Of a stretch of DNA of 50,347 nucleotides, positions 1-50,347 are shown piece after piece (within the stretch, counting starts at the first letter, position 1; every line of letters starts with the position of its first letter). This DNA comes from a virus. The stretch is taken from IMG/VR virus record IMGVR_UViG_3300045988_092645, positions 1 through 50,347 of that record. The stretch is one strand, 5' to 3'. The position numbers and the translations under genes were made by a program. The notes under the pieces are model-generated. The model saw only the letters and a list, made by a program, of their open reading frames with translations. It did not search any database and was not told where the DNA came from.

Positions 1-55
1 AAAATCATGTTTTAATTCCATGATTTCCTTCCCATGTATGTTTATTTCATCCCAT
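1..55. repeat. terminal overlap, copy 1 (identical to 50293..50347)
   Basis: 55/55 nt identity between the window start and end. This indicates a circular or permuted assembly. Confidence 0.95.
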
Positions 56-267
56 TGTTTTTGCTGTGATTTACTAACGTGTTTTTTATATTCTTCAAAA
101 TCCCTGTTTTGTTTCTCTAATTCTTCTGTGAGCTTTCCCATCTTAACTATTAGTTCTGTCATTTGTTTTGTATTTTCATTTAATGGTTTATATAGTGCCG
201 TAAACAAACCAACTATTGCTGTCAATGCTACTACACCATATCCAATAATAAGACTATCATCAATCAT
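1..267 (-). CDS. membrane-anchored coiled-coil protein upstream of the holin (N-terminal 89 codons; the gene continues across the contig junction to 50245)
   Basis: ATG at 267 is preceded by AGAGGTG. Translation MIDDSLIIGYGVVALTAIVGLFTALYKPLNENTKQMTELIVKMGKLTEELEKQNRDFEEYKK... has one N-terminal TM helix followed by a coiled coil. It stays in frame through position 1 and continues at 50292..50245, giving 104 aa in total. It is missing from the ORF track because it is cut by the window edge. Confidence 0.6.
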   Translation of the reverse strand, partial: MIDDSLIIGYGVVALTAIVGLFTALYKPLNENTKQMTELIVKMGKLTEELEKQNRDFEEYKKHVSKSQQKQWDEINIHGKEIMELKHDF

Positions 268-353
268 ATAAACACCTCTATTATACATATATACATAAAA
301 ATTTATAAATCTTATATGCAAGAAAACTTATCATTATGCTTTACCAAACTTAA

Positions 354-608
354 TTACTCGACTTTCTTCCTTACAATAACACCATTATAACAAGTTCTCC
401 CTACCTCTTGTTTTTCTATATTCTCAATTTGTTCTGGCTCTTTTATACAAGATAAATATACAGGTTTTCTATTTTCCATAATTGCAACGGCTAACTCTAA
501 ACCATTATATAAACCTATCATATAATCATCGTGTACACCTCTTAGACTCTGTTCTTGTGCATCCTTTACTCTTTTTAATTCAAATAATTTACTATTCTTA
601 AATATCAT
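354..608 (-). CDS. hypothetical protein
   Basis: Track ORF 354..650. The ATG at 608 (MIFKNSKLF) has an AAGGAG RBS. Confidence 0.5.
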   Translation of the reverse strand: MIFKNSKLFELKRVKDAQEQSLRGVHDDYMIGLYNGLELAVAIMENRKPVYLSCIKEPEQIENIEKQEVGRTCYNGVIVRKKVE

Positions 609-678
609 TTCTACTCCTTCTTTGATTCTTCTTCGCTTAATTCTTTCCATCCTTCGTTTGTTCTATGCAATCACAACT

Positions 679-1872
679 TTAAACTGATTCTGTTGATTTG
701 TATGTTGCTTTCATCCATGTATTATAGTTATTCTCAATAATTGTTAATGGATAATTTGTGGAAAGAGATTTATAGGCTTGTATTTGTTCTGGCATCAAAT
801 CTATTTCTTCTGGTGTTTCAATTTGGAATATTCCTTTGCAACCACCTATTGAAGTAAAATATTCTATTGCATCTTTATTTACCGGTATTCTAATTGATAA
901 TTGTTCTCCATAAGCTTGACCATGTGCGGCAATCGCTAATGTATCATTGTTCCATGTAGTTCTCCCAATAAATATTGCCCGTGTTATGAAACCAGAACCA
1001 GTGTTATACGTTACTGACTCTAATAATGGTTTAATATTATTATTATCATAAGAATACCTTGCCTCTTTTGTATTGGTTAACAAATTACTATACGTTGATT
1101 GCTTTACTTTTGTAAAATCAATTTCTTTGCACATCCTAACCAGTTTCCCACGCTCCACATCCACATAATCTGCAATATACTGCTTTCCGTCGATTGTGAC
1201 ATTTCCACCAGATGTTACAGGAATAGCGTTCAATGTGTATGGGAGAGTGACGGTCTGAGATTTTGTTCCATCTTCATTTGTTACTTTAACTGTAGGATTC
1301 ACAACGCTCTTAATCTCCTGTGAATAATCTGGTGATGGAGATGGCTTTCCACCAACATAGGGTTCATATATTGGTTTTGTTCCAACTCCTAAACATATTT
1401 TAGATTGGTCAAAATCAGCAAGCAAATTCTGTATATATTTCGCATCAATTGTTAAAATATGTCTTTTTGAAGTACTACCTTTATCAACTCCAAACAAATT
1501 ATTTTCTGTTTTATCTTCGTTGAAGAATTTAAAATTACCACCTGTAGCTGGAGTTCCGTCTGTAGCCCAAAATACATTCGAACCTTTTGGAATTGAAACT
1601 TCTACAAAATCTGAATATCTAGTGTTAGGGGGAAATAAATTTATGCCTTTATACTGCTTCTGTTCACTCCATCCATACATATTAAATTCTGTTAATACAT
1701 TAGCAAAACTACCTAGTTTTGGATTGCTCAACATCAACCTTGTTCCCTCTTCTGTTTTCATAACATATTTGTCAGCTAATCCAAGGCTACCATAAATTTT
1801 GTTATTCGGGTCTAACATTATCATATCATTACGACCATATATTTGTTCATTATTTCTATTATTTTTAATCAT
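679..1872 (-). CDS. putative receptor-binding / tail-fibre-like protein
   Basis: Track ORF 679..1911. It contains a PSPSPDYSQEIKSV-type linker and NLF motifs like those seen in Bacillota prophage fibre proteins, and it sits just upstream of the lysis cassette. The start is uncertain. Confidence 0.35.
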   Translation of the reverse strand: MIKNNRNNEQIYGRNDMIMLDPNNKIYGSLGLADKYVMKTEEGTRLMLSNPKLGSFANVLTEFNMYGWSEQKQYKGINLFPPNTRYSDFVEVSIPKGSNVFWATDGTPATGGNFKFFNEDKTENNLFGVDKGSTSKRHILTIDAKYIQNLLADFDQSKICLGVGTKPIYEPYVGGKPSPSPDYSQEIKSVVNPTVKVTNEDGTKSQTVTLPYTLNAIPVTSGGNVTIDGKQYIADYVDVERGKLVRMCKEIDFTKVKQSTYSNLLTNTKEARYSYDNNNIKPLLESVTYNTGSGFITRAIFIGRTTWNNDTLAIAAHGQAYGEQLSIRIPVNKDAIEYFTSIGGCKGIFQIETPEEIDLMPEQIQAYKSLSTNYPLTIIENNYNTWMKATYKSTESV

Positions 1873-1885
1873 ACTATCACACTGC

Positions 1886-2110
1886 CTAAAAATCAACACT
1901 TGCAACTTCAACGAGTCCTTCTTCTACCGCTGTAACCTTAACAATGTTTGTTGCTTCACTTGTTCCACTTTTTCTATCTTCTATGTTATTAAATACACGC
2001 TCCCAACTTCCTGCACCAATTATACTGTAAGATTCATTGTCTCCAAGTTTTACTGTGATTTGATTATCTGTAAAATTCTTAACCAAAAACTGACTACGTC
2101 TTAATGACAT
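1886..2110 (-). CDS. hypothetical protein
   Basis: Track ORF 1886..2119 (GTG). An in-frame ATG at 2110 overlaps the stop of a 20-codon upstream ORF (2101..2163) that has an AAAGGAGG RBS. Confidence 0.45.
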   Translation of the reverse strand: MSLRRSQFLVKNFTDNQITVKLGDNESYSIIGAGSWERVFNNIEDRKSGTSEATNIVKVTAVEEGLVEVASVDF

Positions 2111-2240
2111 AGTAAACACGGTTTGTATACCAGCAGAACAATTTTTTGTTGCACATCTTTCATATTATATTACCTCCTTTTTTATTCCACTTGCTATTGT
2201 TCATTTTCTCTGTTCTCCTTTCCACATTTCACATTAAACC

Positions 2241-2319
2241 TTATCCTGCTCTACTATTTGTTTTTTGTTCTTTTATATCTGCTACTGTATAATTATCTAA
2301 TGCATACCACAAGGCACTA
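2241..2319 (-). CDS. terL: terminase large subunit, exon 3 of 3
   Basis: Reads (F)SALWYALDNYTVADIKEQKTNSRAG*. This supplies the conserved TerL C-terminal H-x-x-[DS]-A-L-[RW]-Y-A motif that is missing from exon 2. Confidence 0.75.
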
Positions 2320-3277
2320 CGATATATTGACTTGGCTTTTTATCCATGTCCTCTTATAGTTGTCATTCCTACAAGTCTAGCATACCTATTAACTTTTTAT
2401 AGTTTAGACTACGAACTTTATACTTACCTCTTACTGTCCAATTATGCTGAATAGCTTGCGTGATATTTACTTTATTGTCGAAAAATCTTCTTGCTTCACG
2501 ATTTGAATAGAAATAGAATTTTTGCTTTGTTTCAATATCAGTTATGACAACAGATTGTAGTTTTTGTTTTCTGTTTATTTTTAGCACACGGCTTAAATCT
2601 GAATCTTCTAAAATATAATATTCCATAACCCGTGTATTAATGCCTCTAACAGTTCTATTTATTGCTTTTCCGGCTTCATCCAACGAGCTAAACTTGCCTA
2701 TGTACTGTAATCTGAAATCATACACACAACATTCTGTGCCATGTATTCCCCACATATTATATTGTGTTATGTGATTTTCCATATTGCCTTTCCTATCAGT
2801 CCATCGTAAATTGCTATACTTGTTATTTGTTTTGTTTGTGTCTATATGGTCAATCTCATTATATTGCTCTGAATGTCCAGAAACAAAACCATATCCAACT
2901 AACCTATGAACAAAACATTTTTTCCACCTTCTCTCACCTTTTAACTTTAAGGCTACTTGTTTATATCCTGTGCTGTTATAACTTTGTTTTAGTTCATTTC
3001 CATCTTTTCCATAAACATTACCATATTTGTCTACTTCGTAAATATCTAATACCTGTTCATAATCCTTTGCTAATGTATTTACTTTCTTCCTCTCATACAT
3101 TACTGGCAAACTCCTTTCTTAAATCACAATGGCTCTTGGGAACATTATTCTTTCGTCAGTTCCTATGCGTTGTGCGTGTCATGCGGCTATACGCTCCATA
3201 ACTTCCGCTCGGGTTGGCATCTCAGCTTTTCCCGTTTTTCCATCGTTTTATACACCCCTAGTCTTGTGGTATTTTTA
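2320..3277 (-). mobile_element. group I intron 2 in terL, carrying an HNH homing endonuclease
   Basis: P1 pairing: exon ACACCUU with intron GGGGUGU, with U.G at the splice site. The intron ends in G. The 5' part is a GC-rich structured segment. A GUAGUCUAAAC element is shared with intron 1. The exon phases restore the TerL frame. Confidence 0.7.
2369..3100 (-). CDS. HNH homing endonuclease (intron-encoded)
   Basis: YGNVYGKDG...YKQVAL N-terminal module plus EIDHIDTNKTNNKYSNLRW (HNH_3-type). The ATG at 3100 follows an AAAGGAG RBS. Confidence 0.85.
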   Translation of the reverse strand: MYERKKVNTLAKDYEQVLDIYEVDKYGNVYGKDGNELKQSYNSTGYKQVALKLKGERRWKKCFVHRLVGYGFVSGHSEQYNEIDHIDTNKTNNKYSNLRWTDRKGNMENHITQYNMWGIHGTECCVYDFRLQYIGKFSSLDEAGKAINRTVRGINTRVMEYYILEDSDLSRVLKINRKQKLQSVVITDIETKQKFYFYSNREARRFFDNKVNITQAIQHNWTVRGKYKVRSLNYKKLIGMLDL

Positions 3278-3504
3278 AAGGTGTGAGCATCAATATTAAA
3301 TTGGTCATATATTGGTTCATCCTTCGTATCCTTTGCATAAACTAAATCTTTTAGCTCTATGATTGTGTTTACACAACGAGGCGAACAGACAATCTTTTTA
3401 AACCTCTTTATTTTCTTTGTGTTTTGTAATCTACTACCAATGTACTTTTTGCACTTCTTAACATAAAAACCTTCTTGCCTGTAATACTGAATTGTTTTAG
3501 GTTC
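3278..3504 (-). CDS. terL: terminase large subunit, exon 2 of 3
   Basis: EPKTIQYYRQEGF...CSPRCVNTIIELKDLVY...FNIDAHTF matches the TerL nuclease-domain pattern DSAEPksI...C.NT..EL..Y. Confidence 0.8.
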
Positions 3505-4343
3505 CAATATATTCTGCATAGGTCGCTACTCTATACACGTTCTCTTATGAACTGCTTATACTTTCATATAAGTTTAGACTATATCTTAGCATTTCTGCCC
3601 CATGCTTTTCCACACGCTTATGTGTACTCTACTTACTTCCATTATATTTTGGATATCTAACATAATGTGTTTTCGATAGTCGTTGAATAGCTTGTTCTTT
3701 CGTTAGTTTTTGATATGAAAACAAATATCCTTTGTGTTGTCTTTCAATTCCTCTACATACATTTGCAACATGACTTCTATTAAATCCATCATAAGACGCA
3801 TCTGCTGTTGATTTATAATTACAAATATAATTACCATCTAAATCATATTTGTAAACCATCTTCGATAAACTCCAATCATTATTTTCCTTTGGAGTTACCC
3901 AACACAGATTGTCTGCATTATTATTTTTTCTGTTTTCGTCTTTATGATTAACATATTTTCTTTTTGATGTTTCTCCTTTTACAAAAGCCTTTGCGACTAA
4001 TCTGTTTACTCTAACATAATTTACTTTGTTATGTTTTGTTGTAAGAACAACATTCAAATAACCACCTGTTTTCTCATACTGCTTTAACTCTTTTCTATGA
4101 AAGACATCTACAACCTTTCCTCCATTTGTTCTGAGAGAAAATACTCTTCCATCATAAGAAACATAATATCCATCGTTTATATGCTCAAACCCTTTTATTT
4201 TATTTATTTGTTTCACTTTCATATCAAAATCCTCCGTTTACTTTAAACTACTACTGATTACCCAATCCTTAAAATTATCACGCTACGGTATTTAAGGCTC
4301 TAAGGGCTTCCCAGTATTTAACATGGTTAAGTACCAAAAATTT
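3505..4343 (-). mobile_element. group I intron 1 in terL, carrying an HNH homing endonuclease
   Basis: P1 pairing: exon AGUGCU with intron GGUACU, with U.G at the splice site. The terminal nucleotide is G before GAACCU. The conserved S element AAGAUAUAGUC is at 3577..3587. Hairpins AGCAU/AUGCU and CUUAUA/UAUAAG are present. Confidence 0.8.
3629..4222 (-). CDS. HNH homing endonuclease (intron-encoded)
   Basis: YYVSYDGRVFS module plus VNHKDENRKNNNADNLCWVTPKENN (HNH_3-type). GGAGG RBS. Confidence 0.85.
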   Translation of the reverse strand: MKVKQINKIKGFEHINDGYYVSYDGRVFSLRTNGGKVVDVFHRKELKQYEKTGGYLNVVLTTKHNKVNYVRVNRLVAKAFVKGETSKRKYVNHKDENRKNNNADNLCWVTPKENNDWSLSKMVYKYDLDGNYICNYKSTADASYDGFNRSHVANVCRGIERQHKGYLFSYQKLTKEQAIQRLSKTHYVRYPKYNGSK

Positions 4344-5387
4344 AGCACTATCACATATAATTGGCTTATCTAGTGCGATAGACCTATCTTTCACCTTTTG
4401 TACATCATCCCTTTTGGAAAACTTATCATCAGTTATATTGTTCATATATACTTCATCATAAATATATAAAACCTTTTCTTCATCATCAACACAACAAGAG
4501 ATAAGTGCATTAAATGATGTTTCAAAACCAAAGTCAAAACCAAAGAAATGAAATTTTGATGGAATCCTATGTACAACTGCCTTAAACTCTTTTGCATTTG
4601 TAGCAACTGTAAAATTCGGTAACACTTTTGTTCCATTTGCTCCAAACTTACCAAATCTGGCTACTTGATACAATGATTCATCAATATATTTTAATTCCTC
4701 AAGATTATCTATATATGATTGTGGCAAGAATGGGTTGTCATCAACTGTACTATGATGGTAGTAAACACCATTCTTTTTGTTTACTAATGTTTTCCGTCTG
4801 TATAACTCTTCTTCATCCTGTATAGTCTTCTTAATAATCTTGTCTTCCTTCTTTTCTGTATGTGTAAAGAATAAATCATACACCCAGTTTTCCCTGCCTA
4901 CAGGATTACACGTTAATATAAAATGCAATGTCATATTAGGCTGTCTGACACGTCCTAATACCTCTGTGTAGGCTTTGTAATTTAATTCAGAACATTCTTC
5001 CATCCAAACGATGGAAACTCCATGTATGGACTTTATCTTCTCTGTATTGTCCATTCCTCTGAATATGATTCTGCTACCATTCGGAAAGCGTACCTCCATT
5101 GGAGACTTAACAAACACTATTTTGTTTTTGTCTTTGTCTTTAAATGATAACAAATCCATATCACTAACTATTTGTTTTAATATTTCAAAACAAGAATCCT
5201 TTATCGTTGTAAATACATTTCTTACAACTAGACAAGTACGTTTTTCTTGTAATAATTTTAACACTATCTTCTGTGCTGTTGCTTGGCTCTTACCACTACC
5301 ATAACCGCCAATTACTAAATATTTTTCATAATCCCAGTCCATGATATAGGATGAAAACCTTTCTGATATTTTTACATCAATATCCAT
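4344..5387 (-). CDS. terL: terminase large subunit, exon 1 of 3 (ATPase domain)
   Basis: Walker A GGYGSGKS, Walker B VWMEECSE, ends ...PIICDSA. The last 21 codons of the track ORF (KFLVLNHV...) are read-through into the intron. Confidence 0.85.
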
Positions 5388-5477
5388 CTTTGTTCTCTAC
5401 CTACCTCTACATAGTACAAAAAGCAATGTAATGATACTTTATATTCGCACCTACTACATTGCTTTCTGTCTATTAAT

Positions 5478-5505
5478 AGTATATCATATTATTTTATTTT
5501 GTCAA
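5478..5505 (-). promoter_or_regulatory. sigma-A-type promoter upstream of terL
   Basis: -35 TTGACA (5500..5505), 16-nt spacer, TGaTATACT extended -10 (5478..5483). Confidence 0.55.
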
Positions 5506-5509
5506 GGGA

Positions 5510-5842
5510 TTATTTTAATAAATCCAAAATCATATCTAAAATATCACCTGCTTCTTTATCTCTTCGTTTCATTTCTTTCTCTGTACGCATTCCTGTATCT
5601 ATTTCTATCTTTCTTAATGCTGTTGAAATAGACGAAATGCAATCATCTAACCTTGCAACATGACCCCTGTTCAAATTAAATTCCTTTCTTTTATCTATCA
5701 GGATAAATGCTGTCTCCCCTATTGTTGACATTATAATACCATTCTGAATCTGAATGTTATTAAGTTTCTCGATGATAATATCTTCCTTTGTTTGTTTTGT
5801 TTCCTGTTCTTTTCTTTCTTCTCTGTTTTTGTTTTCTTCCAT
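5510..5842 (-). CDS. hypothetical protein
   Basis: Track ORF with an AAAGGAA RBS. The termini are charged. No motif recognised. Confidence 0.55.
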   Translation of the reverse strand: MEENKNREERKEQETKQTKEDIIIEKLNNIQIQNGIIMSTIGETAFILIDKRKEFNLNRGHVARLDDCISSISTALRKIEIDTGMRTEKEMKRRDKEAGDILDMILDLLK

Positions 5843-5888
5843 TTCTTTGTTTCCTTTCTTGATTAATATTTTATTTATTTGTTATAAA

Positions 5889-5962
5889 TGGAAAGTGTAG
5901 GAATCGAACCTACGACCTGTCGGTTATGAGCCGAGTGCTACTACCATCTGAGCTAACTTTCC
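5889..5962 (-). tRNA. tRNA-Met (anticodon CAU; an Ile2/lysidine identity cannot be excluded)
   Basis: Cloverleaf: acceptor GGAAAGU/ACUUUCC, anticodon loop CUCAUAA, T arm GUAGG-UUCGAUU-CCUAC, discriminator A. The D stem has one mismatch. Confidence 0.85.
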
Positions 5963-5965
5963 TTA

Positions 5966-6037
5966 CTGGGTATGTTGGATTTGAACCAACGTATCTAGGA
6001 GTCAAAGTCCTATGCCTTACCGCTTGGCTAATACCCA
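5966..6037 (-). tRNA. tRNA-Gln (anticodon UUG)
   Basis: Acceptor UGGGUAU/AUACCCA (U1:A72), anticodon stem UAGGA/UCCUA, loop CUUUGAC, T arm GUUGG-UUCAAAU-CCAAC. Confidence 0.85.
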
Positions 6038-6073
6038 TTATGACGGTTTAACCTATTCCACCGACAAGGTGTG

Positions 6074-6313
6074 TTATTCAAAGTTTCCTGTCTCAAAGTA
6101 GTTCCATAATTTATCAAATCCAACCTGTGCATCCTCTGTTGTTTTTACTTTCGTGTCTAATTGTCTGTCAATTAGATTTTGTTCGCTTTTGTGTTGCCAT
6201 GCTATCGGTTCAGCGTTCCAATCTGCACATACCGAATAGCTGCACCCTCTATATTCATATTCGAGATATTTTCTATTTTGGAATATGTATAAACCGATAT
6301 ATTTTGCTTTCAT
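6074..6313 (-). CDS. hypothetical protein
   Basis: Track ORF with a GGAGGAAAG RBS. Confidence 0.55.
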   Translation of the reverse strand: MKAKYIGLYIFQNRKYLEYEYRGCSYSVCADWNAEPIAWQHKSEQNLIDRQLDTKVKTTEDAQVGFDKLWNYFETGNFE

Positions 6314-6351
6314 AATTTCTTTCCTCCTAAAATTTTGTTCTTTCTGATTAC

Positions 6352-6380
6352 ATCATAACACAATGTTTTGTTTTTGTCAA
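6352..6380 (-). promoter_or_regulatory. sigma-A-type promoter
   Basis: -35 TTGACA (6375..6380), 17-nt spacer, TGtTATGAT (-10 at 6352..6357). Confidence 0.6.
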
Positions 6381-6411
6381 CAGTTTAATAAATAATTTGT
6401 TCATCTTTTTT

Positions 6412-6648
6412 TTATACTGGCAGTGCCATTTTACAGATACCTAAATCAACAATTTTGACACTATCACTTTTAATGATTTCCTGTACATCTTCTTTTTCTA
6501 ATGGTTCATATAACAATTCTTTCCATGTTGTTTTTATATCTAACTTTATTTTATTATAGAACTTTTCCGCTTGTTCTTTTGACATATAATCACTACGTTC
6601 TACATACCCATTGTCATTTCCAAATCTTACCTCAACATCGTATAACAT
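6412..6648 (-). CDS. hypothetical protein
   Basis: Track ORF with an AAGGAAG RBS. Confidence 0.55.
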   Translation of the reverse strand: MLYDVEVRFGNDNGYVERSDYMSKEQAEKFYNKIKLDIKTTWKELLYEPLEKEDVQEIIKSDSVKIVDLGICKMALPV

Positions 6649-6695
6649 AATATTTACTTCCTTTCTTTTTTGTTCTCTCTTATTAACTTATATTT

Positions 6696-6723
6696 ATTAT
6701 AACATAATATCTTAATATGTCAA
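6696..6723 (-). promoter_or_regulatory. sigma-A-type promoter
   Basis: -35 TTGACA (6718..6723), 16-nt spacer, TGtTATAAT (-10 at 6696..6701). Confidence 0.65.
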
Positions 6724-6757
6724 TACCTTTTTAATAATTTGTTTTATAATTATTCAC

Positions 6758-6788
6758 ATAATAAAACAGGCACCCTAAACGAGTGCCT
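6758..6788 (-). terminator. intrinsic terminator after yhhQ
   Basis: Stem AGGCAC/GUGCCU with a 9-nt loop, followed on the minus strand by GUUUUAUUAU. Confidence 0.6.
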
Positions 6789-6794
6789 ATAACT

Positions 6795-7400
6795 TTAATT
6801 ATTTAATTTATTTATGCATCTTTTGGTTAATGGAAACAGTACAACCTCATACATTGTTTCAATAATTGTAGCACCAACAGTCATTAGCAAAACATCTTTA
6901 AATTCCATGATACCAATAAAAGCTAAAAAGCTAAAAAGAAAGTTATCTAACAGTTGTCCTACAACTGTGCTTGATATTGCTCTAAAAAACAAACTGCTTT
7001 TCTTTTTAAAGTCTGCCATAATCTTCACATTAACGATTGACCCAACACTATAAGCAATAAAGCTTGAAATAACTATTCTAAAAGTTGTTCCCATAATTGT
7101 TGCAAAGGCTTTTTGGTTTTGATAAAAACTAGCCTTTGGAATATAAATACTAATAACGCCTAGAATTATCATACAGAAGTTCATTAGGTAACCAAACAAA
7201 ACCATATTTCTAGCTTTCTTGAACCCATATGTCTCCGTATAAATATCTTGAGTTAAAAATACTAATGGTGAAACAAGAATCCCTGTTGTTACTGAGAAAA
7301 TAAATACACTTATGTTTTTTGTTGCAAGCACATTTTGAATAATTACACCTGCACAATACATTGCAAAAATATACTTTTCTACTTTTGTTTTAATTTCCAT
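6795..7400 (-). CDS. yhhQ: 7-deazaguanine precursor (preQ0/preQ1) transporter, YhhQ/VUT family
   Basis: Multi-TM protein alignable by eye to E. coli YhhQ: FLTQDIYTETYGFKKAR, ISSFIAYSVGSIVNV, STVVGQLLDNFLFSFLAF. The ATG at 7400 follows AAGGAG and overlaps the dpdA stop. Confidence 0.8.
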   Translation of the reverse strand: MEIKTKVEKYIFAMYCAGVIIQNVLATKNISVFIFSVTTGILVSPLVFLTQDIYTETYGFKKARNMVLFGYLMNFCMIILGVISIYIPKASFYQNQKAFATIMGTTFRIVISSFIAYSVGSIVNVKIMADFKKKSSLFFRAISSTVVGQLLDNFLFSFLAFIGIMEFKDVLLMTVGATIIETMYEVVLFPLTKRCINKLNN

Positions 7401-8169
7401 TTTTAGTCCACTCCTTATCATCTTTTGATTTATTTTTTTGAGCTTGTATCCAGCAAGCTAAATTATTTGTGTTGAATGTTTGTCTGTCTATTCCTCTGTT
7501 AGCCATATTCCTTTGTAGTAAATGACCGTTTTTATATGTATACCATGTTCCATATCTAGCACCAGATAACCAAGCAGTACTGTCCACGCTATCAAATGGC
7601 ACTGTAGTATTATTAATATTACTTAATCGAGTATAGGCTAACCCATGTACATGACAATCGTTATTATGAGCAATCCTAAGTAATTGCCTTAGAGTTTTTG
7701 GATTCTTTACATATTCATCTATGCCTTTAACAATTCCACTTGCGGCAATCGCAATGTAGTCATACTCTTTACACATCTGCTTATAGTAATCAATGCCTCT
7801 AATTGCATGAAATACTGGTATTGTTTGTTTACCTGTTCTCTTTTCTATATACTGTCTTATTTTTATTGTCTCTTCTACACCAACAACATGGTCTAGGTCT
7901 AACTCTATAAACTGTTTAATGTCATACTTATTTATAAACTCTATGTAAGAATCTACGTAGCCTTTCCAGTTTACTTTCTTCCCGCTGTTCATAAATGTAA
8001 ATGCACCAGAGTCCAACAAGAACTCTTCACAGCTATTTAGATAGCTTTCCACCTTACTATCTTTCCATGCTCTCATATCATAATATGTTTGAAGTAAATA
8101 CCTATTCCCTTGTGTTTGCATTTGCTTTAACTCAACTTTACCAATACTACCTGCTAAGTATATTTTCAT
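7390..8169 (-). CDS. dpdA: DpdA-like DNA-guanine transglycosylase (TGT superfamily)
   Basis: LLDSGAFTF (cf. TGT DSGGFQ), ELDLDHV, HVHGLAYT, PFDSVDSTAW (cf. FDCV). At 259 aa it is too short for a tRNA TGT. AAGGAG RBS. Confidence 0.6.
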   Translation of the reverse strand: MKIYLAGSIGKVELKQMQTQGNRYLLQTYYDMRAWKDSKVESYLNSCEEFLLDSGAFTFMNSGKKVNWKGYVDSYIEFINKYDIKQFIELDLDHVVGVEETIKIRQYIEKRTGKQTIPVFHAIRGIDYYKQMCKEYDYIAIAASGIVKGIDEYVKNPKTLRQLLRIAHNNDCHVHGLAYTRLSNINNTTVPFDSVDSTAWLSGARYGTWYTYKNGHLLQRNMANRGIDRQTFNTNNLACWIQAQKNKSKDDKEWTKNGN

Positions 8170-8192
8170 GATATACTCCTTATTGTTTGTTA

Positions 8193-8726
8193 TTATGTGT
8201 TTTTAATTTGGCAATCATAACCTTTCTTTTTCAATTTATCTTGCAATATTTTTGTTTCGTCTTCTGTCTTGCATGTTATAATAACAAGGTGTTTTTCTTT
8301 TACTTTAAATTTTACTTCCTTCAAAGCTTTTTCTAAATCATCATCTGTCATGTTTGTATCAAAGCCAAACAAATCCATGTCTATATCTGTAAGCTGTTCT
8401 ATTTCTTCATCAAGTAAACTATAATCCCATTCGCTTTCATTCAGTTTATTATCTACCAACCTATATGCTTTTATTTGTTCTTCTGTTAATTCATCTAAAC
8501 ATACAGTAGGCACTTGTTTTAATCCTGCTTTCTTTGCTCCTAAGATTCTTCCATGTCCTGCTACTACGCAATCATGTTTATCAATTATAACAGGCTGTGT
8601 AAATCCAAACTCTTTGATACTATTGGCTATCTGTTCTACCTGTTCTTTGTTATGTTTCTTTGCATTTTTCTTATACGGTTTTAACTCTTTTATTAGTCTA
8701 TATTTTATGTTTAGCTTTTCTGACAT
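8193..8726 (-). CDS. ParB/Srx N-terminal-domain protein (possible DpdB-like partner)
   Basis: LKPYKKNAKKHNKEQVEQIANSIKEFGFTQPVIID...VVAGHGRILGAKKAG is the ParB-like nuclease/NTPase domain signature. The start is at 8726 or 8750. Confidence 0.7.
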   Translation of the reverse strand: MSEKLNIKYRLIKELKPYKKNAKKHNKEQVEQIANSIKEFGFTQPVIIDKHDCVVAGHGRILGAKKAGLKQVPTVCLDELTEEQIKAYRLVDNKLNESEWDYSLLDEEIEQLTDIDMDLFGFDTNMTDDDLEKALKEVKFKVKEKHLVIITCKTEDETKILQDKLKKKGYDCQIKNT

Positions 8727-8733
8727 ATCCCTT

Positions 8734-8925
8734 TTACACTCCTTTCTCATCTGTTATATGCATTATCTGTTTACCACAAAATGGACAATACCAACTATCA
8801 AGCATTCCCTCAAACATAACAGGGAACCATGATTCTTCTAGTTCATAATCGCATTGTGTTATCCATGCTTTTTGTTCTTGTTCTGCATTTGTTTTCTTTA
8901 TTTTCATCCATCTACATCTGTTCAT
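8734..8925 (-). CDS. small zinc-ribbon-like protein
   Basis: Track ORF with an AAAGGAG RBS and a C-terminal CPFCGK. Confidence 0.5.
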   Translation of the reverse strand: MNRCRWMKIKKTNAEQEQKAWITQCDYELEESWFPVMFEGMLDSWYCPFCGKQIMHITDEKGV

Positions 8926-9022
8926 GTTCTATACTCCTTTATTATTGTTCTGTTATGTTTTGTTGTTCCGTTCTAATATTGTTTGTTTATATATATTATA
9001 TTAAATATATTTATATATTATA

Positions 9023-9187
9023 TTATTCAGATACATAAAATGCACACTTTATATAACCACCTAAATTATAATATTTGTTTTTATCATATTTCTTTTCTAA
9101 GATTTGTTTTAATTCTTTTGTTCTATCTTTATACATACAATTATTCTTATTGCCGCAATTATTACAATTTATATTAATTACAAACAT
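9023..9187 (-). CDS. small Cys-rich protein (54 aa, below the track cutoff)
   Basis: AAAGGTGG RBS 6 nt before the ATG at 9187. Translation: MFVININCNNCGNKNNCMYKDRTKELKQILEKKYDKNKYYNLGGYIKCAFYVSE*. Confidence 0.45.
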   Translation of the reverse strand: MFVININCNNCGNKNNCMYKDRTKELKQILEKKYDKNKYYNLGGYIKCAFYVSE

Positions 9188-9294
9188 ATTAGACCACCTT
9201 TCTAGGCTTCATATAGGCTCATATATACATTCTATATATTTTTACAGGGCATTTATACCCTTATACCTTAAAATGCTTCTATGGCTCTATTTGA

Positions 9295-10062
9295 CTAAAT
9301 AATAAAAATACCTGCATCTGCTTTTGAACCTTTGAAATAATCTGCTTTTGAACCATCGCCAACATTTATTGTTTTCATAATCCATGCAAGTGATACTTCC
9401 TTAAGCTGTCCACTTGTTGCAATTACTATTTTACCATTAAGAGCGAATCCTAAAGCAACATAAGTATGTATTGGATTCTTTTGTTCAATCACTACTTTTT
9501 TGCCTGCCTTTAGAGTTTCTTTGATTATCTTTCTAATATTTGTTTTATTATTTTGTTTTACATCATGGTAAACAGGTTTCTTTTTTGATATTGCTTTTAC
9601 TGTTTTATACGCTCCATGAATTGCTACCTTACTACCATTAAACTTATAATGGCTTCTGCAATACTTATTTATTTCGTATGGACTTTTATTTATTCCATAA
9701 GTCTCTAATGCTTCTACAATAGCGGCAATGGAACAACCATGTTTTGATATATACTCTCCAAAACTATATTGTTTTACGACTTTGATTCTTTTGTTTTGTT
9801 TCCCATTACTTAATACAGCTACCCATGGATATTTTTTATTTTTCTTTTGTTTTTTCTTCAACACAAGTCCTTTAACATATTTGGCATTTATATATCCTGT
9901 GATGTTACAATACTGTACTTTTACATATGGGATGTTTTTATCCCACACATATTTTTTGCCAACAATGTTAACTACTTTATTCATTGGTACTGTTCCTAAA
10001 ACCTTACCTTTTCTGTTTGGTTTTTGCCGAATACTCAATGAATTATATACGTTGCATACCAT
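9295..10062 (-). CDS. SH3b domain + papain-like cysteine peptidase (putative cell-wall hydrolase)
   Basis: N-terminal SH3b-like segment (SIRQKPNRKGKVLGTVPMNKVVNIVGK...YVKVQY...GYINAKYV). C-terminal Cys/His pair (HGCSIAAIVEAL ... IHTYVALG). Confidence 0.45.
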   Translation of the reverse strand: MVCNVYNSLSIRQKPNRKGKVLGTVPMNKVVNIVGKKYVWDKNIPYVKVQYCNITGYINAKYVKGLVLKKKQKKNKKYPWVAVLSNGKQNKRIKVVKQYSFGEYISKHGCSIAAIVEALETYGINKSPYEINKYCRSHYKFNGSKVAIHGAYKTVKAISKKKPVYHDVKQNNKTNIRKIIKETLKAGKKVVIEQKNPIHTYVALGFALNGKIVIATSGQLKEVSLAWIMKTINVGDGSKADYFKGSKADAGIFII

Positions 10063-10280
10063 TACACATTCCTCACTTTATATATATAATACTTACTACG
10101 ACTACTTCTACGCTTTCTTTCTGCCAGATGGGATATATTGCTTACTGTAGTTCCTAAACGCTCTGCAAGGTCTTTCTGACTGTCACAAACACATATCGGG
10201 AACTCATATCTATCTGGTGTTGCCGCAATCCATAATACCTTTGATTCTTTCTTTTTGTTCTTCTTTTGTTTTGTTTTCAT
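10062..10280 (-). CDS. small HTH DNA-binding protein
   Basis: QKDLAERLGTTVSNISHLAERK helix-turn-helix. ATGA start/stop coupling with the upstream gene. Confidence 0.5.
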   Translation of the reverse strand: MKTKQKKNKKKESKVLWIAATPDRYEFPICVCDSQKDLAERLGTTVSNISHLAERKRRSSRSKYYIYKVRNV

Positions 10281-10780
10281 GGTTTGTAAACATCTTCTCC
10301 CCAGTCTTCTGATTCATCCTCTAAATCCCAGTATGCATCCTCGTCTGATAATTCTTGCTGTTCTTGCTCTGTATTACTTTGCACAGGGACGAGATTGATA
10401 TTGATACCTTGTGTTATGTTACCTGTATCCTCTAGAATGTCCAACCTGTCCATCATATTCACAATCTCTCTGATTGCCTGTACATCGCCTTTAACACCTT
10501 TCATGTACAAAGATACCATCAACAACACTTTGTTTGTTATCTTCTTATCTGTTATGCCAAATGATTTTAAAACTTTCCTTTGCTTTTCAGATTGTACACC
10601 TAAATCAAGAATACTTCTCATACAATTTTGTAGTTCCATTTTCTTTCTATTGTTTTCTTTTTTCTTCTCATGAGATTTTCTTACTATCTCTTGCATTTCT
10701 TCTGGTGTTCTGTTTCTGAAATTATATTTATCTATTTTTCCATCTTTAAAACTCTCTGGCATTTCTCCCTTTCTACCCAA
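10277..10780 (-). CDS. putative terminase small subunit / DNA-binding protein
   Basis: YMKGVKGDVQAIREIVNMMD resembles the ...G-D-x-x-A-[IL]-K/R-x-[IL] helix of small-terminase-like proteins. Acidic C-terminus. TTG start 10 nt after GGAGG. The call is weak. Confidence 0.3.
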   Translation of the reverse strand: MGRKGEMPESFKDGKIDKYNFRNRTPEEMQEIVRKSHEKKKENNRKKMELQNCMRSILDLGVQSEKQRKVLKSFGITDKKITNKVLLMVSLYMKGVKGDVQAIREIVNMMDRLDILEDTGNITQGININLVPVQSNTEQEQQELSDEDAYWDLEDESEDWGEDVYKP

Positions 10781-10811
10781 CTTTTGTTTCCCTCCTTTTT
10801 TTGTTTTAATA

Positions 10812-10839
10812 TTTAAAAAGGCGGTATTTATTTACCGCC
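10812..10839 (-). terminator. intrinsic terminator
   Basis: Stem GGCGGUA/UACCGCC (7 bp, 6-nt loop), followed on the minus strand by UUUUU. Confidence 0.7.
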
Positions 10840-11043
10840 TATATTTTAATACGACATAATCAATTAACAACTACTTTGCATTAACCAACTTAACTTAAAA
10901 GGAATCTTTTGTGAGTTACCATGCATAATTTTTAAAAATTTATCTTAAACTAAACCAAGATTATGTCGCATCATTATTTAGTTTTATGTTAATGGCGAAT
11001 ATTTAATGGCTATTCCTTCCTCAATTATCCTTATGAGTTCCAT
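10812..11043 (-). ncRNA. candidate non-coding transcript (promoter-to-terminator unit with no credible ORF)
   Basis: Bounded by the 11050..11078 promoter and the 10812..10839 terminator. Only 9-20-codon ORFs without RBS are present. A 10-bp long-range pairing GCGACAUAAU / AUUAUGUCGU encloses about 100 nt. Confidence 0.3.
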
Positions 11044-11049
11044 GTATAT

Positions 11050-11078
11050 AATATATCATAATACCTTTTATTTGTCAA
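11050..11078 (-). promoter_or_regulatory. sigma-A-type promoter
   Basis: -35 TTGACA (11073..11078), 17-nt spacer, TGaTATATT (-10 at 11050..11055). Confidence 0.5.
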
Positions 11079-11479
11079 GGCTTTTCTTGCATATATTCTT
11101 CTAGTTCATACACATACTGTATTAATTCCTGCCACCTGCTTCTATCTACTTCTATCATTCCTCTTTCATTTACTTTAGTAAACCTTTCTCTTGGCTTTGG
11201 TATAAAATCTTCATTCATATTGTGTAATTTCTGATAGGCTATCTTAACTGCATATGCTATGCACATCAAGCAAATTGTTATAGCAAATGCATCTATTGCA
11301 TCACACTTGATATAAGCCACCATAACGACCACATACAAGACTTTTACTACTGTACCTATCTCTCTAGCGTTTTTATATATAAAACCTGCTACACGCTCCA
11401 CCAGAGCGTCAAAACCACATAAGATAGCTTTTAATAAACTACATACCCATAATTTCATATTTTCTACGTTCAATCTCAT
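11075..11479 (-). CDS. membrane protein, function unknown
   Basis: Track ORF 11075..11506. The ATG at 11479 follows a GGGGGG RBS. Hydrophobic helices are present (VVKVLYVVVMVAYI, AFAITICLMCIAYAV). Confidence 0.5.
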   Translation of the reverse strand: MRLNVENMKLWVCSLLKAILCGFDALVERVAGFIYKNAREIGTVVKVLYVVVMVAYIKCDAIDAFAITICLMCIAYAVKIAYQKLHNMNEDFIPKPRERFTKVNERGMIEVDRSRWQELIQYVYELEEYMQEKP

Positions 11480-11954
11480 TTGTTGCCCCCCTGTCTGCCA
11501 AATCATTTAATAAATCACTTGAATGTCCTTTTACCTTAACAAAATTAATATACATACCTTTTTCATAAATCAATTTTGCCATGCGTTCCCAAATTCTTTT
11601 GTTTTTAACTTCATTACCTGTAGAAGTCTGCCAACCATTTGATTTCCATTTTAATAACCAACTATTAATTACAGGGTTCACAACATACGCTGAATCGGAA
11701 TAGATTGTAACTTCCTTTACTCCTTCCCTATATGCCTTTAATATAGCATTGTAAGCGGCTAGTAATTCCATTTCATTGTTTGTGGTATCATCTGACCCAC
11801 CTACTGTCGTTTCTGTTTTATATTCATTCTTATAAGGTACTACCTCAACATAACACCATCCACCAATGCCCGGATTACCAGAGCAAGCACCATCTGTATA
11901 GAAGGTTGCTTTTGTTTTTGGCATAATCAATTCTTCATTTTTGTTTTTACTCAT
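11439..11954 (-). CDS. rnhA: ribonuclease HI
   Basis: FYTDGACSGNPGIGGW, NNEMELLA, IYSDSAYVVN, WKSNGWQT, VKVKGHS...NDLAD. Confidence 0.85.
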   Translation of the reverse strand: MSKNKNEELIMPKTKATFYTDGACSGNPGIGGWCYVEVVPYKNEYKTETTVGGSDDTTNNEMELLAAYNAILKAYREGVKEVTIYSDSAYVVNPVINSWLLKWKSNGWQTSTGNEVKNKRIWERMAKLIYEKGMYINFVKVKGHSSDLLNDLADRGATNEIERRKYEIMGM

Positions 11955-12355
11955 TCTTTCTGTTCTCCCTTCTTTATCTCGTCATAAAATACTATGGCTG
12001 TCTTTGCGAACAATTCCCATATTGTTTTCCCTTCAATGTTTGTTATCCATTCACCTTCCACATCAACAATACCATGTGTATAAAACACAAATTTTGTTTT
12101 ATGCGGCTTTTTTGTTTTGTCTGTTTCAAAATATGAATTTATCCACTGCGTTCTATAACCATACTGTATCCTAACAAACTGCAAAAACTTCTCTAACTGT
12201 TCTAAAGGAACTATGTCTCCTTTTTCGTATCCCAATTTAATCATTTTCTGTTTGATAGGCTTAATATTCCATAATATCTTATTAATCTTTTCTTTTCCTT
12301 CTTGCTTTCTACAATCAATCAATAACATTTCTTGCACTTTTTCACTCATTCTCAT
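11951..12355 (-). CDS. hypothetical protein
   Basis: Track ORF 11951..12382 starts at a TTG inside the terminator T-tract. The ATG at 12355 follows GGAGAG. Confidence 0.5.
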   Translation of the reverse strand: MRMSEKVQEMLLIDCRKQEGKEKINKILWNIKPIKQKMIKLGYEKGDIVPLEQLEKFLQFVRIQYGYRTQWINSYFETDKTKKPHKTKFVFYTHGIVDVEGEWITNIEGKTIWELFAKTAIVFYDEIKKGEQKE

Positions 12356-12370
12356 GCTGTTCTCTCCTAA

Positions 12371-12407
12371 ATAAAAAGACAAGTAAGTTTTGTTACCAAC
12401 CTACCTG
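12371..12407 (-). terminator. intrinsic terminator
   Basis: 10-bp stem CAGGUAGGUU/AACUUACUUG (2 G.U pairs), 8-nt loop, then UCUUUUUAUUU. Confidence 0.55.
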
Positions 12408-12475
12408 CCTTTGCAATTTGATTAATTAACTTTATTATTATATACTGCTAGAGCATATTCCCCATATCTGTTGAG

Positions 12476-13036
12476 TTAAATTTCCCAATCGTCCTCATCG
12501 TCTTCTTCTTCCTCAACCTGTGCTTTTGTATTTGTTTTCTTTGCGGCTTCTGCATCTGCCTTTTTAAGAATCTTTGCATAAACATCTGCTGACTTCTTAG
12601 GAACTGCGGTTAATCCTCTATCTTTACACATTTTGTAAAGTTCCTTCGCTGTCTTACCTGCATATGGGTCTGTTTCCTGCTCTTCTTCATCTTCCCAATC
12701 ATCCTCTGCATCCTGTGCGGCATCATTTTCTTTCAGAACTGCGATTAATGTTTTCTTATCACGCTTCTTACACTTAGAAGAAATACCTCTCTCACAACAT
12801 AACTTATAAAGTGCTGTGCTTGTCATGCTTTCATAATCATCTGCATCTTCTTCTGTTTCTTCTTCCTCTACTTCTGGCTCTGATTTAGCCTTTGCCGCTT
12901 TCTTTCTTCTTCCCGGCTTCTTTACTTCTTTCTCTGTCTCTTCCTTCTGGTCTTCGCATCCTTCAAGCTTTGCTTTTAATCCTGCTAACTCTGCTTCCTT
13001 AATCTCGATTACCATTTCTAATTCTTTGTTTGTCAT
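12476..13036 (-). CDS. highly acidic protein with two HeH/SAP/Rho-N-like motifs and a DDW tail
   Basis: TSTALYKLCCERGISSKCKKRDKKTLIAVL and TAKELYKMCKDRGLTAVPKKSADVYAKIL, each preceded by an acidic run with Trp. Ends EEEEDDEDDWEI. Confidence 0.6.
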   Translation of the reverse strand: MTNKELEMVIEIKEAELAGLKAKLEGCEDQKEETEKEVKKPGRRKKAAKAKSEPEVEEEETEEDADDYESMTSTALYKLCCERGISSKCKKRDKKTLIAVLKENDAAQDAEDDWEDEEEQETDPYAGKTAKELYKMCKDRGLTAVPKKSADVYAKILKKADAEAAKKTNTKAQVEEEEDDEDDWEI

Positions 13037-13095
13037 GTTCTTGTTCTCCTTTTCTTTTTAAATTGATTGTTTATCTGCTTTTTGTTTACATTTAT

Positions 13096-13124
13096 ATTAT
13101 AACATATGAGCTATGTTATGTCAA
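13096..13124 (-). promoter_or_regulatory. sigma-A-type promoter (perfect consensus)
   Basis: -35 TTGACA (13119..13124), 17-nt spacer, TGtTATAAT (-10 at 13096..13101). Confidence 0.75.
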
Positions 13125-13131
13125 CAAGTTT

Positions 13132-13377
13132 TTAATTAATTTGTTCTAATGTTTTGTTGATTGCATCACGCAAGTTTACAAGTCCTTCTTTAGAAACAAT
13201 TCCTAATCCATTCTTTAAGAACATTGTTGTGTCTTTTTCTCCTTCATGGATTACAATTTGTTCTGATACCGCATAACCTAATGTTTCACCATCAAGTGTT
13301 GCGGCTTCTGAAATCACAACATTTCTATTTTCTTTTGTCTGTGCTTTTGCAAGCTGATTATACTTTAATCGTCCCAC
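13132..13377 (-). CDS. hypothetical protein
   Basis: Track ORF with a GTG start 7 nt after GAGGAUG. Confidence 0.5.
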   Translation of the reverse strand: MGRLKYNQLAKAQTKENRNVVISEAATLDGETLGYAVSEQIVIHEGEKDTTMFLKNGLGIVSKEGLVNLRDAINKTLEQIN

Positions 13378-13748
13378 TCTGTTTCATCCTCACTCTCTGT
13401 TGTTTCTGGTAACTCTAATACCGCTAAAAATCTAAGAGGTATATATTCCTCGTCAACTAAACTTGTAATCTTATCAAGATTAACATTCTCGGTTAACGAC
13501 TTAAAAGGAATAACTGCATTTCCATCCCTGTCAAAATTGATACCTCCGATAGTAAACATTCCTAAGTTTGCTAACTCACCGCCAAGCTTTGCTTGAATTG
13601 TAATGTCTGTATTTAATCCCTGTAAGAGTTCTACAGACGTTACCACTTCATCATATCTTAATTTGACCTTTAAGGTTACCTGCTTGTTTTTACCGATATT
13701 CAAACCCTCAAAGGTTGCTACACCTTTTTGTCTGAATTTCTTTTCCAC
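13365..13748 (-). CDS. hypothetical protein
   Basis: Track ORF with a GTG start after GGAG. Confidence 0.5.
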   Translation of the reverse strand: MEKKFRQKGVATFEGLNIGKNKQVTLKVKLRYDEVVTSVELLQGLNTDITIQAKLGGELANLGMFTIGGINFDRDGNAVIPFKSLTENVNLDKITSLVDEEYIPLRFLAVLELPETTESEDETEWDD

Positions 13749-14263
13749 GTTGCTTTTCTCCTTTCTTTTATTTTTGCTTTAAAATCTCTGTCCTGTTGTT
13801 CTCTCTCCTGTTCCATCTGTTTATAAAACTGCTCTCTTGTACTACGCATTTTATTAATATCTCTATTAACCTTTTGCGTATCTTTATTATATTCCTTTTC
13901 TTCTTCAATGTCAACACTTTTTTGTGAAAATGTTTCATTTTGTTTTGCTTTTTTATATTCTTGATACTCTTTGAACTCTTCTTCTGGTATCATAACATAT
14001 ACACTATCTGTTGTTAAAAACTGTAATGCAAATATAGGTATCTTATGTGAGGTACAAGCATGATATTCTAATGCATTAATATCTTCTTGCTTTACACTTA
14101 TACTCTTGTTGTCTGTTGACTTTAGTTGGCACATAAATAAATCGCTTTCCCCATCTTCTTTCTGAATCCATCCTGCACCAGAATTAATTGTAGGGTTAAT
14201 GCCTAATCTATGCATTACTTCCGCTTCGTTCTTGCGATAAAATCTTGTTGACCTTTTATCCAT
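13718..14263 (-). CDS. putative PD-(D/E)XK-like nuclease
   Basis: NSGAGWIQKEDGESDLFMCQLKST resembles the SGxG...D...[EQ]xK arrangement of small phage resolvase-like nucleases. Lys/Glu-rich tail. Tentative. Confidence 0.35.
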   Translation of the reverse strand: MDKRSTRFYRKNEAEVMHRLGINPTINSGAGWIQKEDGESDLFMCQLKSTDNKSISVKQEDINALEYHACTSHKIPIFALQFLTTDSVYVMIPEEEFKEYQEYKKAKQNETFSQKSVDIEEEKEYNKDTQKVNRDINKMRSTREQFYKQMEQEREQQDRDFKAKIKERRKATWKRNSDKKV

Positions 14264-14630
14264 TATTTCTTATCCTTCTTTCTGCTATGCTTAATATCTT
14301 TTGTTTGTCTTTTTGTTTTAATCTATCCCATAAATCAAAACCTGTTGTTCCATCATAATCGTAAAACACATATCCATATTGTGTATTTACTTTAATCCAT
14401 TCTTCTGTATGTTCTTTCTGTATGCTTGTTAATTGCCTTGCTATCTCGTCATAGTGTTTATCAGTCCATACACTATCATCTAACATATAATATAAATAAC
14501 TGTGAACTAATATTACTCTTTGCAAGAATTCAACCTTCATTGCTTCTGTCCAATAAATAGGAAATTTATAAATTATATCACCTTCTTTTCCTGATTTGTT
14601 CTTTCTAATGTTTTCATTTCCTTTTGACAA
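14256..14630 (-). CDS. hypothetical protein (start uncertain)
   Basis: The track start is a TTG lying at or beyond the predicted transcription start of the 14635..14663 promoter. The next in-frame ATG is at 14540. Confidence 0.45.
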   Translation of the reverse strand: MSKGNENIRKNKSGKEGDIIYKFPIYWTEAMKVEFLQRVILVHSYLYYMLDDSVWTDKHYDEIARQLTSIQKEHTEEWIKVNTQYGYVFYDYDGTTGFDLWDRLKQKDKQKILSIAERRIRNNG

Positions 14631-14634
14631 TTAT

Positions 14635-14663
14635 ATATTAACATATAGGCTATGTTTTGTCAA
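14635..14663 (-). promoter_or_regulatory. sigma-A-type promoter
   Basis: -35 TTGACA (14658..14663), 17-nt spacer, TGtTAATAT (-10 at 14635..14640). Confidence 0.55.
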
Positions 14664-14689
14664 CAACTTTTTGAAACTTTTTTAAAAAC

Positions 14690-14722
14690 ATAACAAAAAT
14701 AAAAGGTGGCTGTTATGCCACC
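14690..14722 (-). terminator. intrinsic terminator overlapping the AAA+ gene stop codon
   Basis: Stem GGUGGC/GCCACC (6-nt loop), followed by UUUUAUUUUUGUUA. Confidence 0.65.
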
Positions 14723-15831
14723 TGTAAATCATATAATGCTTTATAATATTTGTTTGAACCCATCACTCTAAAACTATTAATGGTATCTTTTGTCATACCC
14801 TTAAATACTGCTATTGCTATAATCTGTTTTAAAGGAATATTTGTTTTTTCAAGTTTTGTTACCATCATAATACAACGGTAAGAAAATGTTGCACGAATAC
14901 CATTGTTATTAGCTTCTGTTCTTAAATCCCTTATAAAGTCCACAAGGTCTTCATTATTGTTTGAAATAGAGAACTCAATGTTTCTGTCATATCCGAATTC
15001 AATGATTGCAAATCTATCTAACGTGGCTTGGTCTAATACCATTCTGCCAGTGTACATTTCATCTGCTCCGCTTCCAACTGTGTTTCCTGCGGCAACTACA
15101 CGAAAGTTTTTATGTGCATGAATCTTACCATTTGGGAACTCAAAATATTTATTTGCTATAGCGGCATTTAATAAAACTAATACTTCTGGAATACTTGCAT
15201 CCATTTCATCAAGGAAAAATATTCCACCGTTCTTAAACGCTTTATAAAATTCTGTTTCATGATATGTTCCACCTGCATCAATGAAACCTGTTAATTTATA
15301 TTCTTGCTGAACACTGTTTGTAAAATAAAACTCTAATCCAAGTTCCCAACTAATCTGTTCCAATGTGAAGTTCTTTCCTGTTCCTGCTTCACCTGCCAGA
15401 TATACAGGAATATCATTTTCAATACAAGCTTTAATTGTATCATACTGATAATGTTTTACTTCTTTTTTGTTCTCTTTTACTTCTTCCTTTTTAGGTTCTT
15501 CTTTTTTATTTTCTTTAATTTCTACTTTTGGAAGTTCAACACTATTGTTATTAACTTTAATACCTTTTCTAAGACTATCTGTTGTTCTTGTTTCACTTCT
15601 AAAATCTTCTGGTTCTTTATACTGTGTTCCAACATTACTATCGTTGAACTTATACCAATATAAAATACCTTGAATCTCAAAACAATAAACATTTTGTTTT
15701 TGTAATTCCCTAATTTCCTTTGTATGTTTTCTAAATGTTCTTTTTAATTTTACTGTACCAAAATCTGTTTTAACTTCTGCTATTGCTTTGTTTCCTTCTT
15801 TTGTTACTGATAAAATATTTCTTGTTTTCAT
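14713..15831 (-). CDS. AAA+ ATPase, AAA_5/MoxR-CbbQ-CobS-like
   Basis: Walker A LAGEAGTGKN, Walker B GGIFFLDEMDAS, sensor region VVAAGNT, LDRFAIIEF. Has a ~130-aa N-terminal extension. Confidence 0.75.
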   Translation of the reverse strand: MKTRNILSVTKEGNKAIAEVKTDFGTVKLKRTFRKHTKEIRELQKQNVYCFEIQGILYWYKFNDSNVGTQYKEPEDFRSETRTTDSLRKGIKVNNNSVELPKVEIKENKKEEPKKEEVKENKKEVKHYQYDTIKACIENDIPVYLAGEAGTGKNFTLEQISWELGLEFYFTNSVQQEYKLTGFIDAGGTYHETEFYKAFKNGGIFFLDEMDASIPEVLVLLNAAIANKYFEFPNGKIHAHKNFRVVAAGNTVGSGADEMYTGRMVLDQATLDRFAIIEFGYDRNIEFSISNNNEDLVDFIRDLRTEANNNGIRATFSYRCIMMVTKLEKTNIPLKQIIAIAVFKGMTKDTINSFRVMGSNKYYKALYDLQVA

Positions 15832-15877
15832 AATCTTATTCTCCTATCATTTTGTTTTATCTCTTTGTTGTATTTAT

Positions 15878-15906
15878 ATAATAACATAAATACTTTTGTT
15901 TGTCAA
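15878..15906 (-). promoter_or_regulatory. sigma-A-type promoter
   Basis: -35 TTGACA (15901..15906), 17-nt spacer, TGtTATTAT (-10 at 15878..15883). Confidence 0.6.
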
Positions 15907-15934
15907 TATGTTTTTAAAACTTTTATTTAATTTG

Positions 15935-16000
15935 TTTTATAAAAGTTAATTATTAAGGTTAATAACCTTAAATCCTAACCCCTATAATCCCCTTCCCTTT
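15935..16000 (-). ncRNA. candidate short G-rich transcript ending in a palindromic hairpin (alternatively an operator)
   Basis: Lies downstream of the 16007..16035 promoter. Sequence GGGAAGGGGAUUAUAGGGGUUAGGAUUUAAGGUUAUUAACCUUAAUAAUUAACUUUUAU. Perfect palindrome TTAAGGTTA-A-TAACCTTAA at 15953..15971. No ORF. Confidence 0.25.
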
Positions 16001-16006
16001 ACGCCT

Positions 16007-16035
16007 ATTATACTTCTTTTGCTTTGGGTTGCCAA
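16007..16035 (-). promoter_or_regulatory. sigma-A-type promoter inside a 260-bp non-coding gap
   Basis: -35 TTGGCA (16030..16035), 17-nt spacer, -10 TATAAT (16007..16012). Confidence 0.5.
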
Positions 16036-16166
16036 GAACTTTTATCAAAAAAATAAATGAGCCTCATATACACGCTCTAAGCCATTTTACTGTCTTACCC
16101 TATAAAGATTACCTTTATTTATATAGAATTGATTTAAAACGTATATATGAAGCTCATATCAATACT

Positions 16167-16970
16167 CTAGCATTTATATTTTTCTATATCTGTGATTTCT
16201 TCCTCTTCTACTATTGCAGGAATAAAATAAGTTTTTTCAAACAATAATTTAGCATCACTATTATTTGCAGGCATTCCATAAAAACTACCAAGATATTCAC
16301 ACTCTGGTAACCGTTCTATCAATCCAAATATAATTCTTCTTAACATAGATGGATGAACCATAGGAAATGCCATTTGTTTTATGTTCATCCTTTGTGAAGC
16401 ATCTTTTACTTTTACAACAAGTGAAACCATTTTGGGATTTTTTACATAACTATTATCTGTTGCAACCAAAGCAATGTTTAAATTAATCCTATATCCTTCT
16501 GATTCTAATTTGTTTACAAGTTTCAAAACTTTCAAAGACTGCTCTTTTATTGTTTCTGTTCTTACACTACAACTATACGATATACTTTTTGTTATGCTTA
16601 TTACTTTGTTTTTTACAGGAACTCTTTTGTTTGAAATCATATTTGTTGGAATACCTTGTAAATATCTAGGTACAGAACACTGATAACCTGCCACTCCATA
16701 ACAATTTCTATTCTTAAATGAAACGCTTGTATTTACCTTTTTAATGCTTTGTGTAAATTCCTTTGAGACTTCATCCCATCCATGTAATAAAAGGTCTTCT
16801 GCGGCATCATAAGACTCTGTACCAGTAAAAGATTCTCTACCACGTTCTGATTTCCTAAGTGTTTTAAATGTATCTGTTAGTTTGTCATCGTTATCACGAA
16901 TGAAACGAGCCACTTCTGTTACACTATTAAAATGAATTATATTATTCTTTCCTACCTTCTGTTTTACCAT
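16167..16970 (-). CDS. hypothetical protein (possible partner of the AAA+ ATPase)
   Basis: Track ORF with an AGGAGG RBS. No motif recognised. Confidence 0.6.
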   Translation of the reverse strand: MVKQKVGKNNIIHFNSVTEVARFIRDNDDKLTDTFKTLRKSERGRESFTGTESYDAAEDLLLHGWDEVSKEFTQSIKKVNTSVSFKNRNCYGVAGYQCSVPRYLQGIPTNMISNKRVPVKNKVISITKSISYSCSVRTETIKEQSLKVLKLVNKLESEGYRINLNIALVATDNSYVKNPKMVSLVVKVKDASQRMNIKQMAFPMVHPSMLRRIIFGLIERLPECEYLGSFYGMPANNSDAKLLFEKTYFIPAIVEEEEITDIEKYKC

Positions 16971-17013
16971 TGTTTTGTTTCCTCCTAAATTTGTTTTCTC
17001 TTAACTTGGTTAT

Positions 17014-17042
17014 ATAATAACATAATTTTGTTTTGTTGTCAA
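17014..17042 (-). promoter_or_regulatory. sigma-A-type promoter
   Basis: -35 TTGACA (17037..17042), 17-nt spacer, TGtTATTAT (-10 at 17014..17019). Confidence 0.6.
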
Positions 17043-17061
17043 CATCTTTGTTTTAATTTTA

Positions 17062-17092
17062 TGCAATAAAATAGGAGCATGATTACTCATGC
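17062..17092 (-). terminator. intrinsic terminator
   Basis: Stem GCAUGA/UCAUGC (4-nt loop), then UCCUAUUUUAUUG. Confidence 0.5.
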
Positions 17093-17123
17093 CCCATAAT
17101 TCTCTACTATATTTATATAATTA

Positions 17124-17342
17124 TTATATTAATCCTTCATCTACACACTCTTGTAATTTCTCACAACCTCTACAACCAATCAGAGGGCATCCTTCACAGG
17201 TTTTTCTTTCAACCCCAAGACAAAGTTCTGTTCCAGAGAATTTGCAAGTTGATTCTAAACCACAACCTTCTTCAATATCTATTGGCTCGGGTTCATCTAA
17301 ATAAAATATTTCTTTTAATTTGTTTTTAATAAAACTAAACAT
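17124..17342 (-). CDS. small Cys-rich protein
   Basis: Track ORF with TAATG coupling to the RuvC-like gene. Nine Cys (CGLESTCKF...CLGVERKTCEGCPLIGCRGCEKLQEC). Confidence 0.5.
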   Translation of the reverse strand: MFSFIKNKLKEIFYLDEPEPIDIEEGCGLESTCKFSGTELCLGVERKTCEGCPLIGCRGCEKLQECVDEGLI

Positions 17343-17953
17343 TAAAATTTCTCCTCCTTAAATTTTTGTTTGCTTTTAGGTAGATAGCCACACATTGCAA
17401 TACAATAACTATCTGCTAAATCATCATTGACTTTACAAGGTACTTTATGACCGTTTATTTTGACCTGTATAACACCTTTAGTACCTTTACCCTTGTATTC
17501 CTCCACTATGTATTTTAAAAGCCCTCTTGACCGCATATAGAGGATTGTACGGTATTTCTTAGGGTCAATACCATATTTGTTTTCTAATGGTTTACTGCTA
17601 CCTACTATTTGACTTTTCCAGAAACGTGTATCTACAGAATATACAGGTATCTCATCACAATAATAAAAGAAATCAATTATAGTTGCTACCAATGCACCTG
17701 TTGATTTAATATAGGCTTCTGAAAGAAATCCTTGTGAACGTAAACGAATTCTCTCTGTCAATACTAATGGATTTTTTATATCATGTTTCGACATAATTCC
17801 TTCAAGAGTATTTGTTAGTGTTACCCTTTTTTCTGAATTGTTATTGCAGGCTTTATAATCAACCGAAATCATGTCAATAATATATTTGTTTTTTAAAATT
17901 GTTATTCCTGTACGTTTATAGCTCTGGTCTATACCTATTACCCATTCTTGCAT
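17342..17953 (-). CDS. RuvC-like Holliday junction resolvase
   Basis: VIGIDQSYKRTGITIL (first catalytic Asp strand) and DDLADSYCIAMCG (C-terminal Asp). The ATG at 17953 follows AGGUGG. Confidence 0.65.
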   Translation of the reverse strand: MQEWVIGIDQSYKRTGITILKNKYIIDMISVDYKACNNNSEKRVTLTNTLEGIMSKHDIKNPLVLTERIRLRSQGFLSEAYIKSTGALVATIIDFFYYCDEIPVYSVDTRFWKSQIVGSSKPLENKYGIDPKKYRTILYMRSRGLLKYIVEEYKGKGTKGVIQVKINGHKVPCKVNDDLADSYCIAMCGYLPKSKQKFKEEKF

Positions 17954-17962
17954 AATTACCAC

Positions 17963-18232
17963 CTACATAAAAGGAATTGTCATATATTCCTCTTTATACT
18001 TCTTCGCAAGCTCTCTATTATTGTGTCCTTTTTCTGAGTGCTCCATATCTTCAATATAATGCATCTGTTTGTCTCTAAACCATTCTTTGTCAACAAGGAT
18101 ATAGTCAATACCATCTAACTGGTATAATAAAAGTTTTTCTCCTACCTTACCACAGAAGATATATCTTTTTTCGTTTTTTCTTCCTTCCTTGTTGATTGAA
18201 AAAATATCTCCAAATTTAATTGTCTTTTTCAT
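17963..18232 (-). CDS. hypothetical protein
   Basis: Track ORF. Confidence 0.5.
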   Translation of the reverse strand: MKKTIKFGDIFSINKEGRKNEKRYIFCGKVGEKLLLYQLDGIDYILVDKEWFRDKQMHYIEDMEHSEKGHNNRELAKKYKEEYMTIPFM

Positions 18233-19043
18233 ATTCTCTTAAAACCTTTCCTTCCTTTCTTATTATACTTCTCCCTAAAATGTCTTGATTATGAAAGAAT
18301 CTGCGATATGTCCATACTTGATTGAACCACATAGGAGTTAACCATATCTTTTCCAAATCATCTGGTAATATAGGTTCTGGTTTAATTAATGAATTATCAT
18401 GTATAACATATCCAGCTAATCCATGTAATGATAACTGAATATAACACATATGAACACAGGTTATGTCAATATCTTGTCCGACAAAATAAACATGATTTTG
18501 ATAATTATATTTATGGAACATTTCCTTGCATTGTTCACTTGCTGATATTAATGTTGCACCAGCACCACAAGCACAATCATACACATTTGCATAACCTTTC
18601 TTATGTACTGTTTTTCCAAGTTCTTTTCTGTCAAATGTGAGATTCGACATTACTTCACACACGCTATATGGTGTAAAGAATTGTCCTGCATTTTTATTAT
18701 GTATTTGCAACATCATATATATTTCACCTAATAAGTCTTGATTTGGTCTTTCTTCTAGTTCTTCTACAATTAATGCAAACATTTGTGGGAAAAGTTTCTG
18801 TTCTTTCTTTGAATAGTTATTAATAATTCTTAGATATTCTTTTTCCCTTTTGTCCCATATTTCTTTAAATTGTTCAAACTCTGTCATTGGTAAAATACTT
18901 TGATTTGCTAATGTAATTGCAAACAATGCCATACAATCTGACCATACTTGATAAGGTGATTTTGAACCACATAGTAATTTAAATCCTTTTTCGAATCTCT
19001 TTTTATAATCCCCACTAATTGTTTTTCTCATGCTTTTAACCAT
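18216..19043 (-). CDS. HsdM/N6-MTase-like SAM-binding protein lacking a canonical (D/N)PP(F/Y/W) motif
   Basis: FFTPYSVCEVM (motif X-like), VYDCACGAGATLISA (motif I), VGQDID, IHDNSL. The motif IV position reads LTPMWF. Confidence 0.55.
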   Translation of the reverse strand: MVKSMRKTISGDYKKRFEKGFKLLCGSKSPYQVWSDCMALFAITLANQSILPMTEFEQFKEIWDKREKEYLRIINNYSKKEQKLFPQMFALIVEELEERPNQDLLGEIYMMLQIHNKNAGQFFTPYSVCEVMSNLTFDRKELGKTVHKKGYANVYDCACGAGATLISASEQCKEMFHKYNYQNHVYFVGQDIDITCVHMCYIQLSLHGLAGYVIHDNSLIKPEPILPDDLEKIWLTPMWFNQVWTYRRFFHNQDILGRSIIRKEGKVLREYEKDN

Positions 19044-19456
19044 TCAATACATTTCTCCTTTGTTGTAAATACTGGATATAAGTCTGTTGTTTTAAATCCA
19101 TTATTTATTGTTTGATTACCAAACCTGTAATGATTTACTACTTGTCCGTTTTGTAGCTTCTCATTCAGTTCCTTATCTGTTGTGCATTTAAGTGCATAAA
19201 AATGATAACGTATTCCTTCTGCTGTAATTGTTACCATTTCAACCCTGCCTTTAAATATAATGTTTTTCTTTCCACCCTGCTTCTTTGCACAGAATACAAG
19301 GTACACAATATCATTTGGCTCACACAACACATTTGCCAAATATGACACTTTGCTTTCCTCCTTTCTATTGTGGGGATTCATACACTCCTTATCTTCACAA
19401 TCCATGCAATCAAGATATGTTACATACAATCCCATTGGTTTACAATATTTACTCAT
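19028..19456 (-). CDS. hypothetical protein
   Basis: Track ORF with an N-terminal Cys cluster (CKPMG...CMDCEDKEC). Confidence 0.5.
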   Translation of the reverse strand: MSKYCKPMGLYVTYLDCMDCEDKECMNPHNRKEESKVSYLANVLCEPNDIVYLVFCAKKQGGKKNIIFKGRVEMVTITAEGIRYHFYALKCTTDKELNEKLQNGQVVNHYRFGNQTINNGFKTTDLYPVFTTKEKCIEWLKA

Positions 19457-19653
19457 TTTTTTCTCATAATACTTAATATACTTTTAATATAATTGATTTC
19501 CTCTTTTGTCAATTCATACTTTACACCATATGCTTTTATGTATGGTGTTCCACGTTTTAATGATTTAATTTCAAATTCTTCTTCGTCTTCTGTTCCTTCC
19601 CACATTACCATTTTTACTTTTCCACTAGGTACACTAATTCTTATAGTTCTCAT
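19453..19653 (-). CDS. hypothetical protein
   Basis: Track ORF with a GGGAGAACAAACA RBS region. Confidence 0.5.
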   Translation of the reverse strand: MRTIRISVPSGKVKMVMWEGTEDEEEFEIKSLKRGTPYIKAYGVKYELTKEEINYIKSILSIMRKK

Positions 19654-19700
19654 TGTTTGTTCTCCCTTCTGTTTTTGTTCTCTCTATTGTTTACACCTAT

Positions 19701-19729
19701 ATAATAACATAGGGGCTGAACAATGTCAA
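19701..19729 (-). promoter_or_regulatory. sigma-A-type promoter with the -35 embedded in a hairpin
   Basis: -35 TTGACA (19724..19729), 17-nt spacer, TGtTATTAT (-10 at 19701..19706). Confidence 0.6.
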
Positions 19730-19733
19730 CCCC
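19712..19733 (-). terminator. GC-clamped hairpin overlapping the promoter -35
   Basis: GGGGUUGA-CAUUGU-UCAGCCCC (8 bp, 1 G.U), followed by UAUGUUAUUAU. Confidence 0.45.
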
Positions 19734-19739
19734 CTTTTA

Positions 19740-20561
19740 TTATATTCTTTTCTTTGATTTCCCATAGCAGACTTCTCTCATGTTACAGGCTTCTGCCATT
19801 TTGCAATTATATCCTGTGCAATCCTTTGACCTCTTAACTAATTTGTTATGTTTCATTAATCTATGTTTTGCTTTCTGTATGTTTTCTAACCGCTTAATAT
19901 ATTTTGCAATTTCCTCATAATTATACTCATAACAAAACACTTTGATTTCTTGTGTGTTTTTGTCCTCACACAAAACAAACCCTTTATGTATTCCTGTTAA
20001 ATGCATATACAGCTGTAATTGTTTTCTACCTGTTTTATGATATGTTCCTTTATCTATCATATTTTTAAATTGATATGTATTTACTGATTTAATCTCTACA
20101 ACGTATCTCTCTCCATCTATACAGCAAATTATGTCGGGAGTATAGGATAAATCGTATTCATCACGAAAACGGCTATAATCGCAATCTAGCGGTTCACACA
20201 AGCCCCCTCTGATAAATAACCTTTGCCATTTCTCGTGTATGGCATCCCCTTCACTAAATATTCTTTTTAATCCTACCTGTACTTGTTCCCCTTGCTTTTG
20301 CTTATAAAATATACTTAATACTTGTTGCCGCAAACAAAACTTTTTATCTGATACAATAATAGCAGATGCATGAAGTCCTTTTCTTTCTGTTGTCTCTGCA
20401 CCCCTTGTCATTACAGACCTCAAGAAGATTAATTCTTGTTCTATGTTTTTATCAAGATAATGCAAACTATTCAGCTTATGTTCTAATTCTGCCTCTTGTG
20501 TAGATTGTATCCGAGTGAATGTTTTCTTTGCTTCTTTTTTGATTTCATCTAAAAGACCCAT
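19740..20561 (-). CDS. Cas4/RecB-family PD-(D/E)XK exonuclease with a Cys cluster
   Basis: DIICCIDGERYVVEIKSV (D...ExK), QLQLYMHL (QxxxY), N-terminal KKFCLRQ and C-terminal CTGYNCKMAEACNMREVC. Confidence 0.65.
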   Translation of the reverse strand: MGLLDEIKKEAKKTFTRIQSTQEAELEHKLNSLHYLDKNIEQELIFLRSVMTRGAETTERKGLHASAIIVSDKKFCLRQQVLSIFYKQKQGEQVQVGLKRIFSEGDAIHEKWQRLFIRGGLCEPLDCDYSRFRDEYDLSYTPDIICCIDGERYVVEIKSVNTYQFKNMIDKGTYHKTGRKQLQLYMHLTGIHKGFVLCEDKNTQEIKVFCYEYNYEEIAKYIKRLENIQKAKHRLMKHNKLVKRSKDCTGYNCKMAEACNMREVCYGKSKKRI

Positions 20562-20736
20562 TGTCCTGCACCTCTATTGATATTATATCTTTTTTTTGAT
20601 ATTTTGTCAAATCAACAAATCTTTCTATCGCACTTTGCTCGTTTGTATCATAACAAAAAAATGTACATATTGTATTATATTCCAAATCACTCCTTTTATA
20701 TCGTAAGCAATAAAAATTTAATCCAGTTTCATTCAT
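20545..20736 (-). CDS. hypothetical protein
   Basis: Track ORF. Confidence 0.45.
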   Translation of the reverse strand: MNETGLNFYCLRYKRSDLEYNTICTFFCYDTNEQSAIERFVDLTKYQKKDIISIEVQDNGSFR

Positions 20737-22604
20737 CCTTTGTATTTTTCCCTCCTTTCTGTCATGATTTCTTTTCTCACATCCTGCAAATCTTCAAATG
20801 GAATGAAACCTCTATCATAAATCAATGGGATTTCACACTCACCTTTTGGATTGCAAACTTTTGATTTTACAACTTTGCACTTCATAATCATGCCGATTGT
20901 TTCCTTGCTTGCTGTATTATATGGGTTATGATTTGGAATATCAATATATCCCTTTCGTGCTACCTGTATTCTCAAAGAACAACTATGTTTTAATTTATGA
21001 CCGCCTGGTGTTTGTATATTGTCTCCAAATGGCAAAGCGTTCATTTTATCTCGAATCTGATTAATAAATATAACAGTTGTTCCTGTTTGCTCTATTACAT
21101 CCTCTAAGGTTGGCAAATATTTATCCATTAACCTAGCAACACCACCAATCCTTGTTTCTTGTTCGCTATCTGTATTTACAGCCTTTCTAATTTTGTCTAT
21201 ATCATCCTTCGGTTGCATTGATGGTACACTATCAATAATAATTAATGGAATACCTTCCTCTGCGAATCTGATTGCTCTATTAAATGCTTTTTCACCATAC
21301 CTTGCTCTGTATACTAACATCTGCTTTGGTTTATTCCCAAACACCTTTGCTCTATTTGAATCAAACGTATTACCTGTTACAATAATACGATTATTTCTAC
21401 GCATAACCCACATTCCAGATGGCATCGTAAAACAATACATTTTCCCATCAACTGGTTTAAATTGTTCTACCGTTGCTTTTCTAAGGCTTACAATATCACT
21501 TCTGATACCCGAACAAACTGTATAACTTACTTTACTATTATCAATCAAACGACCATCAATATAATGGTATTCATCCCACCTATCACGTTCTACAATATAT
21601 GCGGCATATCCGCACGCTGTATAAGCAAACTGAATAAAATCAGCATCTTTTTTATTTATTGTCGTAAAACTCGGCATATGCCCTTTTTCAAATTGGCAAC
21701 CATCCCAATGTTTCATTTCATCCAACACAACCATTAACTGTCTGTTTGACATACCATACCATTCGCTAGGATAATGTTTAAATTTATATGGTGCATAAAA
21801 CTTAAAGAACTTTTTATCTTTCGATAACATATATTCAATTCCACAGTTTGTTAACAGCATTTTCATTCTATCTCGTTTTCTTTTTTTTGTTAATCCAACA
21901 TAACACAGATTTGTTTTATTCTCTTTTTTAAAACTTCCATCTGCCATTACTGCAACCATTAGACGAATAACTTCGTCTGATAAACTAACACCTTCTCCGC
22001 TGAACATAAACGTTTTTGGAATGTTTCCTGCAAACCCTTCTTTGTTTCTCAACATTCTTAAACGAATATCATGGAATGGCTTTATTTTTACTTTATTACT
22101 TCCAACTGGCTTGTACACTACATTATGATGTTCTGATACAACCATGTCTAATCTATTTTTTGTTTTCACATTCCACATAAGACAAGCATCTTTTTTATGA
22201 TACTTTAATGGTTCAACAAGTGTTGCTGTCCCATCTTCATTATATTGTAATACTTTCTCTCCCTTTTTATAATCACTAATTTTCTTCCATCCTTCTCCAT
22301 TAAAAAACTCTGTATCTTTATCTACGCATCCTTCAATCGGAATATCTAAACAAATTTCATGTTGTGAACATAAATGATATGCTAAAGAAGTTTTTCCTGC
22401 GGATTCACCTCCGAAGATTTCTATTGTTCTTCCTTTTGGCATACCTCCACCGATTATGTTATCAAGCTCTGGTAAACCTGTGCCCCATCTAGGAATTTTC
22501 AAAATACCATTTTTGCTTCCTAGACTATATACAGAACCATCACCCTCTTTTTTTGATATTTCCGAACATAACTTCATAATTGCTTCTCTGTTCATTTGTT
22601 TCAT
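20733..22604 (-). CDS. recA: RecA-family recombinase interrupted by an intein (extein 303 aa)
   Basis: IPRWGTGLPELDNIIGGGMPKGRTIEIFGGESAGKTSLAYHL, IIIDSV, GGVARLM, VIFINQIRDK, TPGGHKLKH. Confidence 0.85.
   Translation of the reverse strand: MKQMNREAIMKLCSEISKKEGDGSVYSLGSKNGILKIPRWGTGLPELDNIIGGGMPKGRTIEIFGGESAGKTSLAYHLCSQHEICLDIPIEGCVDKDTEFFNGEGWKKISDYKKGEKVLQYNEDGTATLVEPLKYHKKDACLMWNVKTKNRLDMVVSEHHNVVYKPVGSNKVKIKPFHDIRLRMLRNKEGFAGNIPKTFMFSGEGVSLSDEVIRLMVAVMADGSFKKENKTNLCYVGLTKKRKRDRMKMLLTNCGIEYMLSKDKKFFKFYAPYKFKHYPSEWYGMSNRQLMVVLDEMKHWDGCQFEKGHMPSFTTINKKDADFIQFAYTACGYAAYIVERDRWDEYHYIDGRLIDNSKVSYTVCSGIRSDIVSLRKATVEQFKPVDGKMYCFTMPSGMWVMRRNNRIIVTGNTFDSNRAKVFGNKPKQMLVYRARYGEKAFNRAIRFAEEGIPLIIIDSVPSMQPKDDIDKIRKAVNTDSEQETRIGGVARLMDKYLPTLEDVIEQTGTTVIFINQIRDKMNALPFGDNIQTPGGHKLKHSCSLRIQVARKGYIDIPNHNPYNTASKETIGMIMKCKVVKSKVCNPKGECEIPLIYDRGFIPFEDLQDVRKEIMTERREKYKG
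21369..22328 (-). mobile_element. intein with LAGLIDADG homing endonuclease (residues 93-412 of the ORF)
   Basis: Starts at Cys (PIEG|CVDKDTEF). Block B VSEHH. LAGLIDADG motifs LMVAVMADGSF and VVLDEMKHWDGC. Ends IIVTGN|T. Removing it joins CLDIPIEG-TFDSNRAKVFG, colinear with RecA FIDAEHALDPVYAKKLG. Confidence 0.8.
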
Positions 22605-22792
22605 TTTCTTTTCCTTTCTTCATTTCCATCCATCCAACACTCACAGCTTGTGTAATAATCTACATTATCTAAATATAAATCTGAATCGGAATTGTTGCAA
22701 AACAAAAATCCTTTTGCAAATTCGCTATATAAGCAATTTGAACAACGCTCTGGTTTATCTGGTCTAACAATCTTCATTTTTAATTCCTCCAT
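22601..22792 (-). CDS. small Cys-rich (zinc-finger-like) protein
   Basis: Track ORF containing CSNC...C...CEC. Confidence 0.45.
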   Translation of the reverse strand: MEELKMKIVRPDKPERCSNCLYSEFAKGFLFCNNSDSDLYLDNVDYYTSCECWMDGNEERKRK

Positions 22793-25521
22793 TATTTAGC
22801 CATCATTGTACTATTATATTTCACGACTCTACTAACATATCTCTTCTCATTAAATTCTAATGCACCTTGTTCTTCCAGTATGTTTATCACTCTACTTGTT
22901 ACTGCTCTGCCTTTGCATCTATCATAAAAATTATCATAATCTAAAAACTTGCCATTCTTCTTCCTTTCCATTTCTATCTCTGTGGCGGCTTTGTCTCCTA
23001 TTCCCTTAATAATACTCATACCCTGTTGTATAACCATTTCACCATCATAATTTCTTAATGATGTTCTGGCTGTCTGGTTTACGTGGGGCAACATAACCAC
23101 AACACCATCTTTCACGGCACACTCTGCATATTTAAAAATATTTGCTTCGTTCAATGCGTATTTCATTTTTACATACCAAAATTCTGTTGGGAAATGTATC
23201 TTGTACCACATCTGGTCTACACTAATTAAGGAGTAGCCTGTACTGTGCCCCTTATTAAAGCCATAGATTAACATGCTACTCCATAGACTATCTGTCTGCT
23301 TTCTTGTTAATCCTTCACTTCGGCAACCCTTATAAAAATCTTTCTTCATCTGTTCAATGATTGGTATGTACTCTGGTTTTGTTAGGTTCTCTGCTTTCTT
23401 CATAATCTTCAATAAATCAAAACTCTGTGGAGCTGTTAAATGCCCTACCTTCTGAGCAACCTCTACAGTCTGCTCTTGGTATAACATTGTTCCATACGTT
23501 TCTTGTGTGTATTTATAATATGGTGTGTTTTTGTCTGCCTTACCAGATAATTTGTTATACGCATATGTTTCATGCATCTTTAACTGTAATGGTGCAGGTC
23601 TGTTCAATGCGTTTACTGCAATAACATCATTCATACAATCACATTGTATCATGTCAAGAATTTTCTTTGGTGCAGATTTCTCCATCTGAAATATCCCATC
23701 TGTATTTCCTGCTCTAAAATTATCATAAATATCTTGTTCTTCTCTGTCCTCGTCTGTTATTCTATGCCCTGTATACTCTCTCAATTCTTTTGTTTCAGAC
23801 AATGTTTTAAGACCTAACATATCAAACTTAATACAATTAATATGCTCCAAATCATTAAGGTCATAACAAGACGAATATGCATCCTTACCACGTCTTATGA
23901 TACAGGTATAGTTTGATATGTCTGTACCTACTACAGCCACCCCAGCGGCATGTTTACCAAGATAACGTATCTTTCCATACAACTTACTAAAATGCTTCAT
24001 TATGTTATCATACAAATCATTGTACTCATAATATGCCGCATCATCCTTTAATGCCTGCATATCCAATTCGCCCTCAATCTCATACCCATGTATAAATGCT
24101 TTTATTTCTGCTACTATCTTTTTGTTATTGTCTTTGTCAAACTCGTCTAAATCCTTTCCAGACATTGGCAAACCACATACACCAGATAAATCATTTACTA
24201 GGTTGTCAATGTTGTATTCTCCATAGCTACATATCTGGACAGCTTTTCCTTTATGTTTTTTGATAACATAATCAATAACTTCCTGTCTACGTTCTGTCTC
24301 AAAATCTACATCTATATCAGGTAGCTTCTTCTTTTCCTTACGCATAAACCTACTAAAATCTAAATTATATTTTATGCTATCAACATCTGTTATGTTTAAT
24401 GCATACGCAATTAAACAATTACAAGCTGACCCTCTTCCTGCTCCTACCTCTATGCCATTGACCCTTGCCCAATTAACATAATCCTGCACCATTAAAAAAT
24501 AATCGTCAAAACCATGATAATGGATTACGTCTAGTTCCTTCTTGCATCTTGTTATGTATTTTTTGTTATATTTCCTTTTTTTCTTTAATCCTCTAATTAT
24601 GTTTTGTTTCAACAACTTATAGCTGTCTCCACCTGTTGAAATTTGCGGAAGCTCAAGTTTACATCCTTCCAGAATATCACTTTCCACCTTGTTATAAATC
24701 TCGTCCATGTTGTTTATGTATTCTGTTGCTATTTTCTCCGCTTCTCCCGAAAGAACTTTGTTATATATTTTTACAAATCTTTTCTTGATTTCCTTTTCAG
24801 ATGGCATATACCTTTCACCATATGTTCTTTTTACATCTAATGTTGTTTTACCTATTTCATGCATTTTGCAATAAGTATCAAAATCTTCCTTACGTCCAAA
24901 ATGTGAATCAGAAGTTAAGATGCATTTAATGTTTAATGCTCCTGCTAATCTCATAAGCACTAAATCTGTTTTCTCTTGAGTATGTTTTGTATCAATCTTA
25001 TACGGTTGTATTTCGACATACAAATCTTTTCCGAATATACTTTTAAATTTCTTCAAAATTTTTATAGCCATCTTTTCATTGTTGTTTACTATTGCTTGTG
25101 ATGTTGCACTCGCTATACAAGCTGTAGTACAAATTAAACCCTCTGAATACTTTTCCAACAATTTAAAATCCGCAATCGGTTTATAATAAAACTGTTGTGT
25201 ATTTGCTTCTGTCATGATATGACAAAGATTCTCATAACCTTTTAAATTCTTGACAAACAAGTTTAAATGATATGATTTTCTCTTAGGATTTTCTTTGTCA
25301 TATACTGGTTGAAAATAAATCTCGCATCCTAATATCGGTTTTATGCCTGCATCCTTACAAGCCAACCAATGTTGTATCAAACCAGATATATTTCCATGAT
25401 TACTTGTTCCAAGTGCTTTGTACCCCAACTCCTTTGCTATCTCTACCAATTCTTGCGGCTTTCCGAATCCATCAAAAAAGCTGTGTTCATCATGCCTGTG
25501 TAAATCAAAAAATTTACTCAT
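22792..25521 (-). CDS. dnaE: DNA polymerase III alpha-type (DnaE-like) replicative polymerase
   Basis: PHP domain (FDLHRHDEHSFFDG, GTSNHGN), GRGSACNCLIAYALNITDVD, LPDIDVDF, FDMLGLKTL, MLYQEQ, FNKGHSTGYS. Confidence 0.9.
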   Translation of the reverse strand: MSKFFDLHRHDEHSFFDGFGKPQELVEIAKELGYKALGTSNHGNISGLIQHWLACKDAGIKPILGCEIYFQPVYDKENPKRKSYHLNLFVKNLKGYENLCHIMTEANTQQFYYKPIADFKLLEKYSEGLICTTACIASATSQAIVNNNEKMAIKILKKFKSIFGKDLYVEIQPYKIDTKHTQEKTDLVLMRLAGALNIKCILTSDSHFGRKEDFDTYCKMHEIGKTTLDVKRTYGERYMPSEKEIKKRFVKIYNKVLSGEAEKIATEYINNMDEIYNKVESDILEGCKLELPQISTGGDSYKLLKQNIIRGLKKKRKYNKKYITRCKKELDVIHYHGFDDYFLMVQDYVNWARVNGIEVGAGRGSACNCLIAYALNITDVDSIKYNLDFSRFMRKEKKKLPDIDVDFETERRQEVIDYVIKKHKGKAVQICSYGEYNIDNLVNDLSGVCGLPMSGKDLDEFDKDNNKKIVAEIKAFIHGYEIEGELDMQALKDDAAYYEYNDLYDNIMKHFSKLYGKIRYLGKHAAGVAVVGTDISNYTCIIRRGKDAYSSCYDLNDLEHINCIKFDMLGLKTLSETKELREYTGHRITDEDREEQDIYDNFRAGNTDGIFQMEKSAPKKILDMIQCDCMNDVIAVNALNRPAPLQLKMHETYAYNKLSGKADKNTPYYKYTQETYGTMLYQEQTVEVAQKVGHLTAPQSFDLLKIMKKAENLTKPEYIPIIEQMKKDFYKGCRSEGLTRKQTDSLWSSMLIYGFNKGHSTGYSLISVDQMWYKIHFPTEFWYVKMKYALNEANIFKYAECAVKDGVVVMLPHVNQTARTSLRNYDGEMVIQQGMSIIKGIGDKAATEIEMERKKNGKFLDYDNFYDRCKGRAVTSRVINILEEQGALEFNEKRYVSRVVKYNSTMMAK

Positions 25522-25544
25522 TGTTTTCGCTCCTTACACTTTAT

Positions 25545-25573
25545 ATTATAACAAAAGGGCTGAACTATGTCAA
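25545..25573 (-). promoter_or_regulatory. sigma-A-type promoter (perfect consensus) with the -35 embedded in a hairpin
   Basis: -35 TTGACA (25568..25573), 17-nt spacer, TGtTATAAT (-10 at 25545..25550). Confidence 0.75.
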
Positions 25574-25576
25574 CCC
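25557..25576 (-). terminator. hairpin overlapping the promoter -35
   Basis: GGGUUGA-CAUAGU-UCAGCCC followed by UUUUGUUAUAAU. Confidence 0.5.
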
Positions 25577-25593
25577 CTAAATGTTATTATTTA

Positions 25594-26385
25594 TTAATCC
25601 CAGTCATCATCATCTGTTTCTTCATCATCCCAATCATCTTCCTGCTCTTCATCATCTTCTTCTAAAATGTCAATATAATATTCTTTTGCTTTTCTAGGCT
25701 TACAATCAAGACCTCTTTCCTTACACATCTGGTAAAGCTCTCTGGCTGACATTTCCTCGTAATCTTCTATTTCTTCTTCAATCTCTGTCTCTGGTTCTGC
25801 TTTTGTTTTGGTTTTTCTTCCTTTTGTTTTAGCTCTAGTTGGCTTTTCTTCATCTTCCTCAATTTCTGAATTGTCAGCAGGATAAGCCTTGTCGATTGCT
25901 TTCAGAATTGCCTGCTCTGACATTGGTTTCACTTTCTCATTTCTGAATTTCTTTTTGTCCAAAGGAATAACGGAATAAGTTGTGTTTTGTCCTTTTCCGA
26001 TTCTCTTTATCTCAAAATCTCTATCTGTGATAGTTCCATAAGTTTCATACATAGATGCTAATGCAGGAACAGGAGAACAATTATTAACAGCAAACATAAA
26101 TAACTTAACTTCTTTGCTTTCATAGTCATATACGCTCCATACATACATATTTCTTGTTCTTAAATCTTCATCCTCACAATATGAACATTCTCTTCCAAAC
26201 ATTTCTTGGCAAGGAACATTCACACCAAGTTTGAAACTATCATGGAAAGGAATCTCCACACCATCTTCCATATCATTTAAAAATCTAAGTCTAATTTTTG
26301 TTCCCTCTTTGAAAAAAATAAACTTACCTTTATTTGTTCCACTTTTTGCAATCTCATTTTTTATTGCTTGAATTGAAATAGCCAT
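25594..26385 (-). CDS. gp32-like ssDNA-binding protein with an acidic HeH-containing tail
   Basis: IRLRFL, FHDSF...PCQEMFGRECSYC (Zn site as in T4 gp32), MYVWSVY, VKLFMF, FEIKRIGKG. Tail EDDWDDEETDDDDWD. The ATG at 26385 follows AAGGAG. Confidence 0.65.
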   Translation of the reverse strand: MAISIQAIKNEIAKSGTNKGKFIFFKEGTKIRLRFLNDMEDGVEIPFHDSFKLGVNVPCQEMFGRECSYCEDEDLRTRNMYVWSVYDYESKEVKLFMFAVNNCSPVPALASMYETYGTITDRDFEIKRIGKGQNTTYSVIPLDKKKFRNEKVKPMSEQAILKAIDKAYPADNSEIEEDEEKPTRAKTKGRKTKTKAEPETEIEEEIEDYEEMSARELYQMCKERGLDCKPRKAKEYYIDILEEDDEEQEDDWDDEETDDDDWD

Positions 26386-26407
26386 CTTTATACACTCCTT
26401 TTTTGCT

Positions 26408-26794
26408 TTATCTTTTATAAACTCTTGTGTCAAACTTTTTGATTCTAAAATAACTAAAATCTTTTACTCTAATTGTTGCACCTTGAATCTGCACATATCC
26501 ATCATATTTCTGTGGGTTCTTATATATTTTATTAACAACTTCAAGAATCTCGTCTAATGCTTTTTGTTTTTCTGACTTTATCTCATCAATAAGAATCATT
26601 AACAATTTCTTATCAAATTCAACTTCGCTTTTTTCTCTTTCAAATCCAACAAGACTTTTATATTCATCGCATAGTGTTTTATACTCTTCTGAAAACTCAT
26701 CAAATTCTTTTGTTATATTATCTGATAAGACAACCTGCTTGCCACTAACATGCATCAGCTCAATTTCTGATTCAATCTTTGCTACTAATTTCAT
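26408..26794 (-). CDS. hypothetical protein
   Basis: Track ORF. Confidence 0.5.
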   Translation of the reverse strand: MKLVAKIESEIELMHVSGKQVVLSDNITKEFDEFSEEYKTLCDEYKSLVGFEREKSEVEFDKKLLMILIDEIKSEKQKALDEILEVVNKIYKNPQKYDGYVQIQGATIRVKDFSYFRIKKFDTRVYKR

Positions 26795-27734
26795 TTAATT
26801 CTCGCCTTACCTTTCTCAGCGACTTTTTAATTTGTTCTTTCGTCATTTCTCCAACGTCTTTATTAGGTATTTCAAATCTTATTACTCTAAAATACTCACT
26901 TAGTAACCTTGTTCCTTTTTCTCCCGATTTATCATTATCCAGAACAGACACCACTGTTTTAATATTTTTTTCTTTGAGTTTTTCTATTTGTTCATCTGAT
27001 ATATGCCACCCTAACAATGCAACAACATTTTTCAAATGCCCTTTTGTTTTAAGATTTAAGCAATCAAGATAACCCTCGCAAATAAATACTATACTGTCCT
27101 TCTCATATGTACCACTTAAAGTATCCCTTTTTCTAAAACCCTCATTATAAAGGTACTTTCGTTTCTGCTCTACATATCTATTTGTAGTTCTTGCAACATA
27201 TCCTTTAAATATTCCATTGTCTAATATAGGGAATATAATTGGATATGCTATGTTATAAGATACTCTGCAATCCGCTGTGTTTAAATCCTTCTTTGTAAAT
27301 CCCCTGTTATGCATATACTCATATGCCCTTTGTTCTTCTTCTTCCAAATCTCCATACCAATCTATTGTTTTCAAACCATAAAAATAATCGTCTGCTTCAA
27401 TAATTGCTTGGTGATTGTTTATTTTTTTCTTTTTCTTATACCTTGCATTTATCTTTTTGATTTCCTTGCTATTTAGAATCCTTTCAAGATAAATACAAGC
27501 CTGTAAATCATTCAACTCTGGCTGTGCATTTTTAACAAAGTCATATGCATTACCATATAATCCACAACCAAAACAAAAGAATGTACCATCTGAAAGATTT
27601 ATTCGCATTGATGGGTTTATATCATCATGAAAAGGGCAAACTATGCTGAACTCAGACGTTGGAACATCATCATTTATTATTCCATAGAATACCAAGACTT
27701 TTAATAAATCTTTTCCTGTATATTTCCTTCTCAT
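26772..27734 (-). CDS. dnaG: DNA primase (DnaG-type: CHC2 zinc finger + TOPRIM)
   Basis: CPFHDDINPSMRINLSDGTFFCFGCGLYGNAYDF, FICEGYLDCL, VSVLDNDKSGEKG. Confidence 0.85.
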   Translation of the reverse strand: MRRKYTGKDLLKVLVFYGIINDDVPTSEFSIVCPFHDDINPSMRINLSDGTFFCFGCGLYGNAYDFVKNAQPELNDLQACIYLERILNSKEIKKINARYKKKKKINNHQAIIEADDYFYGLKTIDWYGDLEEEEQRAYEYMHNRGFTKKDLNTADCRVSYNIAYPIIFPILDNGIFKGYVARTTNRYVEQKRKYLYNEGFRKRDTLSGTYEKDSIVFICEGYLDCLNLKTKGHLKNVVALLGWHISDEQIEKLKEKNIKTVVSVLDNDKSGEKGTRLLSEYFRVIRFEIPNKDVGEMTKEQIKKSLRKVRRELNEISSKD

Positions 27735-28264
27735 TTTTTAATTTCCGTTAACTTGATATAAGGCTTTCCTAATTCCACATCATAGCAAGAATTTAATTGC
27801 TTTTTCTTTATCACTCCTGTTTGATATGCATTATCAAGTTTCGTTTCATTTACTACCTCTTGAACTTCTATATATTTCTTAAATTCATTTGGCTTTACTC
27901 CACAGGTTTTAAGATATTTAACAAGACCTTCCATATCACTAACAATGTATGTTTTATCTATAACTTCTTTCTGCTGTTCTTTTGTCAAGTTTTGTTTTAA
28001 CTTATCAAGAAACCAAACAATTTTTCTTTTTCTAATTTTCTGCACTTTCAAATGTTTATGGTTTGAGTAGTACATTTGCGTTTCATCAAGAGTCACATTA
28101 AAACTATCCGTTTCTTGTGTGGAATACATATAGTTTGAAATGTTTAAAGACTCTTTTCTGTTTACTTCATCTAAATATTGTTTTGCTTCTTTTTCATTCT
28201 GCCTTGCTTCATAAAGAAGTCTAACGCTATTCTTCACACTTGTTGGAACTGATGTATCTATCAT
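27731..28264 (-). CDS. hypothetical protein
   Basis: Track ORF 27731..28345. The ATG at 28264 follows GAAGGAGGG. Confidence 0.5.
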   Translation of the reverse strand: MIDTSVPTSVKNSVRLLYEARQNEKEAKQYLDEVNRKESLNISNYMYSTQETDSFNVTLDETQMYYSNHKHLKVQKIRKRKIVWFLDKLKQNLTKEQQKEVIDKTYIVSDMEGLVKYLKTCGVKPNEFKKYIEVQEVVNETKLDNAYQTGVIKKKQLNSCYDVELGKPYIKLTEIKK

Positions 28265-28925
28265 GAATATCCCTCCTTCCCTGCTTTGTTCTATGTCCTT
28301 TAATATAATTGCGAATATCCTTAGGGAAAGAATTCGCTGTATCATTTTTACTTACGATGAATAATAATTCATCAAAACCAATCTTGACTTCTGTCCCGTA
28401 GAATGTTTGAACTTTTACAAGTCTTTGTTTTCTGTTAATTCCTACAACTTTTGCAAACCTCAACTTTCTATATACATTCTGGTCTTTCGCTTCTACATAA
28501 TGAATAAATGCGATTGTTGAACCAATCTGTAATACTTCATCATATACCCATTGCGGCTTCTCATATGAATATTTTTCCGCAATCTGCTTTAATGTTGTTG
28601 CATAGATTCCTCTATACTTGTTTTCTGTCTCTTGCTCTTTTTCCGTTGTTTCTTCTTTTCCTTCCTCCCATGCTTCTTCATCATCCTGTGCCTGTGTTTC
28701 TTCTACTACTTCCGCAACTGCTTCGATTGCTTCTACAATATCTGCTTTTTCTTCTTCCTTGCTGTTATCCTCTTCTCCTTTTTTTTCTTCATTCTTGTAA
28801 AACTCTACAAGATTATCAATTAATTCCTGCTTTGTGAACTTATGTCCTTTATGCTCTAATTTAAGCCCCTTCTCTCTTGATAATGCTTTTAAATCCTTTA
28901 CTTTTAAATTACTTAAATCCTTCAT
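28227..28925 (-). CDS. HeH/Rho-N-like motif + acidic linker + C-terminal globular domain, function unknown
   Basis: LKVKDLKALSREKGLKLEHKGHKFTKQELIDNLVEF, followed by an E/D-rich linker. Confidence 0.55.
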   Translation of the reverse strand: MKDLSNLKVKDLKALSREKGLKLEHKGHKFTKQELIDNLVEFYKNEEKKGEEDNSKEEEKADIVEAIEAVAEVVEETQAQDDEEAWEEGKEETTEKEQETENKYRGIYATTLKQIAEKYSYEKPQWVYDEVLQIGSTIAFIHYVEAKDQNVYRKLRFAKVVGINRKQRLVKVQTFYGTEVKIGFDELLFIVSKNDTANSFPKDIRNYIKGHRTKQGRRDIHDRYISSNKCEE

Positions 28926-28958
28926 GTTTTTGCTCTCCTTTTCTTTTTGCTTGTCTTT

Positions 28959-28987
28959 ATTATACTACTGCTTTCTCTATTTGTCAA
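28959..28987 (-). promoter_or_regulatory. sigma-A-type promoter
   Basis: -35 TTGACA (28982..28987), 17-nt spacer, -10 TATAAT (28959..28964). Confidence 0.7.
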
Positions 28988-29017
28988 CCCTGTTTTTATA
29001 TTTATTCAACTTTTTTT

Positions 29018-29224
29018 TTATTTATAACTTTTTCCATAATTATAAACCAAGCCATGGTCTTTTCTTTCATCATAAGATGCAACAATTTTCCCAGAAATGT
29101 TATCATAATATTTATATCTACATCCACCACTCTTTACTGTTACATCCCAGATATACATACTTCTTAATTTGTAACAAAAATCATTATAACTGTTTGCCTT
29201 CACTGTAATAATTGTTCTTCCCAT
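29018..29224 (-). CDS. hypothetical protein
   Basis: The track ORF begins inside the promoter. The ATG at 29224 (MGRTIITVK) follows AAAGGAG. Confidence 0.5.
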   Translation of the reverse strand: MGRTIITVKANSYNDFCYKLRSMYIWDVTVKSGGCRYKYYDNISGKIVASYDERKDHGLVYNYGKSYK

Positions 29225-29278
29225 GTTCTTGTTTTCTCCTTTTATTTTGTTTATCTTGTTTTCTCTGTTCTTGATTAT

Positions 29279-29306
29279 ATTATAACACAAACAAAACAAA
29301 TGTCAA
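29279..29306 (-). promoter_or_regulatory. sigma-A-type promoter
   Basis: -35 TTGACA (29301..29306), 16-nt spacer, TGtTATAAT (-10 at 29279..29284). Confidence 0.7.
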
Positions 29307-29329
29307 TAGATATTTTAAAATTATTTAAA

Positions 29330-29379
29330 CAAAAATAAAGCTTATATACTACATAAATTAATATATAATATATAAGCTT
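29330..29379 (-). terminator. terminator-like inverted repeat closing the 33.7-29.4 kb unit
   Basis: 11-bp arms AAGCTTATATA (29338..29348) / TATATAAGCTT (29369..29379), then UAUUUUUGUUU on the minus strand. Confidence 0.45.
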
Positions 29380-29399
29380 ATAAAATATAAGTTATTTAG

Positions 29400-30122
29400 T
29401 TAGTTATTTGTTTTGTTTTCCTTCATTGCTTTTCTTTCTTTTGCTGTGAACTCATCCTCATATTTAGACTTATACTTTTTGTGGTATTTGTCCTGCATAT
29501 TATGGATTGAAACAGAATCATAACCTGTGCCATTTAACTGTTCACACATTCTGTTTATTTCTTTGATTTCTTTTGTTACATTTTTTACTAACTTAGAAAT
29601 ATAGTCTGCATCTGCTGTCATACCATAATTTGTACACTGTTGCCATAATTCTTCATATAATTGTTTTGTTTGTTTCTCCCAGTCTTTATATCTCTGCATA
29701 GCAGACCGAACAAACTTCGGTAACACGTTATCATTAACATCTGCTGTGGTATATCTACTCCAATCAGAAGGGATAACTTGTGGTAAATCAACCTGTTTTA
29801 TTGGTATTATCTTATGATGCAAGTTAATATATTTATGATGCAGTTTTCTTTTGCCTGTTACCTCATTCATATATTGATATTCTAACTTGCGTTTGAATCC
29901 TTGCAAACCTAAAAAACAAAAGTAATCAGCTAATTGTTCATGCATACTCAAAGCCTTTTGCATATGTTCATCAAGCTTTAAATATATTTCTTCTGCACAC
30001 TGTTCTTTTTCTCTCTCATTTGTTTTCTGCATGGAATAACTTTTGTTTTGTTTTGTTTCAACAGACCACGGCTGTTCATCCTGTCTGTTCATATCTTGTT
30101 GTCCATTATACATTTCATTCAT
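29400..30122 (-). CDS. ferritin-like-looking helical protein, function unknown
   Basis: AGGAGGUG RBS. LADYFCFLGLQGFKRKLEYQYMNEVTGKRKLHHKYI loosely resembles a ferritin/Dps helix pair, but the metal ligands are not evident. Confidence 0.55.
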   Translation of the reverse strand: MNEMYNGQQDMNRQDEQPWSVETKQNKSYSMQKTNEREKEQCAEEIYLKLDEHMQKALSMHEQLADYFCFLGLQGFKRKLEYQYMNEVTGKRKLHHKYINLHHKIIPIKQVDLPQVIPSDWSRYTTADVNDNVLPKFVRSAMQRYKDWEKQTKQLYEELWQQCTNYGMTADADYISKLVKNVTKEIKEINRMCEQLNGTGYDSVSIHNMQDKYHKKYKSKYEDEFTAKERKAMKENKTNN

Positions 30123-30134
30123 TCAAAACACCTC

Positions 30135-30512
30135 CTAGATTGTTGGGAAATTGTATGCTGTTTTGTTTAATTCACAAGAAGAAACAACAAAAGTTCCACT
30201 ATCCGTTGCTACGTTTGTATGATATACTCTACGACTTCTTATTTGGTCTGCATGGACATTATTTCCACATTTTGTTCTTAAAACATACTGTGTTGTTCCT
30301 GCTCCAAGTGTAATTGCTACTGTATCTGCACTAGATATTCCTGTCGGCAATCCTTGTGCAACACAAATACATACTTTTTGTTTATTCACAAAAGTTTCCT
30401 GTGATATGTTTAATATTAAAACACCATCTGTCAAAGTCACACTATTTGTTTTAACAAAGTGTACACATCCTCCGCAACCATAACCATTATTATTATATAA
30501 ACTACATGACAT
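30135..30512 (-). CDS. Cys/Gly-rich small protein, function unknown
   Basis: AGAGGGG RBS. Starts MSCSLYNNNGYGCGGCVHF. Seven Cys. Confidence 0.55.
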   Translation of the reverse strand: MSCSLYNNNGYGCGGCVHFVKTNSVTLTDGVLILNISQETFVNKQKVCICVAQGLPTGISSADTVAITLGAGTTQYVLRTKCGNNVHADQIRSRRVYHTNVATDSGTFVVSSCELNKTAYNFPTI

Positions 30513-30544
30513 AATTCTAAAACCCCTCTCTAACGCTCTACAAG

Positions 30545-30573
30545 CCGAAATAAGGACGGTATTTCTACCGCCC
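30545..30573 (-). terminator. hairpin (attenuator/terminator-like) flanked by direct repeats
   Basis: GGGCGGUA-GAAA-UACCGUCC then UUAUUUCGG. Flanked by GCUUAGAGCGUG (30582..30593) and GCUUGUAGAGCGUU (30532..30545). Confidence 0.4.
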
Positions 30574-30607
30574 TACATTCTCACGCTCTAAGCGGATAAA
30601 ATACTAC

Positions 30608-31300
30608 CTAGCACCCACAGCAATTATTACAACCATTACCAAAACGAGAATACATATAAGCACTCTCATAAGGTGAACAGGTCTGATATGCTGGAATTGG
30701 TGTTGGTCTTAATGTGGAAATTAATGTTGCATTTTGTGCCTGCTGACTTAACTGGAAATTAGCTGTTTGAAGTTCATCCCTTAATGACTGAATTTCATTC
30801 TGTGTCATTAATGCTCTTGTTGCATCACCATCTGCTTTGATAGCATTAACAATGTCACAAGTATTACGAGCGTTTTCATAACGCACAGCATCAAGATTCC
30901 GATTAGTCGTACAGCAACAATCTGCTAACTGTGTTGCTAATGCGTTTGTGTTCTGCATACCTGCAACAGCTACATTATTGATTGCCTGCTGTGTACCATT
31001 AAAACCATTTAAAAGTGAAGTGTTCATGGCATAGAAACCATCACAAAGTCCACTCTCTAAACCATTCAGTTTGTTGATAACCGCTTGATTATCAAAACCT
31101 CTTTGAATGGCTGAGTCTGTATATGCACTTGCTGTTCCATTCATGCCATTACCTCCCCAGTTTCCTCCCCAGTTACCACCCCATGCAAGTAAGAAGAAAA
31201 GGAAAAATACCCAACTGCCATTGCCATCAAACATACCTTCATTGTCTCTGCCTAATGCTAAAGCATCAGCTACGCTTAATCCGCTACCATCCATACCCAT
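30608..31300 (-). CDS. membrane-anchored WGGN-repeat, Asn/Gln-rich, Cys-cluster protein, function unknown
   Basis: CAGGAGG RBS. TM WVFFLFFLLAW, then WGGNWGGNWGGNG. CCC triad (QLADCCCTTN). C-terminus GCNNCCGC. Confidence 0.65.
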   Translation of the reverse strand: MGMDGSGLSVADALALGRDNEGMFDGNGSWVFFLFFLLAWGGNWGGNWGGNGMNGTASAYTDSAIQRGFDNQAVINKLNGLESGLCDGFYAMNTSLLNGFNGTQQAINNVAVAGMQNTNALATQLADCCCTTNRNLDAVRYENARNTCDIVNAIKADGDATRALMTQNEIQSLRDELQTANFQLSQQAQNATLISTLRPTPIPAYQTCSPYESAYMYSRFGNGCNNCCGC

Positions 31301-31354
31301 AATAAGTACCTCCTGTAAGATTTTTATTTATATAAACCACCATTGGCTCATACC

Positions 31355-31549
31355 TTATTTTCTAAATGCTGATTGCATTTGTTTCATTTGGTTTTGAAAC
31401 TGGTTATATGCATCTTCTAAACTAATACCCCTTTGTTTGCAAAGATTATTTGCTACCTGTTTCAATTCATTCTCTGACTTTCCTTGTGCCATTTGTTTCG
31501 CCCTTGCAAATAATGGATTATTTTTAAACATCATTTCCAACTGGTTCAT
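31355..31549 (-). CDS. hypothetical protein
   Basis: GGAGGAGGUG RBS 6 nt before the ATG. Confidence 0.5.
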   Translation of the reverse strand: MNQLEMMFKNNPLFARAKQMAQGKSENELKQVANNLCKQRGISLEDAYNQFQNQMKQMQSAFRK

Positions 31550-31997
31550 CTAGGACACCTCCTCCAAGTTCTTCAATTCTCTGTTTCATTGATTTAATAA
31601 CATCTTCAAAATCTGTTCTCAAGACATACATATTATTTTGTTGTGCCTGTTGCTCCTGCATTTTGTTTTGATTATTCTCTAATACATATGTTTTTAATTC
31701 TGCTGTTCCGTCCAACATGATTTGTTTTGTATAAATCTTTTTGTTTGCTACATCTGTAAAAACAAATAGGCTACCATCCAAATCTATCATACTTGCCTTT
31801 GCTTCATCATAGCTGGAAACAGGTCTACAATTAATCATTTGTTGTGGTTGATTAAACACTTGCTGACCTCTCATGTATCCGTTATACTGATTTGCATATT
31901 GCTGTTGCTCGTATGCATTTACTCTATCTTGATACATTTGTTGTTGGTAAGGACTCAACGGCTTTCCCATGCCATAACCACCATAAGGGTATGTCAT
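31524..31997 (-). CDS. Gln/Tyr-rich low-complexity N-terminus + small globular domain, function unknown
   Basis: AAGGGAGGGAGAGG RBS. Starts MTYPYGGYGMGKPLSPYQQQMYQDRVNAYEQQQYANQYNGYMRGQQ. Confidence 0.6.
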   Translation of the reverse strand: MTYPYGGYGMGKPLSPYQQQMYQDRVNAYEQQQYANQYNGYMRGQQVFNQPQQMINCRPVSSYDEAKASMIDLDGSLFVFTDVANKKIYTKQIMLDGTAELKTYVLENNQNKMQEQQAQQNNMYVLRTDFEDVIKSMKQRIEELGGGVLDEPVGNDV

Positions 31998-32116
31998 TTC
32001 CTCTCCCTCCCTTCCTTTTGTATAACTCCATTATACAGCTATTATTGTAACAAAAGTATAAACAAAATATATTTCTAGTACACAAAAAGGAGATACGTTT
32101 TTGTATCTCCTTTACT

Positions 32117-32350
32117 TTACATAATATTTCCAATTTTTATCAATAATTTTCTGTGCTTATTTTTAACTGTTGATTCTGACATACCTAACATATCTGCTAT
32201 ATATCCTAATGACTTACCTTCTTTGTAATGCATTATAATAATTGTTTTATCTTCTTCGCTTGCCATTAGGTTTTCTAACATATTCTCAAAATCCTCCACA
32301 GAATCTATTTGTTTTAATTTCTTTCGAGTCAAGGCATTTTCTTTGTTCAT
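32117..32350 (-). CDS. sigma-70 region-4-like HTH protein (77 aa)
   Basis: EDKTIIIMHYKEGKSLGYIADMLGMSESTVKNKHRKLLIKIG matches the region 4.2 pattern (r.i..l.y.eg.s..EIA..lg.S..TVK...hRa...L). Confidence 0.65.
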   Translation of the reverse strand: MNKENALTRKKLKQIDSVEDFENMLENLMASEEDKTIIIMHYKEGKSLGYIADMLGMSESTVKNKHRKLLIKIGNIM

Positions 32351-32360
32351 GCCACCACCC

Positions 32361-32480
32361 CTATTTCATATACTTGCCGCAAGTTGGACAACGCTTTTGA
32401 CTCTGTTTCTTTCTTATTGATGTTGTATTTACTTTTCTTCTTGTTGTCACTCTCATTTTTCTTACATATGCTTTTGCCAT
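32361..32480 (-). CDS. small basic protein (39 aa, below the track cutoff)
   Basis: AGGUGA RBS. Translation MAKAYVRKMRVTTRRKVNTTSIRKKQSQKRCPTCGKYMK*. The stop lies 10 nt before the next gene. Confidence 0.35.
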   Translation of the reverse strand: MAKAYVRKMRVTTRRKVNTTSIRKKQSQKRCPTCGKYMK

Positions 32481-32526
32481 AATCTATCACCTACTTCTTT
32501 TCATTATGAACTGCATTGCCATTATA

Positions 32527-32775
32527 CTAATTTCCGCTTACATCATTATCATTGTACTCTGCATTTGCATTTTCACCTTCTGTTCCAACCTCAATCTTTT
32601 CTGTTGTAGTTGTCTCAAACTGTGATTCGTAATAAACAAAACCAGAATACCCAACAACTGCTTCTACAAACATTAAAACAATTAATAACACAATAATTTT
32701 ATCTTTTATTTTGTTAGACCTTGCATATTCTTTTTGTACATCCAGCAAAACTTTGTTTACTGTTTTTTCATCCAT
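32527..32775 (-). CDS. single-pass membrane protein
   Basis: TM IIVLLIVLMFVEAVVGYSGFVYY. The ATG at 32775 follows AGAGGUGAG. Confidence 0.5.
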   Translation of the reverse strand: MDEKTVNKVLLDVQKEYARSNKIKDKIIVLLIVLMFVEAVVGYSGFVYYESQFETTTTEKIEVGTEGENANAEYNDNDVSGN

Positions 32776-32786
32776 AAAACTCACCT

Positions 32787-33704
32787 CTAATCTGCATATC
32801 TTCTACATATAATTCTTAATGACCTTGTTGTTGGGTATTCATTTATTAAATCATACAGTGCCTTGCTAATTGTTATTTTTGCTGTGACGTTCCTTTGTGA
32901 ATTCGAATCAATTACATTCCTTATCTGATATGTAAAGTATTGTTTTATTGTTACGTTACCAAAATCATCTGGACTTACATAAGGTATTGGCGTGTATCTG
33001 TCATGGTTATAATCATAATACAAGCATTCTATCATAAACTTATTATTATTCCTTCCAAATATGTTACCATAACTAATAAATGCCGTTCCATTTGTATTTT
33101 GTGTAAAGTTTGTAGCAAGTGCACGTTCACTTTTTTGCCAATCCTTTGGTGTTAGGTTACTCATAGAACCTTCAAGCTCTTCTAAAGTTTGTTGTGCTTG
33201 ATTTGCTATTGTTTGTAAACTTTTTGGAGAGCCAACCATAAAATCTTCTCTCAAATCTGTTACTGATACACCATCTGATGTATAAGAAACAGTTCCCAAT
33301 AAGATTCCATATTGTGCATCTGTTTTTGGAACATTTGGCTGTTCATCTACTAAATCAAGCAATTCTACTCTCATTCTTCTATCAGCCGCAACATACATTA
33401 ATGCGATTGCTTTTGTTGTATTAACAGTTAAAGATATTTCCAAGTCCTGTTCATCGAGTATATACCAATACCCATTAATAAATGCCTTTCCCTCTTTAAT
33501 AAAAAGACTTGTTCCACTTGCATATGGCTTTAACCCTTGCACTGTTGTCTTGTCAATCGTTCCTGTTAATGTTTCCGAATCCTCAACATATATTCCATTC
33601 GGAATAAACAAACTTAAACAATCTGCAAAATCTTCGGCTTGATATGTTCTATCGTATGCACCATCTTGTAATCTTGCGTTAAAAAATCCACTTCTTTCTG
33701 CCAT
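32787..33704 (-). CDS. putative tail fibre / baseplate upper-type protein
   Basis: N-terminus MAERSGFFNARLQDGAYDRTYQAEDFADCLSLFIPNGIY is the conserved G-FFNS...DR-Y-A-DFA start of many Bacillota siphophage fibre proteins. Confidence 0.45.
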   Translation of the reverse strand: MAERSGFFNARLQDGAYDRTYQAEDFADCLSLFIPNGIYVEDSETLTGTIDKTTVQGLKPYASGTSLFIKEGKAFINGYWYILDEQDLEISLTVNTTKAIALMYVAADRRMRVELLDLVDEQPNVPKTDAQYGILLGTVSYTSDGVSVTDLREDFMVGSPKSLQTIANQAQQTLEELEGSMSNLTPKDWQKSERALATNFTQNTNGTAFISYGNIFGRNNNKFMIECLYYDYNHDRYTPIPYVSPDDFGNVTIKQYFTYQIRNVIDSNSQRNVTAKITISKALYDLINEYPTTRSLRIICRRYAD

Positions 33705-33729
33705 TTTGTTCTCCTTTCTCTTTTCTTTT

Positions 33730-33758
33730 ATTATAATAATATATTATAATTTTGTCAA
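33730..33758 (-). promoter_or_regulatory. sigma-A-type promoter inside the tail module
   Basis: -35 TTGACA (33753..33758), 17-nt spacer, -10 TATAAT (33730..33735). Confidence 0.6.
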
Positions 33759-33761
33759 GTT

Positions 33762-35429
33762 TTATTTTATTCTTTTCCAAATAAAACAAGTAATATATGG
33801 TTGTAAATTATTATGAGCTACCCCTTTTCCTGTACTTCCGATATTACGACCAACTGTTGCCCCACTATTAGAACTATGACACGTTACATGAGTATTTCCA
33901 CTATTATTTATTGTTATATTTGTACGTTTCGCATAGTTATCATGTGTATGTTGTGGCAACTCACTGACAACCAGTGTATGAGTTTTTTCTCCACCTACTT
34001 TGTTTACTGTATTAAAATCACTATCATTTTCATCGACTCCAACAAGTACCCTACCTTTAATTCGTTCCCATGTTCCACCCCATTTTTTATTAGGGTCAAA
34101 ACTTGAATCCATTGTTTCATATATCGAGCCAACTGGATAAAACATATTTAACAAATCAGAAATCTTTTTATCAATATACTTTATATTATTACTAATTTCC
34201 TCTACACTTGCACTCATTGTTCTTATGTCTTTTATTTCTGTCTTGTTTGCTTTCCCGTATTCAAATGTTATATCATTTATTATTTCATTATTTTGTAGCG
34301 TTGTGGTAACTTCTACAATTTGAGCATCTATTTCAATACCCAAATCTCTGTCTTGTATTGTCACCCAGTCTCCTAAATCATAATCTCTCATATAAACATA
34401 TCTTTGATTATGTTCATTTACTGTTGCCGAATATTCGTCCATAACAGCATTTTCTTGAAACTTTTCATATGCTCTCTGTTCTATCAATTTGTTATATTCT
34501 TCGTCAGTTAATGTGGTATCATCTTCACCTTCGCTCTGAATGTCTCTTGCATCTATCCATAACTCTTCTCTGCTCCATGCACTCTTTTTATTTTCTGAAT
34601 CCTTTTGAATCTCATACCATTTTCGCTCTACTCCTTCCCCCTCTCCTGCAATATAAGCCACATTCATATCACTTTCAGAATCATAGGAATAACTGGTTCT
34701 TTTTATGTTTGACAACGGCTTAGAAAATATAACTGTATTTAATCCATTGCCTCTTGTCCTGTCCGCTCCTGTTTTTATTTGCACTTCAAAACCTGCTACA
34801 TTTGACAATCCCGAAAGATGTTCTCCATACACGCTTGACAATTCAAATGTTTTATTTATTTTTGGTGCAATAACTATCCCTAATTTATATTGTTCAAAAT
34901 AATCAGACATTTCCTCCCATAACTGACCGCCTGTTATTTGTTTTGTTATGAATGTATCCTCATACAATTTATTGTCTTTCTGATAACTTATATTCATATC
35001 AACATAACGCTCTGTATTCTTCTCAAAACACCTTGTTATTAAATCTGTAACATATGCTATCAGCTCCATATTTTTATAATCAAAAGTACCTGCGATTACT
35101 CTCTTGGAAAATAAAAACGGCATTAATCTTCCTTCAACTTTTATTGTTGAAGGATAGTCCGCATCTTCATCATTCTCTTTTGAAACTTTTTCAATTTTTC
35201 CAAATACATTATGCAATGTATTCCAACTATCGCTTTTTGTTTTATCATTTGACATATACAATAAAACATAATATGTTTTTGTCTTATCTAGCAGAAACAA
35301 ATTTTCATCAACATATCTGGCATTAATAGAAAAAGTTCCAATATCTCTAAACTTGTTGCTCCACTGTGCCATTTCATATTGTCGCAACAAACCAACTCTT
35401 CTTAAATTCTCATTAAATATCCATAACAT
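33762..35429 (-). CDS. tail-associated (Tal-like) protein with a C-terminal tail-collar domain
   Basis: Prophage-tail-type N-terminus. C-terminal GGEKTHTLVVSELPQHTH...HNNLQPY (tail collar / MdpB-like). Confidence 0.65.
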   Translation of the reverse strand: MLWIFNENLRRVGLLRQYEMAQWSNKFRDIGTFSINARYVDENLFLLDKTKTYYVLLYMSNDKTKSDSWNTLHNVFGKIEKVSKENDEDADYPSTIKVEGRLMPFLFSKRVIAGTFDYKNMELIAYVTDLITRCFEKNTERYVDMNISYQKDNKLYEDTFITKQITGGQLWEEMSDYFEQYKLGIVIAPKINKTFELSSVYGEHLSGLSNVAGFEVQIKTGADRTRGNGLNTVIFSKPLSNIKRTSYSYDSESDMNVAYIAGEGEGVERKWYEIQKDSENKKSAWSREELWIDARDIQSEGEDDTTLTDEEYNKLIEQRAYEKFQENAVMDEYSATVNEHNQRYVYMRDYDLGDWVTIQDRDLGIEIDAQIVEVTTTLQNNEIINDITFEYGKANKTEIKDIRTMSASVEEISNNIKYIDKKISDLLNMFYPVGSIYETMDSSFDPNKKWGGTWERIKGRVLVGVDENDSDFNTVNKVGGEKTHTLVVSELPQHTHDNYAKRTNITINNSGNTHVTCHSSNSGATVGRNIGSTGKGVAHNNLQPYITCFIWKRIK

Positions 35430-35431
35430 AG

Positions 35432-36391
35432 CTACATTTCCCCAATATTAAAATACTGATTGTCATAATATAAAGTAACTTCTAATTGTCCTGTTGAACT
35501 ATCATCAACTTCATACATAACAATATTTTCACCTTTTTGTAACCGAAAGAAAGAACTATCTAATGTTATTTCTCCTATTAAGTCTTTTGTTTTCCCTTCG
35601 GAAGAATCATAATAATAAATGTCTTCTTCTCCATTATTTGTATTAATAACAATATAATCTTCCGTTTCAAAACTATCAACAACAACCGAATCAAACACTT
35701 TAATTTGTTCTCCTGTCGTAAGATTTCTTAGTGTTGGGCGTTTTACTGCTCCATTTATAACTTTCATTACTGCTACAAATCCTGCTTTTACATCCCCTGT
35801 ATTTTCTATCGTTTTTGTTATCGACAACTCTTCCACACCAATTATTATACCAGTTTCTTGCGGAATTGTCAGTGGAAAATGAAGTCTTTTATCAATATGT
35901 CTAAACTCTGATTTACTTCTTTCAACTTCAAAAAACATAGGGTTATAACAGGTGAATTCTGCTGTGAACAAACATAAAACCTCATTATTTTCGCTTTCCT
36001 TTACAGAATACTTTATTGGTTCATTTAATCGGCATTTTAAATAGTAATCTCCTGCAATTATCTCATAGTCATCATAGATATTTAGAAATCTATTCAATCT
36101 TGTTTTAAAACCTATTATGTCTTTCTCTTGCTCTTTGTAATAATTCTCCCATGTTGTTCCTGTTGATATTAATTTGTTTGATACTACATAGCCAATTAAC
36201 TTCGGTTTTCGTATGCCAACAACTGTGCTAGATATTGTTTCTCCTATCTGAAATGGTATTCTATAGGATTCATTAGAAATGGACGGATTATCCCAGTCCA
36301 TTTCATCAATAACAAACCCTGTTGAGCCATCTTTATTTATTGTTATGTTTTCTCCTGTTCTTTTGTTTTCTATAACAATCTCATTTATCAA
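35432..36391 (-). CDS. distal tail protein (Dit)
   Basis: Immediately follows the tape measure gene, typical size, TTG start 5 nt after GAGGUG. Confidence 0.55.
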   Translation of the reverse strand: MINEIVIENKRTGENITINKDGSTGFVIDEMDWDNPSISNESYRIPFQIGETISSTVVGIRKPKLIGYVVSNKLISTGTTWENYYKEQEKDIIGFKTRLNRFLNIYDDYEIIAGDYYLKCRLNEPIKYSVKESENNEVLCLFTAEFTCYNPMFFEVERSKSEFRHIDKRLHFPLTIPQETGIIIGVEELSITKTIENTGDVKAGFVAVMKVINGAVKRPTLRNLTTGEQIKVFDSVVVDSFETEDYIVINTNNGEEDIYYYDSSEGKTKDLIGEITLDSSFFRLQKGENIVMYEVDDSSTGQLEVTLYYDNQYFNIGEM

Positions 36392-36405
36392 AATATCACC
36401 TCTTT

Positions 36406-39400
36406 CTAAATACCATATAATAATTCTTTTTTGGCTTTTTTCATTTGCCTTGAATACTCATATGGGTTTGGCTTTGTGTTATAGAAATTAAATGTATCTC
36501 CCCCTTTATCTGTTTTATCTGTTCCTTGTTCTTTTGTTTTATCTACTTTTTCTCTCTGGTCACTTATTCTTTCAAATGTTGCACTATTCATTTCATTTAA
36601 TTGTTCTAACATTTCCAGAATGTCTGCCATGTCTTCTTTTATGCTTCCAAGACCATCTAGCATAGTCTCAAATGTATTTTTCATTATTATAACAAAACCT
36701 TGCATACTTGTCAAGATTGTTTCAATAATTTTACTAAATTCATTTTTATAAACCTCGAAAGAAACACCTACATTGATTTGTTTTGTATTAACATCTGACA
36801 ACTTATCTAATTCTGTTTCTAATTGTTCATTTACCTTCGGCATTTCATTTTTAAATCCAACTCCAACTCCCTGTGCAATAAAACCTCCAATTTCCGCAAA
36901 CACTCTTGATGGTGATTTTATCTTTAGTGTCTTTTTAGCTGTTACTGTTATTTTATCAAATTCCTTCTGGACATATTTTAAGAAATCTGGATATTTTGAT
37001 TTCATACCTTTTTTCAATCCGTATACAATGTTCTGTCCAATTTGTTTTGATGTATCTTCAACTCCAACACCTAATTTTTTTAAATCATTTTTATATGTCT
37101 GTTCTAATTTGTCAAGTTCTTCTCCTGCACTATTTACTAATGCCTTAATCTGATTTACATATGTTGTTTTATCTATTTCTCTAACTGCTTCTTTTGTTGC
37201 TAACTGTTGCTTTTCTTTCCACAGGCTGACATACTTATTTAGCTCTGTATCTGTCATACTATTTAATAACTTAATGTCTGCTAAAGAATCCACGCCTGCT
37301 TCCTGTAGTTCATCAATAAGACCTGTTGCAACCCCTCTCTTTCTAAGAGATTCTAATATACTCTCCCAATCTCTCAATCCACTAATTTGACTCTGTAAAT
37401 TATCAAGTAAACCTTGTTTTGTGTTTTCTGATTTACTTTCAAACTTTTTAAACAATGACAACTGGCTGTTTATTTGCTCTGCTCTTGATGTTACTGCGCT
37501 ATCATATTCAGACATAACTTTCTGAATATCTTCATTTAATTTTGTTTGTACTTCCTTAACATTTTTTGCATATTCCTTGTCTAGTTCTTCCATTTTTTTG
37601 TTTCGTTGCTTCTTTGCATCACTTAATTCTGCACTTATCTTTTTATACTTTGCTGTTCCCTTCTTAGATTGTTTTAACATCTTTGCCCAGAAATTTATTT
37701 CCAACTGCAAACTATATTTGTTGTGCTTCTTTAACTCATTTAATCTTTTATTTCCTGCACTAATGTACAACTTTGCTAACTGTTGTGCATTTTTCTTTGC
37801 GTTCTTCTTTTGTTTATTTACACCTTGTATAACACCCTTAACTATATTCTGTCCGACTTGTTCATCAAACACTTTTGATGGTGAATGAATACCTAATGCA
37901 TGTTTTGCTCCATCAACTATTCCTTTAAAAAAGCTTCTCACCCTTGAAACAAAAGAACTTCTCATTCTCTGAATACCGTTCCAAACTCCATTTACAATGT
38001 TTGCTCCAATAGAAACCATCTGCGAAGGTATTGACCTAGCTGTGTTTACAACACCACTTTTTAATTGATTTGCACCCTGTGCACCTTTGCTGTGCATCTT
38101 AGACACCCAAGAGGTTAGCTTGTGAATAACATTTGACAGGGTTTGCTGTATTTTACTAGGTAAACTCTTGATACCATTCACAACTCCATTGATAAAGCTT
38201 CTTCCTGCCTGTATAGCTTTCGTTCTCATACTTTTCGCCCATTTTGTTACGTTTTGAACAGCTTTTGTTAAAAAGTTTTGAACCTTACTTGGCAACTGTG
38301 TGAACCATTGTATAATAGCTTTTATAAATGCACTACCTGCTTTCTGTGCTTTTTGACCTACCTGTGTTGCAAATTGTGCTACCTTTTGAATAGCCTGCGT
38401 TAACCACGTCCATATCTTTGATGGTAACTGACTAAACCATTTAATGATGGCCGCTATATACTGTGGTAATTGTACTGTTGCAAATTTATATATACCTATC
38501 GCAAATTTAGCTATATAACCGATTCCGAGTCCTATTGCATATCCTAAATAATATGGTATCTGATTAAAAAATGTTATCATACTATTTATTGCATTTGGCA
38601 ATATTACTGTTACAAAATTCATAAAGGCTTCTGGTATTGTCACTGTAAAAAATCCAATAAAGCTGTCAACAATTCCTCCGACTAACTCAACAAAACTATT
38701 AAATGCTTCGGGAATTGTTTCTGTAAAAAATGCCACTACATTGTCTGCGAACCCTTGTATTGTTTCAACTGCTGAATCAATAAATTCTGGTAAAGTTTCT
38801 GTAAAAAATCCTCCAACTATTTCAAATGCACTATTTACTACTTCTGGTATTTGTTCAAAGACTTCAGATATTGTTTCAAAAAATGTTTGAAATACATCTG
38901 CTATATCTTCCAAACCTAGTGCACTCAATATGTTTGCTCCGAGTTCTCCAACTAACGACAATATGTTGCTTGCCAACCCTGTTATCCCTGTCAACAATCC
39001 ACTAAATATTGTTCCGATTCCTTTTGTAAACAAATATACATCGCCATTAATAATTCCAACGGCTGTTTTCACGATTCCCTCAATAATCGTCATGACAGAT
39101 TCTATTACTGTTGCTACCCCTTGAAAAGCATTTGTAAATAAAGGTGCTATTATGTTGCAAAACCCTACCCATAACGATTTGAGAACATTAATTACTCCCG
39201 AAAAATCTATATTCAAATTTGATAGTGTTTCTTTTATATTGTTTATCGACTCACCTATTTTTGTTTTAACTTCATCAAACACAGAACTTATTTTATTTCT
39301 AAATGTTTCATTTGTTTTCCACAATGTAACAAAAACCGCAACCAACACTCCAATAGTTGCAACAACCGAAAGAATAGGAGCTAACATCCCACTAAATCCT

Positions 39401-40818
39401 GCCATAAGACTTGATACGATTGCAGGAATACCACCCATCTGCATTGCCAAGCCTGCATAGCCTGCTCTCACAAGGTCGATTGATGTTTTTATTGTTTGTA
39501 ATGTTGTTCCAAATGTTTTAAAGGCTGTTACTGCCATCGAAACAAATTTAAACAATTTACTCATGATAAGCATAACTGGTCCGATAGCCGCCACAACTAA
39601 ACCAATCTTGACAATCATATCCTGTTGTGCATCTGTTAAATTATTAAATTTTGTTACTAACACATTAATGCCATCTGCTAACTTTCTGATATATGGTGTC
39701 AATCTTTGACCTATTACAATGCCTGCTCCTTCTAATGCGGATTGTAATAATGTTAAAGAACCTTTTAAATTATCTAATTGTGTTTCTGCTTGTTGTGCCG
39801 CTGAACCTGTTGCATCCTTCAACCCTGTTTTAAACTTGTCTACTGTTTTTGTTGTTGTCGCTGTCATTTTGTTAAAAGCGTTCATACCATATGTTGTAAA
39901 TATTTGATTTTTTGTTGCGTTTGCTTCTTCATCAGACATACCTGCAAAGGCTTTTGATAATTCATCCACAATATCATTAAAATCTCTGGCTTTTCCCGAA
40001 CCATCATATGCGGATATTCCCAATTCATCTAATGCCTTTTTTGCCTTTGATGTTGGAGTATAAATATCTGCCATTGCCCTAGCTAACATTGTAGATGCTT
40101 CTCCACCTGTTATGTTTTGCTCAGCTAATCTTAACAAACTTAATGTTGTGCTGTCAACACTTTGTTTATAATTGTTTGCTGTAGCCGAAACACCAGATAA
40201 AGCTTCTCCTAGTCCTTTAACATCGGTATTAGCCAATGTTGCTCCTTTTGCCATTAAATCAGCATACTTTTGGGCGTTATCCATTGAGTCTCCAAAACCT
40301 TTTACAGAAGCCGTTACATACGTTGCCGCACTGTCAAGACTCATTGCTCCTGCCGATGCCAAACTCAAAACCGTTGGGATTGCCTTAATAGATTCATCTG
40401 CTGACAAACCTGCTTGTGCTAATATATTTAATCCTTCTGCGGCTTCACTAGCTGTGTACTTTGTTGTAGCACCCATGTTTAAAGCCGTCTTTTTTAAATT
40501 CTCAAAATCTTTATTTCCATTTTTGATTTGTTTAGTCGTGATTCCCATTGTTGCCGCGACCTGTGACATAGCACTCTCAAATTTAGTTGCTACACCAACC
40601 GAAGCCGCACCAACACCAACAAGAGGGAGAGTCAAACCTTTTGTTAACCCTCCCCCTACTGTGGAAAATGCACTGCTCAAACCTTTTAACTTTTGTTCCG
40701 TTGTTGCTCCACTTGCTTGAAACACCTTTAAATCACTAATTGCAGACTTAAATCCACTCTTAAATTTACTTGTATCAAGTTCAAGAAAAGCAACTGCCGA
40801 ACCCATGTTCAAAGCCAT
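36406..40818 (-). CDS. tail tape measure protein (TP901-family core)
   Basis: 1470 aa. NMGATTKYTASEAAEGLNILAQAGLSADESIKAIPTVLSLASAG core, central hydrophobic repeats, long coiled coils. Confidence 0.9.
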   Translation of the reverse strand: MALNMGSAVAFLELDTSKFKSGFKSAISDLKVFQASGATTEQKLKGLSSAFSTVGGGLTKGLTLPLVGVGAASVGVATKFESAMSQVAATMGITTKQIKNGNKDFENLKKTALNMGATTKYTASEAAEGLNILAQAGLSADESIKAIPTVLSLASAGAMSLDSAATYVTASVKGFGDSMDNAQKYADLMAKGATLANTDVKGLGEALSGVSATANNYKQSVDSTTLSLLRLAEQNITGGEASTMLARAMADIYTPTSKAKKALDELGISAYDGSGKARDFNDIVDELSKAFAGMSDEEANATKNQIFTTYGMNAFNKMTATTTKTVDKFKTGLKDATGSAAQQAETQLDNLKGSLTLLQSALEGAGIVIGQRLTPYIRKLADGINVLVTKFNNLTDAQQDMIVKIGLVVAAIGPVMLIMSKLFKFVSMAVTAFKTFGTTLQTIKTSIDLVRAGYAGLAMQMGGIPAIVSSLMAGFSGMLAPILSVVATIGVLVAVFVTLWKTNETFRNKISSVFDEVKTKIGESINNIKETLSNLNIDFSGVINVLKSLWVGFCNIIAPLFTNAFQGVATVIESVMTIIEGIVKTAVGIINGDVYLFTKGIGTIFSGLLTGITGLASNILSLVGELGANILSALGLEDIADVFQTFFETISEVFEQIPEVVNSAFEIVGGFFTETLPEFIDSAVETIQGFADNVVAFFTETIPEAFNSFVELVGGIVDSFIGFFTVTIPEAFMNFVTVILPNAINSMITFFNQIPYYLGYAIGLGIGYIAKFAIGIYKFATVQLPQYIAAIIKWFSQLPSKIWTWLTQAIQKVAQFATQVGQKAQKAGSAFIKAIIQWFTQLPSKVQNFLTKAVQNVTKWAKSMRTKAIQAGRSFINGVVNGIKSLPSKIQQTLSNVIHKLTSWVSKMHSKGAQGANQLKSGVVNTARSIPSQMVSIGANIVNGVWNGIQRMRSSFVSRVRSFFKGIVDGAKHALGIHSPSKVFDEQVGQNIVKGVIQGVNKQKKNAKKNAQQLAKLYISAGNKRLNELKKHNKYSLQLEINFWAKMLKQSKKGTAKYKKISAELSDAKKQRNKKMEELDKEYAKNVKEVQTKLNEDIQKVMSEYDSAVTSRAEQINSQLSLFKKFESKSENTKQGLLDNLQSQISGLRDWESILESLRKRGVATGLIDELQEAGVDSLADIKLLNSMTDTELNKYVSLWKEKQQLATKEAVREIDKTTYVNQIKALVNSAGEELDKLEQTYKNDLKKLGVGVEDTSKQIGQNIVYGLKKGMKSKYPDFLKYVQKEFDKITVTAKKTLKIKSPSRVFAEIGGFIAQGVGVGFKNEMPKVNEQLETELDKLSDVNTKQINVGVSFEVYKNEFSKIIETILTSMQGFVIIMKNTFETMLDGLGSIKEDMADILEMLEQLNEMNSATFERISDQREKVDKTKEQGTDKTDKGGDTFNFYNTKPNPYEYSRQMKKAKKELLYGI

Positions 40819-40830
40819 GCTTTATTCCTC

Positions 40831-41064
40831 CTATATGTCTTTGTAAAAATCAGAAAAGTTTGTATAACTTCTCTCTTTTTCTTTCCCATTGTCTAATGTT
40901 ATCCAATGCGGAGTCTCTTTATTTTTAATCCGCATTAAAACATTAATGCAAGCTTCATTAAAACAATATGCCGTATATTCATCTTTGATAGACATTACCT
41001 CACTTGGCAAACAACCAAATTCTTTTGCAATCGCAATTACATTTTCGACGTTTCTAGTCTTCAC
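40831..41064 (-). CDS. tail assembly chaperone-associated ORF (gpT-like position)
   Basis: Overlaps the 3' end of the chaperone gene in the +1 frame. No RBS of its own. Confidence 0.4.
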   Translation of the reverse strand: MKTRNVENVIAIAKEFGCLPSEVMSIKDEYTAYCFNEACINVLMRIKNKETPHWITLDNGKEKERSYTNFSDFYKDI

Positions 41065-41470
41065 GAAAATTTTCTAAATTCTTTACCCCTGTCTGTGTGT
41101 AATTAAAAATAAACAACATTTGTTCATCAGTCAACTGAATACCTGCTTTTTTGATTTCCTTATATGTTGGTTGAACAAACACTTCTCCTGCTATTGTATC
41201 AATAACAGAAAAGATTTCCTTTAACATATTGTCATCAGAGGCGTTTACCGCTGTACCATCATTCATAAACAGTTCATTTGTTTTAACTAATAATTCGTTC
41301 GGAATTTTCCCATTTTTAGCCATTGCCAAAAGTGATGGCCTTTTAAGTTTTGCAACAAAAGGCTGTGTCGGTGCAAACGGTGGTAACTCAACTATTTCAC
41401 CTTGTGCATATTGTTTTAATTCTTCAATACTTGTTATCGCTAACTGTTCTCTATTTACTTCTACTGCCAT
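41054..41470 (-). CDS. tail assembly chaperone (gpG-like)
   Basis: Lies between the major tail and tape measure genes. Acidic, 138 aa. Confidence 0.55.
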   Translation of the reverse strand: MAVEVNREQLAITSIEELKQYAQGEIVELPPFAPTQPFVAKLKRPSLLAMAKNGKIPNELLVKTNELFMNDGTAVNASDDNMLKEIFSVIDTIAGEVFVQPTYKEIKKAGIQLTDEQMLFIFNYTQTGVKNLENFRED

Positions 41471-41484
41471 TCTCTTTTACTCCC

Positions 41485-42132
41485 TTAATCTAATTTTGAA
41501 ACTTCTGTTGATTTTCTTCCACTCATAACGGTAGGAGAATTTTGTTCAGCACTTCTTGTACCTGCATCAGATGCTGTTGTAAACCCTGTCGGTAATTCAT
41601 CCACATAACTAATCTTATATGGTGCCTGACCTTTCTTTGGTGCTGAATTGATTGTATATTCTGGTACTCTAAATACATCATCCTCACTGTTCAAAACAAC
41701 TGGCGTTCCTTGACAATTTGGGTAAGTAATTAATTCATACTTAACAATTTGTCCAGAACTATCATATACTGCGGAATAACAATCTAAATCAAACACTTCT
41801 CCTTTATCTGTACTGCCTGCGGCTGGCGGCTCATATGTTGGGTAACCATCTAAATTATCTCCAACTGTTCCACCCTGAAAAATCTTAACAACGTCTGGAA
41901 TAAACACATTATCTGTTAACGTAATTTTGTGCCCTGTAATTGTTGTTGTTGCCGGTTTTTGTGCAATCAATTTTCCCAACTTAACTAATTTTATTGCATC
42001 GCTTTCCTCTGTTTGCGCTTCAACTGCAATCTTATTAGCTGTATCAACTGCAATTTCGACTGCTGTTGTTCTAACGACAGCAAGCGATACATCTATTGTT
42101 GGGATTCCTTTTGCGGCTTTTTTTGTTGCCAT
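41485..42132 (-). CDS. major tail protein
   Basis: Position, size and a strong AAGGAGGG RBS. Confidence 0.55.
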   Translation of the reverse strand: MATKKAAKGIPTIDVSLAVVRTTAVEIAVDTANKIAVEAQTEESDAIKLVKLGKLIAQKPATTTITGHKITLTDNVFIPDVVKIFQGGTVGDNLDGYPTYEPPAAGSTDKGEVFDLDCYSAVYDSSGQIVKYELITYPNCQGTPVVLNSEDDVFRVPEYTINSAPKKGQAPYKISYVDELPTGFTTASDAGTRSAEQNSPTVMSGRKSTEVSKLD

Positions 42133-42144
42133 ACTTTACCCTCC

Positions 42145-42513
42145 TTACAAATTCCAATTCTTAATTTTTCTTGCTCCATAATATTGGAAACTAATCATAT
42201 GCCCCTTGACACTATCATCATAATAGCTTGGTGTTTCATTTCCTAGATACATGACTAACGGAAAAATATCTTTCATTGTTCTTTTTATTTCCAGAACAAA
42301 ATTCTCTAACTCTGAATAACTCTGTTCTGGAACATAACACATAATTGTGTAAATTGGTCTTTCAGACGAAACTGTTAATGGCTGATATGCTCCATCATGT
42401 TTTATAACAACATATTTTGATATGCACTCTCCTTTGTGTTGTGATGGAAAATACACATCAAAATTATTTTGTTTTAATAAATCATAAATTTGTTTTGATA
42501 CTTCTTTTGCCAT
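42145..42513 (-). CDS. tail completion / tail terminator-like protein
   Basis: Called from synteny only. Confidence 0.35.
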   Translation of the reverse strand: MAKEVSKQIYDLLKQNNFDVYFPSQHKGECISKYVVIKHDGAYQPLTVSSERPIYTIMCYVPEQSYSELENFVLEIKRTMKDIFPLVMYLGNETPSYYDDSVKGHMISFQYYGARKIKNWNL

Positions 42514-42516
42514 CTT

Positions 42517-42864
42517 CTACCTCAAATGTCCTAACAGCCTTGTAAATCCATTTAAAATTTCTGGACTTACGTTCTGCACTGTTTCTTGTAAAATTGCATA
42601 TCTACGTTCATGTGCCAATTCTAACCACTTACCATAATCAACACCATGGCTGATATAGATTCTTGTTTTGTCACTGCCTGTTTCAACAAAACCTGTTAAC
42701 CTTTGTACTGCATGACCTGTTCTATTTGTCCATCTTTTATGTGTCTTTGCATAATTCTGAAACTTTTTTGCTCCCTCTGTTGCAAACATTTTTATAGCAA
42801 TCTGCGATTTTGTTTGTGCTTGTGCTAAATTGTTTAACAACTCATCTGCTTTAATTCTTACCAT
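42517..42864 (-). CDS. HK97 gp10-family head-tail joining protein
   Basis: KTHKRWTNRTGHAVQRLTG pattern. The ATG at 42864 overlaps the upstream stop. Confidence 0.5.
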   Translation of the reverse strand: MVRIKADELLNNLAQAQTKSQIAIKMFATEGAKKFQNYAKTHKRWTNRTGHAVQRLTGFVETGSDKTRIYISHGVDYGKWLELAHERRYAILQETVQNVSPEILNGFTRLLGHLR

Positions 42865-43225
42865 TAACAACCAACTCCAATGATATGTCACACACAATGT
42901 TATACATTTGTATATTATTTTTCTCAATAACCTTATATCTATTTGAACCAATTTCTAAAATATGCCCATTCTGTATAAGTTCTGAATCCTCATACCTTAA
43001 TAATAACAATGGTTGACCTTTTGAATGTGTTTTTGTTCCATCTGAAATATTTTCTGTTATATAACCCTTTGATGTGTGGAAAAGTCCTCTTACATCAACG
43101 ATACTCTTTTGTTCTCCTGTTGGCTTTCCATATTCATCACAAACTAATTCGTTTATGTGATATGTTTCACCATGCATCTGTATTTCTCTTACAATCTTGT
43201 ATAGTTCAAATTTCAAATTTCTCAT
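42851..43225 (-). CDS. head closure / head-tail adaptor protein
   Basis: Called from synteny. Confidence 0.4.
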   Translation of the reverse strand: MRNLKFELYKIVREIQMHGETYHINELVCDEYGKPTGEQKSIVDVRGLFHTSKGYITENISDGTKTHSKGQPLLLLRYEDSELIQNGHILEIGSNRYKVIEKNNIQMYNIVCDISLELVVNGKN

Positions 43226-43476
43226 AACAATGTACCTGTATTTGGTGTTACATATTTCTGTGCTAACATTTTAAAGTAAGAAGAAGAATCTTTTGTTGAG
43301 ATTCCACTAACGTCTAAACCTGTTGTTTCTGCCTTTAAAATTAAACACTCATAACTTGCCTTTCTTACATCCCCATTGTTCTTTTCTAAATAATAAACTA
43401 ATTCTTCATCAGAAAAGTAAGGGATTATGTTTTCCCTTACATTCATTTTTAACTCTTTCAGTGCATCCATAAACAC
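43222..43476 (-). CDS. head-tail connector (gp6-like)
   Basis: Called from synteny and size. Confidence 0.4.
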   Translation of the reverse strand: MFMDALKELKMNVRENIIPYFSDEELVYYLEKNNGDVRKASYECLILKAETTGLDVSGISTKDSSSYFKMLAQKYVTPNTGTLL

Positions 43477-43485
43477 ATAACCTTT

Positions 43486-43812
43486 TTACAATTTTGCTTC
43501 TTTAACTGCTCTCTGGATAATTCTTCTTGCTTCTGCTACGTTTTTAGCACTCTTTGTATTTATATTATGAACCTTTGCAAATCTCATAAGTTGTTCTTTA
43601 TTCATTTCACTAATTGGAATAGATTCAATATCTTCTGAATCTTCTTCGATAATATTTTGTTCAACAACTTCATGCTCTGGTTCTTCAACTTCTTCTGTCT
43701 TCATACTACCGCCAACAATTATGTAACCTAATCTTTTGTATTTGTTTTCATATTGTTTCATGGTAACCTTTAATATATTAGGTTTTGTTGGTTTTCTAAT
43801 TGTTACAAACAT
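43486..43812 (-). CDS. Rho-N/HeH-motif protein downstream of the capsid gene
   Basis: MNKEQLMRFAKVHNINTKSAKNVAEARRIIQRAV preceded by an acidic stretch. Confidence 0.5.
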   Translation of the reverse strand: MFVTIRKPTKPNILKVTMKQYENKYKRLGYIIVGGSMKTEEVEEPEHEVVEQNIIEEDSEDIESIPISEMNKEQLMRFAKVHNINTKSAKNVAEARRIIQRAVKEAKL

Positions 43813-43827
43813 TTTTACTCCCCCTTC

Positions 43828-44865
43828 CTAAACTTGGTCAACGGAATAAATAAACACTTGGTCGGCTGTTGGAAAATCTGGTAAACAAATCTGTGTAACT
43901 TTTGTTTCAACATTTACTGGGTCTTCCTTTGCCATTGTTGTAACCGCAACTCCTGTATCAGTAATCTTAACATTGGAAGCCGCTAAAGACATAAGGTCGG
44001 ATTCTTCTGGTGTTGTTCCGAACCATGTCTGCCCTAAATTTCCACTTGGGAATAAAACAAAAACATCATCCTCAACATATCTCTGTACAGCTCCGCTTTC
44101 ATCAACATACTTCTTATCATTAACTGCGATTTCAATGCTTAATTCATCAAGAATAAACTGCTTAATTTTCGCATCTGATAAAAAACCTTCTCCATCTGTA
44201 AGAACAAAAATTGATTTCTTAATTTCTGTATTCTTTCTGAAATACCCCATAACTGTTGACGATGTAACTGCTCTTGTTACCTCAACTCCTGTATCCTCAA
44301 GAATCTTATCCTTTGCTGTTCTAATATCCGTAAGAATTGATGCCGAAGGGTCGCTCCAAACTTTTGTTACATTACTCTTGTGGTCTTCTGGCATTCCATA
44401 ATCATACTCATAAACCTGTCCATTACCCTCCATAGCAATAGCACCTGTTGTAAGAGCCATCATTCTCATACGCTCTCTCTGTGCCGCCGCACCTTTTAAC
44501 AATTCCATTTCATCATCAAAAATCATATTAACAATGGAATCAACAATACTCTGATTTCCTGTTTCAATGACTTTGTTTAACTCCTGCCGCATTTCTTCAT
44601 CGACATATTTTGACTCTTTGAAGAATGGCATTTCTGCGGATAATTTCTCAAATCCGATTCTTGGTCTTGGAATTGCCGATGCATCAAAAGCACTTGGCTT
44701 TAAAACAATCGGTAAACCTTTTGCACCTTTTAACCACTGTAATTTTAATCCTAATTTTTTATTGTTTGGGAATAACTCCTGCCCCATGTAAGGTTCTAAA
44801 TTCTGTTGTAATAATTCCCAATAGGCGACAATCTCGCCACTGATAATTAAATCAAAAATTGACAT
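43828..44865 (-). CDS. major capsid protein (lambda gpE-like family)
   Basis: N-terminal ...GQELFPNNKKLGLKLQWLKG...LPIVLKPSAFDA...RPRIGF and C-terminal VFVLFPSGNLGQTWFGTTPEE are colinear with gpE-type capsids. AGGAGG RBS at 44865. Confidence 0.75.
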   Translation of the reverse strand: MSIFDLIISGEIVAYWELLQQNLEPYMGQELFPNNKKLGLKLQWLKGAKGLPIVLKPSAFDASAIPRPRIGFEKLSAEMPFFKESKYVDEEMRQELNKVIETGNQSIVDSIVNMIFDDEMELLKGAAAQRERMRMMALTTGAIAMEGNGQVYEYDYGMPEDHKSNVTKVWSDPSASILTDIRTAKDKILEDTGVEVTRAVTSSTVMGYFRKNTEIKKSIFVLTDGEGFLSDAKIKQFILDELSIEIAVNDKKYVDESGAVQRYVEDDVFVLFPSGNLGQTWFGTTPEESDLMSLAASNVKITDTGVAVTTMAKEDPVNVETKVTQICLPDFPTADQVFIYSVDQV

Positions 44866-44876
44866 CTTATTTCCTC

Positions 44877-45275
44877 CTAACAAGCGATGAATTTAATCAT
44901 CGGTAATGCTTTCTTTACCTGTTCTGTAATCTTTGCTTTTGTTGTTGCATCAATACGATTTGTATTAACAAACCCAAAAATCAAAAGCGTTCCGTTTGCA
45001 TCCCCTGTCGTTACATCCACATCATGCAAAAGAACCCCAACGGCATTTGATGGATTAGAACTATCTCCTGCACTTGCCGCTGTAAACGCTGTTGTTCTGT
45101 TATCAAGGTTACCAGTTAATGGTGTACCTGCCTTAACAATTTTTCTTCCTAAACTGTCAGCCGTTGCCACTGAATCATCAACAACAATCCCAACTGACTC
45201 TTGCAATTCTACATTTTTAAGAATCTGCGTAATGTTTCCATACTTCTCTGTTTTAATTCCTGTTTGATTAAACAT
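44877..45275 (-). CDS. head decoration protein (gpD-like position)
   Basis: AGGAGGG RBS at 45275. KAGTPLTG...AVGVLLHDVD pattern. Lies directly upstream of the gpE-like capsid gene. Confidence 0.5.
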   Translation of the reverse strand: MFNQTGIKTEKYGNITQILKNVELQESVGIVVDDSVATADSLGRKIVKAGTPLTGNLDNRTTAFTAASAGDSSNPSNAVGVLLHDVDVTTGDANGTLLIFGFVNTNRIDATTKAKITEQVKKALPMIKFIAC

Positions 45276-45288
45276 TTTGTTTACCCTC

Positions 45289-45924
45289 CTAACTATGTGA
45301 AAAATAACTATTTTTTGTTGTTTGTTTTCTTGCAAACAATCTCTGTGCAAGACTTCCCTCTGTTCCCTCTCCGTTTTCTTCCTTCTGTTTTTTCTCCTGC
45401 ATTTTTGAATTTGTTCTTGTTACTGTTCTTCTCTTTTTATCCTCTTTCTTTTCTTCCTCTGAAACAAAATAAACAGAACCACTATTGCTCTTTTTAATTT
45501 CCTCGATAACATCAAGAATCTTTTTATCTTCTGTTGCCTTTGACTTAGCAACAATCACTAAATCATCAACTAAATCTGGTTTTGCTCCTAATGTAATAGC
45601 GGCAAGCTTCGCTTCTGCAATATCAGCACGCTCCTTTTCCTCAACAAGTCTCTTTGTAAGAGCTTTATTAGAATCATTTGCTTTTTCTAAGTCTGTCTTT
45701 TTATTTTCCTGCTCTTGCTGATATTTGCTCACAATTGTCTGTAAATCTTCTTTGCTGTCCACACCTAAAGCGGCTAAGATTTCATTTACACCCTGCTTCT
45801 TTGTTTCCTCAACATTAATTTTATTTGTTTCGATTTTGTTTTCTTTCTGCTCTGTATTCACTTCTGTTTTGTTTTCTTCTGCATTTGTTTCTTCATTTGG
45901 ATTTGTTTTATTTTCTTCCATCAT
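45289..45924 (-). CDS. scaffolding protein
   Basis: Acidic, coiled-coil, Lys/Glu-rich. Lies upstream of the decoration and capsid genes. Confidence 0.6.
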   Translation of the reverse strand: MMEENKTNPNEETNAEENKTEVNTEQKENKIETNKINVEETKKQGVNEILAALGVDSKEDLQTIVSKYQQEQENKKTDLEKANDSNKALTKRLVEEKERADIAEAKLAAITLGAKPDLVDDLVIVAKSKATEDKKILDVIEEIKKSNSGSVYFVSEEEKKEDKKRRTVTRTNSKMQEKKQKEENGEGTEGSLAQRLFARKQTTKNSYFSHS

Positions 45925-46222
45925 TATTCTCCTTTTTTATATTTGCTTTTATTTTTGCTTCTTCTTGTTTCAACATTTCCACAAGAAAAGCTCGTTCTCT
46001 TTCTTTTTTCATCCTTACACTTTCATCGGGATTATGATTCAGTGTTTCCAAGACTGTTTTAATTCTCAGTCTTAAACTTTTTGTTTTATTGTTGTCATAT
46101 GCTACAGTGTACTCTCTACTGCATTTCGGACACTTAAAATAAGTTATCTCATATGCTCCTACCTTTTTGTTTTTAAGTTTAATTTTAAACTCTTTCTTAC
46201 ACCCATCACATATTACTCTCAT
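45908..46222 (-). CDS. zinc-ribbon protein (paralog of 46237..46602)
   Basis: CDGC...CPKC followed by a basic helical tail. Confidence 0.5.
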   Translation of the reverse strand: MRVICDGCKKEFKIKLKNKKVGAYEITYFKCPKCSREYTVAYDNNKTKSLRLRIKTVLETLNHNPDESVRMKKERERAFLVEMLKQEEAKIKANIKKENNDGRK

Positions 46223-46236
46223 ATTATAGCACCTCT

Positions 46237-46602
46237 TTAACTTTCTGTCAATACTTTTTCTACTTCTTTTTTATATTTTTCTAATAATTTTTCTCTCTTT
46301 TTATCTAATGATTCTGTCAATCGAATTCTTTTAGAATTTAATTTCTTTCCTACCTTGCCACCCTCTCTTTTTGTTTCTACTGCCTGTATAATTGTTCTTG
46401 ATAATGATTCTTTTATTTTTAATGTTTCTTTATTATCAATCTGTACAACTACTATTGATTTACATTCTAAACAAACAAAATATATTATATTTAAAACATT
46501 CCCCTCACCCTTTCTACAAACAACTACTTCCTTCTGTTTTAGATTTCCTTTTCCAACTACGTTATTATGTTTGCACTTATCACACATTACATTTGTATTC
46601 AT
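46237..46602 (-). CDS. zinc-ribbon protein (paralog of 45908..46222)
   Basis: CDKC...CLEC followed by a basic helical tail. Confidence 0.5.
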   Translation of the reverse strand: MNTNVMCDKCKHNNVVGKGNLKQKEVVVCRKGEGNVLNIIYFVCLECKSIVVVQIDNKETLKIKESLSRTIIQAVETKREGGKVGKKLNSKRIRLTESLDKKREKLLEKYKKEVEKVLTES

Positions 46603-46604
46603 CT

Positions 46605-47591
46605 TTATTCTCCCATAAAATCTAATGCATATTTATCTATGTCTGGATATGTTCCTGTAGGTGAATTATACCATTTACCTATTTTGTCAGCTATTGTACT
46701 CATATCATCTGGTATATATGCTTCAAATGTACACATACCATTTGGATGGTCTAATGGCAATTCATCTTTCTGGAATAACCTTCCATCACGACTTAAACAC
46801 AACTGACAAGTTCTACCATGTTGCCCCGAACTATGCCATATATACCCTTTTACAAATGGGTCGTTTTTATTTACCATTTCAAAACTTTGTTGATATGCAT
46901 GGCTTATCATTGTTCTAGCCAACCTTTGTGCATTATAATCTACATTTCCAAAATAAAATGTTTTTTGTCTTCCTTCTGGTATTCTGTTTCCATCTTTATC
47001 TAAAACAAGTTTACCCTTGCTATCTCTTTTATATTGTTGGAACTTAATTACTTTGCTTTTCTTTGCCTGTTGTGGGTTAACATACTGCTCTAAATCTCTA
47101 GCAATATCATAAGCACTTTTACCATACTTTGTTCCATTCGCTATGATTCTCTCAAGCTTTGTATTAAAATCTCTTGTATGCCCCCATATGGCTTTAGATA
47201 ACGTCCAATTCCCTTTATATACATCACCAGAAATAATTCTTTTTACAATCGTATCTGGAACATAATAAAAAGCTTGCTCTATATCCTTAAATCCACATTT
47301 ACTTAAGAACTTTCTTGTATCTTCTACCACCACCCTTGATGTATCTCTAACGCTGTTTTTTATTTCTGTTTTCAATTCCTTATCAATTTGTTTTATCTGT
47401 TGTTCTATCTCTCGCTTTAACATAATCAACTGGACTTTTTCCAATTTGCTATGCTTACCTATCTTCTTTAATTTCTTAGACACATCCTTATACATATCTA
47501 AATAAAGTTGATATATTTGTTTTTCCTGTTTCTTTGTTAATGTTCTTCTAATTTCCTCAGCCGACTTTAAATCAAATTTTTGTCGTGCCAT
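46605..47591 (-). CDS. head morphogenesis protein (SPP1 gp7 / Mu F-like)
   Basis: NAQRLARTMISHAYQQS, WHSSGQHGRTCQLCLSRDGRLF, LDHPNGMCTF. The ATG at 47591 follows AAAGGUGG. Confidence 0.8.
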   Translation of the reverse strand: MARQKFDLKSAEEIRRTLTKKQEKQIYQLYLDMYKDVSKKLKKIGKHSKLEKVQLIMLKREIEQQIKQIDKELKTEIKNSVRDTSRVVVEDTRKFLSKCGFKDIEQAFYYVPDTIVKRIISGDVYKGNWTLSKAIWGHTRDFNTKLERIIANGTKYGKSAYDIARDLEQYVNPQQAKKSKVIKFQQYKRDSKGKLVLDKDGNRIPEGRQKTFYFGNVDYNAQRLARTMISHAYQQSFEMVNKNDPFVKGYIWHSSGQHGRTCQLCLSRDGRLFQKDELPLDHPNGMCTFEAYIPDDMSTIADKIGKWYNSPTGTYPDIDKYALDFMGE

Positions 47592-47658
47592 TTCACCACC
47601 TTTTGTTTCCCCTTTCTTTTGATTATATATTAACACAACATTTATTATTTGTTAATAA

Positions 47659-49239
47659 CTATTCTTCCAATTTCTGATTTATTTCTTCTTCTTCAACTTG
47701 CTTATTTACTTCAATGTCTGCCCCCTTTTCCTGTGTTCTATCCTCTAAAACAGGATTTGCAATCGCTCCATCAAACATACTCTTTTCATAGACAATCTGT
47801 AAAATTTCTTCATCAATTTGTTGGTCAGTTATCAAATCCTCATGTCTATGCTTTTTAAGATATGATTTTACAGAACGTAAATTATTTTGCACCTCTTCCA
47901 TGTCAGAAGACTTTTCTTCCAGTTCATCATCCAATAACGCATACTTTTCATTAATCACAATATCGTATTCAACATCATTTAACTGTGGAATCTCATAAAT
48001 TGTTTTTGTCATGTCTTTGTTTAGTAAAACAATTTCTAAAACAAATTTTATTATGTTTTCTATTGCAGGTTTCCATGTTTTAAATTTTTCATCGCATCGA
48101 ACCATCAAAGAATAATATAAGGCTTTGATTGATTTACCACTTGTAATTGTTCCCACTAATGTTTCCTCTGAAATATTTGGAATATCAAATTCATTGTACA
48201 TTTCAGAATTGATTCTGTCAAGCGTATTCTTTAACGCTTCTGTATGCCCCATATCGGGTGACAATGTTCCAATCATTGGAGTTGGTTCGTCCAAATTCAT
48301 ATTATGTTCTAAATCCCAATAAGAGCCTGCGGAAGAACTAAGATTCTTTGTTGTTTCTCTGCTCATGTCTACGGTATATCTAATCGGATTCATTCCCTTT
48401 CTAACACAATCTACATCTGCATTTGCTAACTTACTGTAAGTTGCTTCTCCTTCTTCCAACTGTCTAACCTCTGACATACCTCTTTTATTCATTAATGTTC
48501 CATCATTAATAATAATCGCCACAGGTATTTGTTTTAAATCTGTTTTATGTTCCTCAATTAACTGCTCCGATAAAACCCCCGAACCTTTATATATTGCAGA
48601 ATTCATATAAACAGCACTATTGCGAACGGTATATTCATTCACCAAATACAATGAACCTCCAACTGTTACATCCTGCTCAACACATTCAAACGAAACAAAT
48701 TTGATTAACTTATTTGTTCCATACTGGTACTCATAATAAAACTGTAAACTATTATAAAAATGAATTGCGATTCCATCTTCTTCTGAATAGTCTACCAATG
48801 CGGCTACTCTTTTAGCAATAAAACAATCCTTCGCACTTTGTAACAAAAGATTTGAAAAGCCACTATTTTTTAATACCTCATTTACTACTGTTTGTAGATA
48901 CTCAGCATCCTGCAAACTCTTATCGTCTGTCAACCTTGCTTTTACTTTAATTTCTGGCTGTTGCGAAAACATAAATCTTGCTTCTTTATCAATTAATGTT
49001 TTTATCTTTTTAAACTTGTAATTTGATGGGATATAATCTCCCTTCGCTCCTTCTGGCTTAAAATCTGCCCCAAACTGATAATCTAAAAAATATTGAATTA
49101 ACTCATAGACCTCATTTCTATAAATGTTTCCTCTATCTCCTTTGATAAAATTTCCAAAAATAAAATATGGAAATGTTTTAGCGGCAATCAAACAATCATT
49201 TGACTTTTGTTTTTCCAATCCTATTACATCAATATTCAT
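47659..49239 (-). CDS. portal protein
   Basis: 526 aa, directly upstream of the Mu F-like gene, AAAGGAG RBS, acidic C-terminus. Confidence 0.65.
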   Translation of the reverse strand: MNIDVIGLEKQKSNDCLIAAKTFPYFIFGNFIKGDRGNIYRNEVYELIQYFLDYQFGADFKPEGAKGDYIPSNYKFKKIKTLIDKEARFMFSQQPEIKVKARLTDDKSLQDAEYLQTVVNEVLKNSGFSNLLLQSAKDCFIAKRVAALVDYSEEDGIAIHFYNSLQFYYEYQYGTNKLIKFVSFECVEQDVTVGGSLYLVNEYTVRNSAVYMNSAIYKGSGVLSEQLIEEHKTDLKQIPVAIIINDGTLMNKRGMSEVRQLEEGEATYSKLANADVDCVRKGMNPIRYTVDMSRETTKNLSSSAGSYWDLEHNMNLDEPTPMIGTLSPDMGHTEALKNTLDRINSEMYNEFDIPNISEETLVGTITSGKSIKALYYSLMVRCDEKFKTWKPAIENIIKFVLEIVLLNKDMTKTIYEIPQLNDVEYDIVINEKYALLDDELEEKSSDMEEVQNNLRSVKSYLKKHRHEDLITDQQIDEEILQIVYEKSMFDGAIANPVLEDRTQEKGADIEVNKQVEEEEINQKLEE

Positions 49240-49297
49240 CTTTTATTACTCCTTTTATATCCATATACTACAATAGCACCCCAAAGGGTGCTAATTG

Positions 49298-50029
49298 CTA
49301 TTTTTTATATTTCTTTGCTTTGTTTAATGTTTCTTTTCCAAACTTACCATTCACAGTTAATTTAAACATTTTCTGCGCTTTCTCTTCTGCCTTTGCTGTA
49401 CTTTCTCCATATTTACCATCAATCTTCAAGTCGGCATCTACTAACCAATTAAGCAGTTCTTGTACTCTCTTAATCTGTGTCGGGTATTCTGTATATGTTT
49501 TATATCCATCACCAATCTGAAAGTATCCTCTTGGCGGCAATACAGGAAATACATCCTTATAGGTAGTTGGTTCAACTGCTTTTAAGAATAATGCCCTTTC
49601 GGCTTTTCTACGTCTTGTAAGACCTCTGTAAACCCTTCCACCTGCCTTGTTATAAGATAACATTTTCTCTGCAATCTGTTTCTTTGTTCTTGTTCCATTT
49701 GCTGTTAACATTTTAATGCTCCCAATGTTAAAACAAAAAGACACAAGTGCTTCAAATTCATTTTGATTCCAATGATAAATGTTATCATATTTATTAACTA
49801 AAGGCGAATATTTCTTTCTTAAAGATTCCAAAAGCCATTTGTTAGCGGTATCTTTTGTTATCCTCATACCACTTTTGATTGTTCTACCTGTGATACCCTT
49901 ATCAGAATTTGTGATACCATAACCGATTGTCCAAACTCCTACTTCGTCCCTGCAGGCTTTTAACTGACAACCTTCAAATTCTTTTACAATTTTCATTCCT
50001 TCGCCATTTGCTCTAAATGTTTTCATCAT
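49298..50029 (-). CDS. endolysin: GH24 lysozyme + peptidoglycan-binding domain
   Basis: IVKEFEGCQLKACRDEVGVWTIGYGIT (T4-lysozyme-like catalytic Glu region). C-terminal KIDGKYGESTAKAEEKAQKMF...VNGKFGKETL (PG_binding_1-like). Confidence 0.85.
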   Translation of the reverse strand: MMKTFRANGEGMKIVKEFEGCQLKACRDEVGVWTIGYGITNSDKGITGRTIKSGMRITKDTANKWLLESLRKKYSPLVNKYDNIYHWNQNEFEALVSFCFNIGSIKMLTANGTRTKKQIAEKMLSYNKAGGRVYRGLTRRRKAERALFLKAVEPTTYKDVFPVLPPRGYFQIGDGYKTYTEYPTQIKRVQELLNWLVDADLKIDGKYGESTAKAEEKAQKMFKLTVNGKFGKETLNKAKKYKK

Positions 50030-50252
50030 TAACACCTACTTCTGGAATGCCTGCAATACTTGTTAAAACACTCACAACACCTGCTACAACACTTGCAGAT
50101 ACTACCATCTTCCAGTCTACAGAACTAATTACCGTTCCTGCACCAATAACACCAACTGCTGTTTGTGCCATTGTTTTAATTGCTCTAACTCCTGTTGCCT
50201 TACACCACTTAATTGTATTCACATCTGGTTTAAATACACAATTCTTAAACAT
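50013..50252 (-). CDS. holin
   Basis: MFKNCVFKPDVNTIKWCKATGVRAIKTMAQTAVGVIGAG...VVAGVVSVLTSIAG has two TM segments. The ATG at 50252 is 8 nt after AAGGAG. The track start at 50300 lies inside the upstream gene. Confidence 0.75.
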   Translation of the reverse strand: MFKNCVFKPDVNTIKWCKATGVRAIKTMAQTAVGVIGAGTVISSVDWKMVVSASVVAGVVSVLTSIAGIPEVGVNDENI

Positions 50253-50347
50253 TATGTTTGTTCTCCTTTCCATTTTCTTGTTTACACATTTTAAAATCAT
50301 GTTTTAATTCCATGATTTCCTTCCCATGTATGTTTATTTCATCCCAT
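50245..50347 (-). CDS. C-terminal part of the junction-spanning gene annotated at 1..267
   Basis: The same frame continues ...WDEINIHGKEIMELKHDFKMCKQENGKENKHNV*. The stop at 50245..50247 overlaps the holin start (ATGTTTAA). Confidence 0.6.
   Translation of the reverse strand, partial: WDEINIHGKEIMELKHDFKMCKQENGKENKHNV
50293..50347. repeat. terminal overlap, copy 2 (identical to 1..55)
   Basis: 55/55 nt identity with the window start. Confidence 0.95.

What the first reader, a model, noticed from the sequence alone, without database searches (positions are those of the whole stretch)
2241..5387. Terminase large subunit split into three exons by two HNH-bearing group I introns
The TerL ATPase ORF (5387..) stops making TerL sense after ...PIICDSA. 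The motif continues 840 nt downstream as EPKTIQYYRQEGF...CVNTIIELKDLVY...FNIDAHTF. It finishes another 958 nt downstream as SALWYALDNY...RAG*.

Both gaps contain an HNH_3-type endonuclease ORF and show group I intron hallmarks that are visible in the sequence.
- Intron 1 (3505..4343): P1 pairs exon AGUGCU with GGUACU, with a U.G at the splice site. The intron ends in G and carries the conserved S element AAGAUAUAGUC.
- Intron 2 (2320..3277): P1 pairs ACACCUU with GGGGUGU. It ends in G and shares UAGUCUAAAC and AUAAGAG with intron 1.

Splicing as proposed gives 1044 + 227 + 79 nt = 449 codons plus a stop, and restores the DSAEP and H-x-x-[DS]-A-L-x-Y-A motifs. Packaging would therefore depend on two RNA self-splicing events. 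The two introns look like paralogs that have spread within a single gene.
Basis: partly seen in the sequence, partly recalled or inferred. Interest (0 to 1): 0.7.

Follow-up and report, generated by a model that had tools for sequence, protein, structure and literature searches.

The report
Phage terminase gene with two introns
The phage's DNA-packaging motor gene (terminase large subunit) is interrupted by two self-splicing group I introns, each carrying its own homing-endonuclease gene; this is real, but it is an arrangement already known in other phages.

Summary
On the minus strand, 5387..4344 + 3504..3278 + 2319..2241 join into a 449-aa TerL. It matches Pfam Terminase_3 and the whole of Terminase_3C across both junctions, and it is colinear with thousands of uninterrupted ~450-aa homologues.

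Near-identical phages carry neither intron, only intron 1, or only intron 2, always with these exact boundaries.

Both inserts fold as group I introns, with strong covariation:
- **Intron 1** (6 sequences): 98% of cells paired, and 27 of 71 pairs show compensatory changes.
- **Intron 2** (24 sequences): 95% paired, 15 of 30 pairs compensatory. P1, P3 and P7 also covary.

Rfam's Intron_gpI model misses both window copies. ORF-less relatives of intron 1 score 71-93 bits. One sibling of intron 2 reaches threshold, and its alignment maps the same helices as my model.

Both ORFs are I-HmuI-like HNH endonucleases. They sit in L6 (intron 1) and L8 (intron 2).

The shared UAGUCUAAAC in intron 2 is coding sequence, not the S element. 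The introns are not recent paralogs.

TerL genes split by two or three group I introns are already published (Bastillevirinae; Twort is cited as another case), so this is a new member of a known kind.

Intron 2 belongs to a large metagenomic family that Rfam almost always misses.

The parts
4344..5387 (-). terL exon 1 (aa 1-348; ATPase domain with Walker A GGYGSGKS, and the start of the nuclease domain). Ends ...GAU AGU GCU.
   Evidence: Terminase_3, 2e-57. One search shows colinearity with uninterrupted homologues.
3505..4343 (-). Intron 1, 839 nt, a group IA (Twort/r1t-like) intron.

Helices:
- P1: 4349-4344 / 4335-4330
- P3: 4326-4322 / 3604-3600
- P4: 4316-4311 / 4257-4252
- P5: 4307-4304 / 4263-4260
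- P5a: 4297-4291 / 4273-4267
- P6: 4251-4245 / 3693-3687
- P7: 3681-3677 / 3581-3577
- P7.1: 3667-3662 / 3645-3640
- P7.2: 3624-3620 / 3615-3611
- P8: 3599-3597 / 3590-3588
- P9: 3572-3566 / 3561-3555 (GAAA loop)
- P9.1: 3552-3549 / 3542-3539
- P9.2: 3536-3531 / 3521-3516
- omega-G: 3505
   Evidence: 98.1% of cells paired, 27 of 71 pairs with changes on both sides, slid controls 24-43%. ORF-less relatives score 71-93 bits on Rfam Intron_gpI; the 3' core resembles introns of Lactococcus phage r1t, Staphylococcus Twort-like phages and Bacillus AR9.
3629..4222 (-). Intron 1 ORF, 197 aa, an I-HmuI-like HNH homing endonuclease. RBS GGAGG lies at 4235-4231. The ORF sits in the P6 loop. Its last ~65 nt also form P6 3', J6/7, P7 5' and P7.1.
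   Evidence: HNH_3 4.7e-8, NUMOD4 0.0017; PDB 1U3E, 2.7e-9; phrog_59, 2.5e-27.
3677..3686 (-). Intron 1 R element (UCAAC GACUA: J6/7 plus the P7 5' strand), embedded in the ORF's 3' end.
   Evidence: The pattern search finds the same element in 50 viral contigs.
3577..3587 (-). Intron 1 S element AAGAUA UAGUC (J8/7 plus the P7 3' strand).
3278..3504 (-). terL exon 2 (aa 349-423 plus two bases of codon F424).
2320..3277 (-). Intron 2, 958 nt, a group I intron of a divergent IA-like family.

Helices and junctions:
- P1: 3284-3278 / 3258-3252
- P10 guide ACUA: 3262-3259
- P3: 3246-3240 / 3132-3126
- J3/4 AAAAAC: 3239-3234
- P4: 3233-3231 / 3213-3211
- P5: 3226-3217
- P6: 3210-3206 / 3176-3172
- P6a: 3202-3197 / 3183-3178
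- P7: 3168-3164 / 2384-2380 (GCAUA/UAUGC)
- P7.1: 3163-3159 / 3143-3139 (GAAA loop)
- P8 base: 3125-3121 / 2395-2391
- J8/7: 2390-2385
- P9: 2375-2369 / 2359-2353
- P9.1: 2350-2344 / 2335-2329 (loop AUAAAAAG)
- omega-G: 2320
   Evidence: P1 covariation: 23 CACGUU/GGCGUGU, 3 CACCUU/GGGGUGU, none mixed. (P3). (95.3% paired, 15 of 30 pairs compensatory). (P7 covariation). (sibling L238 at 50.3 bits, with the same helix map). (a 13-33 nt P8 hairpin in ORF-less members exactly where the ORF sits).
2369..3100 (-). Intron 2 ORF, 243 aa from the ATG at 3100, an I-HmuI-like HNH homing endonuclease. RBS AAGGAG lies at 3116-3111. The ORF sits in the P8 loop. Its 3' end overlaps P8 3', J8/7, P7 3' and P9 5'. 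The stop codon UAG is part of P9.
   Evidence: HNH_3 5.2e-7; 1U3E, 7.6e-11; phrog_959, phrog_59.
2241..2319 (-). terL exon 3 (last base of F424, aa 425-449, then the TAA stop).

Best explanation
terL is transcribed as one pre-mRNA carrying two group I introns.

**Splicing (inferred mechanism)**
- Each intron folds into the group I core: P1, then P3 to P9, with the P3/P7 pseudoknot.
- An exogenous guanosine bound in P7 attacks the 5' splice site. That site follows the U that forms a U.G pair with the internal guide sequence: U4344 for intron 1 and U3278 for intron 2.
- The freed exon 3'-OH then attacks the bond after the terminal G (G3505 and G2320).
- Removing both introns gives the 449-aa TerL ATPase-nuclease, so genome packaging depends on two splicing events.

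**Mobility (inferred)**
- Each intron carries an I-HmuI-like HNH endonuclease gene in a peripheral loop: L6 in intron 1 and L8 in intron 2.
- The endonuclease is expected to nick intron-less terL alleles of co-infecting phages and copy the intron into them (homing).

**What is shown and what is inferred**
- Shown here: the exon structure, the RNA secondary structure by covariation, kinship with recognised group I introns, and the presence/absence polymorphism.
- Inferred: catalysis, GTP dependence and endonuclease-driven homing.
For: **Exon structure**
- The spliced product is a complete TerL.
- It is colinear with 4397 homologues at E<=1e-10, the best at 450-456 aa.
- The terL genes of L006-L010 (97-98% identical at the protein level, ~94% at the nucleotide level) are contiguous exactly at both junctions.
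- L003, L011-13 and L034 carry only intron 2. Dulem virus 36 carries only intron 1. CS266P1-4 carry both.

**Intron 1**
- Six sequences cover 13 helices and 71 pairs, with 98.1% of cells paired.
- 27 pairs show compensatory changes, and 0 of 500 shuffles reach this. Slid controls give 24-43% paired.
- The exon-IGS helix P1 changes from AGUGCU/GGUACU to UCGGCU/GGUCGA.
- P3 covaries at 4 of its 5 pairs.
- Canonical R and S elements are present.
- ORF-less relatives that share the R element score 71-93 bits on Rfam Intron_gpI.

**Intron 2**
- P1 covaries with no mixed cases.
- A 7-bp P3 lies at the same position in 27 of 38 members, with 12 or more different sequences.
- P6, P6a, P7.1, P9 and P9.1 are 95.3% paired, and 15 of 30 pairs are compensatory.
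- P7 covaries across the wider family: GACUA/UAGUC, GAGUA/UACUC, GCACA/UGUGC, GAUUA/UAAUC, GCGUA/UACGC and GCAUA/UAUGC.
- Sibling L238 reaches the Rfam threshold, and its CM alignment gives the same helix assignment as mine.

**ORFs**
- Both match HNH_3, PDB 1U3E (I-HmuI) and phrog_59.
Against: - Rfam Intron_gpI gives no hit on the window, either at gathering score or at E<=10.
- It also misses almost every ORF-less member of the intron 2 family.
- In the window's own intron 2 subfamily, P7 (GCAUA/UAUGC) is invariant. Its unpaired base lies on the 3' strand rather than as the usual 5'-strand bulge, so the G-binding site is inferred.
- The P8 base of intron 2 is weak in the window (5 bp, two of them G.U wobbles).
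- In the cultured relative CS266P3, intron 1 ends in A rather than G. This is not expected of a working group I intron.
- There is no RNA evidence of splicing.
Confidence: 0.93

Rival explanations
1. Genes in pieces. Two free-standing HNH endonuclease genes inserted into terL, and the three fragments are translated separately and reassemble. This would resemble the Aeromonas phage Aeh1 NrdA split by mobE (recalled from memory).
For: - GenBank annotates the relatives this way: a truncated terminase, endonucleases and hypothetical proteins.
- In the window, an in-frame ATG lies 15 nt upstream of exon 2 (ORF 3519..3187).
Against: - The sequences between the ORFs and the exons are highly structured RNA. 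They covary with each other and with the exon ends (P1).
- Exon 3 encodes 25 aa with no usable start or RBS. There is no ORF of 30 aa or more there.
- In CS266P3 there is no start codon between a UAG stop and the start of exon 2.
- The Terminase_3C domain would be cut inside its fold, at DSA|EP and HTF|SA.
Confidence: 0.03
2. Decayed insertions. The introns no longer splice, and terL is a pseudogene in a defective or mis-assembled genome.
For: - Rfam finds no hit on the window.
- CS266P3 intron 1 lacks the terminal G.
Against: - All helices are intact in the window copies, and both ORFs are open.
- The exons contain no frameshift or stop.
- The same two-intron layout occurs in four plaque-isolated Clostridium phages and several complete ~50-kb viral contigs.
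- The pattern of compensatory substitutions indicates ongoing selection on the RNA fold.
Confidence: 0.03
3. Another kind of intervening element: a group II intron, an intein or a transposon.
For: None beyond the presence of insertions.
Against: - There is no reverse transcriptase and no group II domains (no Rfam group II hit).
- The inserts carry stop codons in the terL frame and separate RBS-led ORFs, so they are not inteins.
- I looked for no terminal repeats or target duplications, and none are needed, because the excision boundaries are those of group I splicing (U.G and omega-G).
Confidence: 0.01

Closest known systems
Group I introns in terminase large subunit genes of Bastillevirinae Bacillus phages (PMC11878797). 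Twort is cited in PMC6409932 as having HNH-bearing introns in terL.
   Same: - terL is split by two or three group I introns.
- The intron loops carry HNH endonuclease ORFs of PHROG 59 with NUMOD4.
- Rfam matches are partial or missing when a long ORF-bearing loop splits the core.
   Different: - The TerL family differs (Terminase_3, ~450 aa, in ~50-kb gut phages of Clostridia), and so do the insertion sites.
- No splicing data exist for this phage.
Twort / phage K / r1t-type subgroup IA2 introns (Staphylococcus lysK and orf142 introns, Lactococcus r1t)
   Same: - Intron 1 shares the R element CAACGACUAUCGAA and P7.1 plus P7.2 between P7 and P3'.
- It also shares the S element AAGAUAUAGUC, a GAAA-capped P9 and the P9.1/P9.2 tail.
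- blastn gives 78-86% identity over the 3' core.
   Different: - Intron 1 has no P2 hairpin and only a 3-bp P8.
- It carries its ORF in L6.
- Assignment to IA2 rests on architecture and on memory of the Twort ribozyme sequence, not on a GISSD model.
SPO1 DNA polymerase intron with I-HmuI (PDB 1U3E)
   Same: - Both intron ORFs match I-HmuI (E 2.7e-9 and 7.6e-11).
- They are HNH enzymes encoded inside group I introns of phages of Gram-positive hosts.
   Different: - Sequence identity is low, and the target gene is different.
- Nicking activity is not tested.
Rfam RF00028 Intron_gpI
   Same: - The core topology is the same.
- ORF-less relatives of intron 1 score 71-93 bits.
- One intron 2 sibling scores 50.3 bits, with a matching helix map.
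   Different: - The window copies and about 20 ORF-less members of the intron 2 family score below threshold.
- L131's copy, the one re-scanned at the relaxed threshold, gave no Intron_gpI hit even at E<=10.
- Intron 2's P7 is GCAUA/UAUGC, not GACUA/UAGUC.

Membership tests
Group I intron - intron 1 | The 5' splice site follows a U that forms a U.G pair in P1 with an internal guide sequence. | tested here: met
   AGUGCU/GGUACU has a U.G at the splice site. P1 is 100% paired in 6 sequences, and 3 pairs changed on both sides (helix 1).
Group I intron - intron 1 | Terminal guanosine (omega-G) at the 3' splice site. | tested here: met
   G3505 is the terminal base. All window-type relatives (L171, L174 and others), CS266P1/P4 and Dulem 36 also end in G. 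CS266P3 alone ends in A.
Group I intron - intron 1 | A P3-P9 core with the P3/P7 pseudoknot, a P4-P6 domain and conserved R and S elements. | tested here: met
   One search covers 13 helices. P3 covaries at 4 of 5 pairs. P7 GACUA/UAGUC is invariant. R lies at 3686-3677 and S at 3587-3577.
Group I intron - intron 1 | Score at or above the gathering threshold on Rfam RF00028. | tested here: not met
   The window gives no hit, even at E<=10; a 594-nt ORF splits the core. ORF-less relatives with the same R element score 71-93 bits.
Group I intron - intron 2 | U.G at the 5' splice site in P1 with an internal guide sequence, a P10 with the 3' exon, and omega-G. | tested here: met
   - P1 is ACACCUU/GGGGUGU, against ACACGUU/GGCGUGU in 23 relatives, with no mixed cases.
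- ACUA, immediately 5' of the guide, pairs with the 3' exon UAGU.
- All 17 TerL-type copies end in G.
Group I intron - intron 2 | The P3/P7 pseudoknot enclosing P4-P6. | tested here: met
   - P3: a perfect 7-bp helix in 27 of 38 members, with 12 or more distinct sequences. Own partners average 6.66 pairs and foreign partners 5.26.
- P7: six covarying pair sets across the wider family, with 2 exceptions among 22.
Group I intron - intron 2 | A canonical guanosine-binding P7: a G-C pair with a bulged 5'-strand nucleotide. | tested here: inconclusive
   A G-C pair is present in GCAUA/UAUGC. However, the extra base lies on the 3' strand, and the helix is invariant in the window's subfamily.
Group I intron - intron 2 | Score at or above the gathering threshold on Rfam RF00028. 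| tested here: not met
   The window gives no hit. About 20 ORF-less family members also give none. Only L238, which has a canonical P7, reaches 50.3 bits against a threshold of 50.
Group I intron - both introns | Guanosine-dependent self-splicing. | not testable with these tools
   This needs in vitro transcription and splicing, or RNA from infected cells.
Subgroup IA | Extra hairpins P7.1/P7.2 between the P7 5' strand and the P3 3' strand. | tested here: met
   Intron 1 has both P7.1 and P7.2, and both covary. Intron 2 has one hairpin there, with 3 of 5 pairs covarying. No GISSD subgroup model was available.
I-HmuI-like HNH homing endonuclease | An HNH (His-Me finger) domain related to I-HmuI, encoded in an intron loop with its own RBS. 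| tested here: met
   Both ORFs match HNH_3, PDB 1U3E and phrog_59/959. RBS GGAGG and AAGGAG lie upstream. Cleavage and homing are not testable here.
TerL (Terminase_3 / Terminase_3C) | An N-terminal ATPase with a Walker A motif plus a complete C-terminal RNase H-like nuclease. | tested here: met
   This holds for the spliced product only: Terminase_3 at 2e-57 and Terminase_3C over profile positions 1-154 of 155.
Genes-in-pieces split by a free-standing endonuclease | Each fragment has its own translation start. | tested here: not met
   Exon 3 has no start or RBS. CS266P3 has no start for exon 2.

The most novel reading that the evidence does not exclude
Intron 2 may represent a large, compact family of phage group I introns that has not been catalogued.

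- ORF-less forms are about 230-250 nt.
- Shared features are no P2, a single P7.1, a P9.1 with the invariant loop AUAAAAAG, and a P7 that drifts among six sequences.
- It is almost invisible to Rfam RF00028.
- In blastn with the window's intron 2 5' core, it matched only four of 50,697 deposited phage genomes.

If so, phage intron surveys based on Rfam systematically undercount split genes.
Probability: 0.35. Interest if true: 0.4.

Novelty: new member of a known kind. Interest (0 to 1): 0.3.

Why it matters
**Annotation.** The public records of the closest cultured relatives (Clostridium phages CS266P1-4 and Dulem virus 36) list a truncated terminase, 'DNA endonuclease' genes and hypothetical proteins. 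The correct model is one 449-aa TerL made from three exons.

**Detection.** A covariance-model scan alone would have rejected a true pair of introns. Intron 2's family is a concrete set of sequences that could improve group I intron models for phages.

**Biology.** An essential late gene depends on two ribozymes. The presence/absence polymorphism among ~94%-identical terL genes shows that these elements are actively exchanged in gut phage populations. So does the hyper-divergent patch at the intron 2 insertion site.

Tried and rejected
- **Rfam on the window.** Neither the gathering-score scan nor the E<=10 scan gave any intron hit.
- **Rfam on ORF-less intron 2 relatives.** No hit at gathering score or at E<=10 on L131.
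- **My first hand model of intron 2.** I took AGUCUA...UAGACU as P7 and treated 'UAGUCUAAAC' as an S element. I rejected this because the 5' arm varies like codons in relatives without compensation.
- **My first reading of intron 1.** I took AGCAU...AUGCU as P8 and UAGAGUA as P7 5'. I rejected this once P3 (CCAUG/CAUGG) was seen to covary and the true R element was found inside the ORF.
- **A blind all-against-all column covariation scan.** Run on a MAFFT alignment, it found almost nothing because the variable hairpins were misaligned. I replaced it with anchor-based and helix-specific counts.
- **The look-up of encoding contigs for P0115.** The protein is not on record.
- **Literature search for the CS266P phages.** No paper was found.
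- **S-like match AGGAUAUAGUC at 18096 (+).** It lies on the non-coding strand of a minus-strand gene block, so I treated it as chance.
Full report
**1. The observation**

terL lies on the minus strand. The ORF that starts at 5387 stops making TerL sense after ...PIICDSA and runs on to a stop at 4278.

Joining 5387..4344, 3504..3278 and 2319..2241 (1044 + 227 + 79 nt) gives 449 codons and a stop.

- The product matches Pfam Terminase_3 (2e-57).
- It also matches Terminase_3C over profile positions 1-154 of 155, that is, across both proposed junctions.
- A search of 5.8 billion proteins found 4397 relatives at E<=1e-10, the best at 450-456 aa.
- In an alignment of ten of them the spliced protein is colinear, with DSA|EPKTIQYYRQ and HTF|SALWYALD intact.

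**2. Natural controls**

Public sequences supply every combination of intron presence and absence:

| Relatives | Intron 1 | Intron 2 |
|---|---|---|
| IMG/VR contigs L006-L010 (97-98% identical TerL) | absent | absent |
| L003, L011-L013, L034 | absent | present |
| Dulem virus 36 | present | absent |
| Clostridium phages CS266P1-4 | present | present |

- At the DNA level the intron-less alleles are contiguous exactly at the proposed junctions.
- Their exon sequence differs right at the sites. At junction 1 they read GCA|GAG instead of GCU|GAA.
- At junction 2 there are 12-13 mismatches in the 30 nt around the site, against about 1.7 per 30 nt elsewhere.
- This pattern fits co-conversion during homing, or target-site escape.

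**3. Intron 1 (4343..3505)**

Rfam's Intron_gpI model does not hit the window, either at gathering score or at E<=10.

By hand, and by comparison with five relatives, the RNA folds as a group IA intron. It has P1, P3, P4, P5, P5a, P6, P7, P7.1, P7.2, P8, P9, P9.1 and P9.2.

- The canonical R element (UUCAACGACUAUCGAA) is hidden inside the 3' end of the ORF.
- The S element AAGAUAUAGUC lies at 3587..3577.

I counted pairs on an alignment of six ORF-deleted sequences:

- 98.1% of 425 cells form standard pairs.
- 27 of 71 pairs changed on both sides.
- None of 500 shuffles reaches these values.
- Sliding the partners by 1-3 columns gives 24-43% paired.

The exon-guide helix P1 changes from AGUGCU/GGUACU to UCGGCU/GGUCGA in CS266P3. 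The long-range P3 covaries at four of its five pairs.

A pattern search with the R element found 50 viral contigs. In these, the ORF-less relatives score 71-93 bits on Rfam Intron_gpI at exactly those places.

The 3' core is 78-86% identical to introns of Lactococcus phage r1t, Staphylococcus Twort-like phages (lysK) and Bacillus AR9 terL. One such site is annotated 'Intron_gpI'.

The HNH ORF (4222..3629) occupies the P6 loop.

**4. Intron 2 (3277..2320)**

This intron belongs to a different family. A 16-base core pattern recovered 79 viral contigs. A pattern that leaves P7 free recovered more than 119. These include ORF-less versions of about 230-250 nt.

My model is:

P1; J1/3; P3 5' (ACGAUGG); J3/4 (AAAAAC); P4 with a small P5; P6 with a variable P6a; J6/7 (AA); P7 5' (CGCAUA); a single P7.1 hairpin; CAAGAG; P3 3' (CCAUUGU); P8; J8/7; P7 3' (UAUGC); P9; P9.1 with the invariant loop AUAAAAAG; a short tail; omega-G.

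Evidence for each element:

- **P1.** 23 distinct copies have exon CACGUU with guide GGCGUGU, and 3 (the window included) have CACCUU with GGGGUGU. None is mixed.
- **P3.** A perfect 7-bp helix sits at the same position in 27 of 38 members, with at least 12 different sequences. Foreign partners pair worse (mean 5.26 against 6.66 of 7).
- **P6, P6a, P7.1, P9 and P9.1.** 95.3% of 716 cells are paired, and 15 of 30 pairs are compensatory. Slid controls give 24-50%.
- **P8.** ORF-less members have a 13-33 nt hairpin of unrelated sequences exactly where the ORF-bearing members have 732-740 nt.
- **P7.** It is invariant in the window's subfamily but covaries in the wider family: GACUA/UAGUC, GAGUA/UACUC, GCACA/UGUGC, GAUUA/UAAUC, GCGUA/UACGC and GCAUA/UAUGC. 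There are two exceptions among 22.

Rfam still misses nearly all members of this family. One sibling with the canonical P7, L238:2610-2862, reaches 50.3 bits against a threshold of 50. Its CM alignment assigns P3, P4, P5, P6, P7, the insert after P7, P3', P8, J8/7 and P9 just as my model does.

The ORF (3100..2369) lies in L8. Its 3' end doubles as P8 3', J8/7, P7 3' and P9 5'.

**5. The ORFs**

Both ORFs have the HNH_3 domain. Both match the solved I-HmuI structure 1U3E, and both fall in PHROG 59/959. PHROG 59 is the family reported for intron ORFs in Bastillevirinae (PMC11878797).

The two proteins are 28% identical to each other.

**6.

- The strings UAGUCUAAAC and AUAAGAG shared by the two introns are coincidental. 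In intron 2 the first is codons (S-L-N) that change freely in relatives.
- The introns are not recent paralogs:
  - the ORF sits in a different loop in each;
  - the core families differ;
  - each intron is distributed independently of the other;
  - the endonucleases are distant from each other.
- The suggested refutation criterion, 'no covariance-model hit', would have given a false negative.

**7. Rival explanations**

*Separately translated gene pieces.* This is contradicted on three counts:
- The RNA structure covaries with the exon ends.
- Exon 3 has no start codon.
- CS266P3 has no start codon for exon 2.

*Decay to a pseudogene.* This is contradicted by intact helices, open reading frames and the same layout in four plaque-isolated phages.

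*Group II introns, inteins and transposons.* None of these fits the anatomy.

**8. Comparison with what is known**

terL genes split by two or three group I introns are documented in Bastillevirinae, where splicing was examined from cDNA (PMC11878797). HNH-bearing introns in the terL of Staphylococcus phage Twort are cited in PMC6409932. The Bastillevirinae paper also notes that Rfam's model is incomplete for phage introns.

This case is therefore a new member of a known kind, in a different TerL family and host group (gut Clostridia phages).

The less ordinary by-product is the intron 2 family:
- It is abundant in IMG/VR.
- In blastn with the window's 5' core, it matched only four deposited phage genomes.
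- Rfam nearly always misses it.

**9. Open point**

Intron 1 of CS266P3 ends ...CAAAUA|GAACC, with A where omega-G should be. Its P7 is unchanged. A 5-bp P10 (GGUUU/GAACC) supports the same 3' splice site. I could not tell whether this is a sequencing error, a crippled intron or use of another splice site.

**10. Verdict**

- Novelty is low: a new member of a known kind.
- Interest is 0.3.
- There is a modest chance (0.35) that the intron 2 family is an uncatalogued group I subgroup worth describing.

Noticed in passing
L001 (Clostridium phage CS266P3, OP172777.1), 3' end of terL intron 1, ~locus 2811-2822 (minus strand): This copy of intron 1 ends ...AAUACAAAUA|GAACCU, with A where the universally conserved terminal G should be. 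P7 is unchanged, and a 5-bp P10 (GGUUU/GAACC) supports the same 3' splice site. CS266P1 and CS266P4 have the G.
   Followed up: partly
window 3263-3292 and 2305-2319 (exon flanks of intron 2), against L006-L010: Intron-less alleles from near-identical phages have 12-13 mismatches in the 30 nt around the intron 2 insertion site, against about 1.7 per 30 nt elsewhere. Four amino-acid changes result (A421S, T423V, F424L, A426S). This looks like a co-conversion tract or an endonuclease-escape site.
   Followed up: partly
L086-L164 and L212-L292 (IMG/VR): The intron 2 core defines a large family of compact group I introns in viral metagenomes, spread over many host genes and genome sizes. Rfam RF00028 misses about 20 of the 21 ORF-less members tested. 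blastn with the window's intron 2 5' core matches only four of 50,697 deposited phage genomes.
   Followed up: partly
OP172775-OP172778 (CS266P1-4) and PP511521 (Dulem virus 36): The public annotations list a truncated 'terminase large subunit', 'DNA endonuclease I-HmuI' genes and 'hypothetical proteins' where there is a single intron-split terL. The hypothetical proteins are exon 2 read through into intron 2, and similar artefacts.
   Followed up: yes
window 5889-5962 and 5966-6037 (minus strand): Two tRNA genes, tRNA-Met (CAT) and tRNA-Gln (TTG), sit about 500 nt upstream of terL.
   Followed up: yes
L179:776-1744 (minus strand): Three ORF-less Intron_gpI hits (111, 81 and 93 bits) are packed within 1 kb of one viral contig. 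A single gene there seems to be interrupted three times at very short intervals.
   Followed up: no
L049 and L053 (IMG/VR TerL loci): The tblastn pieces of terL overlap oddly here (aa 1-425 then 414-449 in L049; aa 1-438 then 425-447 in L053). This suggests a duplicated or shifted exon end at the intron 2 site in these relatives.
   Followed up: no
L212 and L256: These two members of the wider intron 2 family pair a variant P7 5' strand (GAGUA, GACUA) with the common UAUGC 3' strand, several hundred nt downstream. They may be hybrid or tandem introns, or broken copies.
   Followed up: no

Follow-up and report, generated by a model that had tools for sequence, protein, structure and literature searches.

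The analysed stretch of DNA, referred to as the window, comprises 50,347 nucleotides and ends in an exact 55-bp terminal repeat. Contigs from other assemblies, of 50,419 (k127) and 50,411 (k119) bases, also reduce to 50,292 bp. The assumption that the window is a whole genome therefore proved correct: it is a circular and complete genome of 50,292 bp from the human gut. Three ORFs on the minus strand, which a preliminary description had delimited from the letters alone, were found with the same boundaries in the public gene calls of three assemblies of this phage (a ParB_N protein of 177 aa, a protein of 259 aa and a Vut_1 protein of 201 aa). In the order of transcription, the locus contains the following features:

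8193..8726, minus strand: ParB_N (ParB/Srx-fold) protein, 177 aa (PF02195, phrog_620)
8170..8192, minus strand: spacer of 23 nt between the ParB and DpdA genes, with the RBS AAGGAG at 8181-8176 (read from the sequence)
7390..8169, minus strand: predicted homolog of DpdA-type DNA-guanine transglycosylases, 259 aa (phrog_887, BLASTP to CAjan DpdA, AF2 fold)
6795..7400, minus strand: QPTR/YhhQ-family (COG1738, Vut_1) queuosine-precursor transporter, 201 aa (PF02592, TIGR00697)

The start of the transporter gene and the stop codon of dpdA overlap by 11 nt, and the RBS of the transporter gene (AAGGAG at 7416-7411, upstream of the ATG at 7400) is located inside dpdA. Translational coupling had been proposed for all three genes, but an overlap exists at the DpdA/YhhQ junction only; the ParB and DpdA genes are set apart by the spacer with its RBS. 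The longest ORF of the ParB-like gene begins at 8750; homologs, the public gene calls and an RBS (AAGGAG at 8744-8739) favour the ATG at 8726 as the start. Two phage tRNAs, Met(CAT) and Gln(TTG), adjoin the module. When the region was compared with 50,697 phage records by megablast, no match was obtained, and the nearest relatives in genome collections are contigs of Oscillospiraceae and Thomasclavelia MAGs with 46% identity.

The 177-aa protein matched PF02195 (ParB_N) with 38.6 bits (cutoff 26.3) and phrog_620 with an E-value of 1.7e-51, in agreement with its initial reading as a stand-alone ParB/Srx domain; its homologs are 177-180 aa long. The best match among PDB sequences was the CTPase domain of Spo0J from B. 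subtilis (6SDK, E 4.6e-6), in which the GERR box aligns with the GHGR box of the window protein (VAGHGRILGA versus VAGERRFRAA of box II). Among 61 module-linked homologs, at least 87% retain G65 and R68 of this GxxR nucleotide-binding box. The protein consists of an N-terminal CTPase-type ParB domain (residues 1-95), an acidic linker and a small C-terminal region. Its AF2 model (pLDDT 69.9 overall) is confident for residues 1-95 only, while the linker and the short helices are poorly predicted, and its best Foldseek matches were ParB-CDP, Noc and KorB, including CDP- and CTPgammaS-bound ParB structures. A canonical chromosome or plasmid partition ParB was considered and rejected: the score against TIGR00180 (43.4 bits) stays below the cutoff of 58.45 and covers only profile positions 12-101 of 186, no HTH family was matched in Pfam, and the protein has only 177 aa. 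An assignment as DpdB was rejected as well, as the DGQQR motif, a second domain and any match to Dpd or DndB models of PADLOC or NCBIfam are lacking. In PADLOC, only MTase_II was matched, and there the ParB module at its N-terminus (E 4.7e-28, residues 20-145 of the window protein). Judged by its sequence, the protein is a canonical ParB CTPase-type N-domain and not a homolog of DpdB or DndB.

The 259-aa protein gave no match in Pfam, NCBIfam or PADLOC, so that the Pfam TGT search (PF01702) suggested earlier was negative, and a profile search against PDB sequences yielded noise only. Its family assignment rests on PHROGs, on BLASTP to the DpdA of phage CAjan and on fold comparison. The protein matched phrog_887 ('queuine tRNA-ribosyltransferase') with an E-value of 3.9e-42 and aligned over about 200 aa, motifs included, with the genetically validated CAjan DpdA (26% identity, E 8e-10). 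An AF2 model of high confidence (pLDDT 92.1, pTM 0.90) was compared with the PDB by Foldseek, where the best 46 matches all belonged to the TGT family (E down to 1.8e-7, TMq 0.6-0.67), and with BFVD, where the best matches were phage queuine tRNA-ribosyltransferase/DpdA proteins, including those of nt-1 and phiST. The structure comparison that had been recommended thus came out in favour of a TGT/DpdA fold, and according to the model the protein is a minimal TGT-like TIM barrel.

Across 37 homologs, four residues never vary: D53 (LLDSGAF), D91 (ELDLD), H121 (PVFH) and D196 (DSVDS). They align with the CAjan DpdA motifs LDSGAF, LD, PCFH and SCDSSSW, and their spacing (53/91/121/196) parallels that of Asp95/Asp130/His181/Asp256 in bDpdA, for which we infer the residue-by-residue mapping. 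The catalytic set, including the histidine typical of DpdA, is therefore present with its predicted roles. A structural Zn2+ site is conserved in TGTs and bDpdA, whereas the 259-aa protein lacks it, having four scattered cysteines (C47, C133, C172, C239) and no CxCxxC...H cluster; this absence sets the window protein apart from both. With 259 aa it is also far smaller than TGTs (360-580 aa) and has neither their extra tRNA-binding regions nor the Zn subdomain. The phrog_887 match, the similarity to CAjan DpdA and the AF2/Foldseek results support the original description as a TGT-fold protein of DpdA type that is shorter than a tRNA TGT. Sequence and model together suggest that it belongs to phage DpdA, and it would presumably exchange bases on DNA.

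The third protein matched PF02592 (Vut_1; E 4e-37, 128.3 bits, cutoff 27.2) and the equivalog TIGR00697 ('queuosine precursor transporter'; 98.6 bits, cutoff 50.95), by which its identification as a YhhQ-family importer was confirmed at the family level. Its score against NF008406, the equivalog for the E. coli-type preQ0/preQ1 transporter, was below the cutoff (64.3 versus 252 bits). Members of the QPTR/YhhQ family differ in substrate, which is preQ0/preQ1 or queuine. Genes for synthesis of the precursor were searched for in several ways. When every minus-strand ORF from 50 aa upwards apart from the tape-measure gene was analysed with Pfam, no relevant precursor-gene domain was revealed. Neither phmmer with FolE, QueD, QueE and QueC of CAjan and Rosebush against six-frame segments of at least 40 aa nor HMMs that drew, for each enzyme, on 23-33 sequences of related phages gave a match in the window at E<=10, and with Pfam and the related-phage HMMs no FolE, QueD, QueE, QueC or QueT was found there. 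Within the reach of these searches, the claim that precursor biosynthesis genes are missing stands. In addition, six ORF families of unknown function that are conserved in related modules are not present in the window. A preQ1 riboswitch, which could have hinted at the base that is imported, was detected neither there nor in 8 related loci (gathering thresholds; E<=1 across 2000-9500). Every component of the preliminary description's title was thus borne out, from the ParB-like protein, the DpdA-type transglycosylase and the YhhQ importer to the completeness of the genome and the lack of precursor-biosynthesis genes.

Related loci were retrieved by an alignment-based scan of two independent collections, which yielded 131 loci, while a single-protein query found nothing. 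In 108 of the 114 assessable loci, the DpdA gene is immediately preceded on its own strand by a ParB_N gene, often with a junction of 4 overlapping nucleotides, and the DpdAs with such a neighbour are very divergent (33-55% identity to that of the window) and come from many host phyla. One locus, P0106, encodes a natural in-frame ParB_N-DpdA fusion followed by QueT; it is the only such fusion among the 131 loci. The adjacency and the fusion establish the ParB-like protein as a conserved partner of DpdA. The preliminary description had spoken of a minimal DpdA/DpdB pair, and this holds only as an analogy, not in the sense of homology to DpdB. The module is typically located just upstream of terminase genes, and its transporter type occurs in cultured phages, namely Fusobacterium phage phiFN37 (OR492271) and Faecalibacterium phage Roos (PP479939). 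P0115, which joins an N-terminal DpdA half to a C-terminal Vut_1 half, looks like a deletion chimera and was dropped as evidence. The 353-aa QueC of L035, considered as a Gat-QueC amidotransferase fusion, contains only the QueC domain and an unassigned C-terminal extension.

The slot after ParB and DpdA is occupied either by a Q-precursor transporter (QPTR or QueT, the other known family of such transporters) or by a FolE/QueD/QueE(/QueC) cassette. Counted over the 108 loci with at least 3 kb downstream, a precursor-supply cassette stands beside DpdA in 106. QPTR alone was found in 47 loci, QueT alone in 14 (61 with only a transporter) and FolE/QueD/QueE alone in 43; QPTR and biosynthesis genes occur together in two, and neither is present in another two. 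This alternation is highly significant when kinship among the loci is ignored (Fisher p = 3e-25). In a NJ tree of DpdA the transporter and biosynthesis types interleave, so that the two appear interchangeable, which implies repeated swaps of the cassette; in the closest clade of the window the same slot is taken by QueT. The near-exclusive alternation supports a salvage reading, and with it the earlier proposal that the phage imports the base rather than makes it. In contrast, the view that this would be an unusual route was not upheld, since the three-gene architecture is common and is among the two most frequent forms that the module takes in contigs of gut phages.

Taken together, we consider it likely, with a probability of roughly 70%, that the three-gene operon replaces some guanines in the double-stranded phage DNA by a 7-deazaguanine that is imported and not made by the phage. 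Four parts of this scheme are inferred: that DNA is the target, which base is used, what the ParB-like protein does and that restriction is countered. The QPTR/YhhQ transporter would enter the host membrane and take up a queuosine precursor as a free base from the surrounding gut, most likely preQ0 and possibly preQ1. The DpdA homolog would then carry out a TGT-like base exchange on DNA, with D196 as the nucleophile, D53 as general acid/base, and D91 and H121 reading the base. The ParB_N protein may act as a DNA-engaging, probably NTP-dependent partner of DpdA that is analogous, not homologous, to the DpdB ATPase, and phage DNA modified in this way would resist host restriction. As a tentative and rather doubtful extension, the CTPase-type ParB_N domain, which has no parS-binding HTH, might serve as a nucleotide-switched subunit for loading onto or scanning DNA, and the extent of modification might be set by the cross-fed pool of preQ0, preQ1 or queuine.

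A different source of the base is conceivable, in which DpdA draws mainly on preQ0 from the queuosine pathway of the host, with the phage transporter as an accessory booster like that of CAjan. There, deletion of yhhQ leaves the modification unaffected, and folE and queC mutants still take up host-derived preQ0 at an approximately 12-fold lower level; moreover, two of the related loci carry QPTR together with biosynthesis genes. However, an accessory transporter should co-occur freely with biosynthesis, which it does in only 2 of 108 loci, while it is the sole supply gene in 61, and the same slot is filled by two unrelated transporter families. Many gut Bacillota lack QueDECF and depend on salvage, which counts against preQ0 supplied by the host and fits an import-fed module ecologically. 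We therefore regard host supply as unlikely. Somewhat less likely still is that the ParB-like gene is independent of DpdA, encoding for example a nuclease, packaging or partition factor, and that the adjacency reflects synteny near the terminase genes. Phages do often encode stand-alone ParB_N proteins, several of them in phiFN37, the terminase genes usually follow shortly downstream of the module, the DpdA of CAjan has no ParB neighbour, and the DpdA of 9g expressed in E. coli confers a restriction-resistance phenotype. Yet the same-strand adjacency persists across very divergent DpdAs and many host phyla, the junction is often a 4-nt overlap and once an in-frame fusion, and fusions of this ParB_N-plus-linker module to DNA methyltransferases suggest that it has a general role alongside enzymes that modify DNA.

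Action of the module on RNA, by which host queuosine metabolism would be altered and host or phage tRNAs would receive more 7-deazaguanine with the DNA left untouched, appears very improbable. In its favour, the 259-aa protein shares the fold of tRNA-guanine transglycosylases, two tRNA genes of the phage adjoin the module, and phages with Q-pathway genes but without DpdA were proposed to boost Q precursors and thereby raise tRNA Q (Hutinet et al., 2019). On the other hand, the protein is homologous to DpdA acting on DNA and, unlike TGTs, contains no extra regions for tRNA binding and no Zn subdomain, the fold of its conserved partner is of the ParB type and associated with DNA, neither tRNA has a GUN anticodon as found in Q substrates, and the relative Rosebush has modified DNA. 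An import-fed modification of DNA thus remains the preferred reading.

Modification of DNA with 7-deazaguanines is an established strategy of phages against restriction and CRISPR. To our knowledge, the precursor is made by the phage itself in every case where substantial modification has been shown. The import-fed module is a common variant of this anti-restriction system, and we found no account of it as such: in a large DpdA clade, mostly associated with the gut, one importer gene (QPTR or QueT) regularly stands in for the four-enzyme pathway. With phiFN37 and Roos as cultured carriers, DNA modification by salvage alone is directly testable. The definition of a two-gene core of ParB_N and DpdA further provides a handle on the role of the widespread ParB_N modules attached to DNA-modifying enzymes; should the tentative extension on ParB_N hold, it would define a general class of 'ParB_N adaptors' common to DpdA, DNA methyltransferases and other DNA-modifying enzymes. 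If our main reading is true, DNA modification in gut phages depends on exogenous queuosine precursors, which would tie phage-host dynamics to the cross-feeding of micronutrients; should ParB_N loading and a cross-fed pool also apply, restriction evasion and phage host range would be coupled to community metabolism. The concept itself was anticipated, the uptake of precursors by Hutinet et al. (2019) and the adjacency of ParB and DpdA by a mycobacteriophage study of the same year.

Like the window, the DpdA-only phages (group 3 of Hutinet et al.) have DpdA without G+/preQ0 biosynthesis genes. They were proposed to use host preQ0 or to take up exogenous precursors, and phage homologs of YhhQ were noted (Hutinet et al., 2019). 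In that study YhhQ was not correlated with any phage group and ParB was not mentioned, whereas the DpdA clade described here has near-exclusive supply types and a constant ParB_N. Of the two DpdA-only phages analysed so far, Orion has no modification and 7-11 only a trace (about 0.02% of G), which counts against a modification fed by import. Other points against our main reading are the dispensable yhhQ of CAjan, the differing substrates within the QPTR family, the missing Zn site and Pfam TGT match of the 259-aa protein, the negative search for preQ1 riboswitches and the restriction of the confident ParB model to residues 1-95.

In the mycobacteriophage cluster of the Rosebush/CRB2 type (ParB-like gp1, DpdA gp2, QueC, QueD, QueE, FolE) the order from a ParB-like gene over DpdA to a supply cassette is the same, and the terminase gene adjoins. 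The DNA of Rosebush contains dPreQ0 at about 28% of its G, which anchors the biosynthesis type of the module experimentally, and the ParB-like ORF upstream of DpdA was suggested as a DpdB equivalent in the 2019 study on CRB2. In place of the four-enzyme preQ0 pathway of Rosebush, the window has a single QPTR transporter; its DpdA (259 aa) is only weakly similar to gp2 with 385 aa (BLASTP E 0.076), and identity between the ParB proteins is 26% (E 4e-4). The 7-deazaguanine cluster of Escherichia phage CAjan and Seuratvirus (DpdA1, FolE, QueD, QueE, QueC, YhhQ) likewise combines a homologous DpdA, deletion of which abolishes dPreQ0 in CAjan, with a YhhQ-family transporter. CAjan, however, has the full preQ0 pathway, no ParB-like neighbour and a dispensable yhhQ, while the window lacks the pathway and has ParB; the two transporters are barely alignable (E 0.057).

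In the bacterial Dpd system of Salmonella Montevideo, a TGT-fold DNA transglycosylase (DpdA) and a ParB-superfamily NTPase (DpdB) insert preQ0 into DNA, and the Asp/Asp/His/Asp set is common to bDpdA and the window protein. The bacterial DpdA has a Zn site and DpdA-specific insertions, both missing from the window homolog. DpdB, a DndB/SspE-like ATPase, carries a DGQQR motif, has two domains, the C-terminal one alpha-helical and SspE-like, and forms a homodimer of ~80-95 kDa, in contrast to the 177-aa canonical ParB_N with a GHGR box in the window. DpdC and the restriction half DpdD-K are absent from the window, and the Dpd models of PADLOC gave no match. A parallel to the ParB-like protein is offered by fusions of ParB_N to DNA methyltransferases, as its residues 20-145 align with the N-terminal module of type II methyltransferases and with phrog_498. 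ParBc genes also accompany genes for cytosine carboxymethylation (e.g. CmoX), and a recent paper calls their function unknown. In the methyltransferase fusions and CmoX the partner of ParB is a SAM-dependent transferase, whereas in the window it is a predicted base-exchanging transglycosylase, and in modules of this kind the ParB part is usually a polypeptide of its own.

In three public assemblies of this phage, gene calling recovered the three consecutive genes with the coordinates of the preliminary description, each preceded by an AAGGAG ribosome binding site:

8193..8726, minus strand: ParB_N gene (177 aa); AAGGAG at 8744-8739 precedes ATG 8726
7390..8169, minus strand: dpdA-like gene (259 aa); AAGGAG at 8181-8176 precedes ATG 8169, inside the 23-nt spacer after the ParB stop codon
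6795..7400, minus strand: QPTR/YhhQ gene (201 aa); AAGGAG at 7416-7411 precedes ATG 7400

The genes form one operon with an overlap at the last junction only, of 11 nt between the transporter start (ATG 7400) and the dpdA stop codon; the coupling claimed for all three genes does not extend to the ParB-dpdA junction. The phage encodes two tRNAs, Met(CAT) and Gln(TTG), between this operon and the terminase genes (5889..6037, minus strand), and in two related loci (L003 and L004) a tRNA is likewise found shortly downstream of the module.

An identical stretch of 55 bases was found at both ends of the window. The same genes are present on contigs of 50,419 (k127) and 50,411 (k119) bases in other assemblies, one of which bears the label human gut metagenome, and all three sequences reduce to a 50,292-bp circle, bearing out that the window is a whole genome. 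As had been stated, precursor biosynthesis genes were not detected in it. Pfam analysis of the concatenated minus-strand ORFs of at least 50 aa, except the tape-measure gene, gave no FolE, QueD, QueE, QueC, QueF or ArcS-type domain; phmmer searches with the CAjan and Rosebush enzymes gave no match in any six-frame segment of at least 40 aa, even at E<=10; HMMs built from 23-33 related-phage enzymes had no match in the window at E<=10, and a QueT HMM had none either.

The large terminase gene is apparently interrupted (2369..5387, minus strand):

4278..5387, minus strand: Terminase_3 and Terminase_3C (nuclease domain) positions 1-43
3629..4222, minus strand: HNH_3 homing-endonuclease ORF between the two terminase parts
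3187..3519, minus strand: Terminase_3C positions 55-145
2369..3109, minus strand: second HNH_3 ORF, after the terminase parts

Rfam detected no group I intron at this gene; the interruption may be due to an intron or to a split of the gene, or the gene may be a pseudogene. A RecA-like protein of 623 aa (20733..22604, minus strand) contains an insert of ~320 aa between its P-loop segment (residues 41-87) and its RecA core (residues 412-600). This insert, starting with 'CLDIPIEG' and ending with 'IIVTGN/T', resembles an intein whose core is of the size of a homing endonuclease; Pfam gave neither an intein nor a LAGLIDADG match at E<=0.01. The ORF at 18216..19043 (minus strand) has a domain of N6-adenine DNA methyltransferases (PF02384, E 9e-17), which points to a second DNA-modification function of this phage. 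Two candidate cell-wall enzyme genes (9295..10062 and 49298..50035, both minus strand) encode an SH3_3 protein with a weak Peptidase_C39_2-like match and an endolysin with Phage_lysozyme and PG_binding_1 domains, neither of which pointed to a host.

The 259-aa protein had been described as a DpdA-type protein of TGT fold. It matched no model in Pfam, NCBIfam or PADLOC. Its DpdA-type identity was established by phrog_887 (E 3.9e-42) and by CAjan DpdA (26% identity, E 8e-10), with which the LDSGAF, LD, PxFH and SxDSxxW motifs aligned; deletion of dpdA in CAjan abolishes dPreQ0. In an alignment of 37 sequences of the family, D53, D91, H121 and D196 are invariant, with a spacing that parallels Asp95, Asp130, His181 and Asp256 of Salmonella DpdA, which were shown to be catalytic or base-reading. 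The AlphaFold model was confident (pLDDT 92.1, pTM 0.90), and its best 46 PDB matches were all TGT-family proteins, while viral structure matches were phage DpdA-type proteins, including those of nt-1 and phiST. Unlike TGT and bacterial DpdA, the protein lacks the Cys-cluster Zn site.

The transporter (PF02592, E 4e-37; TIGR00697 'queuosine precursor transporter', 98.6 bits, cutoff 50.95) is, judged by its sequence, a clear QPTR/YhhQ member, in agreement with the importer proposed earlier; the E. coli-type equivalog model was not reached (64 bits vs 252). Because the QPTR family spans both preQ0/preQ1 and queuine transporters, this assignment does not fix the imported base.

PF02195, scoring above its gathering threshold, identifies the 177-aa protein as a ParB_N domain. 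Among solved structures, the CDP-bound Spo0J CTPase domain is nearest to it in sequence; VAGHGRILGAKKAGL of the window protein aligned with the CTP-binding VAGERRFRAAKLAGL of that domain. A fold search with the model, reliable for residues 1-95 only, retrieved nucleotide-bound ParB, Noc and KorB, and G65 and R68 are conserved among 61 module-linked homologs. Together with its acidic linker, this domain also forms the N-terminal module of many DNA methyltransferases. The ParB-like assignment thus stood, and its equation with DpdB was rejected: DpdB is an ATPase of the DndB/SspE-like type, with two domains and a DGQQR motif, and no Dpd model in NCBIfam or PADLOC matches the window protein.

The decisive evidence came from comparative genomics. 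The DpdA-like family is large (2013 database clusters, at least 573 viral-contig relatives). Neighbor genes were called with locally built HMMs in two sets of loci. The first comprised 82 viral or phage loci, of which 80 came from IMG/VR, one from phiFN37 and one from a faecal contig. The second comprised 49 loci in GTDB genomes, for the most part of gut anaerobes (Oscillospiraceae, Thomasclavelia, Lachnospiraceae, Veillonella, Prevotella, Muribaculaceae, Faecalibacterium, Peptoniphilus). ParB_N lies directly upstream of the DpdA gene on the same strand in 108 of the 114 loci with enough upstream sequence, often with a 4-nt overlap, and one natural in-frame ParB_N-DpdA fusion (P0106, 436 aa) exists, with QueT, terminase and portal genes after it. 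Where at least 3 kb of downstream sequence was present, 106/108 loci contained a precursor-supply cassette beside the pair.

Supply cassettes beside the ParB-DpdA pair (108 loci)
QPTR only: 47 loci, 9 of them also with QueC
QueT only: 14 loci, 1 of them also with QueC
FolE/QueD/QueE only: 43 loci, usually with QueC
QPTR and biosynthesis: 2 loci
No supply cassette: 2 loci

Transporter and biosynthesis genes are strongly anti-correlated (Fisher p = 3e-25, a test that ignores phylogeny), and both types interleave throughout the DpdA NJ tree; the cassette was therefore exchanged repeatedly behind a constant ParB-DpdA core. The order of the biosynthesis type (ParB, DpdA, QueC, QueD, QueE, FolE) recurs exactly in Mycobacterium phage Rosebush, whose DNA carries dPreQ0 at ~28% of its G. 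With QPTR as the only supply in 47/108 loci, the module is common in gut phages and not the unusual route it had been taken for.

The clade nearest to the window (L005-L011) at first seemed to be without a supply gene, until Pfam identified the next ORF as QueT (E 3e-25), the other known queuosine-precursor transporter family. QueT (PF06177) replaces YhhQ in the slot after ParB-DpdA in 17 related loci (e.g. L008:10770-11234; L005-L010, L027, L085, L086, L113, L114, L118, L122, L128, L130, L132, L141). Ten modules combine a transporter with QueC in the absence of FolE, QueD and QueE (QPTR: L035, L039, L042, L044, L053, L057, L080, L089, L104; QueT: L027), which suggests CDG import or another use of QueC chemistry; three of them encode a QueC extended at its C terminus by ~120 aa that received no Pfam assignment. 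A conserved family of ~106 aa with an 'FCP-I/L-G' motif was found in 19 loci, all of the transporter type and none of the biosynthesis type (L019:10742-11053, L035:10484-10795, L053:10754-11062 and 16 further), usually with DpdA on one side and QueC or the transporter on the other. This family matches nothing in Pfam, lacks a homolog in the window, and may serve to process the imported base. Nine loci, of both types, encode a DUF6884 protein (PF21818, E ~1e-40; weak YaaA-like similarity) between the DpdA gene and the supply gene (L001:6805-7239 in phiFN37, L052:2218-2628 and 7 further).

In the best-supported model, in which we infer the DNA target, the base, the role of ParB and the phenotype, QPTR would import a free 7-deazaguanine base, DpdA would exchange it for guanine in phage DNA by TGT double-displacement chemistry, ParB_N would act as a DNA-engaging, probably NTP-dependent partner of DpdA, and the modified DNA would escape restriction. 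The base is most likely preQ0, because the interchangeable cassette ends at QueC and QueF was not found among the conserved neighbor families of the related loci; preQ1 or another derivative is possible.

Three main rivals have to be weighed against this model. The preQ0 could in fact be made by the host, with the transporter in an accessory role, as in CAjan, in which yhhQ is dispensable; transporter-only supply in 61/108 loci, nearly exclusive with biosynthesis, speaks against this. The ParB-like gene could function independently of DpdA. Finally, the module could act on tRNA. DpdA-only phages provide a cautionary precedent for the model: Orion has no modification and 7-11 only ~0.02% dADG. 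Import followed by base exchange in phage DNA is the reading we prefer, and the preliminary interpretation was essentially right.

A DpdA-only group was defined by Hutinet et al. (2019), who proposed dependence on host preQ0 or uptake of an exogenous precursor; ParB is absent from that study and its 2023 follow-up. The CRB2 paper suggested the ParB-like ORF1 upstream of DpdA as a possible dpdB homolog, and in the GenBank record of phiFN37 the three genes are annotated in the same order as here. In the cultured Faecalibacterium phage Roos (L142, PP479939: 51706-54302), ParB-like (orf76), DpdA (orf78) and YhhQ (orf79) genes are all annotated 'hypothetical'. In full-text searches, with most subscription journals outside their scope, no description was found of a ParB_N-DpdA core whose supply cassette is alternatively of the QPTR, QueT or biosynthesis type, of the near-exclusivity of transporter and biosynthesis cassettes, of a ParB-DpdA fusion or of a QueT-fed phage DpdA module. 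With cultured model phages at hand, two questions become experimentally tractable, namely DNA modification in salvage-only DpdA phages and the role of the ParB_N module for DNA-modifying enzymes. Taken together, the module represents a transporter-fed version of a phage DNA-modification system that was already known, and was partly anticipated in the literature.

Follow-up and report, generated by a model that had tools for sequence, protein, structure and literature searches.

Seven ORFs in the window, by which we mean the whole 50,347-nt stretch of viral DNA analysed here, constitute a self-contained accessory cassette of gut-anaerobe phages, and the cassette is carried by thousands of gut-anaerobe phage genomes. 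All seven are located on the minus strand at the coordinates listed in Table 1 and have ATG starts behind GGAGG-like ribosome-binding sites, as had been read from the sequence alone. The proposal that they form a coherent gene set was borne out by a check for co-occurrence in other phage and prophage genomes: the set is conserved in many phages, and its members recur in a fixed order across 164 loci together with their own regulator gene. The order is a basic CPTCGKY peptide (in some loci only), a sigma-region-4-only HTH protein, a Q/Y-rich protein, a small helical protein, a single-pass Cys-rich membrane protein, a beta-sandwich protein (d1 slot) and a ferritin-like or DUF7841 protein (d2 slot). 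The d1 slot is filled by one of two non-homologous options, a p125-type protein or a true BclA-C/TNF-like knob, and in about half of the loci the ferritin-like protein of the d2 slot is replaced by the unrelated DUF7841 protein.

Table 1. Genes and transcription signals of the cassette region, with positions in the window
Feature	Position	Strand	Description
Sigma-A-type promoter	33730..33758	-	Perfect TTGACA-N17-TATAAT in the gap before p305; heads p305-p85-p39-p77
p305	32787..33704	-	Receptor-binding/tail-fibre-like; final virion gene ahead of the cassette
p85	32527..32784	-	Small single-pass membrane protein; lineage-specific, 17/82 loci
p39	32361..32480	-	Basic T/R/K-rich peptide ending in RCPTCGKY; conserved micro-ORF, always just 5' of the regulator gene
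p77	32117..32350	-	Sigma-70 region-4-only HTH protein, LuxR/GerE-sized; presumed dedicated activator of the cassette
Intrinsic terminator	32081..32113	-	11-bp stem, loop of 6, then UUUUUGUGU; directly 3' of the p77 stop
Promoter-like site	32030..32058	-	TACTTT-N17-TATAAT; non-consensus -35 with ATACTTT box, 32 nt 5' of the p157 start
p157 (QY family)	31524..31997	-	Q/Y/N/M-rich N-terminus, beta-rich domain of ~50 aa, C-terminal coiled coil
p64 (S family)	31355..31549	-	Small helical; consensus NPxFxxAxQMxQGKxPxxxxQxxxNLCKQRGI (alignment A6)
p230 (TM family)	30608..31300	-	Cassette core; acidic N-tail, one TM helix, coiled coil, Cys-rich tail
p125 (d1 slot)	30135..30512	-	Seven-strand beta-sandwich, seven conserved Cys (alignments A2, A8)
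p240 (d2 slot)	29400..30122	-	Ferritin-like four-helix bundle, N-terminal low-complexity extension
Cassette terminator	29331..29379	-	18-bp A+U-rich hairpin, then UUUAUUUUUG

Distribution and conservation of the cassette

Sipho- and T7-like phages carry the cassette, and so do prophages in Clostridia and in Negativicutes. It also occurs in prophages of Dialister and Phascolarctobacterium, which do not sporulate, and on the crAss-like side a relative of p230 occurs in a Crassvirales genome. The family is seen in gut or anaerobe-associated sequences only. Among the close relatives of the window phage, 11 of the 11 informative ones retain the cassette, with 96–99% identity for p230 and p125 compared with 77–95% for the neighbouring fibre proteins. 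The genes of the window are on a single strand throughout, and no integrase was matched with the two queries tried; the phage is probably virulent.

No homologue of known function was found for the core cassette proteins, none of the 5,027 models in PADLOC matched the cassette, its proteins have no similarity to toxin or bacteriocin families, and the libraries searched hold no described counterpart to the cassette as a unit. The sequence-only reading had recognised no virion, lysis or replication protein among the products, which is true of family matches at the sequence level, although the fold of p125 resembles fibre-tip knobs. It had also pointed to a less AT-rich part at 30.1–31.3 kb as a sign of acquisition from elsewhere. 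The difference is real for p230 (G+C of 0.40 vs 0.324 for the window), but because only p230 is richer in G+C and other parts of the genome reach 0.38, the evidence for a foreign origin is weak.

The membrane protein and its small partners

The p230 family comprises 2,523 clusters at 50% identity (E ≤ 1e-3), and p230 matches PHROG_16490 (function unknown) at 2e-28. Its description as a membrane-anchored Cys protein is correct, since WGGNWGGNWGGN, CCC, a C-terminal GCNNCCGC and a hydrophobic segment (residues 30–40) are all present. The TM helix is poor in Lys/Arg on both flanks and rich in Gly/Trp/Asn in its second half, with GxxxG-type repeats after the hydrophobic core. Conserved besides the acidic N-tail are GLCDGFY, CCCxTNRNIDAVRYEN, the coiled coil (~141–192) and RPxPxPAYxTCSPY, and the G/N/Y/C-rich tail ends in GCGC. 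Distant members such as L117 and L126 show that the cysteines are not universal, and the Cys counts of the p230 tail and of the d1 N-terminus show no correlation. The AF2 model of p230 has a pLDDT of 40. In one protein, P0442, a p230 C-terminal domain without the TM helix is joined to a long coiled coil and to a beta-rich domain of unknown type; P0442 comes from one 2.9-kb contig, and no relative of its N-terminal domain was identified. The crAss-like homologue of p230 is annotated as 'spike protein'.

The Q/Y-rich N-terminus ascribed to p157 is evident, as its 21 Gln and 13 Tyr cluster in the first third of the protein. Its conserved beta-rich domain reads KGRPVxSxxEAxAxxIDxDGS...IYTKQ...DG (alignment A3), and p157 has no relative in Pfam or PDB. 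The QY family is present in 104 of the 164 loci, in each of them directly 5' of the small helical protein, whose own family (S) is found in 110 and has no PDB relative. By eye, a helix-GI-helix pattern can be seen in p64.

The two exchangeable slots

In p125 the N-terminal Cys motif is CX9CX2C, and CX3CX2C in most relatives. The protein had been called Gly/Cys-rich; seven cysteines agree with this, but with only 11 Gly it is moderately Gly-rich. Its AF2 model (pLDDT 69, pTM 0.63) gave no significant match in PDB, and a Foldseek search against BFVD returned homologues and C-terminal knobs of phage fibre or collagen-like proteins. At 74 loci the membrane protein gene is followed by one for a stand-alone BclA-C-like domain of 130–150 aa, which matches F-BclA-CTD (9H38) at E = 5e-7 and BclA (2Z5W, 1WCK) at E = 5e-5, with C1q and TNF ligands ranking lower; 9H38 is a TNF-like trimer (PMC12357932). 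The likeness to the exosporium and endospore-appendage fibrils is one of these BclA-C-like d1 proteins only, which are phage-encoded (also in phages of non-sporulating hosts) and have neither a collagen stalk nor an exosporium leader. The exosporium-like resemblance noted earlier applies to positional analogues of p125 but not to p125 of the window. Tried as a BclA-C protein itself, p125 failed every test and has no detectable sequence relation to the BclA-C-like d1 proteins.

The 'ferritin-like-looking' p240 was correctly described, because its family profile hits more than 20 solved ferritins at E = 1.9e-6 to 1e-4. The profile aligns with helices A-B of the ferritins of A. fulgidus, T. maritima and P. 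furiosus (Ftn), in some cases over positions 7–152. Unlike in ferritins, helix B does not retain the canonical ExxH ferroxidase motif, the residues conserved in the p240 family being H61, E149 and E185, and some members have an extra low-complexity N-terminus. No member of the family reached the Pfam ferritin models.

Regulator and transcription signals

That p77 is a region-4-only HTH protein was confirmed: it matches Sigma70_r4 of Pfam with 31.1 bits (cut-off 24.1; 1.7e-7) and PHROG_36 (transcriptional regulator) at 3e-14, and a Pfam profile search gave no match to sigma region 2. The family is present in 71 of the 164 loci, always with 75–101 aa. The sequence-only idea had the cassette controlled by its own sigma-like factor; p77, having no region 2, is no sigma factor. 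In 17 loci a peptide homologous to p39, which shows a weak YhfH-like match, carries a CPxCG motif 27–56 nt 5' of the sigma-r4 gene.

The window contains 10 perfect TTGACA-N17-TATAAT sites, all on the minus strand, where 0.08 are expected. The one at 33758-33730 is of the host type and could fire early. The hairpin after p77 (32113-32086) folds with -14.8 kcal/mol (z = -6.2), and an equivalent one is present in most of the 34 non-redundant spacers, 29 of which reach -15 kcal/mol or lower. The promoter-like site ahead of p157, with its box exactly 17 nt from TATAAT, occurs once in the window. ATACTTT is present in 13 of the 34 spacers vs 0.8 expected, mostly 55–73 nt ahead of the start codon, and some copies are 11 nt apart, in an 11-nt phasing. 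The inverted repeat at 29379-29338 with its T-run folds with -19.4 kcal/mol (z = -5.7), and the next perfect promoter follows at 29306-29279. Both the promoter and the end hairpin that had been read as the bounds of a single transcription unit are hence real, but a terminator after p77 and a promoter-like site before p157 divide it.

The terminator behind the p77 gene and the ATACTTT boxes at about -35 before the cassette suggest that p77 is a dedicated activator of the cassette. Like small phage late-gene activators of the sigma-region-4 / LuxR-GerE HTH type (RinA/ArpU family, GerE), it is a stand-alone region-4-type HTH protein (with weaker GerE and RinA matches), and its gene lies just 5' of its presumed targets. 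However, p77 has half the size of RinA/ArpU, the TIGR01636 match of 19 bits is below the cut-off of 31.9 bits, and the presumed target is a five-gene accessory cassette and not the terminase-to-lysis late operon. Conceptually, a conserved box at about -35 combined with a good -10 element recalls T4 MotA at its -35 substitute box.

Position relative to lysis and other genes

The cassette had been supposed to stand where lysis genes normally are. There are none at this spot, but the window has a normal holin and GH24 endolysin pair at 49298-50300, 17 kb away, and the cassette is therefore no substitute for lysis genes. Phages of C. perfringens contain amidase, holin and cassette together, the cassette lying 4 kb past the lysis genes amid early-type genes. 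In at least 31 loci a lysin gene is found 1.5–5.2 kb 5' of the cassette on the same strand, and in 17 loci an integrase gene lies just 3' of it on the opposite strand. Holin, lysin, XhlA-like protein, sigma-r4 gene and cassette stand in one row in Bajarodcaudo virus 5; in a Phascolarctobacterium prophage the cassette comes after Amidase_2 at the prophage end, and in a Dialister T7-like prophage the core trio is placed between the tail fibre and holin/lysin/TerL genes. It lies between head genes in Dulem virus 35 and after an integrase in Dulem virus 39. In the window and in Dulem virus 36 it follows a receptor-binding protein gene; p305 shares 40% identity with the protein annotated as receptor-binding in the latter, and its N-terminus matches PHROG virion structural families. 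Replication genes come directly 3' of the cassette in the window, Dulem virus 36 and XP41-N3, and a TerL or TerS-like HTH gene adjoins it in the Dialister prophage and cr116_1. The position of the cassette across phages is not fixed.

Proposed function and alternatives

Our best guess, which we put forward tentatively, is that the products form a stalk-and-knob complex that is tethered to the membrane, is made very late and acts at the envelope around lysis or egress. The HTH protein p77 would be made from the distal part of the late transcription unit. Its binding to the ATACTTT boxes, which lie at about -35 of a promoter without a consensus -35 element, would turn the cassette on later than the virion genes, in a 'very late' class, a timing read from gene order and sequence signals. 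The N-terminal helix of p230 would then enter the cytoplasmic membrane, and its long helical domain might assemble with p157, p64, p125 and p240, none of which has a signal peptide, into the stalk-and-knob complex, with the clustered cysteines, as metal ligands or in disulfides, probably keeping it together. Such a complex would act on the cell envelope when the lytic cycle ends, helping lysis and egress to be timely or complete without being the lysis machinery itself. In favour of this reading are the fixed gene order and co-occurrence, the regulatory signals, the architecture of p230, p125 and p240, the lysis genes near the cassette in many loci and its presence in a probably virulent phage; against it stand the variable position, the host-type promoter that could fire early, the Lys/Arg-poor flanks of the p230 helix and the uncorrelated Cys counts. 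With i-spanins (lambda Rz, T7 gp18.5) p230 has in common an N-terminal TM anchor and a long helical or coiled-coil domain, together with cysteines and a Pro-rich C-terminus, and in the Dialister prophage it lies between tail fibre and TerL as the T7 lysis genes do. In contrast to spanins, it is highly conserved across phyla and has no sequence similarity to them, and the cassette contains no lipoprotein partner and is found in phages of the monoderm C. perfringens.

A membrane-anchored complex might instead block the entry or development of competing phages, the exchangeable d1 and d2 proteins providing specificity or acting as sensors. Such a 'moron' for superinfection exclusion or anti-phage defence we regard as rather unlikely. 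The cassette is usually found where morons classically sit, between the lysis genes and integrase/att at the late operon's end; its core is a membrane protein, each downstream slot has two non-homologous options, and it has its own regulator. HK97 gp15, T5 Llp and prophage conversion genes are likewise autonomous, with their own regulatory signals, are located after fibre or lysis genes and before int/att or early genes, and include a membrane protein. However, the cassette differs from them in its five to seven genes of fixed order in unrelated phage types and host phyla, and its membrane protein is highly conserved across host phyla, which host- or phage-specific exclusion proteins are not. 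PADLOC gave 0 matches among its 5,027 models, the cassette is kept in a phage without a match to the two integrase queries tried, and a regulator gene behind the fibre gene at the distal end of the late unit would act too late for exclusion. Unlikely, too, is a role as cargo, in which cytoplasmic proteins freed by phage lysis would form an adhesin-like or bacteriocin-like particle outside the cell, the knob serving for binding, the Gly-zipper helix for membrane insertion and the d2 protein as helper or immunity protein, while the Met/Gln-rich small proteins shield the hydrophobic helix. Stx, colicins and clostridial toxins are made from late promoters and released by lysis. The soluble members all without signal peptide, the TNF/C1q-like knobs as binding modules, the frequent neighbourhood of lysis genes and the GxxxG-type repeats of p230 suit this reading, but it is pure inference, nothing resembles a toxin or bacteriocin family, and p230 appears to be an ordinary membrane protein with an N-terminal anchor. 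We find it improbable that the products form an accessory fibre attached to the particle, with p230 as shaft, p125 as knob and p240 as fibre-assembly helper, despite the preceding receptor-binding protein gene in the window and Dulem virus 36, the fibre-tip-like p125 model, the domain fusion in P0442 and the 'spike protein' annotation. Virion parts normally belong to one morphotype, but the cassette is found in sipho-, T7-like and crAss-like genomes, and also outside the structural genes; p230 has a conserved TM helix, and P0442 is the single contig described above.

Equally, there is little probability in a membrane tether for phage DNA replication or packaging, comparable to phi29 p16.7/p1, in which phage DNA would be arranged at the membrane by the TM coiled-coil protein together with small helical partners that bind DNA. 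The replication genes directly 3' in three genomes, the TerL or TerS-like neighbours and the helix-GI-helix of p64 could be cited for it, but searches of the core proteins detected no DNA-binding domain, a tether would leave the knob and the ferritin-like protein unexplained, and the cassette is often far from replication genes. A module that serves the infection of strict anaerobes through metal or redox functions, handling oxidative stress, iron or Fe-S clusters at the membrane, would account for the ferritin-like p240, the Cys-rich p230, the cluster motifs CX3CX2C (at the N-terminus of most p125-type proteins), CCC and GCGC, and the confinement of the family to gut or anaerobe-associated sequences. 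It is likewise improbable, as the ferroxidase ExxH is not conserved, DUF7841 replaces the ferritin-like protein in about half of the loci, and the p230 cysteines are not universal. Least credible is the sequence-only idea of a spore-coat, exosporium or sporulation-remodelling system under a phage sigma factor. Composition and folds do recall coat and exosporium proteins (BclA-C-like d1, ferritin-like p240, the Cys- and Q/Y-rich members), but no cassette protein matched the spore-protein families in Pfam and NCBIfam, p77 has no sigma region 2, and p125 of the window is not detectably BclA-C. The role is unsupported because the cassette spans sipho-, T7-like and crAss-like phages and prophages of Clostridia and Negativicutes, and this distribution, with the prophages of non-sporulating Dialister and Phascolarctobacterium and the p230 relative in Crassvirales, largely refutes it.

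Conservation and distribution of the cassette

The seven genes that follow p305, the receptor-binding/tail-fibre-like protein encoded by the last virion gene before them, form a conserved cassette and not a local oddity. They encode a basic peptide (p39), an HTH protein with sigma region 4 only (p77), a Q/Y-rich protein (p157, QY family), a small helical protein (p64), a Cys-rich single-pass membrane protein (p230), and the proteins p125 and p240. Their boundaries are those assigned in the sequence-only reading, all seven ORFs start with ATG after GGAGG-type ribosome-binding sites, in line with the strong RBSs claimed there, and every gene of the 50.3-kb window lies on the minus strand. The check for co-occurrence proposed there was carried out around p230 relatives encoded on 80 contigs of viruses, on 79 from bacterial genomes or MAGs, and by several annotated phages, and the same neighbours were found in the same order. 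Among 164 loci, the membrane protein of the p230 family is present in 160, the small helical protein in 110, the Q/Y-rich protein in 104 and the sigma-region-4 gene in 71, and these counts are lower bounds because contig ends cut many loci and tblastn misses distant members. Two further slots, downstream of the membrane protein, are each filled by one of two protein types. The first, for a beta-rich protein of 120–160 aa, holds a p125-type protein in 42 loci and a second type in 74, and the other holds a p240-type protein in 52 loci and a DUF7841 protein in 55. No relationship between the two types of either slot was detected using hhalign, so the slots are filled by analogues, not by divergent homologues.

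Every close relative of the window phage that was informative (11/11) keeps the cassette, with p230, p125 and p240 94–99% identical and the adjacent tail proteins 77–95%. Siphoviruses, T7-like prophages and crAss-like phages from the guts of humans and animals share it, and a gene set so widespread and so strongly conserved, at 97–99% identity beside tail-fibre proteins that diverge by 5–23%, must matter to these phages. The five core proteins obtained no functional assignment from Pfam, PHROGs, NCBIfam or PADLOC, and the core trio is unmatched in Pfam, NCBIfam, PADLOC and PDB sequences, its PHROG matches being solely to unknown-function families. Homologue searches with p230, p125 and p240 returned few names, all of them 'hypothetical protein', and literature searches on DUF7841, C. 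perfringens phages and BclA in phages brought up nothing on the cassette genes. Of the earlier proposal that part of the cassette is less AT-rich and was acquired from elsewhere, the composition holds for p230 alone (G+C 0.40 vs 0.324 for the window), and a foreign origin is weakly backed by it because the G+C of p230 is within the range found elsewhere in the genome.

Genomic position of the cassette

A survey of 168 loci with a small query panel found a lysin in the flanks of 36, of which 31 have it 1.5–5.2 kb upstream on the same strand, and an integrase in 21, of which 17 have it 1.8–4.7 kb downstream on the opposite strand. Thus, the usual place of the cassette is the end of the late operon, between the lysis genes and int/att. 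In XP41-N3 and vB_CpeS-17DYC, two isolated C. perfringens phages, amidase and holin genes follow the tail genes and the cassette lies 4 kb beyond. In a Phascolarctobacterium prophage it is at the prophage end, after an Amidase_2 gene and beside host ABC/ExbB/TonB genes. A Dialister isolate has the core trio in a T7-like prophage, after the tail-fibre gene and with three small membrane proteins, a glucosaminidase-like protein and TerL on its other side, and in a Crassvirales genome with a partial cassette the p230 relative follows holin and L,D-carboxypeptidase genes. Moreover, the cassette can stand after the receptor-binding gene (the window and Dulem virus 36), among early genes (the C. perfringens phages and Dulem virus 39) or between head genes (Dulem virus 35). 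This mobile position and the regulatory signals of its own mark the cassette as an autonomous accessory unit. Since the genes of the window are all on one strand and neither of the two integrase queries tried matched any of them, the cassette is probably also useful in purely lytic growth.

p77 and the regulatory signals

The region 4 HTH of p77, the part for −35 recognition, is present (Sigma70_r4, 31.1 bits against a cut-off of 24.1; Sigma70_r4_2, 30.2 bits against 25.7). Within its 77 aa region 2 is absent, the Pfam and NCBIfam matches covering just the C-terminal region-4 part of sigma models, and the family always stays within 75–101 aa. The protein, which had been taken for a sigma-like factor, is therefore not a sigma factor: it shares region 4 with the sigma-70 factors but lacks the region for core binding and −10 recognition. 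Its membership in the RinA/ArpU phage late activators was considered as well and rejected, as p77 scores below the family cut-offs (TIGR01636, 19.3 bits vs 31.9, at model positions 64–128 only of the full ~135-aa model used; DUF1492, 16.1 vs 21.5).

The sigma-A promoter proposed as the start of the unit (33758-33730, minus strand) is a perfect TTGACA-N17-TATAAT, and the inverted repeat proposed as its end, with a U-run (29379-29338), folds at −19.4 kcal/mol (z = −5.7). Perfect TTGACA-N16-18-TATAAT promoters occur ten times in the window, all on the minus (coding) strand, against 0.08 expected by chance (see table); some of them are inside structural genes or at their ends. Between p77 and p157, a terminator is followed by a promoter-like site in which TACTTT stands in place of the −35 hexamer. 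The same regulator-terminator-box arrangement is found in other loci. Spacers from the regulator gene to the Q/Y-rich gene were compared in a non-redundant set of 34. Most have a stable hairpin 3' of the regulator gene, reaching −15 kcal/mol or lower in 29, and ATACTTT occurs in 13 against 0.8 expected, while the best 7-mer in shuffles reached at most 9. The shorter ACTTW is found in 25 of the 34, mostly 55–73 nt upstream of the start codon. In several spacers (L015, L041, L052, L020 and L098) boxes of the ATACTTT type are present as two or three direct copies 11 nt apart, a spacing of one helical turn that fits the expectation for cooperative binding by an HTH protein.

Judged by these sequences, p77 belongs to the region-4/LuxR-type HTH proteins that stand alone, and a conserved candidate operator for it lies at about −35 of a promoter without a consensus −35; we infer that it may activate the cassette. 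A region-4-only protein paired with ATACTTT at −35 could bring to light a new mode of host RNA polymerase redirection. The C. perfringens phages may use a different regulator, since no p77 homologue was detected beside the XP41-N3 cassette. In addition, 17 loci encode a p39-like basic peptide with an RCPTCG(K/R)Y end shortly before the regulator gene, with its CPxCG motif 27–56 nt before the regulator start; this type of peptide has half a zinc-ribbon motif.

Features of cassette proteins and their relationships

Three parts of the cassette have known folds, namely the region-4 HTH, the ferritin-like fold and, in the alternative occupant of the p125 slot, a TNF-like fold. The ferritin-like look ascribed to p240 proved right at the fold level. 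A profile of 29 p240-family members matched more than 20 solved ferritins, including those of Archaeoglobus, Thermotoga and Pyrococcus, at E = 1.9e-6 to 1e-4 with alignments up to positions 7–152, while none of the 29 matched a ferritin-like Pfam family at E <= 0.1. When the ferroxidase ligands were tested (Glu of helix A, ExxH of helix B, Glu of helix C and Q/ExxE of helix D), the near-invariant residues of the family were H61, E149 and E185 only. Unlike the ferroxidase site, the p240 family does not conserve the His of ExxH, and it has an invariant His at the helix-A position that aligns to a Tyr in ferritin.

The AF2 model of p125, a protein with 7 Cys, is a seven-strand beta-sandwich (pLDDT 69, pTM 0.63). 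Foldseek against the PDB gave nothing at E <= 0.001, with no BclA among the 50 best matches listed. Among predicted viral structures its own homologues rank first, followed at E = 1e-5 to 1e-3 by the C-terminal knobs of fibre, collagen-like and hyaluronidase tail proteins. Most p125-type proteins carry an N-terminal CX3CX2C motif, which is CX9CX2C in the window protein. An N-terminal Cys motif on a beta-sandwich had prompted comparison with the endospore appendage subunits Ena (DUF3992) and F-ENA (DUF4183) (PMC12357932), and this candidate was dropped as neither p125 nor its slot-mates matched DUF3992 or DUF4183. A BclA-C/TNF-C1q-like knob in the window p125 was rejected too: there was no Pfam (BclA_C) match, no BclA in the profile search of the PDB, nothing at E <= 0.001 from Foldseek against the PDB, and an hhalign probability of 0.3% with the BclA-type slot-mates. 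The second protein type of the slot, on the other hand, is by its profile a genuine BclA-C/TNF-like domain. Its profile A7 matched 9H38 in the PDB at 5e-7 over positions 5–137, almost the full length, BclA at 5e-5 to 3.5e-4 and, lower, C1q-related factors (0.04) and TNF ligands, the single sequences being sub-threshold in Pfam. The crystal structure 9H38 shows the C-terminal domain of F-BclA, the tip fibril on endospore appendages of Bacillus thuringiensis, and this domain has been described as a TNF-like trimer (PMC12357932).

The relatives of p230 make up more than 7,400 clusters at 90% identity, and no Pfam domain or informative name is attached to any of these. When 1.84 billion cluster representatives were searched with a profile, 2,523 clusters at 50% identity were returned, of which 1,313 reached E <= 1e-10. 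The family lacks a Pfam model, a name and a solved relative. The motifs noticed before in p230 (WGGNWGGNWGGN, CCC and the terminal GCNNCCGC) are present. Along the family, a conserved acidic peptide is followed by one hydrophobic helix that is Gly/Trp/Asn-rich in its second half, then by the invariant CCCxTNRNIDAVRYEN motif and a long helix (~141–192), and finally by a RPxPxPAY(x)TCSPY motif and a G/N/Y/C-rich tail with a GCGC end. The AF2 model from 27 homologues was of low confidence (pLDDT 40) and was for that reason left out of the fold searches, and the positive-inside rule assigned no orientation. A Cys-bridge from the p230 tail to the N-terminus of the p125-slot protein was rejected because the Cys numbers do not correlate (rho 0.15, n = 23, a count that missed many pairs).

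The Q/Y-rich character reported for p157 was confirmed by counting (21 Gln, 13 Tyr). Proteins of this family have a low-complexity N-terminus, a conserved beta-rich domain of ~50 residues and a C-terminal coiled coil, and a member-by-member Pfam scan gave nothing consistent. In profile searches, the PDB yielded no relative in sequence for p230, p125, DUF7841 or the QY and small helical families.

On L169, one of the compared loci, a protein termed P0442 joins a p230-family C-terminal domain without the membrane helix to a 300-aa beta-rich domain and also carries an Ala/Glu/Arg-rich coiled coil; an 80-aa ORF and then a DUF7841 protein are encoded downstream. P0442 was rejected as a Rosetta-stone link to tail fibres, as neither the phage collection nor the PDB nor the compared loci contain a relative of its N-terminal domain and the link depends on one short contig.

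Possible function of the cassette

The cassette is explained by no standard category, be it virion, lysis, replication, defence or lysogeny. The idea that it sits in place of the lysis genes is refuted by a holin-like gene and a GH24 lysozyme gene elsewhere in the window, and no lysis family was matched by any of the seven proteins. Likewise, the suggested role in spore coat or exosporium does not stand: prophages of Dialister and Phascolarctobacterium carry the cassette, a Crassvirales genome has a p230 relative, and hosts that are diderm and do not sporulate rule out a spore-specific function; coat or exosporium families in Pfam and NCBIfam matched none of the window proteins. p230, with its predicted hydrophobic helix and, in a low-confidence model, the long helix 141–192, can be compared with an i-spanin, but an o-spanin partner is absent, the proteins downstream of p230 having no signal peptide or lipobox, and the cassette, against the restriction to diderm hosts expected of spanins, is present in isolated C. 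perfringens phages.

The most likely mechanism, which we put forward tentatively as possible rather than probable, is very-late activation of a membrane-tethered complex that acts on the envelope. p77 would activate a very-late promoter; p230 would be anchored in the cytoplasmic membrane and, with partners that lack signal peptides, would build a stalk-and-knob complex joined by cysteine clusters; and this complex would act around lysis or egress. An exclusion or defence moron is a rival explanation, and PADLOC-DB gave weak HTH-type matches for p77, one weak match for p39 (E = 0.008) and none for the other five proteins. We prefer the egress reading over exclusion or defence because the regulator is at the far end of the late unit and a terminator precedes the cassette. 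Other rivals are an adhesin-like or bacteriocin-like cargo released by lysis, an accessory virion fibre, a replication tether, and a metal or redox module.

In our assessment no described kind of phage system accommodates the cassette, though its function may turn out to be familiar, for example exclusion or help in lysis. It may be, if less likely than not, that it represents a previously unrecognised phage machinery, in which −35 recognition at ATACTTT-box promoters comes from the region-4-only HTH protein and turns on a very-late gene class. These genes would build a membrane-tethered stalk-and-knob complex that performs an undescribed egress step at the envelope. The parts of such a machinery are the TM coiled-coil protein, the TNF-like or p125-type knob and the ferritin-like or DUF7841 partner, and if the reading is true, thousands of gut-phage genomes, unrelated in morphotype and host phylum, carry it. 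Should the cassette be an ordinary exclusion or lysis accessory, thousands of 'hypothetical' genes of gut viromes would still gain an annotation. As the cassette is present in isolated phages of Clostridium perfringens, it is open to direct testing.

Other features of the window

Coordinates of features found in the window and, in the last line, on one compared locus
Feature	Position	Strand	Remark
TerL-like ORFs	4278-5387, 3187-3519	minus	large terminase gene appears split (within 2369-5387)
HNH endonuclease ORFs	3629-4222, 2369-3109	minus	near split TerL
tRNA-Met (CAT) and tRNA-Gln (TTG)	5889-6037	minus	adjacent
5-TM protein	6795-7421	minus	flank of queuine tRNA-ribosyltransferase-like gene
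Queuine tRNA-ribosyltransferase-like gene	7390-8169	minus	
ParB-like nuclease/methyltransferase-like protein	8193-8750	minus	flank of queuine tRNA-ribosyltransferase-like gene
SH3_3 (N-terminal) and C39-like peptidase protein	9295-10062	minus	second lysin-like protein
623-aa ORF	20733-22604	minus	PHROG series: DnaB-like 39-80, PhoH-like 86-415, RecA/UvsX-like 412-551
p232	28227-28925	minus	SAP/Rho-N-like helix-extended-helix start (LKVKDLKALSREKGLK, by eye), then long acidic stretch
TACTTT-N17-TATAAT	32058-32030	minus	32 nt upstream of p157 start codon; sole such site in window
Terminator hairpin and U-run	32113-32081	minus	immediately 3' of p77 gene; −14.8 kcal/mol, z = −6.2
p39 micro-ORF	32361-32480	minus	conserved micro-ORF; consensus with related loci MAKxT...(T/R/K/S-rich)...RCPTCG(K/R)Y
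GH24 lysozyme	49298-50035	minus	directly after holin-like gene; E = 6.5e-24 to solved phage lysozymes
Holin-like gene	50013-50300	minus	56% identity over 46 residues to r1t-type holin of Bajarodcaudo virus 5
Perfect promoters	6723, 13124, 13914, 20610, 25573, 28987, 29306, 33758, 36714, 46251	minus	
P0442 (557 aa)	L169 263-1936		single 2.9-kb contig

The holin and GH24 pair heads the structural operon, immediately upstream of the probable portal gene (guessed from position), and the C-terminus of the lysozyme is peptidoglycan-binding-like. The SH3_3/C39-like protein at 9295-10062 had been considered as the endolysin and was superseded by the clearer pair at 49298-50300; this type is annotated beside an r1t holin in Bajarodcaudo virus 5, and a 2-TM protein is encoded nearby at 11075-11506. 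A 410-aa ORF at 679-1911 has no family match. The gene set at 6795-8750 may serve 7-deazaguanine DNA modification, and the 623-aa ORF may be a helicase with an insertion. The p232 protein, which has no family match, is encoded at the start of the replication genes behind a perfect promoter of its own (28987-28959).
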